A DNA stretch of 64,000 nt from Planctomycetota bacterium (GTDB lineage Bacteria; Planctomycetota; UBA11346), in NCBI GenBank assembly GCA_038213805.1, contig JBBQSO010000007.1, forward strand, positions 9,127-73,126, given 5' to 3'. The notes beneath the pieces were generated by a model, which was not told where the DNA came from, did not search any database, and saw nothing but the letters and a program-made list of their open reading frames with translations. Each line of letters begins with the position of its first letter. The stretch's first letter is position 1. The position numbers and the translations under genes are program-made. Positions 1 to 64,000 of the stretch are shown piece by piece.

Positions 1-963
1 GGTGGTGTCGACGCGATCGAAGAGCAGCACGTAGCGCTGCTCTTCGGCGATGTTGCCACCTTCGCCGTTGAGCAGGCCGCAGCGCACGAAGCCGGTGGCC
101 AGGCGCTGGTCGCGAGTCGCGTCGGGCAGCAGATCGCCGGCGAGCTGCTCGACCGCGAAGCGGTCGAAGGGCAGGTCATCGTTGAAGGACTTCACCACCC
201 AGTCGCGCCACACCCATTGAAAAGTGTCGCCGTCCTGCTGGAAGCCATTGGAGTCGGCGTAGCGCGCCGCGTCCAGCCACGGCAGCGCCATGCGCTCGCC
301 GTAATGCGGCGAGGCGAGCAGGCGGTCGACCACGCGCTCGTAGGCGCCCGGTGCGGTGTCGGCGAGAAACGCATCGACCTCGGCGGGCTCCGGCGGCAGT
401 CCGGTGAGGTCGAGGGTGAGGCGGCGGACCAGCGTCTCCTTGTCGGCCTCCGGCGCGGGCGCCAGGGCGGAGGATTCGAGGCGGGCGAGTACGAAGCGGT
501 CAAGCGGATTGCGCGCCCACGCCGCGGAGCGCACCGCCGGTTCGGCAGGGCGCTGCGGCGCGCTGAACGCCCAGTGGCCGTCGAAGGGCGCGCCCTCGGC
601 GATCCAGCGCCGCAGCAGCTGCTTCTGGTCATCGGTCAGGGTGCGATGCGACTCCGGCGGCGGCATCTGCTCGTCAGGATCGGCGCTGCGAATGCGCTTG
701 ACGAGTTCGCTGTCGTCGGGCCGACCGGGAATGATCACATCCTTGACGCGCTGCCCAGCGAAGGTGTCGAGGCGCAGCTTGCCCTTGCGGCGGTTGGCAT
801 CCTGTCCGTGGCAGTGGAAGCAGTTCTCGGACAGTAGCGGTCGGATGTCGCGGCCGTAGTCGATCTCCGTCGAGGTCGCGGCCGCCTGCGCACTGCCGGC
901 GAGCCCAGCCAGGGCCAGAACGGCGGCGAGCGGGAAGGCGGGCGGCAGAACGGGCAGGCGCAT
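1..963 (-). CDS. PSCyt1/DUF1549-family protein (Planctomycete-type cytochrome c domain followed by a PSD/DUF1549 region); N-terminal 321 codons only, the gene runs off the window start
   Basis: Reverse-strand ATG at 961-963, preceded by GGAG and a signal peptide (MRLPVLPPAFPLAAVLALAGLAGSAQA). A CFHCH heme-binding motif (CxxCH) is followed by a conserved DUF1549-like block (HYGERMALPWLDAARYADSNGFQQD...DLPFDRF). The frame stays open to position 1. It is not in the ORF track because no stop lies inside the window. Confidence 0.8.
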   Translation of the reverse strand, partial: MRLPVLPPAFPLAAVLALAGLAGSAQAAATSTEIDYGRDIRPLLSENCFHCHGQDANRRKGKLRLDTFAGQRVKDVIIPGRPDDSELVKRIRSADPDEQMPPPESHRTLTDDQKQLLRRWIAEGAPFDGHWAFSAPQRPAEPAVRSAAWARNPLDRFVLARLESSALAPAPEADKETLVRRLTLDLTGLPPEPAEVDAFLADTAPGAYERVVDRLLASPHYGERMALPWLDAARYADSNGFQQDGDTFQWVWRDWVVKSFNDDLPFDRFAVEQLAGDLLPDATRDQRLATGFVRCGLLNGEGGNIAEEQRYVLLFDRVDTT

Positions 964-1038
964 CCCGACAGCGTACCAGGAGCGCCACCTCGACCACTTA
1001 CGCGGGCGCGTAAACAACGGGCGGCCCCGGGGCGGGGG

Positions 1039-1182
1039 CCGCGGTCCGGAAGTCCGGGGGTCCGGAAGTCCGGAAGTCGGACAGCCCCGCACCCAAGGTT
1101 CCGACCGCCCCCCCGTTAATCTTTCAAGCACATCATCCCACGAGACTTCCGGACTTCCGGACCCCGGACTTCCGGACCGGCG
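1039..1182. repeat. Large inverted repeat of about 36-40 bp arms built from GGTCCGGAAGTCC units, separated by about 60 bp
   Basis: The left arm ccgcggtccggaagtccgggggtccggaagtccggaagtcgg (1039-1080) is the reverse complement, with one indel, of cgagacttccggacttccggaccccggacttccggaccggcg (1141-1182). It lies between the stop of the LuxR regulator gene (1185) and the start of the PSCyt gene (963). Confidence 0.7.
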
Positions 1183-1184
1183 CG

Positions 1185-1883
1185 TCAGCGCCTAACAATG
1201 CCATCCTTCACCGCACGACGCACCGCGGCGGCGATGCAGTTGACGTGCAGTTTGCGGTAGATGCAGCGCGTCACGTAGTCGACGGTGTGCTGGTTCAGCT
1301 CCAGGCGGCCGGCGATCTCCTTCTTGCTGAAGCCGTCGACCATCAGTTCGAGCACCTCGCGTTCGCGCGCGACCAGGCCGGGGTCGTCGCGGACGGTGGG
1401 CGCGCCAACGGGCGCCGCCTGCATTCCATCTGAGGCCGCGGACGGCGCCTCGCCCGGGGCGATGCGCGCGAACATCGCCAGCACGCGGCGTGCGACGCGC
1501 GGATTCATCGGGGCGCCGCCGGCCAGCGTCTCGTCGATGGCGGTGAGCACGGTGGCGAGCGGTTCGGATTTGAGCAGGTAGCCGGAGGCGCCGGCGCAGA
1601 CTGCCTGGAAGATCTTGTCGTCATCTTCGAACACCGTCAGCACCACGATGCCGGTGTCGGGCGCGACCTGCTTGATGCGGCGGATGCCTTCGATGCCGTC
1701 GATGCCGGGCAGGCCGATGTCGAGCAGCACCACGTCTGGACGTTCGCCGGCGGCGAGGCGCGCGAGGGCGTCCTCGCAGCGCCCGAATTCGGCCAGTGCG
1801 TCGCCGGCGCGCCGTGCGGTCAAGGCGCGCGCGGTGGCGCGGCGGAACGCGGCGTTGTCCTCGATGATCCACAGCGTGGTCAT
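1185..1883 (-). CDS. Two-component response regulator, NarL/FixJ (LuxR-type HTH) family
   Basis: REC domain (IIEDN...VVLLDIGLPGIDGIE...VVLTVFEDDD) plus a C-terminal LuxR HTH (REREVLELMVDGFSKKEIAGRLELNQHTVDYV). Its start overlaps the stop of the kinase gene (ATGA at 1880-1883). Confidence 0.9.
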   Translation of the reverse strand: MTTLWIIEDNAAFRRATARALTARRAGDALAEFGRCEDALARLAAGERPDVVLLDIGLPGIDGIEGIRRIKQVAPDTGIVVLTVFEDDDKIFQAVCAGASGYLLKSEPLATVLTAIDETLAGGAPMNPRVARRVLAMFARIAPGEAPSAASDGMQAAPVGAPTVRDDPGLVAREREVLELMVDGFSKKEIAGRLELNQHTVDYVTRCIYRKLHVNCIAAAVRRAVKDGIVRR

Positions 1884-3925
1884 GACGCGCCACCCGGCGG
1901 AGCCGGCGCCGGCCCGCGCGGCGTGTGCGCGGTGGTGGCGCGCTGCCGCCCGGACAGGGCGGCGGGGCGCAGCCGCGCCAGCGGCACGATGCAGCGGATC
2001 AGCGTCCCACGCCCCGGCGCCGACTCGATGACCAGCCGGCCGCCGAGACTGCGCGCGCGCTCACGCAGGCTGGCGAGGCCGACGCCACCCTGCACCGCGC
2101 CGGGATCGAAGCCGCGGCCGTGGTCGCGGATCTCCAGGCGGGCTTCGTGGCCGTCCACCGCCAGGCCGAGCTCGACCGCGCCAGCCTGGGCGTGGCGCAC
2201 GATGTTCGCGAGCGCCTCCTTGGCGATCAGGAAGAGCTCGCGTCGCGCCAGCGGCGTCCAGTCGACGGGAATGGCGGCGAGCGGCGCCGTCCAGCGCACC
2301 GCGACGCCGCCGAGCATGCGCTCGGCCAGACGCTGCAGGTGGCTGGCGAGATCGGGGCCGGCCTCCTCGCGCGCGCCGGCCAGCCACAGCACCTCGCGCA
2401 TGCCGTCCATGCTCTCATGGGCGATGCGGCCCACCTCGCGCCAGTCCTCGCCCTGACCGGCGGCGGGCGCGGCGTCGGCACCGAGCTCGCTGAGGCGTGC
2501 GATCGCGGCGAGGTTGCTGCCGATCTCGTCGTGCAGGTCGCGAGCCAGGCGCCGGCGCAGGCCGTCGAGCTCGCGCGCACGGCGGCGGCGCAGGGCGAGC
2601 AGCCAGGCGCCCAGGGCCGCGAGCACGAGCGCGCCAACCGCGCCGCCCAGCCACCACGCGCGCCGGCGCGCCTCCTCCACGAGTTCGCTGCGTGCACCCG
2701 CGAGGCGTGCCAGCTCGCCGTCCAGATGCGCGCGCCGGTCCCACTCGTCGAGCCAATCCGGCAGCTCCATCAGGCGGCCATAACTGGTGTAGCCGTCGAC
2801 CAGCAGCGCGCGCGGCCAGGCATTGCTGTAGGTGCTGGGATCTTGGCTGGAGGTGACGGTGGCGTCGCGCGCGAGATTGCGGTCGCCGCTGTAGACCTCG
2901 ACCTCGGACAGCGAAAAACGCCCATGATCGCCGGGTGGCAGGCTGACGCGTACGTAGCGCGCGGTGACGCCGGCGGCGCGCAGGGTGATGGCGTTGTCGC
3001 CGGGGTTGGGGTAGTCGGCGGCGGTGCTGTCGAGGATCATCGCCGGCGCCACGAAATCCGCGTTGGTCGCGGCCTGGACGCGGAAGCGCGCGGGGAAGCT
3101 GAAACCCGGGATGTCGGCGCCGAGGCGCGCGTGCGTGGCGTAGAGGCGCACCTCCTGAAGCTCGTGCGGGGCGCCCAGATCGAGGGTCATGCTGCTCGAC
3201 TCGCCTTCGCCCGCTGGGCCGGCGAACAGCCCGTCCCAGGCGAGCAGCGCAACGTGGATGGGCGGGCCGAGCGCGGTGCGCCCGTCGACCAGCGCGCCGA
3301 GCGTCCAGCGCGGCGGCAGGTTGAGGCTCGACGAAGCGGTCACCGGACGGCCGATCGCGACGTCGCGTGGGCCCGACAGCACCACCAGTTCGCCGAGGGC
3401 GTAGAAGTACTGGCCGTTCTCCTGCGCCAGCTTGGTGACGGTGACGCGTACGTAGCGCGCGCGCCGGCCGCCGCCCTGCACCACCAGCGGCGCGATGCCC
3501 GGGTCGGGCAGGTCGGCTTCGGTGCAATCAGCGACGCGCACCGGATCGGCGAAGTCCGGGCTCGCCGCGAGATCGATGCGGAAGCGCGGCGGGAAACCAT
3601 AGGTGCGCTTGGCATCGGCCTGCCAGTCGAGCACCGCGGGGATCAGCGCGATGCGCTCGATCGGCAGCTCCTCGCCGAGGTCGACCTGCACCCAGGGCGG
3701 GGTCAGCGGAGGCGTGCCGAGGCGTGGATGCTGATAGCCGAACTGCGGCGCGGTCTGACCAATCACCGGCGTGCCGAGGACGGCCAATTCCTGCTGAGTG
3801 CGCTGGCGGTCCGCGTCGAGCGCGCGCAGCTCGGGGCTCAACCAGCCCAGCCACGCGCCATCGTCGGCCGCGAACGCCAGCGCCGGCAGAAGCGCGAGCA
3901 GGAGCGGAAGCGGACCCAGGGGCAT
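1880..3925 (-). CDS. Sensor histidine kinase (HisKA_3/HATPase_c, NarX-like) with a signal peptide and two periplasmic F5/8-type-C (discoidin)-like domains
   Basis: Signal peptide MPLGPLPLLLALLPALAFA. Two repeats of the RYVRVTV...GELVVLSG / RYVRVSL...SEVEVYSG type. A TM segment (WWLGGAVGALVLAALGAWLLAL), then the dimerisation/H-box LARDLHDEIGSNLAAI and an ATPase domain (GRGFDP...GLASLRERA). Confidence 0.85.
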   Translation of the reverse strand: MPLGPLPLLLALLPALAFAADDGAWLGWLSPELRALDADRQRTQQELAVLGTPVIGQTAPQFGYQHPRLGTPPLTPPWVQVDLGEELPIERIALIPAVLDWQADAKRTYGFPPRFRIDLAASPDFADPVRVADCTEADLPDPGIAPLVVQGGGRRARYVRVTVTKLAQENGQYFYALGELVVLSGPRDVAIGRPVTASSSLNLPPRWTLGALVDGRTALGPPIHVALLAWDGLFAGPAGEGESSSMTLDLGAPHELQEVRLYATHARLGADIPGFSFPARFRVQAATNADFVAPAMILDSTAADYPNPGDNAITLRAAGVTARYVRVSLPPGDHGRFSLSEVEVYSGDRNLARDATVTSSQDPSTYSNAWPRALLVDGYTSYGRLMELPDWLDEWDRRAHLDGELARLAGARSELVEEARRRAWWLGGAVGALVLAALGAWLLALRRRRARELDGLRRRLARDLHDEIGSNLAAIARLSELGADAAPAAGQGEDWREVGRIAHESMDGMREVLWLAGAREEAGPDLASHLQRLAERMLGGVAVRWTAPLAAIPVDWTPLARRELFLIAKEALANIVRHAQAGAVELGLAVDGHEARLEIRDHGRGFDPGAVQGGVGLASLRERARSLGGRLVIESAPGRGTLIRCIVPLARLRPAALSGRQRATTAHTPRGPAPAPPGGAS

Positions 3926-4009
3926 GCGGGGATCGTGGCGGAGGTGACGGGGTTACAATCGCGGGGGAGGTAGGGTTGTGGGGGAGAGTAGGTTGGATTG
4001 CGGGGCATG

Positions 4010-4140
4010 GGGACTCGGGAGTGCGGAGTGCGGAGTGCGGAGTGCGGAGTGCGGAGTGCGGAGTGCGGAGTGCGGAGTGCGGAGTGCGGTGCGCGGTGCG
4101 CGGTGCTGGGTACGGGATGCGGGATGCGGGATGCGGGAAT
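4010..4140. repeat. Heptanucleotide microsatellite: (GGAGTGC) x about 10, then (GGTGCGC) x 2, then (GGGATGC) x 3-4
   Basis: The repeats are directly visible between the divergent starts of the histidine kinase (3925, minus) and the esterase (4287, plus). The 7-bp unit is not a multiple of three. Confidence 0.85.
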
Positions 4141-4286
4141 CTAGGCACGTGTCCGGAGTTGGGGTGGTGAACGATAAGCGCTCGACAGGGAAGTGGCGCC
4201 AGGGACCGGTCGGGCCTGTCCATGGTCAGGCAGGAATGACCATTGGCAGCGCGTGGGCTTGGGGACCATCGATCCAGGAGCCACGC

Positions 4287-5510
4287 ATGTCCCGTCCCCT
4301 TGCACCGATTGCGGCATTCGCTGCGCGAGCGGGCAGCGTCGCGTGGCTGCGGGCGGTGACCGCGCTGGGTCTGGCGGGTAGCGCGGCGGCGGCTGCGCTG
4401 CTGGCGCTGTGCCCGTCGTACACGCTGGGTCTGCTGATCGCGGCGCTGGTGGCGACCGAGTTGTGCGCATGGACGGCGGCGTTCGGCGTCGCGGCGCTCG
4501 CGCTGTGCGCGTGGCCGAGCCCGCTGCGGCGTTGGCGGCCGGTAACCGGCGCGCTGGCGGTACTGGCGATCGCGTTGGCGCTGCCGCGGATGTTGGCGGT
4601 ATCTGAAGCGGCACGCACGGCGGATGCGGCCCTGGCCACGTTCGACCTGGCCGCGCCCGCCACGCAGGCGGCGCCGCACCTGCGCGCGGCGCCGGTGCTG
4701 TGGAGCGAGTGCTTTCTGGGACTCGCCATCCCGCCGTCGCGGCCGGTGCAGGAACTCGCCATCCCAGGTGGCGACGGTGCGCCGTTACCGGGGCTGCTCT
4801 ACCGGCCGCTGACGGCGGCGCCGGCGCCGCTGGTGGTAATGGTGCACGGCGGCGGCTGGCATGGCGGTGGTCCGCAGGAATGCCCGGACAGCGCGCGCTA
4901 TCTCGCCGGCCATGGCATCGCGGTCGCCGCGCTGTCGTACCGCCTCGCTCCGGCTGCGCGCTTCCCCGCCGCGCTGGACGATGTGCGCGCCGCGCTGCGC
5001 TGGCTGCGCGCGCAGGCCGGACCGCTCGGGCTCGATGGCGGGCGCATTGCGCTGCTCGGGCGCTCGGCGGGGGGCCAGCTCGTGCTGCTCGCCTCCACAT
5101 CGCCGGAAGGCGCCGGCCTGCGCGCGGTGGTCGCCTGCTATCCCGCGGTCGACCTGCTCGACGGTTTCCACGATCCGCCGCATCCGGACCCGATCAACGG
5201 CGCCCAGGTGATGATCGACTACCTGGGCGGCACGCCGGAGCAGCTTCCCGCGGTCTACCGCAATGCCTCGCCCATGTTCGCGGCGCGCGCGGCCATGCCG
5301 CCGGTGCTGCTGCTGCACGGCGTGCGCGATCACGTCATCCAGATCGGCTATCTGCGGCGGTACCGCGACGTGCTGCTCGCCCAGGGTGGTGCGGCGGCGC
5401 TGATCGAGGTGCCGTGGGCCGAGCATGGGTTCGACCAGGTCGAGCAAGGACTGGGCGGCCAGTTCGCGCTCGATTGCATCACGCGCTTCCTGGCGGGCAG
5501 ACTGGAATGA
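4287..5510 (+). CDS. Membrane-anchored alpha/beta-hydrolase (esterase/lipase, HSL-like HGGG family)
   Basis: Start chosen at the ATG preceded by AGGAG; the upstream ORF extension 3978-4286 consists of microsatellite sequence. It has N-terminal TM helices, an HGGGW oxyanion motif, a GRSAGG nucleophile elbow (GxSxG), and a downstream LLLHGVRDHV segment carrying the His. Confidence 0.75.
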   Translation: MSRPLAPIAAFAARAGSVAWLRAVTALGLAGSAAAAALLALCPSYTLGLLIAALVATELCAWTAAFGVAALALCAWPSPLRRWRPVTGALAVLAIALALPRMLAVSEAARTADAALATFDLAAPATQAAPHLRAAPVLWSECFLGLAIPPSRPVQELAIPGGDGAPLPGLLYRPLTAAPAPLVVMVHGGGWHGGGPQECPDSARYLAGHGIAVAALSYRLAPAARFPAALDDVRAALRWLRAQAGPLGLDGGRIALLGRSAGGQLVLLASTSPEGAGLRAVVACYPAVDLLDGFHDPPHPDPINGAQVMIDYLGGTPEQLPAVYRNASPMFAARAAMPPVLLLHGVRDHVIQIGYLRRYRDVLLAQGGAAALIEVPWAEHGFDQVEQGLGGQFALDCITRFLAGRLE

Positions 5511-5526
5511 GCGGACCAGCGGCGCC

Positions 5527-6012
5527 TCAACCGGGGTGATTCGCCTCGGCCTGAGCAACCTCTGCATCGTCCTTCTTGCCGCGCCAGCGCTCGTCCGCTT
5601 CCTCGACGGAATGCGCGCTGCCGATGTCCTGCTCCTGGGTGATGATCTCGACCAGGCGCGCGTAGTGGTCGCGCAGAATCTGCAATTCGTGTTCCGGGCG
5701 CTGCTCGACGGCGATGAGGTGATTGCTGGCACCAGCGGTGGCGGCGATCAACTCGTTGAGCTTGAGCTGGATCGCCACCGCGTCCTTGTTCTGCGCGCGC
5801 TGAATGAGGAAGACCATCAGGAAGGTGACGATGGTCGTACTGGTGTTGATCACCAGCTGCCACGTGTCCGAGTAGTGGAAGAGCGGTCCGGTGACCAGCC
5901 AGGCGACGATGACCAGGACGGCGAGAATGAAGGCAGTGGAGCTGCCCGAGGCGGCGGTGGCCTGGCGCGAGAAGGACTCGAGCAGGCGGGAGCAGGTTGC
6001 GGTGAGCGGCAT
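5527..6012 (-). CDS. Low-affinity iron permease (Fet4-like) family small membrane protein
   Basis: 161 aa with two TM helices and the conserved SDTWQLVINTSTTIVTFLMVFLIQRAQNKD...AIQLKLNELI block typical of the bacterial iron_permease family. Confidence 0.65.
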   Translation of the reverse strand: MPLTATCSRLLESFSRQATAASGSSTAFILAVLVIVAWLVTGPLFHYSDTWQLVINTSTTIVTFLMVFLIQRAQNKDAVAIQLKLNELIAATAGASNHLIAVEQRPEHELQILRDHYARLVEIITQEQDIGSAHSVEEADERWRGKKDDAEVAQAEANHPG

Positions 6013-6418
6013 GGGGTGGTCCTCAGAACGGGCGGGCCACCGCGGCGGGAGGTGGCGTGGAATGGATCAGGCTGCTTGAGGTCGCACAGGATATGCGGCC
6101 CGTGATCGGGTGCCAAGAACGCGCCTTCGGCCCTGCATTCTGCATGGCTGCCACGGTGGACCGGCGGACCGCCACCCACCCTGATGAGGTGGCGGAATCT
6201 GCCCGACCGCACTCGGCAACTGGGCGGTCGACGCCTGTATTCGACGCTTTGGTCCGTGAAACGCTTGGCACGTTCCGCGCGTTCAGCCTGTCCATGTTGC
6301 CCATCCATCCACCTTGCGGCGGACGGGCAGACCACGGACATTGATCAGCCGGTTGCCACGGAGGGCGCAACGCGGGATCCACCGGACGGCAACGTCCCCG
6401 ATGCGAATGGAGCAAGCC

Positions 6419-8524
6419 ATGTCCTGTGCCGCCTGCGGAGCCACCCTGCTGGCCGACGCGCGCTTCTGCATCATTTGCGGAGCCACGACCAAGGCGCAGC
6501 CGGCGGCCGCCGCTGCAGTGCGGCCACCGGCATCGTCCCAACCGTCCCGCGCGCTCACCGCGCCAGCGGTTGCCGCCGGCGCGGTAGCGCTGACCGGCAG
6601 CGCCGAGTCGGACCTCCTGCATCTGGTCGACGGCTACCTGATGTGGAACCTGCACCCTGGCCAGGTCGCGCGCCTGATCACGCCGGCGCTGGCCGACAGC
6701 CTTGACGGCGCACGCGGCGTGGCGGTCAACGACGGCACGCGCGCACTGGTGTACATCAACGGCGCCCTGGCCGCCGACCTGCAACACGGCCTGTTCGACG
6801 TCGCGCAGACACCGGCTGCTGAAGCCGGCACCAGTGAGCCGGCAGGGCCCGCCGCCGCACGGCGCGGCGGGCTGTTCGCCTTTGTCGCGGCCGGCACCGC
6901 GCACGCGGCGCGCATGCTGCGCGGAGCGAGCGAAGCCGCCGCGGTGCCCGCCGTTCGTGAGGGCGCGCCGGGGACCGCGGGCGCGGCGCAGCTGGTGAGC
7001 GTGCTGCTGGTGCGCCAGGGACCGATGCCGCTCATCCTCTCGCTGACGCTACCCACCGCCACGGTCACCACCGCGGTGGCCGTGCAGCTGTTTGTCGAGA
7101 TCACTGATGCGGCGGCCTTCAGCCGCGCGCTGATGCAGGTGCGCCGCGAACTCGGCCTCGACGCGCTGGCCGTGGCGCTGACGCCGGTCGTCGAGCCGGC
7201 GCTGCGCGCGGTGCTGCGCACGGTGCCCGCGGAAGGCTCATCCGAACCCGGACTGGAACTGCGCGTGGCCGCGGCGATGGGCGAGGCGCTGCGCCTGGAC
7301 TGGGGCTTCCTGCGCATCGTGCGCGTCGCCACCGTCACCATGCGGCGCGACGAGCTCGAACGCCTGGCGAGATTCCGCGAGGCCACCTATCTGAGCGAGC
7401 AGGCGCTCGAGCAGGTCAGCGCCCGCAATGAATTCGCCAACCGCCTGCACCTCGAACGCAACCGCCAGCGCATCGACCAGGCGGCGAGCACCCAGCGCCT
7501 GCAGGCCGCGCTGACCGACATCAACCGCGACGAGCTGGTCGGGCGCGACGACCTGGCGCGCTTCACCCTGCTGCTCGACCACGGCCGCCGCCTGCGCGAG
7601 GCCGCGACCGAGGGCGACTACCAGGACGCCATCGCTGGATTGCGCCGCAGCGAGCTGCTGCGCGAGGACAGCGTCGCCTATGCCGCACGCGAGGCGCAGG
7701 AGCGCCGCGAGGACCACGCCCACCGCCGCCTGCACGCGCTCGAACTCTTCGACCTCAGCCGCCAGATGGAGAGCGACCAGGCGCGCCTGCAGTGGGAGTA
7801 CGGCATCGGCGACCAGCGCATCGCGCTCGCGCTGCAGCGCCGCCTGGGCGAGCACGCGGCGCGCTTCAAACTCACCGCCCTCGACCTTGAGGAGGAGCGC
7901 CTGCGCGACGATCACCTCGCCGAGCGCGAGCGCACCGCCGACGAGCGCCGGCGCAGCGTCGCAGGGCACGCGCACGAGGAGCGTCTGGCCCAGCTCGAGA
8001 TCGCCCGCCAGGCGCAGGCTCTGGGCGAAGACCGCCGCCGCGAAGAGCACGGGCGCACCCTGGCCGCCGAGGCGCAGCGCGCCCGCGACGCGCGCGAGGC
8101 CATCCTGGTCGAGGCGCAGCGCTGGGCCGGCATGACCGTCGAGCAGATCATCGCCGCCAACGCGACGCTGACCCCGGCCGCGGCCGCCGCGCTTGCGACC
8201 AAGTACCAGGCCGAGGCGCAGGCCAGTGGCGAGCGCTCCAAGGCCGAAGCCGCTGAGAACGCCGGCGACCAGCGCGCGCGCGCCGCTGAGAGCGGCAAGG
8301 ACGAGCTGCGCCGTTTCATGACCGACCAGCTCGCGGCGATGCAGGAACTGATGCGTCAGACCCTGGATTCCAACGCACGCATCGCCGGGGCCGGCCAGCA
8401 GGATGGGCGCCGGCCTGGCTGGGCCGCCGCAGCGCCGACCGCGGCGGCACCGACCTTCTGCAGCCGCTGCGGACGGGCGCTCGGGGCGAGCGGCTGCCCG
8501 GCCTGCGATGCGCGGCCGGCCTGA
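6419..8524 (+). CDS. Zinc-ribbon protein with a long ER/EA-rich coiled-coil region and a second C-terminal zinc ribbon (function unknown)
   Basis: Start taken at MSCAACGATLLADARFCIICGAT (a CxxC...CxxC zinc ribbon) preceded by GGAG. The middle part carries charged heptad-like repeats (ERERTADERRRS...EERLAQLEIARQAQALGEDRRREEH). The C-terminus is FCSRCGRALGASGCPACD. GC3 is high throughout. Confidence 0.6.
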   Translation: MSCAACGATLLADARFCIICGATTKAQPAAAAAVRPPASSQPSRALTAPAVAAGAVALTGSAESDLLHLVDGYLMWNLHPGQVARLITPALADSLDGARGVAVNDGTRALVYINGALAADLQHGLFDVAQTPAAEAGTSEPAGPAAARRGGLFAFVAAGTAHAARMLRGASEAAAVPAVREGAPGTAGAAQLVSVLLVRQGPMPLILSLTLPTATVTTAVAVQLFVEITDAAAFSRALMQVRRELGLDALAVALTPVVEPALRAVLRTVPAEGSSEPGLELRVAAAMGEALRLDWGFLRIVRVATVTMRRDELERLARFREATYLSEQALEQVSARNEFANRLHLERNRQRIDQAASTQRLQAALTDINRDELVGRDDLARFTLLLDHGRRLREAATEGDYQDAIAGLRRSELLREDSVAYAAREAQERREDHAHRRLHALELFDLSRQMESDQARLQWEYGIGDQRIALALQRRLGEHAARFKLTALDLEEERLRDDHLAERERTADERRRSVAGHAHEERLAQLEIARQAQALGEDRRREEHGRTLAAEAQRARDAREAILVEAQRWAGMTVEQIIAANATLTPAAAAALATKYQAEAQASGERSKAEAAENAGDQRARAAESGKDELRRFMTDQLAAMQELMRQTLDSNARIAGAGQQDGRRPGWAAAAPTAAAPTFCSRCGRALGASGCPACDARPA

Positions 8525-8534
8525 GCGATCCGCC

Positions 8535-10097
8535 ATGATGCTCTGCCCCAGCTGCGGCCGCGCCTACGATCCACCGGCGCGCTTCTGTGCGACCTGCGCA
8601 CAGAGCGACGGTGCGCCGGTGGCGCTGCGCGCAGCGGGTGCGGCGCAAGCGGGCGCCGCAGCCCCAACGCGGCCCGCCGTCCAAGCCCCCACGGCCGCGG
8701 GCGGCGCTGCAGCGCGCGCTCCGGCGGCCCCGCCCACGCAGACGGCGGCCCCGCGGGCCGGGCCAGCCGCCACCCCGGGCAAACCGCAGGGCATCGCCAT
8801 CGGCGAGCAGGCGGTGGTCAGCGGCGACGTCATCGGCCACCAGGTGCAGCACATCTACCAGGGCACCGCGAACGTCACCAACATCACCCAGGTCGACGAC
8901 ACCAAGCGCATGCTGAGCTGCGCGATCTGCGGCCTGGGCGGCACGCTGGCGGACGGATTCCACGCTTGCCCGGGCTGCGCGCGCACCACCTGCGCAAAGC
9001 ATTTTGACGAGCAGGCGCGGCTGTGCGCCGACTGCCGCGATTCGGCGTCGACGGTCAAGGAAGACCTCTACCGGCAGCAGGTGCGGCGCTTCCTGGAACC
9101 GGGCTGCGTGATCGACGCGGTCGAACGCCAGCAGCTCGACGAATCGCGCCAGTCCCTGGGTCTGAGCGCGGTGCGCGCCGCCGACCTCGAACGCTCGGTC
9201 AAGGACTGCCACCCGGGTGGCGGCTGGGGCGCGCTGCAGCAGCGCCAGCTCGAGGCCGCACGGCGCATGCTGATCGCCGGCGCAGTCACCCCCGAGGCGC
9301 TCTCCTACCTCGAACCGCTCGCCCAGCGCCACCCCGAACACCACGAGCTGCAGGCGCTGTGGCTGGAGGCCCTCGCCGAGGCCGACCCGGAGCGCGCCCT
9401 GGAGCTGAGCGCACACGCCGCGGTGGACGTGCCCGCGCATCCCCTGGTGCGCGCGCGCCTGCTCGCGGCGCGCGGCCGCTACCAGGAGGCCATCGATCTG
9501 CTCGACGACGCGCGCACCAAGCAGCGGCTTGAGGTCGCGCACGTGCGCTTCACCGCCGCCGCCGCCGAACTCGCCATGCTGCAGGCGCGCGCCACCGGCA
9601 ACCGCCTGTATCTGGCGGACGCCGAGGCACGGCTCGCCGAGATCACCGGCAGCCGCGACCCCTACGTCCAGGCGTTGGTGCGCCTGCTGGCGCTGCTGCG
9701 CGGCGCCACGCCGCCGCCGCCGCCCGCGGTGCCGGCCGCGGACCTGGCGACGCGGCGCGCGCTGCTGCAGGAGGCCGCCGCGCGCGCCACCATCCAGGCG
9801 GCCGCGCCACCACCGACCGGCCGCATCCTGCGCAGCCACGCGCCGCGCTCGGCGACGGTCTGGACCACCGCACCGGGCCAGGCCGGCTACATCCGCGACG
9901 AGGACGCACGCGGCAGCGGCTCCAGCTCTGCGCAGCGTGCGATCGTCCCTGGCGCCAAACAGGTGCCGCTCGACAAACCCCCGCGCGAAGGCGACCCGCC
10001 CACCACGCGCGTCTTCCACCGCCTGACGCCGACCGAGCGCATCGCCGACGAGGGTGACGCGCCGAACGTGGCCCCGCCGGGGGACGGGGCGATCTGA
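8535..10097 (+). CDS. Zinc-ribbon / zinc-finger protein with Pro-Ala-rich linker and TPR-like helical repeats (function unknown)
   Basis: N-terminal MMLCPSCGRAYDPPARFCATCAQ zinc ribbon. A second Cys/His cluster (CAICGLGG...HACPGCARTTCAKHF...CADCRD). Helical repeat region (ALSYLEPLAQRHPEHHELQALWLEALAEADPERALELSAHAAVD...RGRYQEAIDLLDDART). Confidence 0.6.
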   Translation: MMLCPSCGRAYDPPARFCATCAQSDGAPVALRAAGAAQAGAAAPTRPAVQAPTAAGGAAARAPAAPPTQTAAPRAGPAATPGKPQGIAIGEQAVVSGDVIGHQVQHIYQGTANVTNITQVDDTKRMLSCAICGLGGTLADGFHACPGCARTTCAKHFDEQARLCADCRDSASTVKEDLYRQQVRRFLEPGCVIDAVERQQLDESRQSLGLSAVRAADLERSVKDCHPGGGWGALQQRQLEAARRMLIAGAVTPEALSYLEPLAQRHPEHHELQALWLEALAEADPERALELSAHAAVDVPAHPLVRARLLAARGRYQEAIDLLDDARTKQRLEVAHVRFTAAAAELAMLQARATGNRLYLADAEARLAEITGSRDPYVQALVRLLALLRGATPPPPPAVPAADLATRRALLQEAAARATIQAAAPPPTGRILRSHAPRSATVWTTAPGQAGYIRDEDARGSGSSSAQRAIVPGAKQVPLDKPPREGDPPTTRVFHRLTPTERIADEGDAPNVAPPGDGAI

Positions 10098-10243
10098 AGT
10101 CCGGCACTGCGAGCGGCGGCCCGGGTGCCGTGCAGGCGACCTGTGACCTGGCGAACACCAGCTTCCGAATCCGGATCAGAGATCCCGCAGCGTGACGAAG
10201 CGCTCTCCGCAAGCGGCTTGGCCTGGCCGCGCACCAACAGGGT

Positions 10244-10585
10244 TCACTGCGCGCCCGGAGGCCCTTGGGTATCCGCGTGGGGATCGCGCTTGGTAGGCTC
10301 GCCTGCGCCCGGCACGTCTCCGCATTTCCGCAGGTCAGCGCTGAGGCGGGCGATGCGCCGGCTCAGCCACCACAGCCGCAGCGTCCAGACCGCAAACGCG
10401 AGAAAGAACCCGAGGAGGATCAGGTATAGACCCACCGTCACGCAGAAGTGCGTGGTATCGTGCGCGAAGGTGATCGGCTGGCCCCGCCGCCCGATCACCA
10501 CGCCATGGAAGACGTCCTTGAGCGCGATGGCCAGAAGGACGATGAGGACGGGCAGGATGACGGCCAAAAACCAGCGCGCGCGCAT
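10244..10585 (-). CDS. Small hypothetical membrane protein
   Basis: Internal Met start MRARWFLAVILPVLIVLLAIAL followed by two predicted TM helices. There is no homology I can name. Confidence 0.35.
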   Translation of the reverse strand: MRARWFLAVILPVLIVLLAIALKDVFHGVVIGRRGQPITFAHDTTHFCVTVGLYLILLGFFLAFAVWTLRLWWLSRRIARLSADLRKCGDVPGAGEPTKRDPHADTQGPPGAQ

Positions 10586-10666
10586 GGCGGCGATGGTAGC
10601 TGCGCGGCAGACCGCGCCAATCACGCGTGTCCACGACGCCTTGGCGTCGTGGACACGCGCGGCCGG

Positions 10667-11413
10667 TCAGCGCAGTCCGCCGCCGGTGAGCAGCTGCTCA
10701 CCCGTCAACCAGCGCGCCTCATCGGAAGCGAGGAACACCACCACGTCAGCGATGTCGCCGGGCTGACCGAGGCGGCCGAGCGGGGTCTGGGCGACGATCT
10801 GGGCCTGGAATTCCGAGCCGATGAAGCCGGCGCTGTGCACGCCCTCGGTCTCGACCATGCCGGGATTCACGGTGTTGACGCGGATCTTCTTCGCGCCGAG
10901 CTCACGCGCGAGCACGCCGGTGATGGCGTCGACAGCGCCCTTGGTGCCGCTGTAGACGGCGCTGCCGGGGGGCGTGGTGCGCGAGACCACCGAGCCGATG
11001 TTGATGACGCTGGCGCCCTCGCCGAGGTGCGGCAGCGCGGCCTGGGTGGTGAGCAGCAGGCCGAGCACGTTGACGCCAAACTGGCGGTGGAACTGCTCTT
11101 CGGTGATGTCCTGGAGGGCGGTGAACTCGTAGACGCCGGAGTTGTTCACCAGGATGTCGAGGCGGCCGAAGGCCTTGATGCCCGCGGCGATGATGCCCTG
11201 GGCGTCGGCCTTCTTGCTGACATCGCCAGCCACGGCGACGGCCTTGCCACCGGCCTTGACGATGGCGGCGACGACCGCGTCGGCGCCGGCCTTGCTGGAG
11301 GCATAATTGACGACCACCGCCGCGCCCGCGGCGGCGAGGGCCTTGGCGATGGCTGCGCCGATGCCTTTGGATGCGCCGGTGACGACGGCTACTTTGCCGG
11401 TGAGCTTGGACAT
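10667..11413 (-). CDS. Short-chain dehydrogenase/reductase (SDR) family oxidoreductase
   Basis: TGASKGIG cofactor-binding motif, NNSG, and a YSGTKGAV catalytic YxxxK motif. 248 aa. Confidence 0.9.
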   Translation of the reverse strand: MSKLTGKVAVVTGASKGIGAAIAKALAAAGAAVVVNYASSKAGADAVVAAIVKAGGKAVAVAGDVSKKADAQGIIAAGIKAFGRLDILVNNSGVYEFTALQDITEEQFHRQFGVNVLGLLLTTQAALPHLGEGASVINIGSVVSRTTPPGSAVYSGTKGAVDAITGVLARELGAKKIRVNTVNPGMVETEGVHSAGFIGSEFQAQIVAQTPLGRLGQPGDIADVVVFLASDEARWLTGEQLLTGGGLR

Positions 11414-11552
11414 GGGAGACTCCTGGGTTGGGGTTGGCTGGGGAAGGGCGGAAGAGGCGCGAGCGCCCCGCTTGCCGCCGTCTTCCTATGTTCTATAGTT
11501 CGGATCTTACGCACTATGGAACCAGGTCAAGGCCCGTTAGGATGCACCCGTC

Positions 11553-11948
11553 GTGAAGCCCCTCACCCATCCCGCGCTGCAGGACATCACCGTCGAGGGC
11601 ATCCTCCACGCCCTGTCGGATCCAGTGCGGGTGGCGATCTACGTGGGCATCATCAAGGCCGCCTGCGCGCACAGTTGCGCCAGCCTGCTGACGGTGTGCG
11701 ACCGGCCGATCCCCAAGTCGACGCTCTCCCAGCACTTCAAGGCGCTGCGCGAAGCCGGCCTGATCCGCGGCGAGCGGCACGGCGTCGAGATGCGCAACAC
11801 CTCGCGCTGTATCGAAATCGAGCAACGTTTCCCGGGCCTGATCGCCGCCATCCTCCAGGCGCACAGCCTGCAGATCGCGGAACGGGCCCAGGCCATGTCC
11901 CCCAGGCGCAAGCCGGCCGTCCGCGGCGCGGTGCGACCCGCCAGCTGA
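11553..11948 (+). CDS. ArsR/SmtB-family HTH transcriptional regulator
   Basis: ILHALSDPVRVAIYVGI...LSQHFKALREAGLIRGERHG winged-helix signature. Divergent from the SDR gene and immediately upstream of the kinase/receiver pair. Confidence 0.8.
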   Translation: MKPLTHPALQDITVEGILHALSDPVRVAIYVGIIKAACAHSCASLLTVCDRPIPKSTLSQHFKALREAGLIRGERHGVEMRNTSRCIEIEQRFPGLIAAILQAHSLQIAERAQAMSPRRKPAVRGAVRPAS

Positions 11949-11985
11949 CGCCGCCACCCATCCACGGACCGACCTCCAGGCCCCT

Positions 11986-13134
11986 ATGACCGATCCCGCC
12001 CCCGCGTCCCAGGCCGCAGCACCGGAGGGCTGGTGGGACCAGCTGTGGTCGTCGTCCTTCATGCCGCACGGTTGCTGCTACAACTGGCAGCCGGGGATCA
12101 TCTGGTCGCACGTCATCTCGGACGCGATCATCTTTCTCGCGTACTACTCCATCCCGCTCATCCTCTTCGCCTTCGTGCGCAAGCGGAGGGACATCCCCTT
12201 CAACGCGATCTTCATCATCTTCGGCGTCTTCATCCTGGCCTGCGGCACCACCCACCTGCTCGACGTGATCGATGTGTACGTGCCGCTCTACCGGCTGGCG
12301 GCGGCGGTGAAGATCGTCACCGCCATCGTCTCGATCGCCGCGGTGTGGATGCTGGTGCCGGTGCTGCCGCAGGCCCTCGCCCTGCCCTCGCTCAAGACCA
12401 CGAACGCGCGCCTGGAATCGCTGACCGGCGATCTGCGCCGCTCGAACGCCGAACTCGAGCAGTTCGCCTACATCGCCTCGCACGATCTGCAGGAACCGCT
12501 GCGCATGATCAGCGTGCACCTGGACCTGCTCAGCCGCAGCCACGGCGCCCGCCTCGACGACAAGGGCCGCAGCCACATCGACGTCGCGACCGCGGGCGCT
12601 GAGCGCATGCGCCAGCTGATCTCCTCGCTGCTCGCTTTTGCACGCATCGATCAGATCCCGACGGCCACCGAGGCGGTCGACGCCAACCTGGCGGTGGCCG
12701 ACGCCCTGCAGAACCTTGCCGAGCAAATCGCCCAGTCCCGCGCCGAGATCGCGTGCGATCCCCTGCCGCGCGTGCCCATGGAGCGCGGGCAGCTGACCCT
12801 CATCTTCCAGAACCTGATCAGCAACGCCGTCAAGTTCGGCCGCGCGGACTCCGGACCGCCGCAGGTCGCAGTCCGCGCCGCCGCCAGGGACGGCGAGGTG
12901 GTGTTCTCGGTCCAGGACAACGGCATCGGCATCGATCCAGCCCATTTCGCCCGCATATTCCTGATCTTCCAACGCATCCACGACCGCAAGACCTTCGCGG
13001 GCAGCGGCATCGGCTTGGCGAGCGTCAAGAAGGTCGTCGAGCGGCATGGCGGCCGCATCTGGGTCGAGTCCAGGCCCGGCGCGGGCGCGACCTTCCATTT
13101 CTCAATCCCTGACCACCGCGAGGCGGCACCATGA
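11986..13134 (+). CDS. Sensor histidine kinase with an N-terminal ethylene-binding-domain (ETR1-like, 3 TM helices) fused directly to HisKA and HATPase_c
   Basis: TM1 VISDAIIFLAYYSIPLILFAFV, TM2 FGVFILACGTTHLL and TM3 AAAVKIVTAIVSIAAVWMLVPVLP align with Arabidopsis ETR1 (YISDFFIAIAYFSIPLELIYFV / FGAFIVLCGATHLI / AKVLTAVVSCATALMLVHIIP). The Cu-ligand Cys and His keep the same spacing (CGxxH). H-box IASHDLQEPLRM, and a G-box GSGIGLASVKK. Confidence 0.85.
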   Translation: MTDPAPASQAAAPEGWWDQLWSSSFMPHGCCYNWQPGIIWSHVISDAIIFLAYYSIPLILFAFVRKRRDIPFNAIFIIFGVFILACGTTHLLDVIDVYVPLYRLAAAVKIVTAIVSIAAVWMLVPVLPQALALPSLKTTNARLESLTGDLRRSNAELEQFAYIASHDLQEPLRMISVHLDLLSRSHGARLDDKGRSHIDVATAGAERMRQLISSLLAFARIDQIPTATEAVDANLAVADALQNLAEQIAQSRAEIACDPLPRVPMERGQLTLIFQNLISNAVKFGRADSGPPQVAVRAAARDGEVVFSVQDNGIGIDPAHFARIFLIFQRIHDRKTFAGSGIGLASVKKVVERHGGRIWVESRPGAGATFHFSIPDHREAAP

Positions 13135-13658
13135 ATACGAGCACGGCCAAGCGCCTTCTCATCGTCGACGACAACGAGAGCGACATCGAGCTCATCACCC
13201 TGGCCCTCGAAGAGCTGGGCTGCACCCCCGCCGTCAGCACCGCCAGCAATGGCGCGGACGCCGTGGCCCTGCTCGACCAGATGGTCACCGGCAGCAGCGC
13301 CGCCCTGCCCGACGCCATGCTCCTCGACCTGAACATGCCGCGCATGGGCGGTCAGGAAGTCCTGGCGTACATCGCCAGCCAGCCCGCGCTCGCAGCCATG
13401 CCAGTGGCGGTCCTCACCACCTCGGATTCCCCGCGCGACCGCGCCACCTGCCTGCAGCTGGGCGCATGCCTCTACATCGTGAAGGCCTACCGCCTCGCCG
13501 AATTCGTCGCCTCGCTGAAGCCGATCGTCGAGCTCCTCGGCCCCGCCACCGGCACGCCACCGCCGAACCCGCCCCAGGGCGGCAGCGCCACCGCGACACC
13601 GATGCAGGCATCGGCAGCCCGCACCGACCCACCACGAATCGAACGAACGCGCACTTAA
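13131..13658 (+). CDS. Single-domain response regulator (CheY-like receiver)
   Basis: LLIVDDNESDIELI...AMLLDLNMPRMGGQEVL...VAVLTTSDSP. Its start overlaps the kinase stop (ATGA). Confidence 0.85.
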   Translation: MNTSTAKRLLIVDDNESDIELITLALEELGCTPAVSTASNGADAVALLDQMVTGSSAALPDAMLLDLNMPRMGGQEVLAYIASQPALAAMPVAVLTTSDSPRDRATCLQLGACLYIVKAYRLAEFVASLKPIVELLGPATGTPPPNPPQGGSATATPMQASAARTDPPRIERTRT

Positions 13659-13786
13659 GGCAGCGGGGTGTCCGGGGCCCTCCACACGCTCATCCAGCGC
13701 GCTTGCATGACGGGGCGGAGAAGGTCCCCACGGCGGATCTCGGGGCTCGCCGCGCGCAGGTCGCGTCCGGAGCCTAGAATCGTCCC

Positions 13787-15142
13787 CTAAACTTCAGCGA
13801 GCGGCTGGTCCGCATCCCCGAAGCGCGGCACCTTCAGCCCCATCTTGTCCATCAGCGACAGGTGCAGACGGCACATCTGCCGCGCCGGCTTGCCGGTGTA
13901 GTCGAGCACCCGCCCGCCGGCGATGCGCCCGCCGGCGCCGCCAACGAGCACCATCGGCAGCTGATCGTTGTTGTGCTGGCCGGTCATCATGCTTGAACCG
14001 TACACCAGCATGGAATTGTCGAGCAGGGTGCGCGGTCCTTCCTGGATCGCGTCGAGCCGGCGCGCGAGGTAGGCGAGCTGCTCGAGGAAGAAGACGTTGA
14101 CCTTGAGCCAGTCCGCCGAGTCCGAGTGCGAGAGCAGGTGGTGGATCATGTAGTCCACGCCGAGGTCCGGATAGCGCTGCGAGGAGTGGTCGTTGTTGAG
14201 CTTGAGGGTGGCGAGGCGCGTGGTGTCGGTCTGGAAGCCGAGCACCACGATGTCGCACATCAGACGCATGTGCTCGCCGAGGTGCTCGGGCAGGCCGTCG
14301 GCGGGGCGCGCGCGGTCGGGCTTGGCGAGTGTCGGCTGCCAGTCCCGCGCGGTGCGCACGCGCGCCCCGGCGAGACGCTTTTCGACGTCGCGCACCGATT
14401 CCAGGTACTCGTCGAATTTACGCTGATCGCCGCTGCCCAGCTCGCGGCGCAGGCCGCCGGCGTCGTCCAGCACCGCGTCGAGCACGCCCTGGTCGCCGCG
14501 CGCGGCGCCGTCGCTGAACAGCCGGTCGAAGGCCAGCGCCGGGTAGATCTCGAGCGGCGTCGGCGTGGTCGGCGAGCTCCACGAGATGTGCGAGCTGTAG
14601 AGCATCGAGTAGTTCTTGTGCACCGACGGATTCGACTTCTCGCAGCCCAGCACCAGGCTCGGCACGGTCGTCTGGTCGCCGAAGCGCTGCGCCAGCAGCT
14701 GGTCGACGCTGGTGCCGGAACGGATCTCGCCACCGGAGGCGAGCGGCGCGCCAGAGAGCCAGTTGCCGGTCTGTGAGCTGTGGATGTTGCCCTTGGTCGC
14801 CTCGTCGTGGTAGAGGCCACGGATGAACAGCAGTTTTTTGCGGAAATCGGCCAGCGGCGCCAGCACTTTGCCCAACTCCATCTCCGCGCCGGCGCCCTTC
14901 GCCCACCATTCCTTGCTGTGGAAGCCGTTGCCCGAGAACAGCACCGCGAGACGCACCGGCGCTTCCGGTACGCCGCCCTGCGCCGCCGGTTCACCACCCC
15001 AGGCGGGCAGCGATTCGAGCCACGGCAGCGCCATGGCGACGCCCAGACCGCGCAGCAGGGTGCGGCGCGAGAGCCCGCGCGCGCGGTGCGCGCCGGGGAC
15101 GCGGTGGATGCGGTCGTTCATGGGTGCTCCGTTGTGACTCAT
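13787..15142 (-). CDS. DUF1552 domain protein (Tat-signal, partner of DUF1592/PSD proteins)
   Basis: Twin-arginine signal SRRTLLRGLGVAMALPW. Conserved DUF1552 blocks (FHSKEWW, HLLSHSDSADWLKVNVFFLEQLAYLARRLDAIQEG, MVLVGGAGGRIAGGRVLDY). Its start overlaps the stop of the upstream gene. Confidence 0.85.
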   Translation of the reverse strand: MSHNGAPMNDRIHRVPGAHRARGLSRRTLLRGLGVAMALPWLESLPAWGGEPAAQGGVPEAPVRLAVLFSGNGFHSKEWWAKGAGAEMELGKVLAPLADFRKKLLFIRGLYHDEATKGNIHSSQTGNWLSGAPLASGGEIRSGTSVDQLLAQRFGDQTTVPSLVLGCEKSNPSVHKNYSMLYSSHISWSSPTTPTPLEIYPALAFDRLFSDGAARGDQGVLDAVLDDAGGLRRELGSGDQRKFDEYLESVRDVEKRLAGARVRTARDWQPTLAKPDRARPADGLPEHLGEHMRLMCDIVVLGFQTDTTRLATLKLNNDHSSQRYPDLGVDYMIHHLLSHSDSADWLKVNVFFLEQLAYLARRLDAIQEGPRTLLDNSMLVYGSSMMTGQHNNDQLPMVLVGGAGGRIAGGRVLDYTGKPARQMCRLHLSLMDKMGLKVPRFGDADQPLAEV

Positions 15143-18100
15143 GGTTCATCGTCCTCGGACACCGCGCCGCGGCCGCGGATCTCGCGGAACTGGCGGCTGC
15201 GCACGATCAGCTCGACCGCGGTGCCCGCGCGCCAGCCGTTCGCGGCGAGCGCGGACTGCATCTCGTGGAGCAGCGGCTCGTCGGACAGGCGCACGGCGCG
15301 ACCGAGGGCGAAACCGAGCAGCTTGCGGCAGAACTGCCCGGTGAAGGCGGCCGCCCGCGGCCCGGCGAGGTAGGCGCGCAGGCCGTCCAGACCGGCGAGG
15401 CGCGTGCCGTCGGCGGTGGTCGCGGTGATATCGAGCGGTTTGCCGCCCGGGTCGCGGTCCTGGGCGTGGCCGATACCGTCGAAGCCCTCGAGCGCGAAAC
15501 CGAAGGCATCGAAGCGCTGGTGGCAGCCGGCGCAGCGCGCGTCGCTGACGTGGCGTTCGGTCAGTGCGCGCACGCTCAGGGCGGCGTCGGCCTGCTCCGG
15601 GAAGGGCGGCACGTCCTTGGGTGGGCGCGGCAGGCGCTCGCCGAGGAGGGTCTCGGAGACCCACGCGCCGCGCAGGATCGGACTGGTGCGCGAGGCGCCC
15701 GATTGCTTCGCAAGGATCGCGGCCTGGCCGAGGATGCCGCCGCGGCCAAGCGCGCGCAGGCCCTCGACGCGCCGCCACTCCGGACCGTCCGCGCTCCATG
15801 GGATGCCGTAGTGAGCGGCCAGCGCCTTGTCGACGAAGGTGTGGTCGGCGTCGAGCAGGCTGAGCACGGAGCGGTCGCTCTGAAAGAGGTCGGCGAGGAA
15901 GCGGATGGATTCCTCGTACATGCTGCCGCGCAGCGCGAGGAAGGCGGGGAAGGCCTTCTCGCTCTTCTCGTCGAGCTGGTCGAAACCGCGCACGTGCAGC
16001 CAGCTGCAGCCGAACTCGACCGCCAGGCGGCGCGCGCGCGCATCGCCCAGCAGGCGCCGCGCCTGCGCAGCGAGCGCGGCCGGATCGCGCAGCGCGCCGG
16101 AGGCCGCGGCCGCGCGCAGGGCAGCGTCGGGCGGGCCGGACCACAGGAAGTACGAGAGGCGGGTGGCCAGCTCCCAGTCGCCGACCGGGCCCTGTGCGGC
16201 GCCCGGCACCGGACGCTCGGCACGGTAGAGGAAGGCCGGCGCCGCGAGCACGCGCGTCAGTACCAGGCGCAGCGCCTCGTCGTGGTGCAGACCCTCGGTG
16301 CGCCAGGTGCCGTAGCGAGCGCGCAAGGCCTGCTGCTCGTCCGCGGTCAGCGGCCGGCGCCACGCCTGCGCCGCGAAGGCGAGCGTGGCGTCGAGCTGCA
16401 CCGGTTCGGCGTCGAGCAGGCGCTGGCGCAAGGCGGCGGCGCGCGCCGTGATCGGCTGGCGCAGCGGCTCGAGCTTACGCGGGTCGCCGTCCTGGGTGGC
16501 GTACTGCAGGATCTGCTCGAAGGCGTCGACGGTGGTCAGGGCGTCCTGGCTGACGAAGCGCAGGCGGTCCCACAGGCGGTCGAGCTGCACGCGCTGCGCG
16601 TCGTCCAGCATCAGGGTGACCAGCGGGCCGTCCTCGCGGTAGAACAGCGTCAGGGTGATGACCTCGTCCGCGGGCACTATCTTGGTGTAGCACAGCGCGG
16701 CCGGGAAGAGCGCGCGGAAATCGGCGTAGGCAGAGGTCCAACGCGCCTGCGCGGCGGCGCCGGCGATGATCGGCAACGTCGGGTCCGGAAGGAGGCCGGC
16801 GGCGGCCGGGGCGGTGGCGGCGAGCCGCGCCTGAGCGCTGGCCTCCGCCGCCGCGGGACCGGGCGCACAGGCCGCGGTGGCGACCAGCTCGCAGCCGGCG
16901 ACCAGTCCGGCAGGCAGGCGCACGGCGAGGATGGTGCCAATCGCCACGCACAGGTCGTCGGCGTCGCAGGCGGCGCCGTCGGGGCGCTTGCCGAACAGCG
17001 CCGGATCGAGGCCCCACGGCGAGTCCGCGGCCGGGACCGCCGGCGTGGTGGCCGCGGCGAGCGGGCCGGCGAACGAGGCGAGCTGCCGGTAGAGCTTCGC
17101 GTCCGCGCCGTCGCCCGCCGGAGCCGGTGCCAGCAGCAGGCGCTGCAGATCATCAGCGAGGCGCGCCTGCGTGGCCGGATCGGCGGTGGCCTGCCAGCGC
17201 GCCAAAAGCGAGTCTGCGGGCGCGCCGGGGTGCTCGCTCATCACCGCGGTCGGCTCGCTGTAGAAATGCCACACCGCGGGATGCCCAGCGGCGTCGGCGT
17301 GCGGGTTGCCGGCAAGGATATCGCCCGACACCTCGCGCGTCAGCGACCACGTGACCGGGTTCGGGCCGTCACCGGTCAGGGTCAGCTCGACGTCGGTGAG
17401 GTCGCAGGAATGGTCGGCATTGCGCGGTCCGACCAGCAGCGCGATCAGGTCGCCCGGCTGCACGGTGACGCCGTCGAGCGGGCCGAAGGGCACGCTGTCG
17501 GCGTTGATCGCGGTGCCGGCGGCCAGACGCCGGCGCGCGCTGCCGCGGCGCAGCTCAAGCACCCACTCCACGCCGTTGCCGCATTCCGGATGCGCGTGCA
17601 TGACCGCGCCGGCGATGCGCAGCGTCGCGGTCACCGGGCTTTGCCAGCCCACCGCCACGCAGCGCGTCGGCGACGGGTGCACGACCACGCCGTGCGCCTT
17701 CATCTTGCCCGGGATGCGCACCGCCTGGTCGGAGGCGTTGGCCATCACCGACGGCGTTTCTGTCGAACCCCAGCCGGTGACGAACTCGTAGGCGCCGGCG
17801 CGGGGCAGGCGGTTGTCGAAGTGTTCAAGCGCGAGGTCGCCGGCGAAGCCGACGCCGAGATAGCCGAGCCACGCAGCGAGCACACCGGGATCGATATGGT
17901 GGCGCTGCGCCAGCTGCGCGACGTCGCCATGCGCGTCGCCAGCGGCGTCGACCGCGGCGGCGAGCGCCGCCGCGGTGCCGGCGAAGGTGCGCACGCGCCG
18001 CGCGAGCAGGTCGTCGACGTAGGCGCGCGCCACGCGCAGCGGCAGCGGCGGCCGGCCGGGGATGACCAGACGCGGCTGTCGCCATACCACCAGGCCGGCA

Positions 18101-19224
18101 GGCGCGCCGGGCACCGTCGCCAGCGCCGACAGGTACGCAGTCGCCTCGCCGCTGGTGTGGTCGGCGGGGAAGGCCAGCTTCAGCTCCTGCTCGGCGACCA
18201 GGGGCGAGACCGGCTCCATCCAGGCGGTGGCGCCGCCGGTGACGCCGATGTCGCCCACACTGTTGAAGCGAAACAGTGCGCGCTGCCACTGCGCAACTGC
18301 ATCGGCCAAGCCGGCGGCGTCGCCGGCACGCCAGCGCGCGCGCAGACCGTCGAGCAGTTCCGAGGGCGGGCCGCCGGCGAGGGACGCGATCAAATTGGCA
18401 AGGTAGCGCGGATTGAGGCCATGCGCGCGCGCCACCGCGGCCGCGTCACCGCCGGCGCGCAGTTCGTTGGCCGCAGCCAGGTAGCGCTCCAGCGGCAGGC
18501 GGCCGCCCTGGTTCTTGTCCATGGGGATGCCCTGCCGGGTCACCATGTCGCTGCTGCCGGTCGCGCTGAAGCCTGCGTAGAAGGCGCGCAGCTGCGCGAC
18601 CAGTTCATCGGTGGCATCACGACGCGTGGTCGCCGCCGAGAAGCCGATGCCGTCCGGCAGCAGCAGCGCGTGGGCGGCGACGGCCTTGGCCGCATCCAGG
18701 TACTTGCCGAGCAGCGCCGGCGACATCGCCAGGGCCATGCCGGTGTTGCTGAAGCCTTCGCCGGCGGCGCCGTCGGCCGGGAACTCGCGCGCCACGTCCA
18801 GGCTCTCGACGCCGGTCAGGTCGCGCAGCGTGTAGGTGTACTCGGCATTCGACAGGCGGCGCAGCACCACCGGACCGGGATCGCCCGCGGTCTGGCGGGC
18901 GACCACGTCGAGCGCGCCGCGCACGCCGGCGAGCAGGCGCGAACGCTCCTCGGCGGTCGACTGCGGTTTGCCCGCGGGCGGCATGTCGCCATCCGCGACC
19001 TGCTCGAGCACCTTCTGCCAGATGCGCGCGTGGCGGGCGAGGCGGCCATCGGCGACGACGCTTTCGAGGTCGAGGTCGCCCTTGTGCTTGGCCTGCGAGT
19101 GGCAGGTCAGGCAGCGGTCCTTGAGGATCGGCGTAACGGCGGCGAGCGGTGCGGCGCTCTCCGCGGACGAAACGGTGGCGGCGCAGGCGAACAGCGCGGC
19201 GACGAGCAGGCGGCGGGCGCGCAT
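15139..19224 (-). CDS. Large PSD-family protein (cytochrome-c-like N-terminus plus DUF1587/DUF1592/DUF1595/DUF1588/DUF1585-type domains)
   Basis: 1361 aa with a signal peptide and a CLTCHS heme-like motif near the N-terminus. The usual DUF1592-class architecture is found next to a DUF1552 gene. Confidence 0.8.
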   Translation of the reverse strand: MRARRLLVAALFACAATVSSAESAAPLAAVTPILKDRCLTCHSQAKHKGDLDLESVVADGRLARHARIWQKVLEQVADGDMPPAGKPQSTAEERSRLLAGVRGALDVVARQTAGDPGPVVLRRLSNAEYTYTLRDLTGVESLDVAREFPADGAAGEGFSNTGMALAMSPALLGKYLDAAKAVAAHALLLPDGIGFSAATTRRDATDELVAQLRAFYAGFSATGSSDMVTRQGIPMDKNQGGRLPLERYLAAANELRAGGDAAAVARAHGLNPRYLANLIASLAGGPPSELLDGLRARWRAGDAAGLADAVAQWQRALFRFNSVGDIGVTGGATAWMEPVSPLVAEQELKLAFPADHTSGEATAYLSALATVPGAPAGLVVWRQPRLVIPGRPPLPLRVARAYVDDLLARRVRTFAGTAAALAAAVDAAGDAHGDVAQLAQRHHIDPGVLAAWLGYLGVGFAGDLALEHFDNRLPRAGAYEFVTGWGSTETPSVMANASDQAVRIPGKMKAHGVVVHPSPTRCVAVGWQSPVTATLRIAGAVMHAHPECGNGVEWVLELRRGSARRRLAAGTAINADSVPFGPLDGVTVQPGDLIALLVGPRNADHSCDLTDVELTLTGDGPNPVTWSLTREVSGDILAGNPHADAAGHPAVWHFYSEPTAVMSEHPGAPADSLLARWQATADPATQARLADDLQRLLLAPAPAGDGADAKLYRQLASFAGPLAAATTPAVPAADSPWGLDPALFGKRPDGAACDADDLCVAIGTILAVRLPAGLVAGCELVATAACAPGPAAAEASAQARLAATAPAAAGLLPDPTLPIIAGAAAQARWTSAYADFRALFPAALCYTKIVPADEVITLTLFYREDGPLVTLMLDDAQRVQLDRLWDRLRFVSQDALTTVDAFEQILQYATQDGDPRKLEPLRQPITARAAALRQRLLDAEPVQLDATLAFAAQAWRRPLTADEQQALRARYGTWRTEGLHHDEALRLVLTRVLAAPAFLYRAERPVPGAAQGPVGDWELATRLSYFLWSGPPDAALRAAAASGALRDPAALAAQARRLLGDARARRLAVEFGCSWLHVRGFDQLDEKSEKAFPAFLALRGSMYEESIRFLADLFQSDRSVLSLLDADHTFVDKALAAHYGIPWSADGPEWRRVEGLRALGRGGILGQAAILAKQSGASRTSPILRGAWVSETLLGERLPRPPKDVPPFPEQADAALSVRALTERHVSDARCAGCHQRFDAFGFALEGFDGIGHAQDRDPGGKPLDITATTADGTRLAGLDGLRAYLAGPRAAAFTGQFCRKLLGFALGRAVRLSDEPLLHEMQSALAANGWRAGTAVELIVRSRQFREIRGRGAVSEDDEP

Positions 19225-19225
19225 G

Positions 19226-19906
19226 TCAGGCGTCCCCTGCGGCGGCGGCGGCGCGCGGGATCCAGTCCTCCCAGCTCAGCACGTGCGCGCGCAGGTGCTC
19301 CTCGCAGACGGCCGGGGAGCGGCTGGTGAACAGGCGGATGATCTCGGTGTGCGCGCGCACGGTCTCGGCGCGCACCTGGCGGGTGCGGCGCTCGTGCAAG
19401 CGGTGCAGGCGGCCCAGCCACATGCCGAGCTCCCAGCGCAGGGCGCGCCAGGCGCGCAACAGGCGGGCGTTGCCGCTGGCGGCGAGGATGAGCTCGTGGA
19501 ATTCCAGATCGAGGCGGGTGATCTCGGCGATCGAGGTGGCGCGCGCAGTCGCGGCGACGTTGGCCATCAGCGCCGCGGGATCGGCGCGCAGCTGCGGCGC
19601 GGCGAGACGCGCCGCCAACGGTTCGAGCGCCACGCGCATGGTGAAGAGCTCTTCGAAGTCCTGGCGGGTCAGGCCGCGCACGTAGGCGCGGCCGGTGGGA
19701 GAGAAGCGCACCAGGCCTTCGCGCTCGAGCACCACCAGCGCCTCGCGCACCGGCACCCGGCTGACCCCCAGGCGCCGCGCCACCACGGCCTCGGCCAGGC
19801 GGTCGCCGGGGGCGAGGACTTCGGCGATGATGTCGGCGCGCAGCTGCGCGGCGGCGGCGTCGGAGCGGGGCAGGGGTCGCGCAGCGGCGGGGGCGGTGGT
19901 GGTCAT
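19226..19906 (-). CDS. GntR-family (FadR/FCD-type) transcriptional regulator
   Basis: Internal Met start MTTTAPAAARPL. HTH block RLAEAVVARRLGVSRVPVREALVVLEREGLVRF followed by an FCD-like helical C-domain. Its stop overlaps the start of the DUF1592 gene, so it likely forms an operon with the GntR gene first. Confidence 0.8.
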   Translation of the reverse strand: MTTTAPAAARPLPRSDAAAAQLRADIIAEVLAPGDRLAEAVVARRLGVSRVPVREALVVLEREGLVRFSPTGRAYVRGLTRQDFEELFTMRVALEPLAARLAAPQLRADPAALMANVAATARATSIAEITRLDLEFHELILAASGNARLLRAWRALRWELGMWLGRLHRLHERRTRQVRAETVRAHTEIIRLFTSRSPAVCEEHLRAHVLSWEDWIPRAAAAAGDA

Positions 19907-19910
19907 GGTG

Positions 19911-19943
19911 TTCGGTATACCGTTCTGGGAACAGTATACCGAA
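19911..19943. promoter_or_regulatory. Candidate GntR operator: inverted 10-bp arms TTCGGTATAC ... GTATACCGAA, each containing a GGTATACC / AGTATACC palindrome
   Basis: TTCGGTATACCGttctgggaaCAGTATACCGAA lies 5-40 bp upstream of the GntR start, in the divergent region shared with the beta-lactamase-family gene. GGT-AT-ACC matches the generic GntR-family operator pattern (GT-N-AC). A third related site CCGGATACCGG is at about 19961. Confidence 0.4.
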
Positions 19944-20063
19944 TCTTCCAACGGCCGTTGCCGGATACCGGGCGCGGTGGGTCTGCTACCGGACCAGGTC
20001 CATGAGATCGCTCGGCGACGCCACCGCAGTCGCGCCGTAGAGCTTTCCCGGAGCCTGCATCCC

Positions 20064-21302
20064 ATGCCTTTACGCCTACTCAGCGCCGCCCGGCTCAGCG
20101 CCTGCCTGCTCGCGTCCGTCTTGTCCGCCGCCGCCGACGACTACTTCCCCCCGCCCGACAGCGCCGGCGGCTGGCGCGTGCCCGCGGACGCGGCGGCAAC
20201 GCGGACGCTCGGCGGCATGGACCCGGAGCGCCTGGCGCAGGCCGGCGAGCAGGCGCAGCGCTGCGGGGCCAACGTCGGGCTGCTGGTGGTGCGCCACGGC
20301 TATCTGGTCTACGAGCGCTATTGGGGCCGCGCGCACCGCGACGCCAACCCCGACATGGCCTCCACCGGCAAGGCCTTCACCAGCATCGCCTGCGGCATCA
20401 TGCTCGAGAAGTTCCGCGACCAGTTCCCGACCGGGCTCGGTCAGAAGGTGTTCACCCAGACGTACCTGCCCGAGGCCTTCCCGCTCGATGATCCGCGCCG
20501 CACGCAGATCACCCTCGGTCAGCTGCTGTGCATGAGCGGCGGCTACCACGGCGAGGGTGGCAGCCCGGGGGTGGTCGACGGCAAGGTCGTGCCGCTGACG
20601 CCGGTGCCGGGGCAGGATCTCAAGGACCTCGACGGCAGTTCGCTGCGCACCGCGCTGTGGACCGATCCCGGCGCGGGCTATTCCTATTCCTCACCGGAGC
20701 CGCACATCGCCTCGATGGTGCTGCGCCGCGTCGCCGGCATGGAGCTCAAGGACTGCATCGATCAGTGGCTGGCGAAACCGCTGGGCTTCGGCGCGTGGAA
20801 CTACTGCCTATTCCGCGGCTCCATCACCCTGCCGCATGCCAACGGCGCAGGCAGCATCGCGCTGCATGCCACCGACGCGCTGCGCTTCGCCTACCTGCTG
20901 CTGCACCAGGGGCGCTGGGCCGGTCAGCAGCTGGTGCCGGCCGCCTACGTGGCCCAGTGCGGGCGACCGTCGCCGTTCAACCCGCACACGCCTTTCAGCC
21001 TGATGTTCGAGAACAATTCCGATGGCCACGTCGCGGGCGCACCGCGCGACGCCTTCTGGAAATCGGGCGCTGGCGGCTTCTGCATCTACGTCGTGCCCTC
21101 GCTCGACCTGGTGCTGTACAAGATGGGCGGCAGTGCCGGGCAGTATCAAGCGGAACTCACCGGCCTGCCCCAGCCCCCCTCGCCCGAGGCGCGCGACGAC
21201 TGGAAGCCGATCCCGCGCACGCCCTTCCACGACGGCTCGCTGACCGGCGACGACGGCCTGCGCCGCGTGCTGGAGATGGTCGCGGCGGCGGCGCGGGACT
21301 GA
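20064..21302 (+). CDS. Serine hydrolase, beta-lactamase/transpeptidase-like family (secreted)
   Basis: Signal peptide MPLRLLSAARLSACLLASVLSAAA. S-x-x-K motif in MASTGKAF. Class-C-like architecture of 412 aa. Confidence 0.8.
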   Translation: MPLRLLSAARLSACLLASVLSAAADDYFPPPDSAGGWRVPADAAATRTLGGMDPERLAQAGEQAQRCGANVGLLVVRHGYLVYERYWGRAHRDANPDMASTGKAFTSIACGIMLEKFRDQFPTGLGQKVFTQTYLPEAFPLDDPRRTQITLGQLLCMSGGYHGEGGSPGVVDGKVVPLTPVPGQDLKDLDGSSLRTALWTDPGAGYSYSSPEPHIASMVLRRVAGMELKDCIDQWLAKPLGFGAWNYCLFRGSITLPHANGAGSIALHATDALRFAYLLLHQGRWAGQQLVPAAYVAQCGRPSPFNPHTPFSLMFENNSDGHVAGAPRDAFWKSGAGGFCIYVVPSLDLVLYKMGGSAGQYQAELTGLPQPPSPEARDDWKPIPRTPFHDGSLTGDDGLRRVLEMVAAAARD

Positions 21303-21314
21303 GCGTCCGCCCCG

Positions 21315-22589
21315 TCACGGCACCAGGTCGCCGATCAGCATGATCCCGCCCACGTACCAGTTGGTGCCCGCGTACTTGGCCGGGTCCTTCTCCATATCCG
21401 GGCGGTTTGGGTCGAAGAGGATCTTCGCCTTGTCCGGCACCACCTGGTCGATGTGCACCTCGACGCGGTGCACTGCATCGGGCAGTTCCGAGGCGATGCG
21501 CAACGACGCGAGGCGGTGATAGGTGCAGAAGCCGTCGATGCGCGCCATGGCCGTGGGCGCGCCGCCATCGACGCTGATCAGCACCTGGCCGCAGTCTGGG
21601 CCGAGCAGGTCGTAAATCGACACCGCACTGCCCTTGAAGCGGAATGCCAGGGTGGTGCCGGGTTTGTTGGCGCGCCACAGGCTGGGCACGCGATCGCCGA
21701 AGCTCTTCGCGCGCGCATCCGTGGCGGCGTCGAGCTTTATCCAGCCGTCGCCCGGCTTGGCCTGCTCGAGCGGTACAAGCTTGGCCTTTTCATAATTGTC
21801 GGCGACGAGCGGGGCGCGCAGCGCATGCGGCTTGTGCTTGCCAGCGAGGAGCTTGGGCAGGTGGCGCGTCAGGATCTGCGTGTACAGATCGTGGCCCGCA
21901 TCGGTGGGGTGGACGTTGTCCTCGACGAACACCAGCTTGTCGCCGAGCGCCACACGCTCCGCGTCGCTGGGCTTGCTGGTGCGGAAGACCAGCGTCCCGG
22001 CGCGTTCGCGCGCGGAGACCTCGACACCGAAGTGCACTGACGGGATGGCATAATGGTCGGCCAGCGACTCCATCGCGCTGGCAGCGCGCGGAAAATGGCC
22101 GTCCTTGAAGTCGCCAAGCATGCCGCCGGTCAGGGTGTAGACGTAACAGATGTCGGTGGCCGGATCTGCCGCCCAGGTCTGGCGGATGATGCCCTCCATG
22201 CAGCGCTGGATCTGCAACGGATCAGTGCCGCCGTCGTTGACCGCGAATTCGACGAACACCAGGTCGGGCTTGTGCTGCAGCACGTCGTGGCCGCAGCGGT
22301 AGACGCCGAGGTCTGAACCCGTGCCGCCGATGGCGGCGTTGATCTCGTGGATATCCGACTTCGGATACTGCTGTTTGAACCACGCCAGGCTCTTCACCCG
22401 CCAGCCGTTGGCCGCGGTGATGCTGCCGCCGAAGTAGGCGATGGCGATCGGCTTGCCGGCGGCGAGTTTGGCTGCGACGTTGGGCAGCCCGCCGCGCTCC
22501 TGGCACTCGACCGCGGGACGCAGGGGAAAGGCCTCAGCGGCGTGGAGGGCGGCAAGGACGGACAGCAGGAGCAGCAGGATGCGGTGCAT
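21315..22589 (-). CDS. SGNH/GDSL-family hydrolase with C-terminal beta-sandwich domain (secreted)
   Basis: Internal Met start MHRILLLLLSVLAALHA (signal peptide). Block I IAYFGGSITAANG, and DAGHDLYTQIL near the catalytic His. Confidence 0.7.
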   Translation of the reverse strand: MHRILLLLLSVLAALHAAEAFPLRPAVECQERGGLPNVAAKLAAGKPIAIAYFGGSITAANGWRVKSLAWFKQQYPKSDIHEINAAIGGTGSDLGVYRCGHDVLQHKPDLVFVEFAVNDGGTDPLQIQRCMEGIIRQTWAADPATDICYVYTLTGGMLGDFKDGHFPRAASAMESLADHYAIPSVHFGVEVSARERAGTLVFRTSKPSDAERVALGDKLVFVEDNVHPTDAGHDLYTQILTRHLPKLLAGKHKPHALRAPLVADNYEKAKLVPLEQAKPGDGWIKLDAATDARAKSFGDRVPSLWRANKPGTTLAFRFKGSAVSIYDLLGPDCGQVLISVDGGAPTAMARIDGFCTYHRLASLRIASELPDAVHRVEVHIDQVVPDKAKILFDPNRPDMEKDPAKYAGTNWYVGGIMLIGDLVP

Positions 22590-22824
22590 GTGACGGACCC
22601 TTTGAAGATGATGGCGCCAGGATAGTACCCCGCGCCGTAGGCGACGCTGAGTCGCGGGGCGCGGCTGCCCACCATGCATGAGTCGGTCCGACATGCCCGC
22701 CACGGACCCGGATACACCGGCGACCGGCAGCACGGCGCGCCAGCACGACCATGCGCGCCAGCGGCATCCGCCCTGCGTGCCCTGCCCCGCTGCCTTTTTC
22801 GGCTGAAGTCCTAGGATCCCGTCC

Positions 22825-23898
22825 ATGCCCCTGACTCCCAGCGGTCGTCGCCCATCCGGCAAGGCTAGCGAAGTCATGGCCATCCTGGAACAGCGCATCC
22901 GGGGCGGCGACTACCTGGTCGCGCCGCTGCCAAGCGGCCGCGAGCTGGCGGCCGAACTGGGCGTCAGCTACGTGACCGCGCGCAAGGCCATCGGCGCGCT
23001 CCAGGCGCAGGGTCTGCTCTCGCGTGGTGGCAATGGACGCTTGGTGCTGGGTGGGCGGCGCGCCGGCGGTCAGCTCGCCCAGCTGGCCTTCATCGCCCCC
23101 AACTTCCCGTCGCTGGAGGTGATGCGCTGGCGCCTGGCCATCGACCGCCTCGCCGACGAGCACCCGTGCGCGGTGAAGAACCATTTCTTCCGCCACTGGC
23201 ACGATCCTGCGCTGATCGACATCATCGAACGCAGCGATGGCGCCTTCCTCTATCCCAGCGCCGAGAAGGTGCCGGCCGCGTTCGCTGCACGCCTGCGCGC
23301 GCGCCGCATCGTGGTCATCGACCAGGACTGGAGCGCGCTTGGCGTGCCCTCGATCTGCTGCTTCCCCGCAACCTTCGTGCGCGCCCTGCTCGACCACTGC
23401 CGCGCGCGCGGGCACCACCGCATCGCAGTCCTCAACACCCAGCCGCACGATCATGCCATCCAGGCGCGCCTCGCCGCCTACCACGGCTGGGCCGTCGACC
23501 ACGACATGGTCCCGTACCTGATCGACGCCCCGGTGCTCGTCGGCGAGGATCCCGCGGTGCATGCGCAGGCGGTGCTGGCCGCGGCGCTGCGCGGCGGCGT
23601 GCGCGACTGGAGCGCGTTGTTCTGCACCACCGGCACGGTCGCGCTCGCGGCGATGCGCGCGCTGCACCTCGCGGGCATCGCGCCCGGTCGCGACGTCGCC
23701 GTCTGCACGCTGAACGACGACGGCCTGGGCGAACTCGTCATCCCCTCGCTGACCGCGCAGGCGCCCGTCGACCCGACGCCCTACCTGCGCCAGACGCTGA
23801 CGTGGATGCTCGATCCGCAGCGGGCGTGGCAGGGCGCGACGCTGATCCAGCCAGAGGGCTGCGAAGTGGCGGTCAGGGAATCGACGGGCGCGGGGTGA
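22825..23898 (+). CDS. Transcriptional regulator with GntR-type HTH and a LacI/periplasmic-binding-protein-like sugar-binding domain
   Basis: GRELAAELGVSYVTARKAIGALQAQGLL HTH, then a PBP-type fold (RIVVIDQDW...RIAVLNT...ALFCTTGTVALAAMRAL). An alternative start is MAILEQ at 22876. Confidence 0.7.
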   Translation: MPLTPSGRRPSGKASEVMAILEQRIRGGDYLVAPLPSGRELAAELGVSYVTARKAIGALQAQGLLSRGGNGRLVLGGRRAGGQLAQLAFIAPNFPSLEVMRWRLAIDRLADEHPCAVKNHFFRHWHDPALIDIIERSDGAFLYPSAEKVPAAFAARLRARRIVVIDQDWSALGVPSICCFPATFVRALLDHCRARGHHRIAVLNTQPHDHAIQARLAAYHGWAVDHDMVPYLIDAPVLVGEDPAVHAQAVLAAALRGGVRDWSALFCTTGTVALAAMRALHLAGIAPGRDVAVCTLNDDGLGELVIPSLTAQAPVDPTPYLRQTLTWMLDPQRAWQGATLIQPEGCEVAVRESTGAG

Positions 23899-24014
23899 TG
23901 GCGGCGTGCGGGATGCGGGGTGAAGGTGCCATGCGAACCCAGAGCGGGAAAAGCGTGATGGCGGCGTGCGGGCCGCGGGGTGAAGGTGCCATGCGAACCC
24001 AGAGCGGGAAAAGC
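23895..24014. repeat. Tandem duplication of a 60-bp unit (2 copies, 2 mismatches)
   Basis: gtgatggcggcgtgcggga/cc-t/cgcggggtgaaggtgccatgcgaacccagagcgggaaaagc occurs twice back to back, starting at the regulator stop codon. Confidence 0.75.
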
Positions 24015-24139
24015 GTCGAGCCCAGGACTGCAGGCCACCGCATCATCCGCATCTTCTGGTGATTGCGTTGGCGTCAGCCGGGCGCGGAAATCCACGTAGC
24101 GATTTCGAGAGTGCCAACGGCGCGCCCTATCGCAGCCCA

Positions 24140-25020
24140 GGGCAATGCCCTACCCATTACCCACACCTGTTGTCGACAGCGCATAATAATCGGAAATCTG
24201 CCGATTTCTGAGCCTTCCGAGCAAGCGACATCGACTAGCCCAGGGCGTCAACCCTGCTCACTACCCACAAGTCGCAGCACTCGGGCACTGACCCTCATAT
24301 CAACCCAGTCCTGTCCGCAGCCCGCGGAGCGGGCGACACATCGTAGCCCAGGGCGTGAGCCCTGGGAACCTCGGTTAGAGAGGAGGATAGGAGCCCGCGG
24401 AGCGGGCGGCACAGGTCCTGCCACTTCGAAATGAGGTGAATGCCGGGTGAGTCGTGATGATCCACGGACATCCCCAGATCGGGCCCCAATGGTCGTACAT
24501 TACCGCTGAGCCTGCTGTGTCGCCACTCCGTGGGCTGGCCCGCAGACACGCCGCGCGACCCAGGGCTGGGGGCCCTGGGCTACGATGTGTCGCCCGCTCC
24601 GCGGGCTCTGAGTGGCTGCGATTCGACTGACGTGTGGGTAATGGGTAGGGCTGAAGATTGGCGCCGCGCCATTGGCGCTCACGACAGGCGCCCTGCATTT
24701 TTCAATGAATTGGAGGGGTTGGTCGACTTGTGGGGAATGAGCAGGGCGTTGTCCTGGGATGACCGTCTGGTCGCGCCGTTGGCGCTCACAGCAGACGTAC
24801 TTCCGGCAAATGGTCCCGGACGACCCTGACTTGCGGGTAATGAGCAGAGCTCACGCCCTGGACTGCGCTCTTCCCCCCGCTCCGCGGGCGGAATTGCCGA
24901 TGACCGACCATCTCAGCGCTTTGTCACAGGTCACCCAGCCCCACATGGAGTTGCGGGTGATGAGCAGGGCGTTGCCTTGAGCCAGGAGAGGTCGCGCCCT
25001 TGGCGCTCGAGATCGCAATC
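24140..25020. repeat. Non-coding island of REP-like hairpin elements arranged as roughly 100-120-bp degenerate tandem units (forward copies from about 24560 to 25020, inverted copies from about 24140 to 24370)
   Basis: Recurring blocks: TTG[TC]GGGTAATGAGCAGGGCGTTG (four times forward at about 24632, 24730, 24832 and 24951; reverse at about 24150 and 24245); GCGCC-N-TTGGCGCTCAC near-palindrome (three times); CCCGCTCCGCGGG hairpin (four times); CCCAGGGC-N4-GCCCTGGG hairpins. No convincing ORF spans 23899-25445. Confidence 0.6.
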
Positions 25021-25274
25021 GCGATCGTAGAGGCGCTCCTCTACCACAACATGGAAGCAACGAGCAGGGCATCCGACACCGGATTTCATCCATGCGGCCG
25101 AAGAACGCCGCGGATCAGACGCAGCACTGCCCGCGTCGCATGCCGGCATCCCCCGCTCCACGTGCCCCTGTTCACCAACTTCGTATCCCTCCTCCTCCAT
25201 GCCACGCGACACCATCCGTCGTCGTCACACACGGACTGTCGCGTTACTGGCCGCCTTTCGCCACGCAGCGGAAC

Positions 25275-25298
25275 GTTTCCTAAAATCAGGGGATCGTC
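25275..25298 (-). promoter_or_regulatory. Degenerate copy (opposite strand) of the GATC-N3-CCGATTTTYAGACA motif found upstream of two other glycoside hydrolase genes
   Basis: The reverse complement reads cgacGATCcccTGATTTTAGgaaac, compared with GATCgtgCCGATTTTTAGACA (42700) and aATCccGATTTTCAGACA (63526). About 150 bp upstream of the GH-A/PA14 gene. Confidence 0.3.
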
Positions 25299-25445
25299 GA
25301 CCGCGTGTCCGCCAGGGATGGCCGGGACCCGGATATGGCGATCTCCATCCCCGCTCGCGCGCGCACTGCGGTCATTCGCGCTGCGCAGTTCCATTCCGCA
25401 CCATCGCCATCGTCCTCGCCCACGCCTCCCCCTCCTGAGGTGCCC

Positions 25446-28091
25446 ATGCGCATGCCATTCCTCCCCGTCGCACTCGCTCTGGCTGCCTGCGCGCCGCTGG
25501 CCGCCTCCGACGTGTTCGCAGATTTCGCCATCCCCGACCTGCTGCCGCTGGCCAAAAAACACAGCGTGATGAACACCGGCGCGATCAAGCTCAAGAGCCA
25601 CTACGACCGCGACCTAGGCAAGCTCGGCGAACTGAAGGCGGGCTCGCTGCGCCTCGACCTGTCGATCGGCAAGCGCGACGATGCGCCGATGTGGTGGGAC
25701 GTGGTCAATGGCCCGGATCCCGACCACCTTGGCTACAATTTCGCCAACGTTGACTGGCTGGATGGTGAACTGACCAAGCAGGACACCCTGCCCTACTGGG
25801 GCCTCGTCTATATCCCGATACCATTCCAGGATCCACGTCAGCCAGCGGACGACTGGCGCTTCCTCGATCCCGACCGCTTCAACTGGGACCGCTGGCAGGA
25901 GGCTTCACGCACCTTCGCGGGTCACGTGCGCGGCCTGCACCAGCATGGCTACCTCGAGGCGCTGAACGAGCCCGACCTGTACCTGCCGTGGATCACCGGA
26001 ACCGACACCGAAAACCTCAAGAAGGGATATTTCCTGCGCGTGCCCAACATGGACACCCAGCTTGAGCCGACCACCTTCCAGATGTACGTGCGCACGGCCA
26101 AGGGCTTCAAGGAGGGCGATCCGGACGCGGTCGTCGGCGGTCCGGCGCTGGCGGGCGCAGCGATGCAGTGGACGGGCCCGTTCCTCGACTATGTCGCGGG
26201 CAACCAGGCGCCGATCGACTTCTTCTCGTTCCACGTGATCAGCGGCGACGATCCGTTCAGCGTGGTCATCCCGCGCACCCAGGGCGTGCGCAATCAGCTC
26301 GCCGAACGCGGCTGGGCGCACTCGGTCGAGATCCACATGAACGAGTACAACGCCTACGGTCATCCCTGGGACCAGGACACCAACTCCAGCGACCTCGCCG
26401 TGCATGTCATCGAGAACTGCCACGACCTGCTCGGCCAGCACGACCTGACCGTGATCAGCTGGGCACAGGCGATGGACAACAGCCAGGTACAGGGCGCAGT
26501 GAACGGCGACCAGACCGCCGGCCTGATCGACTGGGAGGGCAACCGCCGGCGCGCCTTCAGCGCCTTCGCGATGTACGGCGACATCCCGATGCCGAGCTTT
26601 CGCAGCAGCGAAACTGGCAGCATCCACACCATGGCCGGCGCCGACGCGGGCAAGGCCGGCATCATCGTGTGGAACAGTGATGGCGCGCAGGCCAGCGACG
26701 TGACCGTGACCGCGCACCACATCCCCTTCGCGAACGCGGTGTTCCGCCTGGTGGTGATCGACCCGACCGGCACCGGCAACCCACAGGGCCTGAACCCGTC
26801 GGTGCAGGAGACCCAGGCGATCACCAATCCGATGTTCCGCATCGTGCACCTGCCGCCGCGTTCAGTCGCCTACCTGTCGTGGACCAGCACCACCGCACCA
26901 GCGCTGGCGGCGCCCGCAGGCCAGGTGGTGCGCGTCCACCACGACTACCCGAACCGCGCCACCCACTCGTGGGCGGAATACGACCGCCGCGCCTGGACCG
27001 CGTGCCTGGGCATGGACGACGCGAACGACCTGCAGATCGTCGGCACCACGGTGCGCGAGCTCGCAACCACGGTGCACGTGTCCTGCCGCACGGCCGGCGC
27101 GCCCGCCAGCGGCACGCTGGGCATGCGCATCGACTACCTGACCGGCGGCGGCTATACGAAGAGCGTGCTCTTCCACGGCGGCCTGGCCGCTGGCTTCACT
27201 CTCCCGTGGGGCAGCGGGCGCCCCGTCGACCAGAGCGTGGCGATCGCGCTCGGTGACGCCGACATCATTCCGGGCGATTTCGCACCGGCGGGCTGGCTCG
27301 GGCAGGCGGTGGTGACGTACGTGATGAACCATACTGGGAACGGCACGCGTGCGACCTTCGTGCTGAGCGCCGGTGGGTCGACGGGGACGGGAACAGGAAC
27401 GGGAACGGGAACGGGAACGGGAACGGGAACGGGAACGGGAACGGGAACGGGAACCGGAACCGGTACTGGCACAGGGACCGGGACGGGTCTGCCCACCGGA
27501 GGCAGCGGCGTCGGCCTGACCGGCCAGTACTTCGCCACGAGAGACCTGAGCGGCCCGGCGCTGACGCGCACCGACCCGGTGATCGATTTCACCTGGGACA
27601 CCACGCCACCCATCGCGGGCATCGGTCTGGCCGACTACAGCGTACGCTGGACCGGCACCATCCAGGCGCCGACCAGCGAGCCCTACACCTTCCACGCGTT
27701 CAGCGACGATGGCGTGCGCCTGACGGTCGACGGCCACCAGCTCATCGATCATTGGGTCGACCAGGGGGTGACGGAATCCACCGGCACCATCGCCCTGACC
27801 GCCGGGCACAGCTACGCCATCACCATGGAATACTACCAGCACGCTGGCGGCGCGACCGCGCGGCTGCTGTGGAGCACGCCCTCAAGTCCGACCGCCGCCG
27901 TGGTGCCCCAGTCGCGGCTCATTCCGGCGGCGGGTGGCGCAGCGGGGACGGGAACGGGTGGCGGTACTCCGGCGATCTCAAGCACGAACGGCAGCGGCTG
28001 CGGCTCAGGAATCGCGGCGGTGGTGCTGATGCTGAGCGCACTGTCGATGATACGCCTGCGCGGCGCGGGTGGGCGTCAGCCGCCGGAATGA
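25446..28091 (+). CDS. Secreted clan GH-A glycoside hydrolase (GH39/GH5-like) with (Gly-Thr)n linker, PA14 domain and Cys-Gly/TM/Arg C-terminal sorting-like tail
   Basis: ATG preceded by GAGG. Signal peptide MRMPFLPVALALAACAPLAA. LEALNEPDL motif (NEP acid/base of clan GH-A). A run of about 19 GT dipeptides. PA14 block (GQYFATRDLSGP...YTFHAFSDDGVRLTVDG...YAITMEYYQ). Ends GSGCGSGIAAVVLMLSALSMIRLRGAGGRQPPE. Confidence 0.8.
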   Translation: MRMPFLPVALALAACAPLAASDVFADFAIPDLLPLAKKHSVMNTGAIKLKSHYDRDLGKLGELKAGSLRLDLSIGKRDDAPMWWDVVNGPDPDHLGYNFANVDWLDGELTKQDTLPYWGLVYIPIPFQDPRQPADDWRFLDPDRFNWDRWQEASRTFAGHVRGLHQHGYLEALNEPDLYLPWITGTDTENLKKGYFLRVPNMDTQLEPTTFQMYVRTAKGFKEGDPDAVVGGPALAGAAMQWTGPFLDYVAGNQAPIDFFSFHVISGDDPFSVVIPRTQGVRNQLAERGWAHSVEIHMNEYNAYGHPWDQDTNSSDLAVHVIENCHDLLGQHDLTVISWAQAMDNSQVQGAVNGDQTAGLIDWEGNRRRAFSAFAMYGDIPMPSFRSSETGSIHTMAGADAGKAGIIVWNSDGAQASDVTVTAHHIPFANAVFRLVVIDPTGTGNPQGLNPSVQETQAITNPMFRIVHLPPRSVAYLSWTSTTAPALAAPAGQVVRVHHDYPNRATHSWAEYDRRAWTACLGMDDANDLQIVGTTVRELATTVHVSCRTAGAPASGTLGMRIDYLTGGGYTKSVLFHGGLAAGFTLPWGSGRPVDQSVAIALGDADIIPGDFAPAGWLGQAVVTYVMNHTGNGTRATFVLSAGGSTGTGTGTGTGTGTGTGTGTGTGTGTGTGTGTGTGTGLPTGGSGVGLTGQYFATRDLSGPALTRTDPVIDFTWDTTPPIAGIGLADYSVRWTGTIQAPTSEPYTFHAFSDDGVRLTVDGHQLIDHWVDQGVTESTGTIALTAGHSYAITMEYYQHAGGATARLLWSTPSSPTAAVVPQSRLIPAAGGAAGTGTGGGTPAISSTNGSGCGSGIAAVVLMLSALSMIRLRGAGGRQPPE
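27382..27487 (+). repeat. In-frame hexanucleotide repeat (GGGACG/GGAACG/GGAACC)n encoding a (Gly-Thr)n linker
   Basis: acggggacgggaacaggaacgggaacggga... runs for about 100 bp inside the GH-A/PA14 gene. Confidence 0.85.
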
Positions 28092-28245
28092 ACGGCGCTT
28101 GAAGCGCGACGCCGGGGATGACTGGGGTCGATGCGCGACGCAGCCGGCCGACACCTCCACCAGCCCACGCCTTGCATCCTTCCTGTTCCAGGCATTCTGC
28201 CCCGCATCGAGGGCTCTCCCATGCGGCTGTGGATGATGCTGGTGG

Positions 28246-29181
28246 GTGACCCTGGCCAGCACTTCGGTGCCGAATCCCGCGCTGACCACCGTCACCTACG
28301 ACCTGCGCGTGCTGACCGCGCCGCTCCATGACCGCAAAGGTCCCAACCTCGAACCGCCGGTGCCGCAGGGCTCGCACATCGGCCCACCCACCGAGCCCGA
28401 GAGCAAGCCGGAGATCAACGAGTTCATCGAACTCGTTCAGAAATTCGTCGCCCCCGAGGCGTGCAGAGGCGAAGGCGTCGCCATCAGCGAGTATAATGGC
28501 GCGGTGGTGGTGACCCAGGTTTCAGCAGTGCAGCAGCTGGTCCGAGCCGCCTTCGCGCAGCTGGAGCGGCGCCGCGCCACCCAGCTGGTCTGCCGTTTCT
28601 ACCGCTTGACCAAGCCACCCGCCGCCGCGGGCGCGACCCTGGACGCCGAGCAGTGGGCGGCCGTGGCCCCCACCGCGACGCTGGTCGAGGCCGCGCTCGC
28701 CCACCACGGTATGCGCCAACACATCGCCAGCGGCCACGAGCGGCTCTATGTCCAGGACCTGGACCTCAACCAGTTCGTCCACGTGCCGATCGTCGCCGCG
28801 CTCGGCACCGGCATCGACCTCGACCTGACCGCCACCGCCACCATCGCTGGCGTGCTGGTCGACCTGCGTCTGATGGCCACCGTCGACGCGCAGTGGCCGA
28901 TGCGCGAGGTCAGCGACGACCACGGCCAGGTCGTGGGGGTCATCACCACGCCACGCCTGACCACCGATACGTCGTCCGAAACCCGCCTCATCCCGCCCGG
29001 CGGCGCGGCCATCTCCCGCTGCGGGACACGCGCCTACGCGCTCACCTGCGAGGTGCTGAGCGACGCAGGCGGACACCCGTTCGGACCCTGGCACGCGGAT
29101 GGCACCATCGGCGACAAGCCCGCCCCGCCGGCGGACCCGGCGCCCACGCCGGCGGACGGTCGGTATCGGGGAATCCCGTGA
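28246..29181 (+). CDS. Hypothetical protein (no recognisable domain); GTG start as given by the ORF track
   Basis: GC3 is strongly biased toward G/C over all 311 codons, which is real coding signal. There are no TM helices or known motifs. Adjacent to an orphan receiver protein. Confidence 0.5.
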   Translation: MTLASTSVPNPALTTVTYDLRVLTAPLHDRKGPNLEPPVPQGSHIGPPTEPESKPEINEFIELVQKFVAPEACRGEGVAISEYNGAVVVTQVSAVQQLVRAAFAQLERRRATQLVCRFYRLTKPPAAAGATLDAEQWAAVAPTATLVEAALAHHGMRQHIASGHERLYVQDLDLNQFVHVPIVAALGTGIDLDLTATATIAGVLVDLRLMATVDAQWPMREVSDDHGQVVGVITTPRLTTDTSSETRLIPPGGAAISRCGTRAYALTCEVLSDAGGHPFGPWHADGTIGDKPAPPADPAPTPADGRYRGIP

Positions 29182-29212
29182 ACTTCTGAGGCGCGGCAGC
29201 GCCGCAGGCCCC

Positions 29213-29656
29213 CTACCCGCGGCTGTCCATGCTCTGCTCCGCACTGCGCGCCAACAGGTTGGCGAGTTGGAGGAAGCCGTCCCAGCTGCTCGGCTTGGTG
29301 AGGAAGTTGCGCGCCGGGATGAGGCCCTCGGAGAGCATGTCCTGGTATTCCGCCACCGACGCGAAGATGTAGACCGGGGTCTGGTCGAAGATGGGCTGCG
29401 CGCGCACGAAGCGCAGCAGTTGCGCACCGGTGACCACCGGCAGATGCGCGTCGAGGAGGATGCAGTGCGGTGGCGGGACGTCGCGGGCGCTGACCTTGAT
29501 CTGGAAATAGTGCAGGGCGTTGTCGCCCTTGTCGATCACCTGCAGGCGCAGGGAATGGCCGGTGACGCGCACGGCCTCTTCAAGCAGCGTCGCGTCGCCC
29601 GCGTTGTCTTCGACGTAGACGATGGTGGGCAGGTGGTCCGGCTTGATGGTGGTCAT
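29213..29656 (-). CDS. Single-domain response regulator (receiver only)
   Basis: IVYVEDNAGDATLLEE...CILLDAHLPVVTGAQLL...IFASVAEYQDM...TKP CheY-like layout. Confidence 0.75.
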   Translation of the reverse strand: MTTIKPDHLPTIVYVEDNAGDATLLEEAVRVTGHSLRLQVIDKGDNALHYFQIKVSARDVPPPHCILLDAHLPVVTGAQLLRFVRAQPIFDQTPVYIFASVAEYQDMLSEGLIPARNFLTKPSSWDGFLQLANLLARSAEQSMDSRG

Positions 29657-29941
29657 GGGCGCGAGAATCGCGGGGGGGCGTCAGGCACAGCGGAATAGTC
29701 GCGCACCTTCGGCGCGGTCAGTCACGCAGCGCGCCAGGGATTCCTGACAGAGCGGCGGGCCACTGCGCGTCCACCGGGTCACATCGACTCCCGCTGACCA
29801 AGTTGTCCTGGTCGGAATCGCGGTCGACCTTGACGCGCGCTGCGCCGGCGCCAAATCGCACGGAGGCTCGGAAGACTTTCCCGCAGTCTGCTTGCTAAAG
29901 TTTAGCTAAATATTAGATTCGGCCGCGGAAGACCTGCGCCA

Positions 29942-30781
29942 ATGACCTGCAACCGCCGTCACCCCACCCCCAGCGGACCACGCGCCGCCGCCCGCCTGGT
30001 GGTCTTCGACTTCGATGGCACGCTGTCCTGGTTGCGCCATGGCTGGCCGTGCATCATGACCGCGGTGATGCGCGAGCACCTGCCGGCCATTGCAGGCGAG
30101 GATGCGGTTGCGATCGACGCGCTGCTGACTGGCATCGTCCTGGGCATGAACGGGCACCCGACCATCATGCAGATGACGCGTTTCGCCGCGCTGGTGCAGG
30201 AGCGCGGCGGCCAGGTCCGCGCTCCCGAGGACCTGCGCGCGGAGTATCAGGCCCGCCTCGACACCGAGATCGCCGCGCGCGTGGCACGCATCCGCGGCGG
30301 CAGCGCGGCCACCGACGACTTCGTGGTGTGCGGCGCGCGGGCACTGTTGGAGCGCCTCGCGGCCAGCGGCGCTACCCTGGCGGTGCTGAGCAGCACGGTC
30401 GAGGAGCGCGTACGCGAAGAGGCCGGCATCCTCGGCTTAACCCGCTACTTCGGTGGCCGCATCCACGGCTGCGTCGGTGATCCCTCCACGTTCACCAAAC
30501 GCGCGGTGTTCGAGCGGCTACTGCGCGAGACCGGATGCTCAGGCGGTGAACTGCTGTCCTTCGGCGACGGCCCAGTCGAGATCGCCGAGACCAGGCGGCT
30601 TGGCGGCACCGCCATCGCGGTGTGCAGCGACGAGGACGACAACGGCTCCGGCATCTGCGACCCCTTCAAGCGTGAGCAGCTGCTGCGCGCCGGCGCGCAC
30701 GAAGCGATCGCGGACTTCCGCGACGCCGACGCGGCACTCGCCCGGCTCCAGCTGGTGGTGGCCGCGTCCGCGCGCGCCTGA
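29942..30781 (+). CDS. HAD-superfamily hydrolase (phosphatase-like)
   Basis: Motif I VVFDFDGTL, motif II AVLSST, motif IV SFGDGPVEI...SDEDD. Confidence 0.8.
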   Translation: MTCNRRHPTPSGPRAAARLVVFDFDGTLSWLRHGWPCIMTAVMREHLPAIAGEDAVAIDALLTGIVLGMNGHPTIMQMTRFAALVQERGGQVRAPEDLRAEYQARLDTEIAARVARIRGGSAATDDFVVCGARALLERLAASGATLAVLSSTVEERVREEAGILGLTRYFGGRIHGCVGDPSTFTKRAVFERLLRETGCSGGELLSFGDGPVEIAETRRLGGTAIAVCSDEDDNGSGICDPFKREQLLRAGAHEAIADFRDADAALARLQLVVAASARA

Positions 30782-30883
30782 TCCCCCTCCCATACCGAGC
30801 GACCGGACCCCCATGCCCCTCATCACCATCGCCACCGCGCTCATGGACATGTTGGCGGAGCCGGTACGGGAGCAGACGGTCGC

Positions 30884-31996
30884 ATGCCCATGACCACCCG
30901 ACCCCTCGACCTCAAGCGGTTGAAAGTCCTGCCGCTGGCGCAGCGCGCGAGTCTGACCAAGGCCGACGACATCCTGATCCAACCGGACGCGACTCCCAAG
31001 CCGCTGAACGCCCACCAGGATGCCCTCACCAGCGCCTGCGCGGCGCGCATCCGCGCGGCAGAGGTGCGCGGCGCCAGCATCATGCTGATCTACGGCGCGC
31101 ACCTGCTGCGCAACGGCGCCGCGCTGATCCTTGAGCGCATGATGGCGCAGGGTTGGGTCACCCACCTCGCCACCAACGGCGCCGGCACCATTCACGACTG
31201 GGAATACGCGTGGTTCGGCGCCAGCACCGAGAGCGTCGAGATGAACGTCGCCAGCGGCACCTTCGGCACGTGGCACGAGACCTCGACGTCGATCCACCTC
31301 GCGCTGATGGCGGGCGCGCTCGACGGGCTCGGCTATGGCCAGGCGCTCGGGCGCTTCATCTGCGACGACGGCGCCACCCTGCCCACCACCGCGTCGCTGG
31401 CCGCGGCGATCGCGGCGGAGCCCGGTCACCGTCTCACCCCGGCGCGCGCCGACCTGCTGCGCGCGATGACGGAATTCGGGATTCCCCCCGGCCCGTACCG
31501 CATGGAGCACCGCTGGAAACACGCCTCGATCGTGGCGTCGGCGTGGCGGCACGGCGTGGCCCTGACGGTGCATCCCGGCATCGGCTACGACATCATCGCC
31601 AACCATCCGATGTTCAACGGCGGCGTGATCGGGCGCGCGGCGGAATGGGACTTCGCGCTGTTCGGCGGCGCGCTCGACGGCCTCGACGGCGGCGTGGCGA
31701 TGTCGGTCGGCTCGGCGATCATGGGCCCGCAGGTGTTCGAGAAGTCGGCGAGCTGCGTCAACAACCTGCGCCTGCAGGACGGCCGCGGGCCGGTGCGCGA
31801 TCACGCGATCTTCGTCGTCGACCTGCAGGACGGCGGCGGGTGGGACTGGGAAAAAGGTGAACCGCCCAAGACCAACCCGGCCTATTACCTGCGCTTCTGC
31901 AAGAGCTACTCGCGCATGAACGGTGCCATGCAGTACCTCCAGTGCGACAACGCCGCGTTCATGCACAATCTCTACCGCAAGCTGGCAACGCCGTGA
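30884..31996 (+). CDS. Conserved hypothetical protein, 370 aa (no confident family; faint deoxyhypusine-synthase-like HLLRNGA stretch)
   Basis: High-GC3 ORF. Its stop overlaps the GTG start of the downstream sugar kinase (GTGA), implying translational coupling. Confidence 0.55.
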   Translation: MPMTTRPLDLKRLKVLPLAQRASLTKADDILIQPDATPKPLNAHQDALTSACAARIRAAEVRGASIMLIYGAHLLRNGAALILERMMAQGWVTHLATNGAGTIHDWEYAWFGASTESVEMNVASGTFGTWHETSTSIHLALMAGALDGLGYGQALGRFICDDGATLPTTASLAAAIAAEPGHRLTPARADLLRAMTEFGIPPGPYRMEHRWKHASIVASAWRHGVALTVHPGIGYDIIANHPMFNGGVIGRAAEWDFALFGGALDGLDGGVAMSVGSAIMGPQVFEKSASCVNNLRLQDGRGPVRDHAIFVVDLQDGGGWDWEKGEPPKTNPAYYLRFCKSYSRMNGAMQYLQCDNAAFMHNLYRKLATP

Positions 31997-33018
31997 CGCC
32001 GGACCGCCTGCGCGCGCTGACGGCGCGCTACGCCGATCTCGATCTCGCCATCGTCGGCGACTTCTGCCTCGACCGCTACCTGGAGATCGACCCGGCGCGC
32101 GCCGCGGTGTCGATCGAGACCGGCCTGCCGGTGCACAACGTGGTGGCGGTGCGCGCGCAGCCCGGCGGCGCCGGCACCGTGCTCGGCAACCTGGTCGCGC
32201 TGGGCGTGGGCACGCTACGCCTGGTCGGTTTCTGCGGCGACGACGGCGAGGGCTATGAATTGCGCCGCGCGCTGGGCGCCTTGCGCGGGGTCGCACTCGA
32301 CCACTTCATCACCACTTCGGCGCGGCGCACCTTCACCTACTGCAAGCCGATGGTCTACTCGCCCGGTGCCCCGCCGCGCGAACTCGAACGACTCGACTCG
32401 AAGAACTGGACGCCGACACCCGTCGACCTTGGCGCGATGTTGACGCGCTCGTTGCGCCAGCTCGCCGCCACCGCCGATGGCGTGATCGTCATGGATCAGG
32501 TCGACGCGGCCGGCACCGGCACGGTCAGCGCCGCGCTGCTCGACACGCTCGGCGCCTGCGCCGCCGCGCGCCCGCAGATGCCGGTGATCGCGGACTCGCG
32601 GCGCAGCCTGCGCGACTATCCGCCGGTGATCTTCAAGATGAACGCCGCCGAGCTTGCCGCCATGTCCGGGGGCGCGGGCCACCGCGGCCTGGACGACGTG
32701 AAAACCGCCGCGCGCGCCCTGGCGGACGCCAACGGCCAGCCGGTGTTCATCACCCTGGCCGAGCAGGGCATCGTCGGCGCCGCGCCCGGCGGCGCGCTGG
32801 AACATGTCCCCGCCCTGCCCCTGCGCGGACCCATCGACATCGTCGGCGCCGGCGACTCGGTCACCGCCAACCTGATCGCCGCGACGGCCGCCGGCGCCAC
32901 CCTGCGCGAGGCCATCGAACTCGCCATCCTCGCCTCGTCGCTGGTCATCCACCAGCTCGGCACCACCGGCACGGCCAGTGTGGACCAGATCGCGGAGCTG
33001 CTGCCGGCGCTGGGGTGA
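31993..33018 (+). CDS. PfkB-family carbohydrate kinase resembling the heptose-7-phosphate kinase domain of RfaE/HldE
   Basis: LAIVGDFCLDRYLEIDPARAAVSIETGLPVHNVVAVRAQPGGAGTVLGNLVALG matches the RfaE domain-I signature (GD-MLDRY...ISPEAPVPV...GGAANVA). C-terminal GAGD anion hole (DIVGAGDSVTANLIA). Confidence 0.8.
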   Translation: MTPDRLRALTARYADLDLAIVGDFCLDRYLEIDPARAAVSIETGLPVHNVVAVRAQPGGAGTVLGNLVALGVGTLRLVGFCGDDGEGYELRRALGALRGVALDHFITTSARRTFTYCKPMVYSPGAPPRELERLDSKNWTPTPVDLGAMLTRSLRQLAATADGVIVMDQVDAAGTGTVSAALLDTLGACAAARPQMPVIADSRRSLRDYPPVIFKMNAAELAAMSGGAGHRGLDDVKTAARALADANGQPVFITLAEQGIVGAAPGGALEHVPALPLRGPIDIVGAGDSVTANLIAATAAGATLREAIELAILASSLVIHQLGTTGTASVDQIAELLPALG

Positions 33019-33069
33019 GGCGCCACGCCGGACCTTGCCATCGCCGCGAAGGCCGATGCACTCGCAGCG

Positions 33070-33912
33070 ATGCCGGATGTCCCCACGCGCTTCGTGCTGT
33101 TCGCCTTCGGCGAGGAGCTGGCCGCCTACACCCAGGCGCACCTCGCCCTGCTGACCACGATGGCCAACGCGCCCGCGGGCTGTGAATTCGTGGTCGTCAC
33201 CACCCACCCACGGCATTTCCACTGGTTCGACGGGCGGCTGCGCTTGGTCGTGATCGACAACGCGCAGCTCACGGCCTGGAAGGGCCCCAGCGGGTTCTTC
33301 TGGCGCACCAAGATCGAGGCCATCCGCCACGCGGCCGCGCTCGGCCCGGCGCACATCGTCTACCTCGACTCCGACGTGCTCGCCACCGCCCCGCTTGCCG
33401 ACCTGTGCGCGGGCCTGGCGCAGGGCCGGGTCTACATGCACCAGCGCGAGTTCACCCTCGGCGGCACCCGCCGCCGGGGCCACCGCCCCCTGCGCCAGCT
33501 CATCCCGCGGACCCACGTCGGCACCACCGTGTCGCTGGACACTGAAATGTGGAACGCCGGCGTCGTCGCCGTCGGCGCTGCGCAGCACGGCCTGCTTGAC
33601 CGCGCCCTGGCGCTGTGCGACTCCTTCATCGCCGATGGCCAGCACACCTTGCACGAGCAGTTCGCCTTCAGCGTCGCCCTCGCCGGCACCGGCGCGCTAC
33701 ACGCCGCCGAGCCCTGGATCCTGCACTACTGGGGCAACAAACCCGGCTTCCAGGAGGCGATCAATGCCCAACTCGCCGCCATCTGGATCCGCCAGCTGAA
33801 CGTCGACCAGGCCATCGCCTTCGTCCAGGCCAACCCCATCCGCCGCCCGGTCTCAGTGCGCCGGCGCTGGTGGAACCGCTGGTTCAAGGGTCTGGCGGGC
33901 GTGGCGAGCTGA
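33070..33912 (+). CDS. Putative GT-A fold glycosyltransferase-like protein (DxD motif, GT8/nucleotide-diphospho-sugar transferase-like)
   Basis: IVYLDSDVLATAPLADL DxD block typical of GT8/GT-A enzymes. 280 aa with no signal peptide. Confidence 0.5.
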   Translation: MPDVPTRFVLFAFGEELAAYTQAHLALLTTMANAPAGCEFVVVTTHPRHFHWFDGRLRLVVIDNAQLTAWKGPSGFFWRTKIEAIRHAAALGPAHIVYLDSDVLATAPLADLCAGLAQGRVYMHQREFTLGGTRRRGHRPLRQLIPRTHVGTTVSLDTEMWNAGVVAVGAAQHGLLDRALALCDSFIADGQHTLHEQFAFSVALAGTGALHAAEPWILHYWGNKPGFQEAINAQLAAIWIRQLNVDQAIAFVQANPIRRPVSVRRRWWNRWFKGLAGVAS

Positions 33913-33970
33913 AGGATTTGAGGGAGTTCATTTACCTTTTCACGTCACCGGGTAGTTTCGCCGCAGCGCC

Positions 33971-34384
33971 ATGATCCACCGCCTTCCACTCCTGATCTGC
34001 GCGGTGCTGGTCGCCTTGGCCGCAGCACTGCCGAGTGGCCGTTGGTACCAGTGCCACATGGACGGAACCCTGCACGCGGCATGCTGTTGCCAGACCGCGC
34101 TGCCCGCCCTTCCTGATGCTGATCAATCCTGCACCGCCCATGACGGCGGCTGCTGCACCGTGATCATCCTTCCCGACCACCCGGATCAGCAGGTCGCCGC
34201 CACGCCGTGCGTTCCGGATGATGGGCTTGCCGTCATCGCTGCGCTCGACCTGCTCGGGGACGGCCCCGTCGTGCTCGACCTGTGCGACCGGAACCGCCGT
34301 TCCCTGGTCACACGTCGACCGTCGGCACCTCGCGAACCGTCGTCGCCGCAGCTTTTCCAGCGGTACTGCTCCTACGTGATTTGA
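33971..34384 (+). CDS. Small secreted Cys/His-rich protein (possible periplasmic metal-binding protein) upstream of the RND metal-efflux operon
   Basis: Signal peptide MIHRLPLLICAVLVALAAALP. The mature part contains QCHMDGTLHAACCCQTALP...SCTAHDGGCCTVIIL...TPCVPDD, which is 11 Cys plus several His in about 80 residues. Confidence 0.45.
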   Translation: MIHRLPLLICAVLVALAAALPSGRWYQCHMDGTLHAACCCQTALPALPDADQSCTAHDGGCCTVIILPDHPDQQVAATPCVPDDGLAVIAALDLLGDGPVVLDLCDRNRRSLVTRRPSAPREPSSPQLFQRYCSYVI

Positions 34385-34613
34385 CGGTCAATGGATGTGC
34401 CGGAGCGCCCAGTGGGCGCTTGGCCGCACCGTCTCTCCACACGGATCGCCCGGCTTCTTCCCGTAAGAGTCGTCGGCGCATCCCCCATCCGCAAACGGTT
34501 CGCCACCCGCCAAGCATCGGGCCTCGCGATCACATCACTGCCTGCGTGCAGGATGTGCGCTGCAGGTGTGCTCCGCATTGCGGCCAGATGGATCTCCCAG
34601 AAGGATTGCTCAC

Positions 34614-36020
34614 ATGCACCAGCGACCGCTTCGCCTGATCCTTGCGCCGTCTGGGCTCGCCCTGCTGGCGATGCTCAGCGGCTGCTCCTCCTCCGATGAT
34701 GGGACTGGCTCCAGGCAGCAGCGTGCCGATCTCGGACCGAGCGCGTCTCCTTCCGCCATGCCCGACATGGCGGACGGATCCGCAGCACATGCGCCGCCAA
34801 CGGATGAACTGCCAGCGTTGATCGCCAGTGCGACCCTCGAACGGGCAGCGCTCGTCCGGGCTGTCCTTCAGCGCAATCCCGGCATCGCAGCCGCGCGCGC
34901 AGGATGGCTCGCCGCGCTCTCCCGGTATCCCCAGCAGTCGGCCTGGGATGACCCGATGCTCTCCTACCGCACCTACCCCAGGAGCATTGGCGCCGGCGTC
35001 CACTACGGGCAAGAGATCGAGATCAGCCAGCGCATCCCAATCGGCGGCAAGCTCGACCTGCAGGGCGAGATCACCCTGGCTGAGGCCGATGCCGCGCGTG
35101 CGGATTACCAGTCCGTGCGGCTGCGGCTGGGGATGATGGCGTCGCAGCTCTGCGACGACTATGGCCTCGCGGTCCGTTCCCTGGCGATCCTCTCCCGCCA
35201 GGCGCAGGTACTGGCCGACCTGAAGGCCAGTGCCCAGGCCCACGTCGCGAATGGCACCGCGTCGATCCAGGATGCGCTGATGGCCGACGCCGAGGCGGCC
35301 GAACTGCAGCAGGAAGTGATCCTGGCGACTGCCGATCGCGATGTCGCCATCACCCAGCTCAATGGACTCCTGCACCGTCTTCCCATCGATGCTCCGCTTC
35401 CGGTCCCGGGTGATGAGGCCGTGGCCACGCCTGGAACAGCGAGCGCGGCCCTGCAGGAGATCGCGGTGCGGGAACGGCCAGAGCTCAGCGCGGTCGAGGC
35501 GCGGGCGCGCCGCGCGGATTCGTCGCTGGTGCTGGCCGAGCGCCAGTACCGGCCCGATGTCATGGTCTCCGGCACCTACAGCTCGCTCTGGGACCAGCGC
35601 GAATACCGCTATGGCCTGGGCGTGTCAGTGGCGCTGCCGGTGCATGGCGACCGCCTGCAGGGCGGCATCGATGAAGCCCATGCCCAGATCACCCAGGCGC
35701 ACCTCGAACGCGAGCACATGGAACGCGACATCCGCGTGGAGGTGGCGGAAGCCATCCGTCGCCTGACCGCAGCCGAGTCCATCGCGACGGTCATCCATGA
35801 TCAGCTGCTGCCGGCACTCACCAACCGCAGCGACGCCGCACGCACCGCGTTTTCTGCCAACCGCGCATCGTTCGAAGCGATCATCGCCGCGACGCGCGCG
35901 CAACTCAGCGCCGAGCTCAGGTACCAACAGGCCCTGACCGACGTTTCCCGTCGTCGCGCCATGCTCATCCGTGCCATCGGACGCCTCCCCATACCCGCCC
36001 AGGCTGGAGCCACCCCATGA
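34614..36020 (+). CDS. Outer-membrane efflux protein (TolC/CusC/CzcC family) lipoprotein
   Basis: Start MHQRPLRLILAPSGLALLAMLSGC (lipobox LSGC) preceded by AAGGA. Two TolC-type repeats. Its stop overlaps the adaptor gene start (ATGA). Confidence 0.85.
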   Translation: MHQRPLRLILAPSGLALLAMLSGCSSSDDGTGSRQQRADLGPSASPSAMPDMADGSAAHAPPTDELPALIASATLERAALVRAVLQRNPGIAAARAGWLAALSRYPQQSAWDDPMLSYRTYPRSIGAGVHYGQEIEISQRIPIGGKLDLQGEITLAEADAARADYQSVRLRLGMMASQLCDDYGLAVRSLAILSRQAQVLADLKASAQAHVANGTASIQDALMADAEAAELQQEVILATADRDVAITQLNGLLHRLPIDAPLPVPGDEAVATPGTASAALQEIAVRERPELSAVEARARRADSSLVLAERQYRPDVMVSGTYSSLWDQREYRYGLGVSVALPVHGDRLQGGIDEAHAQITQAHLEREHMERDIRVEVAEAIRRLTAAESIATVIHDQLLPALTNRSDAARTAFSANRASFEAIIAATRAQLSAELRYQQALTDVSRRRAMLIRAIGRLPIPAQAGATP

Positions 36021-37765
36021 ACACCACCGCGAAGCTCACCGCCATCGTCGCCACGCTCGCCGCGGCGGGTTCGCTCCTGCTCGGCTGGAGCGTGCGCACC
36101 GGCAGCAGTCGTCCGATCCCAGGGGCGGTCAGCGCCAGTGAGCAGGTCGCAGTGGCCCTCAGCAAGCCGATGCCCGTGCCGGATGCCGCGCTCATGCCCC
36201 TCGAGCAGGTCTATGCGGCCTACGAACATCTCCGCGATCACCTGGCGCTGGACCAGCTGCCGGGAGTGGCGACCGATGCACAGGCGCTGACCGCGGCTTT
36301 GACCGCCGCCAAGCTGGCCCTGCCGGCCGATCATCCCGCAGCGGAGCTGGTCATCACCGCCTTGGCACACGGCGGGCATCTCGCCGCCGCCGCCTCGCTT
36401 GAGGATGCGCGGGAACATTTCGCCACCATCAGCCACGCCCTGGTCGCGATCGCCGAGGGCGAGCCCCGCCTTCAGAAAGGGCATGTCGTCTTCAGCTGCC
36501 CGATGACCAAGGGCTACAAGAAATGGATTCAGGGAACCTCGGCCAAGAGCAATCCCTACATGGGCACGATGATGTCCACCTGCGGGACGACCACCACCTG
36601 GATGGCCGACGAGCACGCCACCCCGCACGCGGCGATGAGCCCCGGGGGCGCCAAGGACATCGCCTTCTTCACCTGCTCCATGCACCCAGCGGTGAAGATG
36701 CAGACACCCGGGAGCTGCCCCATCTGCAGCATGGATCTGATTTCGGTGACCAAGGAACAGGTCGCCTCAGGTGAGATCATGGTGGACGAATCCCGCCGCC
36801 AGCTGATCGGCATCCGCACCGCCGCGATCATCAAGCAGCCGATGCACATCCTGATCAATGCGGTCGGCCATGTCGCCTATGACGAGTCCGGGTATTCCGA
36901 CGTCAGCCTCAAGGTCGGTGGCTGGGTCACCAAGCTCATCGCCGACACCACCGGGGCATTCGTCGAGCAGGGTCGGCCGCTCTTCACCCTGTACAGCCCT
37001 GAGCTTTACGCGGCAGAGCAGGAATACCTGCTGATGCTCCATGCCCAGCCCACCACCGCCACAGCGGTCGGTGGTGGCATCCTTGAAGCCGCCCGCGAAC
37101 GCCTGCGGCTCTGGGACCTCGATGACGCCCAGATCAGCGAGATCCGCGAGCACGGCGCGCAAAAGGACCAGGTCATCGTCGCCCCGGCCTCAGGGTACCT
37201 CATCGCCAAGGACATCGTGCAGGGCGCTGCGGTGGTGCCGGGACAGCGGCTCTTCCGCATCGCCCCCATCGACCGCATCTGGATCCTGGCCGAGATCTTC
37301 GAGACGGACATCGCGGTGGTCGCGGTCGGCCAGTCGGCGACGGTGACGCTGCCCTACGCGCCTGGCGAGACCTTCACCGGAACCATCGACTACCTCTATC
37401 CCTACCTCAATGCCGATACGCGCAGCGTGCGCGCCCGCATCCGGCTCGAGAACGTCGACCACCACCTGCGACCCGAAATGTATGCGACGGTGGCCATCGC
37501 GGTCGAGGTCGGCGAGCGCCTGCTGGTACCGAAGTCGGCGGTGGTCTACACCGGTCCACGGCGACTGGTGTTCGTCGACCTGGGTGAAGGGCGGCTGCGT
37601 CCACACCAGGTGAAGCTCGGCCTCGCCAACGCCGAGTCCTACGAAGTGCTCAGCGGCTTGGCACCGGGCGACAAGGTCGTGACCTCCGGCAACTTCCTGG
37701 TCGCGGCCGAGAGCCGCATCCGTTCGGCCGAGCAGTACTGGGGAGATGACCATGACGCCAAATGA
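36017..37765 (+). CDS. RND efflux periplasmic adaptor (CusB/CzcB family) with N-terminal heavy-metal-binding domains
   Basis: FSCPMTKGY and FFTCSMHPAVKMQTPGSCPICSMDL motifs (the CPMHP...CP-C-M-L heavy-metal-binding type), then membrane-fusion-protein beta-barrel/lipoyl blocks. Confidence 0.85.
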   Translation: MNTTAKLTAIVATLAAAGSLLLGWSVRTGSSRPIPGAVSASEQVAVALSKPMPVPDAALMPLEQVYAAYEHLRDHLALDQLPGVATDAQALTAALTAAKLALPADHPAAELVITALAHGGHLAAAASLEDAREHFATISHALVAIAEGEPRLQKGHVVFSCPMTKGYKKWIQGTSAKSNPYMGTMMSTCGTTTTWMADEHATPHAAMSPGGAKDIAFFTCSMHPAVKMQTPGSCPICSMDLISVTKEQVASGEIMVDESRRQLIGIRTAAIIKQPMHILINAVGHVAYDESGYSDVSLKVGGWVTKLIADTTGAFVEQGRPLFTLYSPELYAAEQEYLLMLHAQPTTATAVGGGILEAARERLRLWDLDDAQISEIREHGAQKDQVIVAPASGYLIAKDIVQGAAVVPGQRLFRIAPIDRIWILAEIFETDIAVVAVGQSATVTLPYAPGETFTGTIDYLYPYLNADTRSVRARIRLENVDHHLRPEMYATVAIAVEVGERLLVPKSAVVYTGPRRLVFVDLGEGRLRPHQVKLGLANAESYEVLSGLAPGDKVVTSGNFLVAAESRIRSAEQYWGDDHDAK

Positions 37766-40700
37766 GCCACCCGTGTCCGCGGCGCCGAAACTCGGGCCCA
37801 TCGCCCGGATCATCGCGGTCTGCGCCCGCCATCCGGCGATGACCATCATCCTGGCCCTGGCCCTGGTGGGCTGGGGCTATTTCTCACTGCGTAAAACGCC
37901 GCTGGACGCCATCCCGGACCTGTCCGACATCCAGGTGATCATCTTCACCGACTGGCAGGGCCGCAGCCCCGACCTGGTCGAAGACCAGGTCACCTATCCG
38001 ATCATGACCACGCTGCTCGCGGCGCCGAAGATCAAAGCGGTGCGTGGCCAGTCCTTCTTCGGTCTGTCCTTCGTCTATGCGATCTTCGAGGACAACACCG
38101 ACATCTACTGGGCGCGCAGCCGGGTCCTGGAATACCTCAACACCGTGCAGGGGAAGCTGCCCGAAACCGCCAAGCCACGCATCGGTCCCGATGCGTCGGG
38201 CGTCGGCTGGGTCTTCGAATATGCCCTGGTGGACCGGTCCGGCGGACACGACCTCCAACAGCTGCGCGCGCTGCAGGACTGGAACCTGCGCTATGCGCTG
38301 GAGAGCGTTCCGGGCGTCGCCGAGGTCGCCTCGGTGGGCGGATTCGTCAAGCAGTACCAGGTCCAGTGCGACCCCGCCAAACTGCTCTCCTACCACGTCG
38401 CCATCCCGGAGATCGTCAAGGCGATCCGCGCCTCGAACGCGGACGTCGGCGGCGAGGTCATCGAGATCAGCGGTCACGAGAACATGGTGCGCGGTCGCGG
38501 GTACGTGAAGTCCATCGCCGACCTGGAGGACATCCCGGTACGCTTCTCCGACAACGGGGTCCCGGTCTTCCTCAAGGATGTCGCGGTGATCAACCTCGGC
38601 CCGGAGACCCGGCGGGGCATTGCCGATCTCAACGGCGAGGGCGAGGTCGTCGGCGGCATCGTCGTCATGCGCTACGGCATGAACGCCCTGTCGGTGATCG
38701 ATGCAGTGAAGGCCCGCCTGAAGGAGATCCAAGCGGGCCTGCCCGCCGGCATCGAGGTGGTCCCCACCTATGACCGTTCCGGTCTGATCCGCGATTCGAT
38801 CCACACCCTGACACGCACCATCATCGAGGAGATGGTGGTGGTCAGCCTGGTGATCTTCCTGTTCTTGCTGCACGTGCGCAGCGCGCTGGTGCCGATTCTG
38901 ACCCTGCCGATCGCGGTCCTGCTCGCATTCATCCCGATGTATTACCAGGGTCTGACCGCCAACATCATGTCGCTTGGCGGCATCGCCGTGGCGATCGGCG
39001 CGATGGTCGACGCCTCGATCATCATGGTCGAGAACATCCACAAGAAGCTGGAAGCCTGGGAGAGCCATGGGCGCCAGACCCCGCGAATCGAGGTGGTGAT
39101 CGGGGCGATGCAGGAGGTCGGCCCGTCGATCTTCTTCGCGCTGCTGGTGATCACGGTGTCGTTCATGCCGATCTTCACCCTGGAAGGCACCGAGGGGAAG
39201 CTGTTCAGCCCCCTGGCTTACACCAAGACCTACTCGATGGGCTTCGCGGCGATCCTGGCCGTCACCCTGGCCCCGGCCCTGGCCGCCATCTTCATCCGCG
39301 GCAAGATCCTCAAAGAGGACCACAACCTCGTCAATCGCTGGCTGATCCGCCTGTACGCGCCGGTCGTGCGCTTCGTGGTGCGCTTCCGCTGGCCGGTGAT
39401 CATCGCGGCGCTGATCACGGTGCTGGCGACCATTCCCGCCTATCTGCATCTCGGCAGCGAGTTCATGCCGCCGCTCAATGAAGGCGCCATCCTCTACATG
39501 CCGACCAGCCCGCCCGGGATGTCGATCACCGAGGCCGGCAACGTCCTCCAGGCGATGGACCGCGAACTCAAGACCTTCCCGGAGGTGGTCTCGGTGTTCG
39601 GCAAGATGGGGCGCAGCGAGTCCCCGACCGATCCGGCGCCGATCAACATGGTCGAGACCGTGGTCGTGCTGAAACCGCGCAGCGAATGGCGTGCGGGGAT
39701 GACCTGGGACAAGCTCATCAAGGAGATGGATACCAAGCTGCTCTATCCGGGCATGCCCAACGTCTGGTGGATGCCGATCCAGACCCGCACCGAGATGCTC
39801 GCCACCGGCATCCGCAGCCCGCTCGGCATCGAGGTCTACGGCAACACGCTGGAAGACATCGAGAAGACCACCCTGGCGATCGAGCGGGTCGTCGGCCAGG
39901 TCATGGGCACGCGCTCAGCCTTTGCCGAGCGCACGGTCGGAGGATTCTATATCGACTTCGCGGTCAAGCGCCGCGAGGCGGCGCGGCTTGGGCTGCGGGT
40001 GGAAGACGTCAACCAGATGGTGGCGACCGCGATCGGTGGGCTGAGCGTTGGCGAAACCGTCGAGGGTCGCGAGCGTTACCCCATCAACGTCCGTTACGCG
40101 CGCGAATTCCGCGATGACCCGAACGCCCTCGGCAAGACCCTGATCGCCCTGCCGAGCGGCGCTCAGGTGCCGATGTCGGAAGTCGCCGACATCCGCTTCG
40201 TCAACGGCCCACCGATGCTGCGCAGCGAAGGCGGCAAGCTGGTGAGCTATGTATTCGTGGACGTGGCCAACCGGCCGTTCGCCGACTACGTCGACGAGGC
40301 CAAGGCGGTGGTCGCCAAGGAAGTCGTGCTGCCAGCTGGCGTGCGCCTGGACTGGGTCGGGCAGTACAAATATTTTGAACGCGCCAAGGCCAAGCTGGCC
40401 CTGGTCGTGCCGATCACGCTGCTGATCGTGATGTTCCTGCTTTTCCTGAACACCAAATCGGTGGTCGAGACCATGATCGTCATGATGGCGGTGCCATTCT
40501 CGCTGGTCGGAGCGATCTGGTTGTTGTGGCTGCTCGACTACAACATGAGCGTAGCGGTGTGGGTCGGCCTCATCGCCCTGGCGGGCCTCGATGCGGAGAC
40601 CGGGGTGATCATGCTCCTCTATCTGACCTTCGCCCATCGCCGCTGGCTTGACGAGGGTCGCCTGAGGACGGCTGATGACCTGCGCGACCTCATCGTCGAA

Positions 40701-40940
40701 GGTGCGGCCCAGCGCATCCGCCCCAAGCTCATGACCGTCCTCGCGGCCATGGTTGGTCTGATCCCGATCCTGTGGAGCGACGGCACCGGCGCCGATGTCA
40801 TGAAACGCATCGCGGCACCGATGATCGGCGGCCTGGTGACCTCCTTCCTGCTGGAGCTGACGGTCTATCCGGCGCTCTTCGCCCTCTGGAAAAGCCGCAG
40901 CCTGCCGGTCACGGCTCCCGCGATCACCTCCCCACTCTGA
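37746..40940 (+). CDS. Heavy-metal efflux RND transporter, CusA/CzcA (HME) family
   Basis: 1064 aa with a 12-TM RND layout and conserved HME blocks (LGGIAVAIGAMVDASIIMVENI, AIGGL...). Confidence 0.9.
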   Translation: MTMTPNEPPVSAAPKLGPIARIIAVCARHPAMTIILALALVGWGYFSLRKTPLDAIPDLSDIQVIIFTDWQGRSPDLVEDQVTYPIMTTLLAAPKIKAVRGQSFFGLSFVYAIFEDNTDIYWARSRVLEYLNTVQGKLPETAKPRIGPDASGVGWVFEYALVDRSGGHDLQQLRALQDWNLRYALESVPGVAEVASVGGFVKQYQVQCDPAKLLSYHVAIPEIVKAIRASNADVGGEVIEISGHENMVRGRGYVKSIADLEDIPVRFSDNGVPVFLKDVAVINLGPETRRGIADLNGEGEVVGGIVVMRYGMNALSVIDAVKARLKEIQAGLPAGIEVVPTYDRSGLIRDSIHTLTRTIIEEMVVVSLVIFLFLLHVRSALVPILTLPIAVLLAFIPMYYQGLTANIMSLGGIAVAIGAMVDASIIMVENIHKKLEAWESHGRQTPRIEVVIGAMQEVGPSIFFALLVITVSFMPIFTLEGTEGKLFSPLAYTKTYSMGFAAILAVTLAPALAAIFIRGKILKEDHNLVNRWLIRLYAPVVRFVVRFRWPVIIAALITVLATIPAYLHLGSEFMPPLNEGAILYMPTSPPGMSITEAGNVLQAMDRELKTFPEVVSVFGKMGRSESPTDPAPINMVETVVVLKPRSEWRAGMTWDKLIKEMDTKLLYPGMPNVWWMPIQTRTEMLATGIRSPLGIEVYGNTLEDIEKTTLAIERVVGQVMGTRSAFAERTVGGFYIDFAVKRREAARLGLRVEDVNQMVATAIGGLSVGETVEGRERYPINVRYAREFRDDPNALGKTLIALPSGAQVPMSEVADIRFVNGPPMLRSEGGKLVSYVFVDVANRPFADYVDEAKAVVAKEVVLPAGVRLDWVGQYKYFERAKAKLALVVPITLLIVMFLLFLNTKSVVETMIVMMAVPFSLVGAIWLLWLLDYNMSVAVWVGLIALAGLDAETGVIMLLYLTFAHRRWLDEGRLRTADDLRDLIVEGAAQRIRPKLMTVLAAMVGLIPILWSDGTGADVMKRIAAPMIGGLVTSFLLELTVYPALFALWKSRSLPVTAPAITSPL

Positions 40941-40972
40941 TTCCACGTCGCGGCCTGCGGGCAAAACGGCCC

Positions 40973-41440
40973 TCACCCGCTTACGTTTCCGATGCGAACC
41001 AAAAGCGCGTCGGGACCTGACTCGCAGTGTGTTCCCGCACGCGCGGTTCCCGGCAGCACAGGATGGCCACGGGTTGCCCCCCCGTGCAAGCCGGCAGTGC
41101 TCCCGCCGGCGCCGGCTACCAGAACCCTGCACTCACTTGCTGGCGGCAACCTCATCACGTGGTCCACATGGACCATCAGGGTCGGCAGGGTCTGGGCAGC
41201 GAAGACGCGTAATCTGGTGTCCTTTTCGTCCTGACTCTCAGCGGTGAACAGGTAGACCGCTTGTTTGAGGGTCTTCTCGTGGCATTCGAAGTAGTCCTTC
41301 GCGAAGTCCTTGTCCGCGGCGCTGCCGAGCTTGTCGAGTTTCACCTGAAGTTTCTTGTCGAGGTCGTTCGCCAGCGTGACGCCCTGCTTCGCCGCGAGGG
41401 CGAAAAATCCGCTGTTGGCCTTGGTATGATCGTCGATCAT
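40973..41440 (-). CDS. DUF4142-domain protein fragment (second repeat only, with an aberrant C-terminal extension); possibly a truncated gene
   Basis: MIDDHTKANSGFFALAAKQGVTLANDLDKKLQVKLDKLGSAADKDFAKDYFECHEK matches the internal MVDDHTKAN...GADFD-AY half of DUF4142. The usual signal peptide and first repeat are absent. The last approximately 60 residues are low-complexity read-through. Confidence 0.45.
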   Translation of the reverse strand: MIDDHTKANSGFFALAAKQGVTLANDLDKKLQVKLDKLGSAADKDFAKDYFECHEKTLKQAVYLFTAESQDEKDTRLRVFAAQTLPTLMVHVDHVMRLPPASECRVLVAGAGGSTAGLHGGATRGHPVLPGTARAGTHCESGPDALLVRIGNVSG

Positions 41441-41492
41441 CTGGCGTCGCCGACTACCTGGTGGCCATGACCGCCCGAGCAGATACGGTCAT

Positions 41493-42560
41493 ATGCAGAC
41501 CATGCCATTCGCCCCCGTGCCCAGCCTGCGCGAGATCTCAGAACGTTGCGGCATGGCCAGGTCGACGGTCGGCCACATCCTGGGCGGTCGCTCGCACCTG
41601 TTCCGGCCCGAAACGCGCGAGCTGGTGCTGCGCACGGCGGAGCAGCTGGGCTGGAAGCGGCCCGCGGACTGGCGGTCCGTGCGGCGTGCGCGCTTCGGCT
41701 GCGCTGTGCTGCTGAAGAGCGTCATGCAGGAATGCAGCTGGATCGGGATGAATTTCCTCGTCGCCCTCGAAGACCGCCTGCTGGATCGGAACATGCACCT
41801 GGCGATGGCGCGCCTGCCCGACGCCACCCTCGCCTCGGAGACCGCCCTGCGCCGGCTGCTGAAGCAGTGGTCGGCCGATGGGATGTTCATCAGCTACACG
41901 CAGCGGCCCCCACCGCGCCTGCACGCGCTGATCGCCGGCCTGGACCTGCCCGCGGTGTGGCTGAACAGCTGCGCCGCGATGGATGCGGTGCACCCCGACG
42001 ACCTGGGGGCTGGACGCAGCGCAGCGGAGCTGCTGCTCGCAGCGGGTCACCGCCGCATCGCCTACGTCGGATATGCTTTTCCGCTCAACACGCCAGCCGA
42101 CAAACTGCACTACAGCGACGCGGATCGTCCAGCCGGCGCCCGGACTGCGGTGCTCGCCTGCGGAGCGGACTGGCGGCATGTCGGTGGCGTCGACAGCACC
42201 TTGGTCGCCACGTGGCGCGAGCGCCTGGCGCGCAGCGACCGCGAGACCGCCGTGATCGCCTACAGTCCGCACCAGATCCTGCCCGTGCTCCATGCCGCGG
42301 CGCTGCTGGGCCTGCGCGTGCCCCATGACCTGTCGCTGATCACTTTCCACGACGAGAACGTGCGGCTGCTCGACCAGGAGATCGCTTGTCTCGAGCTGCC
42401 CGACGCAAACCTCGCCGAGATCGCTGTCGCGCATCTCTGCGCCCGCATCGGTGGCGCGCCGTCCCGTGCGCTTGATCCGGTGCCGTTCACGGTGCGTTCG
42501 ACGCTGACGGTCGGGCCGCCTCCAGCGCGCGGACCGTCGCGGTCGGGCACGCGGCACTGA
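41493..42560 (+). CDS. LacI-family transcriptional regulator
   Basis: N-terminal HTH SLREISERCGMARSTVGHILGG, then a PBP-type sugar-binding fold. Confidence 0.85.
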   Translation: MQTMPFAPVPSLREISERCGMARSTVGHILGGRSHLFRPETRELVLRTAEQLGWKRPADWRSVRRARFGCAVLLKSVMQECSWIGMNFLVALEDRLLDRNMHLAMARLPDATLASETALRRLLKQWSADGMFISYTQRPPPRLHALIAGLDLPAVWLNSCAAMDAVHPDDLGAGRSAAELLLAAGHRRIAYVGYAFPLNTPADKLHYSDADRPAGARTAVLACGADWRHVGGVDSTLVATWRERLARSDRETAVIAYSPHQILPVLHAAALLGLRVPHDLSLITFHDENVRLLDQEIACLELPDANLAEIAVAHLCARIGGAPSRALDPVPFTVRSTLTVGPPPARGPSRSGTRH

Positions 42561-42693
42561 CGCGGACGGGCGCTGCCCGACCAGACGCGGCGCGGCGCGC
42601 ATCAGCAGCGCTGCAGCGTGGAAGAAAAATCAGCACTACATGAGGCAGGCGCGTTCGCGCCGACCCGCAAGCGTCCACGTTTCCGGACGTGTC

Positions 42694-42746
42694 ATACTCC
42701 ACCGATCGTGCCGATTTTTAGACAGCTGCTTAGACATGGGTGGGCT
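42694..42746 (+). promoter_or_regulatory. Conserved upstream element (copy 1): TCATACTCC-N10-CCGATTTTTAGACAGCTGCTTAGACATGGGTGGGCT
   Basis: Near-identical in layout to 63513-63565 upstream of another glycoside hydrolase gene. It contains the direct repeat TAGACA-N6-TTAGACA. Lies between the LacI gene and the GH31 gene. Confidence 0.45.
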
Positions 42747-42939
42747 ACGCTGCCGGGCCATGCCCCAGCCCGCCCGACCCGGCCATCCACGCGCACGCGC
42801 GCCCTCGGGGCATTGCTTGCCGTTACTTTGCTGGTCGGCGCGACCGCCTGCATCCGGGCCGCGGATCTGCAGGTGATGACCGTCGGCGACGCGATCACCG
42901 CCGGCTTCCAGTATCAGCCTCACTCAAAAGGAAAAGCAC

Positions 42940-45900
42940 ATGAGCCTCGCTCCCCGCCGCGACACCACGCTGTCGATCCGCTCCTCGCGCCTGCTGTCGA
43001 CCGCCCTTGGCGGGCTTGGCTGCCTGGCCCTGTCCACCGCGGTGGCGGCGGCCGAGCCTGGGAACGTCACGCTCCAGGCGCAAACCGCGGAATCGGTCAC
43101 CCTGGCCAACGCCGGGGGTGATCGCGTCTTCGTGCGCGTGCTGAAACCGAATCTGCTGGAGGTCGATTACCGCCCCGGCAACCAGACCTCGCCAATGACG
43201 CTGATCATGGATCCCGGCTTCGCCGCGAAGACCTGGTCGCCGGGCACCGTCTCGATCGCCGATGGCGCGTCCGAGGTGGTGCTGACCACGTCGGCCATGG
43301 TCGTGCGCATCGCCAAGTCCCCCTGCCGCGTGAACGTCTACGAGACCGACGGCACGACGCGCATTTTCGGCGAGGCGGCCGCCGCGGGCATGACCGACGC
43401 GCGGGTGAAGTTCGAGTTCGACGCGAACCTCAACTGGTACGGCATCCAGTCCGCGCCCAGCACGCGCGGACGGGAGATGGGCTCCACGACCTTGGGCGAT
43501 TATGTGACCAAGACCTTCGTCACGCAGCTCACCCGGCAGAACGTCACGCCGGCCGTCGACCTGAACGCGCGCTGGCACGGCAGCGAGACCGGACCCTTCG
43601 CGTGGACGACCGGCGCCGCCAGCAAGCGCGGCTTCGGTGTGCTCTGGGACAACGATGGCGGCAGCGTCGCCTTCTCAAGCACCACGCTGGAGATGAACAA
43701 GACCAACGAGCGCTGCGTCAGCGCCGTCTCGTCGACCAAGCTGGACACCCTGTGGTTCGCCATGGTGGGCACGCCCACCGAAATCACCCAGGCGATGATC
43801 GAGCTCAGCGGCCGCCCCCAGATGTTCCCCAAGTACGCCCAGGGCTTCGGCAACACCGAGTGGGGCATCAACGAGGAGGAGCTGCGCTCGCACATCAACG
43901 CCTACCGCTCGCGCCACATCCCGCTCGACCACTTCATCCTCGATTTCGACTGGAAGGCGTGGGATCTGAACGACTACGGCAACTTCGAGTGGAACCTGCG
44001 CGCAACGAACGTCGCGGCCAGCGACTTCCGCGGCTTCCCCGCGGCCAGCGACACCACGCTCAAGACCTACACCGACGCCATGGGTGTGAAGCTGATGGGC
44101 ATCACCAAACCCCGCCTGCACGTCGACACCGTGCAGGGCGCGGTGATCACCGCGGGGGCGGCGACCGGGGCCACCTGGCGCAACGCCGGCAGCGTCGGCT
44201 GGTGGCTGCCGTCCGGTAGTCCGAGCACCTTCAAGACCGACTACTGGGGTTCGCAGCGCGGCCGCAGCGACAAGGTCGGCAACCTGAACTTCTTCATCCC
44301 CGCAGCGCGCGCCTGGTATGCGCAGAACAGCATCGACCGCGCCTTCGATAAGGGCATCGTCGGTTACTGGCACGATGAAGGCGACGAAGGCCCGGATTCG
44401 GGCGACATCCCGTCCGCGAGCAACTTCTACAATCCGCTCTACCAAGAAGGCATCTACACCTACCAGCGCGCCAACAAGCCGGGGACCCGCGTCTGGTCGA
44501 TGAACCGGCACTCGTACCTGGGTTCCCAGCGCTACGGCTATGGCGTCTGGAGCGGCGACATCAGCACCGACTGGCGCACGCTCAAGACCGAGGCGCCGCG
44601 CATGCTGCAGACCATCAACGCCGGCATGGCGCGCACGGGCACTGACGCGGGCGGGACCGCGGGAAGCGCGGATTCCATCGGCACGATCGCGACCGACGGC
44701 GTGAGCAAGAACGTCCCGACCGACGAGTTGTACGCGCGCTGGCTGCAATTCGCGGCCATGCAGCCGACTTTCCGCATCCACGGCGTCTACCTGATCAACC
44801 GCCAGCCGTGGTTCCACGGCAGCGAGGCCGAGATCGCGGCGACCGAGGTCATCCGCCTACGCTCGCGGCTGATGCCGTACATCTACGCGCACGACCGCAT
44901 TTACAGCGAGACGGGTGTGCCCTTCGTGCAGCCGCTGGTGTGGGACTATCCCAAGGATGCCAACGTCGCGGAGCGCACCGACGCGTGGATGTTCGGCCGC
45001 GCACTGCTGGCCGCTCCGATCCTCGAACCCCGCGCCACCGTCACCAGCCCCGACGGCAGCCTGTCGATGGCCGGGACCACCAGCAAGTCCATCTACCTGC
45101 CGGCGGGAACCTGGTACGACTACTTCCGCGGGACGGTGCACGCGGGCGGCGCCACTTTCATCTACCCGGTGTCCACGTCGACGCTGCGCGAACTCCCGCT
45201 CTTCATCAAGAAAGGCGCGATCATCCCCAGCCTGCCCACGGCGCTCGACCACGTCGCTGCCGCGCCCATCACCACGGTGCGCCTGGACATGTTCCCGGAC
45301 ACCGCGCTGACCAGCTTCACCTATTACGACGATGACGGCGTCAGCTACCAGTACGAGAGCGGAACCTTCTTCAAGCAGGCCGTGTCGGTGCAGCAGAGCG
45401 GGTCAACCGTCACCGTCGCCTTCGCCGACAAGCAGGGCGGATTCGCACCCGCGCTGCAGCACTATCTGATCGCGATCAACAAGTTCTCGGCAACCACGGT
45501 GGCCGGCTTCACCAGCTTCGCTTCGCAGGCCGCGCTGGAGGCTGCCTCCGGTGAAGGCTATGCCATCGGGTCGGGCGTGCACGGCAGCATCACGTACATC
45601 AAGGTCGCTGCAGGCTCTGCGCGCACCATCACCGCGACCGGGACGAATCCGGGTCTGGGCATTGCGACCACCACGCTGCCCGCGGCGACGCGGAATGCCC
45701 CCTATGACGCGCAGCTCGGCGCAGATGGTCTCGGCGCCAGCTCCACCTGGAGCGTCACGCCCGCCCTTCCCGCCGGCCTGGTCTTGGATGCGCGCACCGG
45801 GCGCATCACTGGTGCAGCGACTGTCGCGGGCAGCACCTCGTACACCTTCCAGGTGTCTTCGGGCGCGACCGCCAGCAAAGCGCTGACGCTGACCGTGACC

Positions 45901-47484
45901 GCCGCGCCGCTGCTCGCCCATGAAGCGTTCCCGTACACCAGCGGCGCCATCGACTGGAATGGCCAGGGCGGCGAGAACGGCTTCGCCGAACCTTGGAACC
46001 GGCTGGTCGGCGGAAATGGCCAGGGCCAGGTTCCGGTGTATCCCGCAAGCTACGTGGCTGGGCTTTCCGCTTTCGGAGTCACCGCCACGGGCGGCGCCGT
46101 GCAGCTGACGAGCGTGCAGCAAATCCCCGGAAATACCAACAGCCAGAAGAACCCCGAGTATGCGCGGCGCCTGCTGACCGGGTTCAGCGATGGCGGCTCT
46201 GCTGGCGCCAACGCCTGGATCAGCTTCATCGGCAAGGGTACGACTCCCGGCACAGGCTATCTCGGCGTCGGCCTCTTCAACGGCAACACCGAGAAGATGT
46301 TCATCGGACAGCGCTTCGGGATGAGCAACTGGGGTGTCGAGGTCGCCGGTGGTGGTGGATCCGCCGACAGCACCTCCAGCCTGTCGAGCACCGCCTTCGT
46401 GGTGGTGAACATCCGCGTGCTCAGCGGCAGCTCGCGGGAGGTGCGGCTGTGGGTGAACCCGACCCCTGGAACGTCGGCGCCGAGCGATGCGGGCGCCGCC
46501 CTGGTCACCACGGGCACGGAGCTGTCATTCGACACGCTGCGCCTGCGCGGCGACAGCATGGTATCCAAGCTGACCGTCGACGAGTTGCGCGTGGGCGCAT
46601 CCTTCGCCGATATCAGCGGCGTCACCGTGGCGCATCCGACGCTGCAGGTGTCGCGGGCCGGCAACGCGATCGGCGATGGCGGCAGCGATGTGGTCGTCGG
46701 AAGCGCTGCGGGCACCGCCCAGGCGCTGACCTTCGTACTGACGAATTCAGGCTCCGCCCCGCTTTCGGTCACCACACCGGTCACGGTGTCGGGCATGACG
46801 AACTGCTCTGCGTCGGTCACGACCCAACCGGGCAGCGCGATCGGCACTGGAGCCACGTCCGACCTGGTGGTGACCGTGACGCCGACCGCCGTCGGCGCGT
46901 GGTCGCTCGCGCTGGCGGTGGTGAACACCGACAGCAATGCCACCCCGTACGACTGGACGGTGACGGGCACGGCGGGCGCCGTCGCGGTTCCCGGACTCGC
47001 CATCACCCGCAGCGGGACGACCATCGCCGATGGCGGGACGGATGGGGTCGCCGGTGCAGTCGCCGGCTCGCCCCAGGCGCTGACCTACGTGCTCGCCAAC
47101 AGCGGCGGCGCTGTGCTCGGAGTGACCGTTCCCGTGACCCTGTCGGGCGTGACCAACTGCACCGCGACCGTGACGACGCAGCCTGCTGCATCGATCCCCG
47201 CCGGTGGAAACGGCACGTTCGTGCTGACGGTCACCCCGACAGTCGCCGGGCCGTGGTCGTGCTTGGTCTCGATCACGAACACCGACGTCAGCCACGCGCC
47301 CTACGACTGGACCGTCTCCGGCACCGCGCAGGCGGCCGTCAGCGGGCCGACGGGCGGCTCGAGTGGTGGCTCGAGTGGTGGCGGCAGCCATGGCTGCGGC
47401 CTGGGGCAGGGCATTGCGTTGGTACTCATGCTCGGGTTCAGCCTGATGTGGCGATTCAGGAGCGGGCGTCGGCCCACGGGCTGA
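42940..47484 (+). CDS. Secreted GH31-family glycoside hydrolase (alpha-glucosidase/alpha-xylosidase-like) with multiple C-terminal Ig-like/beta-sandwich domains and a Cys-Gly/TM/Arg sorting-like tail
   Basis: RBS AAAGGAAAAG. Signal peptide. GH31 nucleophile region GIVGYWHDEGDEG (compare GIDGFWNDMNEP) and acid/base region RHSYLGSQRYGYGVWSGDISTDW. Ends GGSHGCGLGQGIALVLMLGFSLMWRFRSGRRPTG. Confidence 0.85.
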   Translation: MSLAPRRDTTLSIRSSRLLSTALGGLGCLALSTAVAAAEPGNVTLQAQTAESVTLANAGGDRVFVRVLKPNLLEVDYRPGNQTSPMTLIMDPGFAAKTWSPGTVSIADGASEVVLTTSAMVVRIAKSPCRVNVYETDGTTRIFGEAAAAGMTDARVKFEFDANLNWYGIQSAPSTRGREMGSTTLGDYVTKTFVTQLTRQNVTPAVDLNARWHGSETGPFAWTTGAASKRGFGVLWDNDGGSVAFSSTTLEMNKTNERCVSAVSSTKLDTLWFAMVGTPTEITQAMIELSGRPQMFPKYAQGFGNTEWGINEEELRSHINAYRSRHIPLDHFILDFDWKAWDLNDYGNFEWNLRATNVAASDFRGFPAASDTTLKTYTDAMGVKLMGITKPRLHVDTVQGAVITAGAATGATWRNAGSVGWWLPSGSPSTFKTDYWGSQRGRSDKVGNLNFFIPAARAWYAQNSIDRAFDKGIVGYWHDEGDEGPDSGDIPSASNFYNPLYQEGIYTYQRANKPGTRVWSMNRHSYLGSQRYGYGVWSGDISTDWRTLKTEAPRMLQTINAGMARTGTDAGGTAGSADSIGTIATDGVSKNVPTDELYARWLQFAAMQPTFRIHGVYLINRQPWFHGSEAEIAATEVIRLRSRLMPYIYAHDRIYSETGVPFVQPLVWDYPKDANVAERTDAWMFGRALLAAPILEPRATVTSPDGSLSMAGTTSKSIYLPAGTWYDYFRGTVHAGGATFIYPVSTSTLRELPLFIKKGAIIPSLPTALDHVAAAPITTVRLDMFPDTALTSFTYYDDDGVSYQYESGTFFKQAVSVQQSGSTVTVAFADKQGGFAPALQHYLIAINKFSATTVAGFTSFASQAALEAASGEGYAIGSGVHGSITYIKVAAGSARTITATGTNPGLGIATTTLPAATRNAPYDAQLGADGLGASSTWSVTPALPAGLVLDARTGRITGAATVAGSTSYTFQVSSGATASKALTLTVTAAPLLAHEAFPYTSGAIDWNGQGGENGFAEPWNRLVGGNGQGQVPVYPASYVAGLSAFGVTATGGAVQLTSVQQIPGNTNSQKNPEYARRLLTGFSDGGSAGANAWISFIGKGTTPGTGYLGVGLFNGNTEKMFIGQRFGMSNWGVEVAGGGGSADSTSSLSSTAFVVVNIRVLSGSSREVRLWVNPTPGTSAPSDAGAALVTTGTELSFDTLRLRGDSMVSKLTVDELRVGASFADISGVTVAHPTLQVSRAGNAIGDGGSDVVVGSAAGTAQALTFVLTNSGSAPLSVTTPVTVSGMTNCSASVTTQPGSAIGTGATSDLVVTVTPTAVGAWSLALAVVNTDSNATPYDWTVTGTAGAVAVPGLAITRSGTTIADGGTDGVAGAVAGSPQALTYVLANSGGAVLGVTVPVTLSGVTNCTATVTTQPAASIPAGGNGTFVLTVTPTVAGPWSCLVSITNTDVSHAPYDWTVSGTAQAAVSGPTGGSSGGSSGGGSHGCGLGQGIALVLMLGFSLMWRFRSGRRPTG

Positions 47485-47603
47485 GGGCATCGTCCGCCAG
47501 GTGCCCGTGGAAGCGATCCCCGTGATCGATCCCGCATGGATGGGCGAGGGCTCTCAACCGACGAAATCCATGCGGACACGCCCCTACCATCGAGCCAACG
47601 CCA

Positions 47604-47888
47604 ATGAGCCAGGTCACCACCCGCACCTATCGTCAGAAATCAGACCACGCTGCCAGGGCAGACGAAGTAACCTGCCTGGGCTGCAAGAAAAGTGCACCGT
47701 GTGCATGCGGAGACGCCGCCAAGGACCCGGTGCGCATCTTCCAACAGCTGTTCGCGACCGCGATCCGCGCGTCCCGCCAACCAAAATTGTATCTGAGCGC
47801 GTGGGTCGAGGCACATCAGAGACGCGTACGGTGGGGCAGTCGGCGCCTCAGCCGGTGGAGCAAGGGCCCTGAAGGCCACATGGAGTGA
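47604..47888 (+). CDS. Possible small basic Cys-containing protein (94 aa), hypothetical
   Basis: An ORF in an otherwise ORF-poor 0.9-kb gap. CLGCKKSAPCACGD cluster. Local GC is lower than the surroundings, and there is no RBS or homology support. Confidence 0.2.
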   Translation: MSQVTTRTYRQKSDHAARADEVTCLGCKKSAPCACGDAAKDPVRIFQQLFATAIRASRQPKLYLSAWVEAHQRRVRWGSRRLSRWSKGPEGHME

Positions 47889-48398
47889 GGAATCGCGATC
47901 ACTCATCGGTGCGGGACCCGCCTTCGATGACTGTGCTGGCGAAACGCCTGAAGGTCAGGCGCGAACACCTGGGCCGGCTTGCGCACGGTGCCTGAGGACA
48001 GCCCCGGAGGTGTGGTTGCGCAGGTACCGGCTGGGACAGACCGTCGACCTGCCCGAATCGGGCATGGCCATCCCGCCGCGGTCACCTGCGGCTGCAGTTC
48101 CACGGCGCACCGCATCCATGCCTGCGGCCGGCTCCGCGGCACCACACCCAGACGCGGCTGACCGATCGCCACCCATGAATGGTCCGCCATCACCTACTGT
48201 GCAGCTGCTGCCGCTCCACTACCCTGGCTGCGTCAGCCCCGATCAGCCGTCGTGCAGGATGGGTGGATTTGTGGTTTCATAAATACTGGTCCCATCGTAC
48301 CTTTACCACGATGACGCATGGCATTGCCCCGCATAGCAGCATGGCCGCGCACCGGCACCACGCCGACTGCGAGCGCCCGTCGCGAGGCATGGTGAACG

Positions 48399-50372
48399 AT
48401 GGCTGATGCGGCTGCACCTTTGCCTCCTCGCGGACCGTTTCGCCTCCGCGGCCAGTGGGGCGAATTGGAGGTGGCACGCGCAGCCGATGTACCCCGCGCC
48501 CTCGCCAGCGCCTTCGCTGGAGAATCGGGGATTGAGATCACCGATGCGCGGAGTGGCGAGCACATCTCCAGGGATTCGCTTCGCGAATGGTTCGGGGACG
48601 ATGCTGACCGCTTCCTCACCTTGTCGCCATCCATCATCATCCCGCCGATGAAACAACGTGCCTCATCGGAAGAGGTTTCTGAGAGATTGCGGCAGCTTCG
48701 CAGCACAGCGCCTTCAGCAAGCGACTCCAGTGGGAATCGCAAGCCCGTAGCGCGCTCGAGGATGATCGCCGGCGGGGCGGTTGGCATCTCCGCGCTGGCG
48801 GTCGTGGGCTACTTTCTTGTCACCATCGCTAGCGCCCATGACCCCGTTTCGGCCAACCTCCCACAGGCCGAAATCCAGATTCCCCGGGGGTCAGCCCAGG
48901 CGGACGCTCGCGCGCCTCGCTCTGACCAGGGCGGCCATCCCGCGGTGCCGGCAGCCCTCCACGAAATCCATTTCAGCAGCAGCACCCCGATCGCGTGTGA
49001 CCCCGGGCGCTCCGTCACTCTCGGAAGGGCATCGCTTGCGCTGGCCCAGTCCGGGGCGACGCCTGACGAGCTCATCTATAAACTAACGGTAGCGCCAGCG
49101 CACGGCTGGCTGCGCAGGGATTGCCTGCCCCTGGTTGCGGGCGCGACTTTCAGCCAAGCGGACGTGGACGACGACCGCATCAGTTATGAGGCGGGCGACC
49201 TGGCGATGGCCGGAGACGCGTTCCAGGTCTCAGCCATGGGTCTTCAGCATGGGACCGTGCAGCCCACAGGGTGTCCGATCGTCGTCAGGAGCGCGGGCGC
49301 GGACCAGGGCCTGATCGCGTGGTACTCATTCGAGGAGGGAGTGGGCGATACCGTCGCTGATCGTAGCGGCCACGGCAACACCGGTACGCTTCGCCATGCC
49401 ACATGGACCGCCGGTCCCCTCGGCACCGCCGTGACGTTCGATGGCCACGGCGGCATGGACGGTGGGAACGCGGCACTGACTCGGCCATCACAAGCCACAA
49501 CGCTGAGCGGCTGGGTGCGGACCACGCAGCGGACCTCTGATGCTTCGGTTTTCCGGCACGACGGGTACTTCACCCCCCTGCAGGTTCTATTCGGGAAGTC
49601 GTGGGTATCGCTTTGGAGCAATAACTCGTGGAGTAAGCTTGAGTTCGCCTGGAACGGCGTCCTCGCTACCGGCACCTGGCACCATTTCGCAGCGAGTTAT
49701 GGCGCTTCCAGTGGATTGAAAGTCTATGTGGATGGACACACGTACGCCAGCAACGACCAACTGCGTGGCCCACTGGCGAGCGGCACCACGAGCTCGTTCC
49801 TCATTGGAAATAGCGAAAATGGCAAGGAGCCCTACTTCGGGGACATCGATGAGGTGCGCATCTATGACCGAGTGCTGGAGCCAGGTGAAATCCGGTTACT
49901 CGCCCAACAAGCAGCGCCTGTGATATCGCATCTCGATGGCGGGACCGCTGCATATGTGACGGGCGGACCTGCAGTCACACTTGATGGGGCCAAGGTCGCG
50001 GCGGTCAGCGACCAGGACGACCTCTGCTTCGCGGGAGGCGGACTCCTAGTCGAACTGGCCAATCCGCTCGACGGCGACCTGCTCGGAATAAACGCCGCTG
50101 GGGCCATCAGCGCCACCGGCCAGGAAGTAAGCTTCCAGGGCAAGCATCTCGGCCTCATCTCAACGACGCATGACGGTGCGCACGGGCATTCGCTCGAGAT
50201 CACTTTCGACACCCAGATCGCCAGCCCAGAAGCCGTGTCCAACCTCATTCACGCGCTGGCGTATAGCAGTAGCGCGCCAACGGTGGAGGGCTCACGGACT
50301 GTCCGCATCCGGCTGAGTGATGGGGTGCTGACGAGTCTGGCTGCGACGGTGGTGGTGACGATCACGCCCTGA
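48399..50372 (+). CDS. Membrane-anchored protein with concanavalin-A-like/LamG domain (Laminin_G_3-type)
   Basis: A cytoplasmic N-region, a TM helix IAGGAVGISALAVVGYFLVTIA, then a LamG block (LIAWYSFEEGVGDTVADRSGHGNTGTL...GDIDEVRIYDRVLEPGEI). Confidence 0.7.
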   Translation: MADAAAPLPPRGPFRLRGQWGELEVARAADVPRALASAFAGESGIEITDARSGEHISRDSLREWFGDDADRFLTLSPSIIIPPMKQRASSEEVSERLRQLRSTAPSASDSSGNRKPVARSRMIAGGAVGISALAVVGYFLVTIASAHDPVSANLPQAEIQIPRGSAQADARAPRSDQGGHPAVPAALHEIHFSSSTPIACDPGRSVTLGRASLALAQSGATPDELIYKLTVAPAHGWLRRDCLPLVAGATFSQADVDDDRISYEAGDLAMAGDAFQVSAMGLQHGTVQPTGCPIVVRSAGADQGLIAWYSFEEGVGDTVADRSGHGNTGTLRHATWTAGPLGTAVTFDGHGGMDGGNAALTRPSQATTLSGWVRTTQRTSDASVFRHDGYFTPLQVLFGKSWVSLWSNNSWSKLEFAWNGVLATGTWHHFAASYGASSGLKVYVDGHTYASNDQLRGPLASGTTSSFLIGNSENGKEPYFGDIDEVRIYDRVLEPGEIRLLAQQAAPVISHLDGGTAAYVTGGPAVTLDGAKVAAVSDQDDLCFAGGGLLVELANPLDGDLLGINAAGAISATGQEVSFQGKHLGLISTTHDGAHGHSLEITFDTQIASPEAVSNLIHALAYSSSAPTVEGSRTVRIRLSDGVLTSLAATVVVTITP

Positions 50373-50438
50373 ACCGGTGCCGGCGCTCGTCCGCACGTGC
50401 TGCCCAACGCCGTCTGGCTGGGCCGCTTTCCCGGCTGA

Positions 50439-50675
50439 TCAACACGCCACCATCGGCGGTCGGAAACATGGGATCCGCGTGGTACGCGAAACCTCGACCA
50501 AGGCGGCGCTGCGTGCGGCGAGGAACTCCTCGAGGGACTCCTGCCGCCGCCATTCCGGGCGGTGGGCGGCCAGCGCCTGGGCCTTGGCGTCATCGCTGGC
50601 CAGCTCGCGTTGACCGCAGCCAGCGAGCACGAGGGCGAGCGCGAGCGTTGGACCCACCAGCGAGCCGCTCACCAT
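50439..50675 (-). CDS. Possible small lipoprotein (78 aa)
   Basis: MVSGSLVGPTLALALVLAGC lipobox-type signal. Good GC3. Sits downstream of the sugar-binding-protein gene. No homology support. Confidence 0.3.
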   Translation of the reverse strand: MVSGSLVGPTLALALVLAGCGQRELASDDAKAQALAAHRPEWRRQESLEEFLAARSAALVEVSRTTRIPCFRPPMVAC

Positions 50676-50858
50676 CGCAGATCCAGGTCGAGCCAGGGAA
50701 TTCGTGCAGCGTCGCCGGCCCCGATTCCGCTCTGGCCACCACCGTCCACTCGCCCTCCCCTCCACGGGGCATGGTCGCCACGCAGCGCGTTCGGCAGGCG
50801 CAGCTGCAGGACGGCAAGATCCGCTCACCTGCGCGGGAAACCCGCGCGACCTCCCCCA

Positions 50859-51857
50859 TCACTTGCCGCGCAGCTTGTGCAGCTTTGCGCGGAACGCCGC
50901 CACATCCGGCGCGCGGATCGTCTGGGTGGGGACGTAGATGTGCTTGTCCGCGGGAATGAAGGATGCATCGCCGGCGAGCTGGCGAGCCAGCAATTTCAAC
51001 GACTGGTAGCCGAACTCGTACGGTTGCTGCACGATGGTGCCCACCACGGTGCCGGATTCGATGCCGACCAGGGTCGCGTCTTCTTCATCGAACCCCACAA
51101 CCTTGACCTTGCCGAGCTTGCCCGCGTCCGCGAGCGCGCTGAGGATGGCGGGAACGTTGTAGCCCGAAAGCCCGACCATGCCGGCGAGCGCCGCATGGCT
51201 GACCAGGCTGTCGGCGGCGTTGGCCTTGGAGCGCGCGCGGTCGCCATCGTCGGCACGCAGGTCGAGGATGGTGACATTGCTGCCGGCCAACCCCTCTTTC
51301 AGGCCCTGGAAGCGCTCGATGGAGTTCTGCTGGTCCTTCTTGCTGATAAAGACCATGATCTCGCCCCCGGCAGGCAGGGCCTCCTTGACCAGCACAGCGG
51401 CAGCGCGCCCGGCGGCGACGTTGTCGGTGCCCAGGTAGTACGCGCGTTTCGAGGCGGGCGCGTCGCTGTCCTGACAGATCAGCAGCGCCTGCTGCGCCGC
51501 GTGGTCGAGCATCGCGCCCTGGTTGCCGGCGTCGACCGGGCTGATGGCGATCCCGACCGCGCCCTTCACCAGCAGATCTTCGACAATCTCCTTCTGCTTG
51601 GCGGCCGTGCCGTCGCCGATGCGGAACTCGAGGACGTAGCCCGGCAGTTCCCGTTGTGCCGCTTCGGCACCTGCGCGCGCGATGTTCCAGAAATCGGCAG
51701 GAAGGTTCGTGACGAAACCGAGCGTGCGTACCTGCGCAGCGCCAGCGGCCGGACCGGTCGGCACGGTGGAGTGCGGATCCTCGCCGCAGCTGACGAGCAG
51801 CAGGAGCGCGAGCGAGGTCAGTCCGAGAGCGGAAGCTGGGTGGGAGGCGATACGCAT
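50859..51857 (-). CDS. Periplasmic sugar-binding protein (RbsB/ABC substrate-binding-protein family), apparently orphan
   Basis: Internal Met start MRIASHPASALGLTSLALLLLVSCG (lipoprotein-type signal). A type-I PBP fold. No permease or ATPase genes are adjacent. Confidence 0.7.
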   Translation of the reverse strand: MRIASHPASALGLTSLALLLLVSCGEDPHSTVPTGPAAGAAQVRTLGFVTNLPADFWNIARAGAEAAQRELPGYVLEFRIGDGTAAKQKEIVEDLLVKGAVGIAISPVDAGNQGAMLDHAAQQALLICQDSDAPASKRAYYLGTDNVAAGRAAAVLVKEALPAGGEIMVFISKKDQQNSIERFQGLKEGLAGSNVTILDLRADDGDRARSKANAADSLVSHAALAGMVGLSGYNVPAILSALADAGKLGKVKVVGFDEEDATLVGIESGTVVGTIVQQPYEFGYQSLKLLARQLAGDASFIPADKHIYVPTQTIRAPDVAAFRAKLHKLRGK

Positions 51858-51952
51858 GGGGAAGTTCCAGGGGATGGTGCCGGCGTGCAAATCACGTGCA
51901 GGTCGCGCTTGCAGAAGTGATGGATCACGCGCGGGAGCGCGCGGCCTGACGT

Positions 51953-52825
51953 TCAGCAAGCCGCCCGCGCGACATCCCGGAAGATCCCTTCCAGGGCTTG
52001 GCGCATGACCATCGCGTCGGGCTGGATCCCGGTCCAATAGTGGACGCCGATGACGCCCTGGCCGACCAGCATGGCGAGTCCATCGATGACGCGGCAGCCG
52101 CGCTGCCGCGCCGCCCGAACCAAGTGCGTGGCGGGTGGATTGGGTATCACGTCCGCGACCACCATGTGCGGTCGCAGCGTCGCCACATCAAGCGCGAGTC
52201 GCGCATCCCCGTGCGGATGAAGGCCGATGCTGGTCGCGTTGATCACGATGTCGACGTCGTCGGGGACGGCGTATTCCGTGGCCCAAGCCACGCCTTCGGC
52301 AGCGACGCGCAGGCTGGTGCGCAGCAGGTCGACAAGGTCGGCCCGTCGCTGTCCGCCCCGATTGACGATGACGAAGGAGGCCGCGCCGGCCAAGGCCAGT
52401 TCGACGGCGATCGCGCGCGCCGCGCCGCCGGCGCCGAGGATCACCACCCGTCTGCCGGCGGGGTTGGCGACCCCCTGCAGCGCCTGCACGAAGCCCTTGC
52501 CGTCCGTATTCTCGCCGATCAGGCGGTCACCGCGTCGCACCACGCAGTTCACCGCGCCCATGAGCGCCGCCGACTCGCCGAGACCGTCGAGATACGGTAT
52601 GATCGCCAGCTTGTGCGGCTGGGTGCAGTTGAAGCCGCGAAAACCCATGGCCCGCGCTCCGCGCACCGCGGCCGCCAGATCCGTGGGCGCGACTTCGATG
52701 GTGAGGTAGCGCCATGGCAGCCCGAGGTGGCGGTAGGCCGCCTCCACCATCGGTTGGGAGGGGTTTTCGGCGACGGGCTGGCCGAACACGCCGGTCAGCT
52801 CCTGCTTGAAATCAAGGTCGGTCAT
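51953..52825 (-). CDS. Shikimate/quinate dehydrogenase (AroE family)
   Basis: N-terminal substrate domain (VFGQPVAENPSQPMVEAAYRHLGLPWRY...FRGFNCTQPHK...NTDG) and a Rossmann GAGGAARAI motif. Confidence 0.85.
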   Translation of the reverse strand: MTDLDFKQELTGVFGQPVAENPSQPMVEAAYRHLGLPWRYLTIEVAPTDLAAAVRGARAMGFRGFNCTQPHKLAIIPYLDGLGESAALMGAVNCVVRRGDRLIGENTDGKGFVQALQGVANPAGRRVVILGAGGAARAIAVELALAGAASFVIVNRGGQRRADLVDLLRTSLRVAAEGVAWATEYAVPDDVDIVINATSIGLHPHGDARLALDVATLRPHMVVADVIPNPPATHLVRAARQRGCRVIDGLAMLVGQGVIGVHYWTGIQPDAMVMRQALEGIFRDVARAAC

Positions 52826-52879
52826 GGCCTGTGCTCCAACGGGGTGCGGCGGATGATCGGCGCGGCAGAGACGACTGGA

Positions 52880-55687
52880 TCAGGGCCCATCGGTCGTGCC
52901 CAGCTTGTTGATCGTACCGTAGAAGTCCCGCTGGATGGACGTGCCATCCGCGCCGGTGAGTTCGTACTTGAGCTTGATCTGCATCACCGGCTGGATCTTC
53001 GGAATCGCCAGGAACACCGTCCTGCCGTCGGCCGAGAGCGTCGCGGCCGTGATGTCGATGGCATCGTGGCCGTTCTTTCGGGGATCGTCGACATGCACTT
53101 CGGGCGAGCCGTAGCTGCTGGTCCAGAGGTAGTTCCACTGCTCGCCGCCGTAGTTGTCCTTGTCGGTGGCGGAAGCGCGGTCGAGGGGACTGGAGAAGGT
53201 CAAGCTCAACCCGTTCTTCTTCACGACCATGCCTACCACCAAGTGCGAGGTCTTGCCGGTGTAACGTACGCGCTGGAATCCGCCGTCCTTGGCGCCAGTG
53301 GTCTGCCAGCCCTTGAGACCGGTGAGGTAAAGCTGACCGTCGCGGTCATTGAAGCGGGCGCGCATGACCCCCGTATTGAACTCCAGGGGGACGCGCGTCA
53401 CGCCGCCTTGGGGAACGCCGCCTTCCTTGCTCCACGCGACCACGAACAGCGAGCAGGTCCCGTACGACAGGTGCAGCAACTGGCCCTTGGGCATGCCCCA
53501 CTTATCGCTCGGCACCCACGCCTGACCGCCGCAGGAGTTGTCGACGCCACCATGGGGCAGCCAGACGATCGGGCGGTCGTAGTCGGTCGGTGCCTCTTTG
53601 CGATGGGCCAGGTCGGGAACACCGTAGAAGCCGCCGCGCTGGACCAGGTTGATGCGCGATGTCGGAGTCCACGTGCCTTCATTGTCGCCGCAGGTGATCT
53701 GGCCATCCGGACTGACGCTCATGCCATTGGGCGCGCGGAATCCTGTAGCGACGATCTCCATTGACGAGCCGTCCTTGGCAATCTCGAACATGCAGCCGTG
53801 GTGCTCGCTGATGCGCTCCCAGCCACGCCCGCCGTCGCGCACCGGACCCGCCTTGGCGAAGTAGAAGTTCCCCTTGGGGTCGGTCCACAGGTCGAAGGCG
53901 AACTCATGGAAGGCCGGGGTGGTGTGGATGTCGTTGTTAAAGTTCTCATAGAAGTCCGCTTCGCCGTCCTTGTTGAGATCGTTGAGGCGCACCAGGCCCT
54001 CGCGGCAGAGCACATAGACCAGGTTGTCGACGATTTTCAGGCCGAGCGGCTGGTGAAGACCGGTCGCGAACCGCTTCCAGCTGAGCCTGGTGAGCTTGTC
54101 ATCGACGCCCGAGACCACCCACACATCGCCATTCCAGGTGCAGACCGCAGCGCGGCCGTCGCTGAAGAAATCATGGCCGGCAAGGCGCATCTTGGACTTG
54201 AACGGATTGTCATAGGGGACGGTGATGGTATCGACGACGTACGCACCCTGGCCCTTGCCGAGCTCGCCCACTGTTTCCACGGACTGAGGATAGCGCGCCG
54301 CGCCCCCTTTGATTAGGGTGGCGGGGTCGATGACGTCGAGGGCGGCCTTGACCAGGGCGGCGCACTCGGCCGCAGCTGCCTTGGCGATCACCACTTTGAA
54401 GTTCGCGGCCTTGAGCGCCGGGATCTTGAGCACGATGCGGTTTTCGACCACCGCCAGGGTCACACCGGCGGGGGCGCCGACCAGGCCCGCGCTGACGTGG
54501 TCGCCGCCGGCGCTGAGCGTGGCGAGACCGTCGCCCACGGTGCCCGTCGCCCCCGTGAGCTCCGCGACCAGCATGGTCGACGCCGAGAAGCCGCTTACCG
54601 ATAAGGTGCGCGACACGGCCTGGCCGTTGGCCTCGAAACTTGGCAGCTCGAGAACCTTGCCAGTGCCGACCGTGTACGAGAAGACGACCTTGTCGCCGTT
54701 GATGTAGTGGCCGATATAGTGGGCCCAGTTTCGAGGCAACGGACCGAACGGTTCACTGCGTGGATCTGCGAAGCTGTCGCCCTTGGCCCAGCCGGGCACC
54801 GCGGCCGTTCCGAAAATCTGGGTGCCCACGGTCTTGGGACCGGTCGAGCTGTCCCCGAGGTACGCGATACCCCTGAGTTCCAGGTACCCACCTGTCCAGC
54901 CCGCGCTCATGCGCATCAGGTCGGAATCGAAGCACATTCCACCGATGACCGGTGCGCCAGCCGCCCCGGTCCCCTTGGCCGACAGCTTCACCGCGTGGCC
55001 CTTGATGGCCACGTTGTCCTTCGGCGCCGGCGAGAGGATGGTGTCGTCGATCAGCGGGCCGTAGTCCATCAGGTTGACCCAGGCGTTGGGGTCAGCCCTG
55101 GGCCTGTCCCAAGCGGCCTTGTCCCAGGCGATCTTCTGCTCGGCGCCCTGCGTGTGGACCAGGGCGCTGCCAGGAATCAGCGCCTCGGCGCCACCGGGGA
55201 CGATCCAGGAGACCTTGCAGCCGGCTCCGGCGGTGCCCTGGAAATACTCGATGCGGATGGTGTGGTCACCCGCGCTCAATATGGCCTTGCCGGATTCCTT
55301 CTTCATTCCGTGGATGCCGCTGTTGTCGACCACGCGCTGGTCGTCGATGAACAGCCGCGAACCATCGTCGGATTCGGTCGTGAAGGTGTAATCGCCGGGC
55401 TTATCGATGCGGACCCGGCCGGTCCAGCGCGCGATGAAGTTGTTCCTGAGCTTGGTACCGTAGAAGTCGCCCCCGGTGCTGTCGAAGGCGACCTCCTGGT
55501 CGATGCGCACCAGTGCGGGCTGGCGCGGGGCGCTGAGCGCGGTGAAATCACCGACGTCGCTGTCGAAGGCGAAGTACTCGCCGATCAGACCGGGTGCATC
55601 CTCCGCAGCGCAGGTGCTGGCGAGGCTGGCGACCAGTGCGACAAGGATCGTCCACCGGGCGGGCGTGGGAAGGAAGGCGGAGACCAT
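52880..55687 (-). CDS. Secreted PA14-domain protein fused to a PVC-type putative membrane-bound dehydrogenase / beta-propeller domain (TIGR02604-like)
   Basis: Signal peptide. PA14 block (GLIGEYFAFDSD...YTFTTESDDGSRLFIDDQRV...IRIEYFQGTAG). Then a beta-propeller-like region (GFRAPNGMSVSPDGQITCGDNEGTW...LHLSYG) typical of Pirellula/Verrucomicrobium-type dehydrogenase-domain proteins. Confidence 0.7.
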   Translation of the reverse strand: MVSAFLPTPARWTILVALVASLASTCAAEDAPGLIGEYFAFDSDVGDFTALSAPRQPALVRIDQEVAFDSTGGDFYGTKLRNNFIARWTGRVRIDKPGDYTFTTESDDGSRLFIDDQRVVDNSGIHGMKKESGKAILSAGDHTIRIEYFQGTAGAGCKVSWIVPGGAEALIPGSALVHTQGAEQKIAWDKAAWDRPRADPNAWVNLMDYGPLIDDTILSPAPKDNVAIKGHAVKLSAKGTGAAGAPVIGGMCFDSDLMRMSAGWTGGYLELRGIAYLGDSSTGPKTVGTQIFGTAAVPGWAKGDSFADPRSEPFGPLPRNWAHYIGHYINGDKVVFSYTVGTGKVLELPSFEANGQAVSRTLSVSGFSASTMLVAELTGATGTVGDGLATLSAGGDHVSAGLVGAPAGVTLAVVENRIVLKIPALKAANFKVVIAKAAAAECAALVKAALDVIDPATLIKGGAARYPQSVETVGELGKGQGAYVVDTITVPYDNPFKSKMRLAGHDFFSDGRAAVCTWNGDVWVVSGVDDKLTRLSWKRFATGLHQPLGLKIVDNLVYVLCREGLVRLNDLNKDGEADFYENFNNDIHTTPAFHEFAFDLWTDPKGNFYFAKAGPVRDGGRGWERISEHHGCMFEIAKDGSSMEIVATGFRAPNGMSVSPDGQITCGDNEGTWTPTSRINLVQRGGFYGVPDLAHRKEAPTDYDRPIVWLPHGGVDNSCGGQAWVPSDKWGMPKGQLLHLSYGTCSLFVVAWSKEGGVPQGGVTRVPLEFNTGVMRARFNDRDGQLYLTGLKGWQTTGAKDGGFQRVRYTGKTSHLVVGMVVKKNGLSLTFSSPLDRASATDKDNYGGEQWNYLWTSSYGSPEVHVDDPRKNGHDAIDITAATLSADGRTVFLAIPKIQPVMQIKLKYELTGADGTSIQRDFYGTINKLGTTDGP

Positions 55688-55752
55688 AGTGCAAGATCCT
55701 GTCAGTGATTGAAGATCGAGCCGTCGATGGCGGCCCTACCAGGCCGCAGGGA

Positions 55753-56817
55753 TCACCAGTTGGTGGGCTCGGTACGCAGGCGCTGGATCCACAGGATGGT
55801 GCCGCCCATGTTGCGAGCATGGTTCTGGGTGCGGTACTCGCAGACGTCCTCGGTGTGCGAGGCGTTGAGGGGCCAGATCACATAGTGGTCGAATTCGCGG
55901 CCGCGCGAGTGCAGCAGATAATGGTAGTCCATGGCCATGCAGGCGCCGTTCCATTCGACGCGATAGAACAGGCGGCACTCGCTGGAGTTCAGGCTGGTAA
56001 ACAAGTTGGGGTCGTCGCCGAAGGCCGAGGTCTGGCCGGCGGCCTGGACCTCGCTCCAGCTGCGGAAGCCCAGGGTGCCGCCGCCGCCGCAGGTCACCAC
56101 GAAGGTCGCGCCGCCATCGCGGAACAGGCGGAACCACGACATGCCGGTGGAGTTGCCGCGCGGCCGCGCGTCCCCGGCCAGGTAGGCGGCCCAGTTGTTG
56201 TGCAACGTGCCATCGGCCTCGGTGATGGTCAGCGCCGCGCCCACGTTGGCGCCCAGGTCGCTGGCGAGCCAGCCGTTGCGCACCACCGGCTGAGGGTCCG
56301 GATTGCACAGGTAGGGCATGCCGAAACGCGCGTCGCCTTCGCCGACCGGCTGTGGCGAGACGGTGGTGCGGATCGGGTTGTAGGCGGCGGTCAGCTGCAC
56401 GGCGCAGGGCGCACGCTGCCGCACGTACATCGGGAAGCGACGGGAGCTGCCGAGCGGGAAGCGCGAGTCGTCGTCGACGTTGTCGCCGTAGTACTTGGGT
56501 CCGAGCTTGCCATCGCGCACGTCGATCCAGCCGAAGGTCTCGAGGTGATCGACCGGAGCGCCGCCGACGGCGGCGGGTTCCCAGCCGATGCGCGAGGCCT
56601 CCTGCAGATAGTTGCAGGCGGCGAGCAACATGATGCGCGCCTGCGATTCGCGCATGACGCTGGCCATCTCCTCGGCATCGCTGCGCATGCGCGCGAGGAA
56701 GGCAGCGGCAAGGGAGACCAGCAGCGCCGAGATGCCGGCGACCAGGATCAGAATGGTGGCCTGGCGCAACGGGCGGCGGGACGTGGACGTGGACGTGGAC
56801 GTGGACGTGGCGGGCAT
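55753..56817 (-). CDS. Hypothetical membrane-anchored protein in prepilin-like operon
   Basis: (ST)n tract, then an N-terminal TM helix ILILVAGISALLVSLAAAFLA. 354 aa. Tightly spaced (7 nt) behind the upstream prepilin-like gene. Confidence 0.5.
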   Translation of the reverse strand: MPATSTSTSTSTSRRPLRQATILILVAGISALLVSLAAAFLARMRSDAEEMASVMRESQARIMLLAACNYLQEASRIGWEPAAVGGAPVDHLETFGWIDVRDGKLGPKYYGDNVDDDSRFPLGSSRRFPMYVRQRAPCAVQLTAAYNPIRTTVSPQPVGEGDARFGMPYLCNPDPQPVVRNGWLASDLGANVGAALTITEADGTLHNNWAAYLAGDARPRGNSTGMSWFRLFRDGGATFVVTCGGGGTLGFRSWSEVQAAGQTSAFGDDPNLFTSLNSSECRLFYRVEWNGACMAMDYHYLLHSRGREFDHYVIWPLNASHTEDVCEYRTQNHARNMGGTILWIQRLRTEPTNW

Positions 56818-56824
56818 GGCGGTT

Positions 56825-58099
56825 TCAGTAGGAATCGAGGTTTGCCGGAGGCGCGGAGAAGGCGCCCTTGGTGGTGTTGTTGTCCCACGCCGCCCAGCCG
56901 GTGCCGGGTGCGCGCTGCTGGCGCGCGCCGCGCAGCGAGGTGCCGAAGCCGGCGAAGGACAGCTCGATGGCCTCGCCGGTCAGCGGGCTGACCCAGCGCA
57001 CCTTGCACAGCGCGACATGGCGGGTGTTCTTGATGAAGCGCGCGACCGCCACGCTGACCTCCGGCCAGCCGGCCGGCTTGGCGGCCAGCAGGCGATAGGG
57101 GATGGTGGTCATGCGGTTGAAATTCTGCATCGCGTTGGCGTCGTTCTGGTACCCGACACTGTACTTGCGGCGATTGTCGGTGAGCGGCGCGCCGTTCACA
57201 GACCAGTCGGGGTTGGCGATGGCGTAGGCGGTCATGTAGGTGTTACGGTACTTCCCGCGCGCGGTAGTCTGGCCACCGTCGTCATTGTTGAACATGTAGG
57301 GGTTGCCCGTGGGTCGGTTGCACCACGAGGGGATGCCGCCGGCATTGGTCTGCACCCAATCCGACATGCCGCCGGTGTTCGCCGGCTTGTACAGTTCGTA
57401 GATCGCGTTGGCGGGCATGTATTCGCACAATCCGTAGAAGCCAAGGGCGTTGACCAGTCCCTCGACCTGGTTGCCGTACCAGCTGCGGGGCACCGTGCCG
57501 TCGCCGCTGAGGGGCCCGAAACCCACTGCTACCGAGGTAGCCATCCCCTCACTGGTCGGGGGACCCGCCTTCATCAGCTGCGCGAAATCGCCGATGCCGG
57601 GAATGCGCTTGGTGTTGGTGAACATCGCGTAGCGGCCGAAACGCAGATCGAGCGCGTTGCCGTCGGACTTCTCGGCCATGTTGCCGGCGTACCAGCTGCG
57701 CGGGTTGTCGACCGACCAGCTGATGTCGCGCGGGTCCCAGCCGGTGGCGGACTCGTCGTCGGCCAGGGTGCCGCCGCCGCCACTGCGCGGATAGACCGCC
57801 GGGAAGGGGGTGAACGGCAGGCCCTGCGGGCCGCCTGCGGTGCCGGTCCCGCCGCTTGCGCGCAGCGCCTGGCGGGTGATGTCGTTGGGGTCGTCCAGGC
57901 TGGTCCAGAAATCGAGCTCTTCGTGGGCGGCGAGGACGGCGGCGCGCAGCATGCCGTTCTCAAGCGACATGCGGTTGGCCAGGGTCACCGACTGTGAGGC
58001 GACGCGGAACCCGGCGGCGGCGGTGTAGATCAACACCAGGCCCAGGCCGATGGCGATCATCATCTCGATCAGGGTGAAGGCGGAGCGGTGCGTGGACAT
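56825..58099 (-). CDS. Prepilin-type N-terminal cleavage/methylation domain protein (large pseudopilin-like)
   Basis: Internal Met start MSTHRSAFTLIEMMIAIGLGLVLIY (class III signal: A/G-F-T-L-I-E). Confidence 0.7.
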   Translation of the reverse strand: MSTHRSAFTLIEMMIAIGLGLVLIYTAAAGFRVASQSVTLANRMSLENGMLRAAVLAAHEELDFWTSLDDPNDITRQALRASGGTGTAGGPQGLPFTPFPAVYPRSGGGGTLADDESATGWDPRDISWSVDNPRSWYAGNMAEKSDGNALDLRFGRYAMFTNTKRIPGIGDFAQLMKAGPPTSEGMATSVAVGFGPLSGDGTVPRSWYGNQVEGLVNALGFYGLCEYMPANAIYELYKPANTGGMSDWVQTNAGGIPSWCNRPTGNPYMFNNDDGGQTTARGKYRNTYMTAYAIANPDWSVNGAPLTDNRRKYSVGYQNDANAMQNFNRMTTIPYRLLAAKPAGWPEVSVAVARFIKNTRHVALCKVRWVSPLTGEAIELSFAGFGTSLRGARQQRAPGTGWAAWDNNTTKGAFSAPPANLDSY

Positions 58100-58109
58100 G
58101 GTCGCCCTT

Positions 58110-60002
58110 TCAGCGCACGATGCAGGGCAGGCGCGGATCGTAGTAGTTGAAGCGCCCGACCGAGGTGGCGCGCATGCGCACCGAGCGCGGCACGGTGCCG
58201 CGATCGAAGCGCTTGTTGAAGTTGCGATCGGCGCCAAACGTCCCACTGAACACCTTGCGCGCCTGCAGGCTCGAGCCCTTGTCGCGGTAGCCGTTGCTGT
58301 TGAACGTGTTGTTCAGCAGCATCTTCCCCGAGACGTCGGCCCCGACCGTGTCCTGGGCGGAGGCCTCGGCGAAGAGCAGCACCTTCTCGGGGTTGCGGTA
58401 GGCATAGAGCTGCTCATCGCGGAAGTCGACCTTGTCCATGCGCGCGTTCGCGTCCTCGGTGCCGACCGGCGAGCGGAAAGGGTACTTGCTGGCGTCGACC
58501 GGCGCGCTGGGCGCGGATTCGAAGTCCTCGTAGGACTGCCAATCCACCGCCCAGAACACTAGCTGCCGGCAGCGCTCGTCGGCGTCAAAGCGGCGCGTGA
58601 GCGTGAAGTGGTCGAGTTCGCCCCAGAATGGCGATCCGCTGGCGACGCCCACGGGCGGCGATGAGTCGGGAAACTGATAGCTGCAGCCGGGGTTCTTGAC
58701 CAGTTGCGCGGCGATCGGCTTCCACTGCGCCGCGTCGACCGAACCCATGCCCTGGCCGCCGGCGAAGATCTTGCCGCTGGCCGGTGGGGTGAAGAGGTCC
58801 CACTCCAGCAGCGGGTAGTCCATCATGATGCTGCGCTGCAGCGGACGGGGGCAGGCCCAGTCGTAGGGACAGCTGGCGGCGTAGGTCATGATCGTGCGCA
58901 GACAGCGCTCGTGGTAGTACGCGATCAGGTCCTGGGTCAGGGTCAGGCCCGGAAAGCCTCCGCTGGCGGGGATGGGCAGGCCGCCCGTGCCCGAGGCGCC
59001 GAGCTCGGCGCTGGTCTTCCAGCGCGTCACGCAGGTGGCCGCGTGCGAGACGAAGCGCAGCGACTGGACCTGCTTCCACAGCACCGAGGTGTCGGCCAGC
59101 GGCCCCGGCGTATAATGGAGGAACACCGTGCTTGGCGTGGCGAATTCCGCAGTCAGCGTCGAGGTCGGCTTGAACAGCGCATCGAAATCGGAAGAGCCCA
59201 GCTTCTGCACCGCATAGACCAGCGCGGCCTGCAGGTAGAGGATCGCGTGGGCCTCGTCCGTCGCACCCGGCGCCTGGGTGTAGGCGAGGTAGGCGTCGAA
59301 CACCGGCTTGACCTGGGGATCGCCGCCCGGCAGCGAAGCTTCCGGACAGATGATGGGGAATGAGGGCGCTTCGTTGAAGGTGGCCATCACCGCCCCGCCC
59401 TTCGACCACTCATCCTTGTGCGGCCCGTGCAGCGGCGGCGACGGATACGGGTTCTCGTAGGGCCAGTTCTTCTGCGCCAGGATGTGCACGGCGTTGGCCT
59501 GGGCGTAGCCGGTGACGGCGAAGACCAGCTTCTGCGCCTCATTGGGTGGGGCGGTGGCCAGAGCCTGCTCTTCCAGATTCGACGTCGCCATCGGCTGCGA
59601 GTAGTAGAGGTAGCCGCCCTCCGCGAGGATCTTCTGCATCTCATCGCCGTCGCTGTCGAGTCGGCGCGCGATGTCGAGAGGCAGCGGCAGCACGCCGAAG
59701 CGGTGCGAAGCGACGCGCGATTCGAGGTCCCACTCCTGGCTGCGGTAGCTGACCGGGACGTCCCAGGCGTTGGGCGCCTCGGTGTCGATCGCCGGGTTCG
59801 CGTTGTGGGTGGCGTTAAAGCACTCCACGAGCTCCTCGGCCTTGGCCCCGGCGTAGAGCTGGAAGCGCGCCAGCTGCTGCGACCTGATGCCCATGGGAAA
59901 GAGCATGATCACGCTGACCACGCCGAAGGCGAGCAGGCCGAGCGACAGCGCCACTTCGAACAGCGTGAAGCCGCAGGCCAGGGGGGAGCGAGTAGCGATC
60001 AT
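58110..60002 (-). CDS. Prepilin-type N-terminal cleavage/methylation domain protein, 630 aa (large minor-pseudopilin-like)
   Basis: MIATRSPLACGFTLFEVALSLGLLAFGVV carries the G-F-T-L-x-E signature. An AT-rich promoter-like stretch lies upstream (60090-60140). Confidence 0.7.
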   Translation of the reverse strand: MIATRSPLACGFTLFEVALSLGLLAFGVVSVIMLFPMGIRSQQLARFQLYAGAKAEELVECFNATHNANPAIDTEAPNAWDVPVSYRSQEWDLESRVASHRFGVLPLPLDIARRLDSDGDEMQKILAEGGYLYYSQPMATSNLEEQALATAPPNEAQKLVFAVTGYAQANAVHILAQKNWPYENPYPSPPLHGPHKDEWSKGGAVMATFNEAPSFPIICPEASLPGGDPQVKPVFDAYLAYTQAPGATDEAHAILYLQAALVYAVQKLGSSDFDALFKPTSTLTAEFATPSTVFLHYTPGPLADTSVLWKQVQSLRFVSHAATCVTRWKTSAELGASGTGGLPIPASGGFPGLTLTQDLIAYYHERCLRTIMTYAASCPYDWACPRPLQRSIMMDYPLLEWDLFTPPASGKIFAGGQGMGSVDAAQWKPIAAQLVKNPGCSYQFPDSSPPVGVASGSPFWGELDHFTLTRRFDADERCRQLVFWAVDWQSYEDFESAPSAPVDASKYPFRSPVGTEDANARMDKVDFRDEQLYAYRNPEKVLLFAEASAQDTVGADVSGKMLLNNTFNSNGYRDKGSSLQARKVFSGTFGADRNFNKRFDRGTVPRSVRMRATSVGRFNYYDPRLPCIVR

Positions 60003-60213
60003 GGCGTGCCCTTGAGGGATCTGCAGTACAGCAACCGAACCTTCGTCAGGAAGGCGGCTCCGGTGGTGGCGCGTCTCGCCTGGATCATGGTAAAATCGTG
60101 CATTTCTATTGTGCTATCTCGGTGCAGCATTTGTTCCTTTCCGAGGGTGTCAAGGCGCGCAGGCGGCAAGGGTGAGCGCTTGCGAGCCCGACGAAGACGA
60201 CACCTCCCCGTGC

Positions 60214-63183
60214 TCACGTGCGCGTCCGGCATGATGGCGCTCCCAGCGCTGCGGCGCGACCGGGCGCGCACCTGGGGTCTTTAGCGAGCGCGAGACGCCG
60301 TCGCCGGATGATCCCGCCCGGGGTGAGCAGAGCGGCGAGGATCATCGCGGCGCCGAGCAGGGACCCGCTCCCACAGGGGTGCTTCGCGCCACCAGCGCCG
60401 GTCCCGGACGCGGCAATGGGAGGCAGCGGATCCGGAGCCGAAACCGTCTGCAGGTTGGCGCTGCCGATGATCGCCGGCGCGGGGTCGTCAGCGTTCGTAG
60501 ACCACGCGACCGAGGCGTGGTCCTCGGCGTCGTTGGCGTCGCTCTTCTGCAGCAGTTCAAGCGCATACGCGATCCCAGCGACCAGGACGATCGGCCCTGA
60601 TCTCTGCGTGGTCTGGGTGGTCCAGGCGCGGTACGCCGTGCCACTGCCCATCACCTCGGCGATCTTGACCCGGCCCGCGGGATCGGCGGTCGGAGAGAGC
60701 CACAGTTCGCTGCGTCCCCGGGAAGCCACCCAGAAGGTGTAGGTGCCCGAACTGGTCGGCACGACGTTCGCGCGCACCCGGTTCCCCGCCTCCTTTGACC
60801 AGTTGCGACCGATGTCGAGGCTTTCGAGTTCCTGCCGGACCGCCCAATGGTTGGGGAATTCTGGACGGATGTGGCTGCTATCGCCAGTCAGCTGCCAGAT
60901 CTCGGTGCCGAAGCTCAGCACCCACCCCTCGCGGCGGGCGGTCCCGGTGCCGAGCGCGCCGTCAGGCCTGGCAACGATCACCTGCCGCGGGAGCACTTCG
61001 CGGCCATGGTGGTGCACGCCATCGGCAGGCGGGACCCAGGCGAGCGCGAATTGCTGGTTCTTGGGACTCGCACTGCCCGTCGTGCCGTCGGTGCTGTCGG
61101 TGGTCTGAACCAGCTCGAACCAGTAGCGCCGGCCGGCGCTCAGGGTCCGCGGGGCGACCGCCTGGCCAGCGTCCTTGTCCCATTCCCGCGCCAGCGAACC
61201 ACGGCCAGCGGTGCTCGCGACCAGGGTGGCGTCGGCCTCCTGATCCGTGGTCGATAGCCGCAGGCGGACCTGCTCGCCACCGGCGATCCAGAACCGGTAG
61301 CTGCCACTCGCCGGCGGCACGATCCAGCCGCGCGCCACCCGCGCTGAACTGCCGACGACATTTGGTTGGCCTTCGCACACCGGTGGCAGCGCGCGGAAGA
61401 GCGGGGCCTTGCGCACGTAGCGCGCGTCCTTGGCGAGGTTGAGCGCCGCCGCGGTGGCGGGATCGCGGCCGCCAGCGCCCTCGTACCACTCGATGTCGAG
61501 CAGGCCATCGCTCGCCACGGGGACGCGGTCGGGTTCGCTGCAGGTCGAGCCGGCCTCGAGCGTGACGCCACCACGGCCCACCTGATTCTTCCAGGTCGCG
61601 AAATCGGCACCCGCGAACCCCTTGCGGAACAGCGGGCTGTCCTGGTGATAGGTGTTGCCGCTGCACACCAGGGTCGCGATCAGCGGCGGCGCATGGCTGG
61701 CGTCATCTTCGTGGGCGATCAGCGACTGGAGGTAGCTTTGCGCTACCAGGGTGTTGCCGGTGATGGTCACGTCCTGGGTGCTGGCGACGGTCGCGGACAG
61801 GCCGGTGTCGCGGTCGGTGGTGCTGCCCGTGCGGCTGCCGACGCTGAGGTTGATCGCGCCATCGATGTTGTTGGCGATGGCATTGCCGGTGATGGTGACC
61901 TGGCGGGTGGTGTTGAGGTGGATGCCCCACGAGCCGTTGTCGCGGATGACGCAGTCGCGCACCACGTCGCCTGGCAGGTTGATCTCGAAATACGCGCCGC
62001 CGCCCCAGTTCGCAGCAATCGAGCAACCCTCGACCGTCACATCCTTGCAATAGACGTCGAACCACAGGCCGCGGGCGAGGTTGCCTTCCACGGTGAGGTT
62101 CTTGAACAATGCATGGTAGAGACCGCCATTCTTGCTGCCCGCATCGATGTCTCCGGATTGGCGTCCCCACAGGCCGCGCCACCAGTTGCGGGCGATGGTG
62201 CTGTTCTCGAAGCGTACGTAGGAAGACCCGCCGAACGAGACCCCGGTGCCGCCGTTGTCCGCCATCGAGCACGCGCGGACCGTCATCCGCTGAACTGCGT
62301 TGGTCGTCAGGCCACTGCCGCCGTTCCAGTCGAAGTGGCAGTTCTCGATCAGGACGTTCTCCACCCAGGGGTGCGATGAGTCGCCGTTGGTGATGTCCAC
62401 CGCGGACCCATAGTTGCCGTCCCACAGGTAACCGGCCGCGCCCTCGAAGCTGATGTTGCGGATCACCAGATTGGAATGACGCCGCAGGCCGAGCAGCTTC
62501 TGATGGGCACCGAACTCGATGACCGCAGCGTTCGGGTCGGTTGCGGTGCGCAGAACGATGGTGTGGGCACCCTCATCGACCGTGAAGCATTCCGGTCCAA
62601 GACCAGCCACGGCGGTGCGCTGTTCGAGCAGGCGGTTCCCGATCATGACGATCTCGCGCCGCGCAGCGATCTGATTGTCCGTGGGCAGCGGGTTGAATGT
62701 GGATGGCCAGCCGACGGTTCCGTAGTGCAACGTCCACGGGTGGGTCCAGGTGCCGTCGCCATTGTCGGTCCAGGCTCCGCCCAGGACCTCGAGTCCGCTG
62801 AACAGGGTGGTGGGGCGTCCGCTGGAATCGGCCTCTCCGGTGATGACCAGCGTTTTCACGGAATCCTGGTTGGTGTTCGATTCGATGTCGCCTTCGCGGT
62901 ACGTCCCAGCCTTGATGAGCACCTTGACCCGCTTGGCATCCGGATTGGGGACCTCGGTACCACCTACGAAGATGCGCGGCACGCCCAACGTCCGCGCCAC
63001 GGCCAGCCCCTTGGCGATTGTGCGGTACGGACTGGCGGCCGTGCCGGCGCCGGTGGCATCGTCGCCAGTCAGCGCGACGACCACGGTGACGTCGACCGTC
63101 TCGTCGCTGAGCGTGGTTCCCGGCACGTCGGCTGCCGGCAGGCGGGACACCATCAGCAGCGTCACGATGAGGAGAGGTCGCAT
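60214..63183 (-). CDS. Secreted right-handed beta-helix (pectate-lyase-fold) protein with two PA14-like domains and a Cys-Gly/TM/Arg sorting-like tail
   Basis: Internal Met start MRPLLIVTLLMVSRLPAA preceded by GGAG. Parallel beta-helix repeats (NVLIENCHF, VRACSMADNGGTGVSF, VEGCSIAANWGGGAYF, VTITGNAIANNIDGAINL). PA14-like blocks (GSYRFWIAGGEQVRLRLS, GTYTFWVASRGRSELWLS). The tail is HPCGSGSLLGAAMILAALLTPGGIIRRRR. Confidence 0.75.
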   Translation of the reverse strand: MRPLLIVTLLMVSRLPAADVPGTTLSDETVDVTVVVALTGDDATGAGTAASPYRTIAKGLAVARTLGVPRIFVGGTEVPNPDAKRVKVLIKAGTYREGDIESNTNQDSVKTLVITGEADSSGRPTTLFSGLEVLGGAWTDNGDGTWTHPWTLHYGTVGWPSTFNPLPTDNQIAARREIVMIGNRLLEQRTAVAGLGPECFTVDEGAHTIVLRTATDPNAAVIEFGAHQKLLGLRRHSNLVIRNISFEGAAGYLWDGNYGSAVDITNGDSSHPWVENVLIENCHFDWNGGSGLTTNAVQRMTVRACSMADNGGTGVSFGGSSYVRFENSTIARNWWRGLWGRQSGDIDAGSKNGGLYHALFKNLTVEGNLARGLWFDVYCKDVTVEGCSIAANWGGGAYFEINLPGDVVRDCVIRDNGSWGIHLNTTRQVTITGNAIANNIDGAINLSVGSRTGSTTDRDTGLSATVASTQDVTITGNTLVAQSYLQSLIAHEDDASHAPPLIATLVCSGNTYHQDSPLFRKGFAGADFATWKNQVGRGGVTLEAGSTCSEPDRVPVASDGLLDIEWYEGAGGRDPATAAALNLAKDARYVRKAPLFRALPPVCEGQPNVVGSSARVARGWIVPPASGSYRFWIAGGEQVRLRLSTTDQEADATLVASTAGRGSLAREWDKDAGQAVAPRTLSAGRRYWFELVQTTDSTDGTTGSASPKNQQFALAWVPPADGVHHHGREVLPRQVIVARPDGALGTGTARREGWVLSFGTEIWQLTGDSSHIRPEFPNHWAVRQELESLDIGRNWSKEAGNRVRANVVPTSSGTYTFWVASRGRSELWLSPTADPAGRVKIAEVMGSGTAYRAWTTQTTQRSGPIVLVAGIAYALELLQKSDANDAEDHASVAWSTNADDPAPAIIGSANLQTVSAPDPLPPIAASGTGAGGAKHPCGSGSLLGAAMILAALLTPGGIIRRRRLALAKDPRCAPGRAAALGAPSCRTRT

Positions 63184-63512
63184 GGGAACTCCGTGAATGG
63201 GGAGCATCGGTCGGCTGGTGGACAGGTGGCCGAGACCACCGCTTCGCGGTCCGCGTTCCCCCCGGATGGCATCCAGCGGGACGATCCAGGCGCAGGCGTA
63301 GCACCTTGGGAAAACCATGTCATTTCTGTGCAGGTCCTGGCCAGAATTCGCGGCTGGTGTTTTTCCAGGTCGGCCACTGCAGGCCAAGTCTCGTTTCCTT
63401 GATCGGCGTTCATCCTCGTGCTACACCGGTATAGTTGATCATCAGCGGCGGCGATCGGCGACCCACCACGCCTATCGCCGCCAAGCTCTGCCTGCACATT
63501 TCATGAGCGTAT

Positions 63513-63565
63513 CATACTCGGTGGAGAATCCCGATTTTCAGACAATCCATTAGACGATGGGCGCT
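63513..63565 (+). promoter_or_regulatory. Conserved upstream element (copy 2): ATCATACTCGG-N8-CCGATTTTCAGACAATCCATTAGACGATGGGCGCT, including the inverted repeat GATTTTCAG-N22-CTGAAAATC
   Basis: Same block order as 42694-42746. Ends 12 bp before the ATG of the partial glycoside hydrolase gene at 63577. Confidence 0.45.
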
Positions 63566-63576
63566 GAAAATCCCAC

Positions 63577-64000
63577 ATGCTCCAAATTCTCGAGGCCTTC
63601 GTGCGCCAGCTCGCGCCCGTCGCCCTCCTCGTCGTCGGACTGGCGCGGCTGTGCGCTGCCGTTGATCCATACCTGGTGACCTGGGACGCCCCCGGCATCG
63701 GCCATCGCGATTCCATGCCGATCGGCAACGGCGACCTGGGCATGAACCTGTGGACCGAGGCGAGCGGCGATGTCGTGCTGCTGATCGGCAAGACCGACGC
63801 ATGGAGCGAGAACGGCCAGCTGCTCAAGCTCGGACGGGTGCGCGTGGCCTTCACTCCCAGCCCCTTCCGCGCGGGCGCGTCATTTCGGCAGGTGCTGCGC
63901 ACCCGCGACGGCGTGATCGAAATCCACGGCGACGGGCAGGCCGTGCTGCAGGCGTGGGTCGACGCCGATGCCCCGGTCATCCACGTGCAGCTGGTCGACG
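63577..64000 (+). CDS. Glycoside hydrolase N-terminal domain protein (GH95/GH65-N-like beta-sandwich), 5' part only
   Basis: ATG at 63577 with an open frame to the window end. SMPIGNGDLGMNLWTE...LLIGKTDAWSENGQLLKLGRVRVAF resembles the N-terminal domain of GH95-type enzymes (PLGNG-LG). Confidence 0.5.
   Translation, partial: MLQILEAFVRQLAPVALLVVGLARLCAAVDPYLVTWDAPGIGHRDSMPIGNGDLGMNLWTEASGDVVLLIGKTDAWSENGQLLKLGRVRVAFTPSPFRAGASFRQVLRTRDGVIEIHGDGQAVLQAWVDADAPVIHVQLVD

Follow-up and report, generated by a model that had tools for sequence, protein, structure and literature searches.

LacI-family factors are usually local, sugar-responsive repressors, whose genes typically lie beside the sugar-catabolic genes of their regulon and whose operators are palindromes of 14-20 bp with a central CG. 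ECF-sigma promoters consist of two blocks, a -35 whose core is AAC and a -10 whose core is CGT or TC, held about 16-17 bp apart by an unconserved spacer of fixed length and followed by genes for secreted enzymes, and canonical sigma-70 promoters place a TTGACA-like -35 16-18 bp from a TATAAT-like -10. Other described promoters rely mainly on their -10 element: in the actinobacterial and proteobacterial systems governed by SARP (AfsR-type), PhoB or OmpR proteins, direct repeats with a period of 11 or 22 bp (the afs box and the pho box, which are similar in geometry) replace a missing or poor -35. In SARP promoters, the 3' repeat stands in for a poor -35 and ends 8 bp from the -10, the centre of the afs box being at -29.5 (PMC10936776). 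Leaderless genes, as in Actinobacteria and Deinococcus, have no Shine-Dalgarno (SD) sequence. Their published signature is a TANNNT hexamer about 10 bp before the start codon (PMC2238952). A literature search found no paper reporting leaderless promoters, or the arrangement described below, for Planctomycetes. To our knowledge, almost nothing is known about promoters and the regulation of carbohydrate genes in this phylum.

The stretch of DNA analysed here (hereafter the window) comprises 64,000 nucleotides, with a GC content of 69%, of a planctomycete genome, and inspection of its sequence locates two strong copies of an intergenic element, both on the forward strand. A sequence-only reading had placed them at 42694-42746 (copy 1) and 63513-63565 (copy 2); both are present, with true starts 1-4 nt away from those given. 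The shared string TCATACTC, at 42692-42699 and 63512-63519, belongs to a longer block, here called block A, which spans 42690-42700 in copy 1 (TGTCATACTCC, at about -70 to -60 relative to the ATG) and 63510-63520 in copy 2 (TATCATACTCG, whose core GTATCATAC is a perfect 9-bp palindrome). In a local alignment, the similarity sets in some 15 nt before block A and TCATACTC (CACRTTTC...) and extends to the start codon, for a total of about 85 bp.

The 14-mer CCGATTTTYAGACA occurs exactly twice in the 64 kb, even with two mismatches allowed. In a plain alignment of upstream regions, the two copies formed the first-ranked of 528 pairs with a score of 33, followed by a runner-up pair at 32, and the shuffle-based p value of 1.3e-5 became 0.007 after correction for the number of pairs. 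Since such statistics are only moderately convincing in DNA of 69% GC, we relied on an independent test, in which an HMM built solely from four loci in other genomes (L008, L010, L011 and L012) was run against the window. It detected copy 1 with E=3.7e-15 and copy 2 with E=1e-5, and nothing else below E=7, which identifies copy 2 as a true paralogue within a conserved family and leaves the window without a third member; an HMM built from the two copies also recovered those two only. The earlier statement that the identity over about 50 bp is far above chance is borne out by the independent HMM, over a similarity that is longer than stated, although the alignment score alone is not overwhelming. 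A weaker copy on the opposite strand had also been proposed at 25275-25298, tying the element to a GH39/PA14 gene (25446-28091 by Pfam; earlier termed GH-A/PA14). That stretch was missed by both HMMs, shares GATTTTAGGA only, has neither block A nor the AGAC core and points away from the gene, so that the third copy is not real and the link to the GH39/PA14 gene falls with it.

Beside copy 1, a LacI-family regulator (41502-42560, forward strand; Pfam Peripla_BP_3) ends 130 nt upstream of the element; its ORF was called at 41493-42560, and orthologues support 41502 (MPFAPV) as the true start. Protein-anchored look-ups from this LacI-family protein, whose orthologues share 62-83% identity (one of them annotated as coming from a Planctomycetes MAG), led to six further copies in contigs of five related planctomycete genomes, making eight in total. 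All eight are intergenic, point the same way as the gene that follows and have block A 67-70 nt ahead of its ATG, before three unrelated gene families (counts that overstate independence, since several of the copies are orthologues). Every gene served encodes a carbohydrate-active enzyme, namely a GDSL esterase, a GH31 or a DUF5703/GH95-like enzyme. Both the proposed tie to CAZyme genes and the view of a cis-regulatory or promoter element, as opposed to a dispersed repeat, are supported across the family.

The order of genes around the element varies. In L008 (GCA_013821615.1) it runs LacI, element, an intact 703-aa GDSL/Calx-beta esterase and GH31; in L010, element, GDSL/Calx-beta gene and LacI; in L011 and L012, LacI, element and then GH31 directly; and in L021 and L022 the element directly precedes N-terminal GH31 fragments. 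Through the rearrangements that separate L008, L010, L011 and L012 the element travels with its gene, and the adjacency of LacI to copy 1, already noted from the window, is kept in these four loci (five including the window). The scan covered 64 kb from the source genome and roughly 50 kb from related loci. The module is absent from the more distant LacI loci L013 and L014, and the regions upstream of DUF5703 gene orthologues (up to 70% identity) are without the motif. An exact-pattern scan with CCGATTTTYAGACAN{4,6}TTAGAC over 185,579 species genomes, a set that does not include the source genome, gave four hits at chance level, in unrelated taxa of lower GC content, and a degenerate pattern of blocks A and B gave five hits in JGI metagenomes, all of them coding or low-GC chance matches. 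As a separate observation, L013 holds the 11-mer AGATTGAGACG, identical to box 1 of L011, at 2335-2345 (forward strand), 17 nt before the ATG of a prepilin-type (N_methyl) gene, and an inverted GAGTCATACTCCC at 2171-2189 (reverse strand); this separate occurrence suggests that block A and the AGAC box may be separable sites.

Aligned in one register, the eight copies read TRTCATACYCS-N12/13-W6-NAGACR-N5-TTAGACR-N8-10-nAnnnT-N5-8-ATG, with spacers that diverge freely and blocks that stay constant. Eight of the 11 positions of block A (TRTCATACYCS) are invariant in all copies, and its core, GTRTCATAC, is a 9-bp palindrome or near-palindrome, perfect in copy 2, L021 and L022. After a spacer of 12-13 nt without conservation follows an A/T tract fused to the first box, NAGACR, at approximately -46 to -36 from the ATG (ATTTTTAGACA at 42714-42724 in copy 1, ATTTTCAGACA at 63534-63544 in copy 2). 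In 8/8 copies, exactly 30 nt separate the starts of block A and AGAC, and A25, T29 and AGAC are invariant throughout. The second box (T-K-A-G-A-C-R, at about -30 to -24) is TTAGACA at 42730-42736 in copy 1, 12 bp after box 1, and TTAGACG at 63550-63556 in copy 2; it is kept in five of the eight copies, with a period of 12 bp in every two-box copy, and is degenerate in L012, L021 and L022, where it reads TTGGCTG, TTGGCAC or TTCCCCT. The direct repeat described from the two strong copies, TAGACA-N6-TAGACR, is real and has a 12-bp period, but its second half belongs to five of eight family members only, and its loss in the other three means that tandem binding is not obligatory.

The most proximal part of the element is an nAnnnT hexamer, present 5-8 nt before the ATG in 8/8 copies and separated from it by GC-rich nucleotides, which reads TACGCT at 42746-42751 in copy 1 (8 nt before the ATG) and GAAAAT at 63566-63571 in copy 2 (5 nt before it). 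The eight hexamers are TACGCT, TATGAT, TAAAAT, TAAACT, GACGGT, GAAAGT, CAGGTT and GAAAAT, so that four are TAnnnT and the others (three GAnnnT, one CAnnnT) are without the first T. Between copy 1 and L008, the closest pair, 7 of the 8 nt before the hexamer differ, and within the hexamer only the T, A and T have been retained, all three inner bases having changed; the GCCGGGCC-ATG that follows is identical. A 9-bp inverted repeat had been pointed out in copy 2, and it is indeed there and lets this copy fold well (z=-2.6), but it is not conserved across the family and is incidental, arising because the conserved T tract pairs with the A-rich hexamer GAAAAT; L010 shows the same effect with TAAAAT.

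An SD sequence is absent before the ATG in seven of the eight copies, L022 having GAAGGA beside its ATG. GH31 carries an AAGGA SD where it is operon-internal (at 42940 in the window and 13399 in L008) and has none in L011, L012 and L021, where the element directly precedes it. Outside the family, a strict TAnnnT stands 6-9 nt before the start in 7 of 45 other gene starts of the window and the related loci, against 0.3 expected from background, and the seven include three LacI orthologues (TAAGAT-8-ATG, TAGGAT-6-ATG and TAACGT-8-ATG). A scan of both copy regions for the sigma-70 consensus and for terminators found nothing, and sigma-54 (GG-N10-GC) and Bacteroidetes-type (TAnnTTTG) readings were rejected by eye.

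The gene that copy 1 now precedes differs from the one to which it originally belonged. Between the element and GH31 (42940-47484, forward strand; Pfam GH31 E=1.4e-53), which has its own AAGGA ribosome-binding site, lies the relic 5' end of a GDSL/Calx-beta esterase gene (42760-42919, forward strand), frameshifted and truncated to about 160 nt. The relic can be aligned with the 5' end of the intact GDSL gene of L008 (703 aa), its ATG at 42760 coinciding exactly with the start of that gene, and it retains the start codon and the signal peptide up to the GDxIT motif, the remnant reading ...ALLAVTLLVGATACIRAADLQVMTVGDAITAGFQYQ. About 2 kb of the GDSL gene has been deleted relative to L008, and GH31 consequently now stands behind the esterase promoter. 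Copy 1, first described as an element upstream of GH31, does serve that gene, through the relic, but was originally the promoter of the GDSL/Calx-beta esterase gene. Copy 2 precedes the 5' part of a DUF5703_N (GH95-like) gene (63577-64000, forward strand; Pfam E=1.7e-37), which extends past the end of the window and whose homologues are named alpha-L-fucosidase 2 by JGI; a beta-helix/PA14 protein is encoded at 60214-63387 on the reverse strand (Pfam).

Three secreted proteins of the window have a C-terminal tail in common, made up of G-C-G-x-G, a hydrophobic helix and an Arg-rich end: GH31 (47380-47484), GH39/PA14 (27990-28091) and the beta-helix/PA14 protein (60214-60320, reverse strand). The NCBIfam sorting-domain models gave no match to it (best, GVDTG_CTERM, E=0.065), and the tail may be an undescribed C-terminal sorting signal. 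The GH39/PA14 gene also contains a 6-nt array, (GGGAAC)n, at 27357-27494, which encodes a Thr/Gly linker, and a 7-nt tandem array, (GGAGTGC)n, occupies 3994-4136, where two divergent genes meet. Two matches to the Rfam Acido-Lenti-1 sRNA (RF01687), at 24319-24366 (reverse strand) and 24559-24607 (forward strand), together make up a perfect inverted repeat of 36 nt; with 44.9 bits one exceeds the gathering score of 37, and the other, with 32.9, falls short of it. They lie inside a repeat-rich non-coding stretch of 1.4 kb (23.9-25.3 kb) that includes a 60-bp tandem duplication at 23895-24014.

We propose that the element is a complete, lineage-specific leaderless promoter with its regulatory module, rather than a single operator, and give this reading a probability of about 0.5. 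The proximal nAnnnT hexamer would be the -10 element, constrained at positions -12, -11 and -7, and, as it lies so near the ATG, the transcription start that we infer should yield a transcript that is leaderless or nearly so. The SD contrast of GH31, the TAnnnT hexamers ahead of other genes of the lineage and the published signature of leaderless genes all favour this. There is no -35 hexamer and no extended -10, which points to a factor-dependent promoter: RNA polymerase would need a transcription factor on the AGAC box or boxes, in place of a -35, and the predicted mode of control would be activation rather than repression. With 8-10 and 20-21 bp between them and the proximal hexamer, the TAGACA boxes would constitute the proximal factor site, ending 8-10 bp from the -10, and block A would offer a second, distal, class-I-like docking site at about -65. 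The factor could be the adjacent LacI-family protein or a response regulator, and the module would co-regulate secreted enzymes acting on glycan side chains, namely the GDSL esterase, GH31 and the GH95-like DUF5703 protein. Several features count against this proposal: the invariant A25...T29 in block B might itself form a distal -10, for which block A would lie at the distance of a -35; the boxes repeat every 12 bp, against the 11 bp of OmpR, PhoB and SARP sites; and four of the eight proximal hexamers are without the first T, with L022 having GAAGGA by its ATG.

Those invariant bases lend themselves to a promoter built from the two upstream blocks, in which block A would act as a -35-like element of ECF type, or as an operator over the -35, nATTTT (positions 24-29) would be the -10, and a start just after AGACR would give a leader of 32-35 nt without an SD sequence. 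Such a promoter would account for two strongly conserved blocks around an unconserved spacer of fixed length, and TRTCAT, a 17-nt spacer and nAnnnT are found in 8/8 copies with one 1-nt shift, A25 and T29 being invariant while the inner bases vary (TAAAAT in L022, CAGATT in L011); it also fits a dispensable second box. We nevertheless consider it unlikely, as block A matches TTGACA at only 1-3 of 6 positions and is without the AAC motif typical of an ECF -35, block B is without a CGT-type ECF -10, and no sigma-factor gene occurs among the window ORFs scanned. It would, moreover, leave unexplained the ATG-linked nAnnnT, the constraint of 37-40 nt from AGAC to ATG before three gene families, and the loss of the GH31 SD sequence exactly where the element adjoins. 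Distal and proximal promoters could also coexist. The same leaderless promoter may, on the other hand, be repressed rather than activated, the blocks being operators of the adjacent LacI-family protein from which sugar relieves repression; this we hold to be doubtful, and it overlaps in part with the leaderless, factor-dependent reading, in which the LacI protein is a candidate binder with non-canonical specificity. The LacI gene adjoins the element in five loci despite changes in gene order, and its product aligns over its full length, N-terminal DNA-binding region included, with the NCBIfam models of RbsR and PurR. Against repression by LacI stand the AGAC boxes, which are direct repeats where LacI dimers are two-fold symmetric, the promoter without a -35, which argues for an activator, and the fact that no LacI gene is seen beside copy 2 in the visible part of its locus. 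No conserved palindrome of 14-20 bp exists between -70 and +95 of block A (best mean, 4.8 of 10 pairs, over six copies in fixed register), nor did a de novo search find one common to 14 LacI-flanking intergenic regions, and both searches agree with the sequence-only reading that the element is not a classic LacI palindrome.

Some features of block A and of the copy 2 hairpin would suit a promoter further upstream, with block A (TGnCATACT) as an extended -10 and the AGAC boxes within a 5' UTR of about 55 nt, as a roadblock operator or as an RNA element (a riboswitch or protein-binding leader). TGTCATACT reads TGn plus CATACT in copy 1, L008 and L012, TATCAT forms a TAnnnT hexamer in copy 2, L021 and L022, and copy 2 has the stable hairpin (z=-2.6) mentioned above. 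L010 and L011, however, keep A-11 and T-7 in neither frame (TGTCAT, CATACC), the RNAalifold consensus reaches only -0.27 kcal/mol with no compensatory pairs, of six copies folded singly, five were no more stable than shuffled sequences (z from +0.06 to -0.75), copy 2 being the exception, and neither copy region has a relevant Rfam match; we judge this arrangement very improbable. A pairing of TGTC in block A with GACA in box 1, suggested by RNAalifold, was also discarded, being broken in the three TATC copies without compensation. That the copies are a chance similarity, a dispersed repeat or a mobile-element remnant of no regulatory role might be argued from other upstream pairs that score close to them in this GC-rich window (32 against 33) and from exact-pattern scans of genome and metagenome collections that gave chance-level hits only. 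This view is largely refuted, and chance or a mobile repeat essentially excluded, by the detection of both copies with an independent HMM, by conservation at orthologous positions in five other genomes with diverged spacers, by a constant orientation and distance to the ATG, and by the lack of terminal repeats and of a transposase. An att-site or other mobile element was rejected as well, the longest exact shared match being 9 bp, the spacers diverged and mobility genes absent.

Compared with the described systems, the leaderless, factor-dependent promoter that we favour is closest in geometry to SARP and PhoB sites: box 2 ends 8-10 bp before nAnnnT (8 bp for SARP), direct repeats occupy the place of a -35, and the promoter likewise relies mainly on its -10. 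It departs from them in its period of 12 bp rather than 11 or 22, in the loss of the second repeat in three of eight copies, in the additional upstream palindromic block A, in that no gene of OmpR or SARP type was found near the copies, and in its occurrence in Planctomycetes. With published leaderless promoters it shares the nAnnnT near the ATG, the missing SD sequence and the recurrence at other genes of the lineage, whereas half of its hexamers begin with G or C instead of T. Like LacI/GalR operators, it adjoins a LacI-family gene and precedes sugar-catabolic genes, in the layout of a local regulon, but it offers direct repeats and one 9-bp palindrome in place of the central-CG palindrome. 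The two blocks, the spacer of fixed length, the compatible spacing and the downstream genes for secreted enzymes recall ECF promoters, of which it lacks both core motifs and an adjacent sigma or anti-sigma gene, none being seen, and to which it adds a -10-like hexamer beside the ATG. Unlike in canonical sigma-70 promoters, there is no TTGACA-like -35 at the usual distance from a TATAAT-like -10, TAGACA lying 20-21 bp from the hexamer. Set against these systems, the element is not a LacI operator, a SARP/PhoB box, a canonical ECF promoter or an Rfam RNA, and its mode of action is probably that of an actinobacterial-type leaderless promoter which has a -10 only and depends on an activator.

Regarding the factor, the LacI-family protein has a recognizable but divergent HTH (SLREISERCGMARSTVGHILGG), which the Pfam HTH model missed. 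The subfamily formed by the window protein and its orthologues (P0076-P0084) carries an HTH, STVGHILGG, that is too divergent for Pfam PF00356, and the more distant LacI homologues all match that model. Three partial likenesses serve as leads only: TAGAC is presumably half of the DasR dre core (GTCTAGAC, GntR/HutC-type), although the element contains no full dre palindrome; the GT..AC outline of the palindrome GTATCATAC is one that we also take to be GntR/HutC-like; and TACYCS of block A resembles what we take to be the NarL heptamer (TACYYMT). The window encodes GntR-family regulators, a NarL-type regulator and receiver-only regulators, those of the GntR family and NarL type lying 20-40 kb away. 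One GntR/FCD gene (19226-19906) has two GGTATAC boxes (cggTATACTgttcccagaacgGTATACCg) upstream, at 19907-19950 on the reverse strand, which are probably its own operator. A two-component system at 1185-3925 (reverse strand) combines a NarL/GerE-type response regulator (1185-1883) with a histidine kinase whose sensor domain is of F5/8 type C (discoidin, carbohydrate-binding), and is a possible glycan sensor. A more far-reaching proposal, which we regard as quite unlikely, is a regulon of an uncultured Planctomycetes lineage under a non-canonical regulator, either a LacI-family protein whose divergent HTH would read the asymmetric or tandem AGAC boxes and the 9-bp palindrome, or a lineage-specific sigma factor or activator, driving leaderless transcripts of the secreted enzymes for glycan side chains; if true, CAZyme genes would be controlled in a way so far undescribed in Planctomycetes.

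As a kind of element, a promoter that carries factor-binding sites and governs a small sugar-catabolic regulon is ordinary, though this motif appears not to have been described. For annotation, the element corrects start codons and exposes the deleted GDSL gene: the GH31 fragment P0121 (L021, 61-132) was called with a 24-codon N-terminal extension, in which MYHTRTGARFFRQ... is the element read as protein. For the biology of Planctomycetes, the module supplies a concrete, testable motif for glycan-degradation genes, and the sequence evidence suggests that, in this lineage, operons often begin with a leaderless gene. The candidate regulon of GDSL esterase, GH31 and GH95-like enzyme would be suited to taking off side chains of three kinds: acetyl, xylosyl or glucosyl, and fucosyl.
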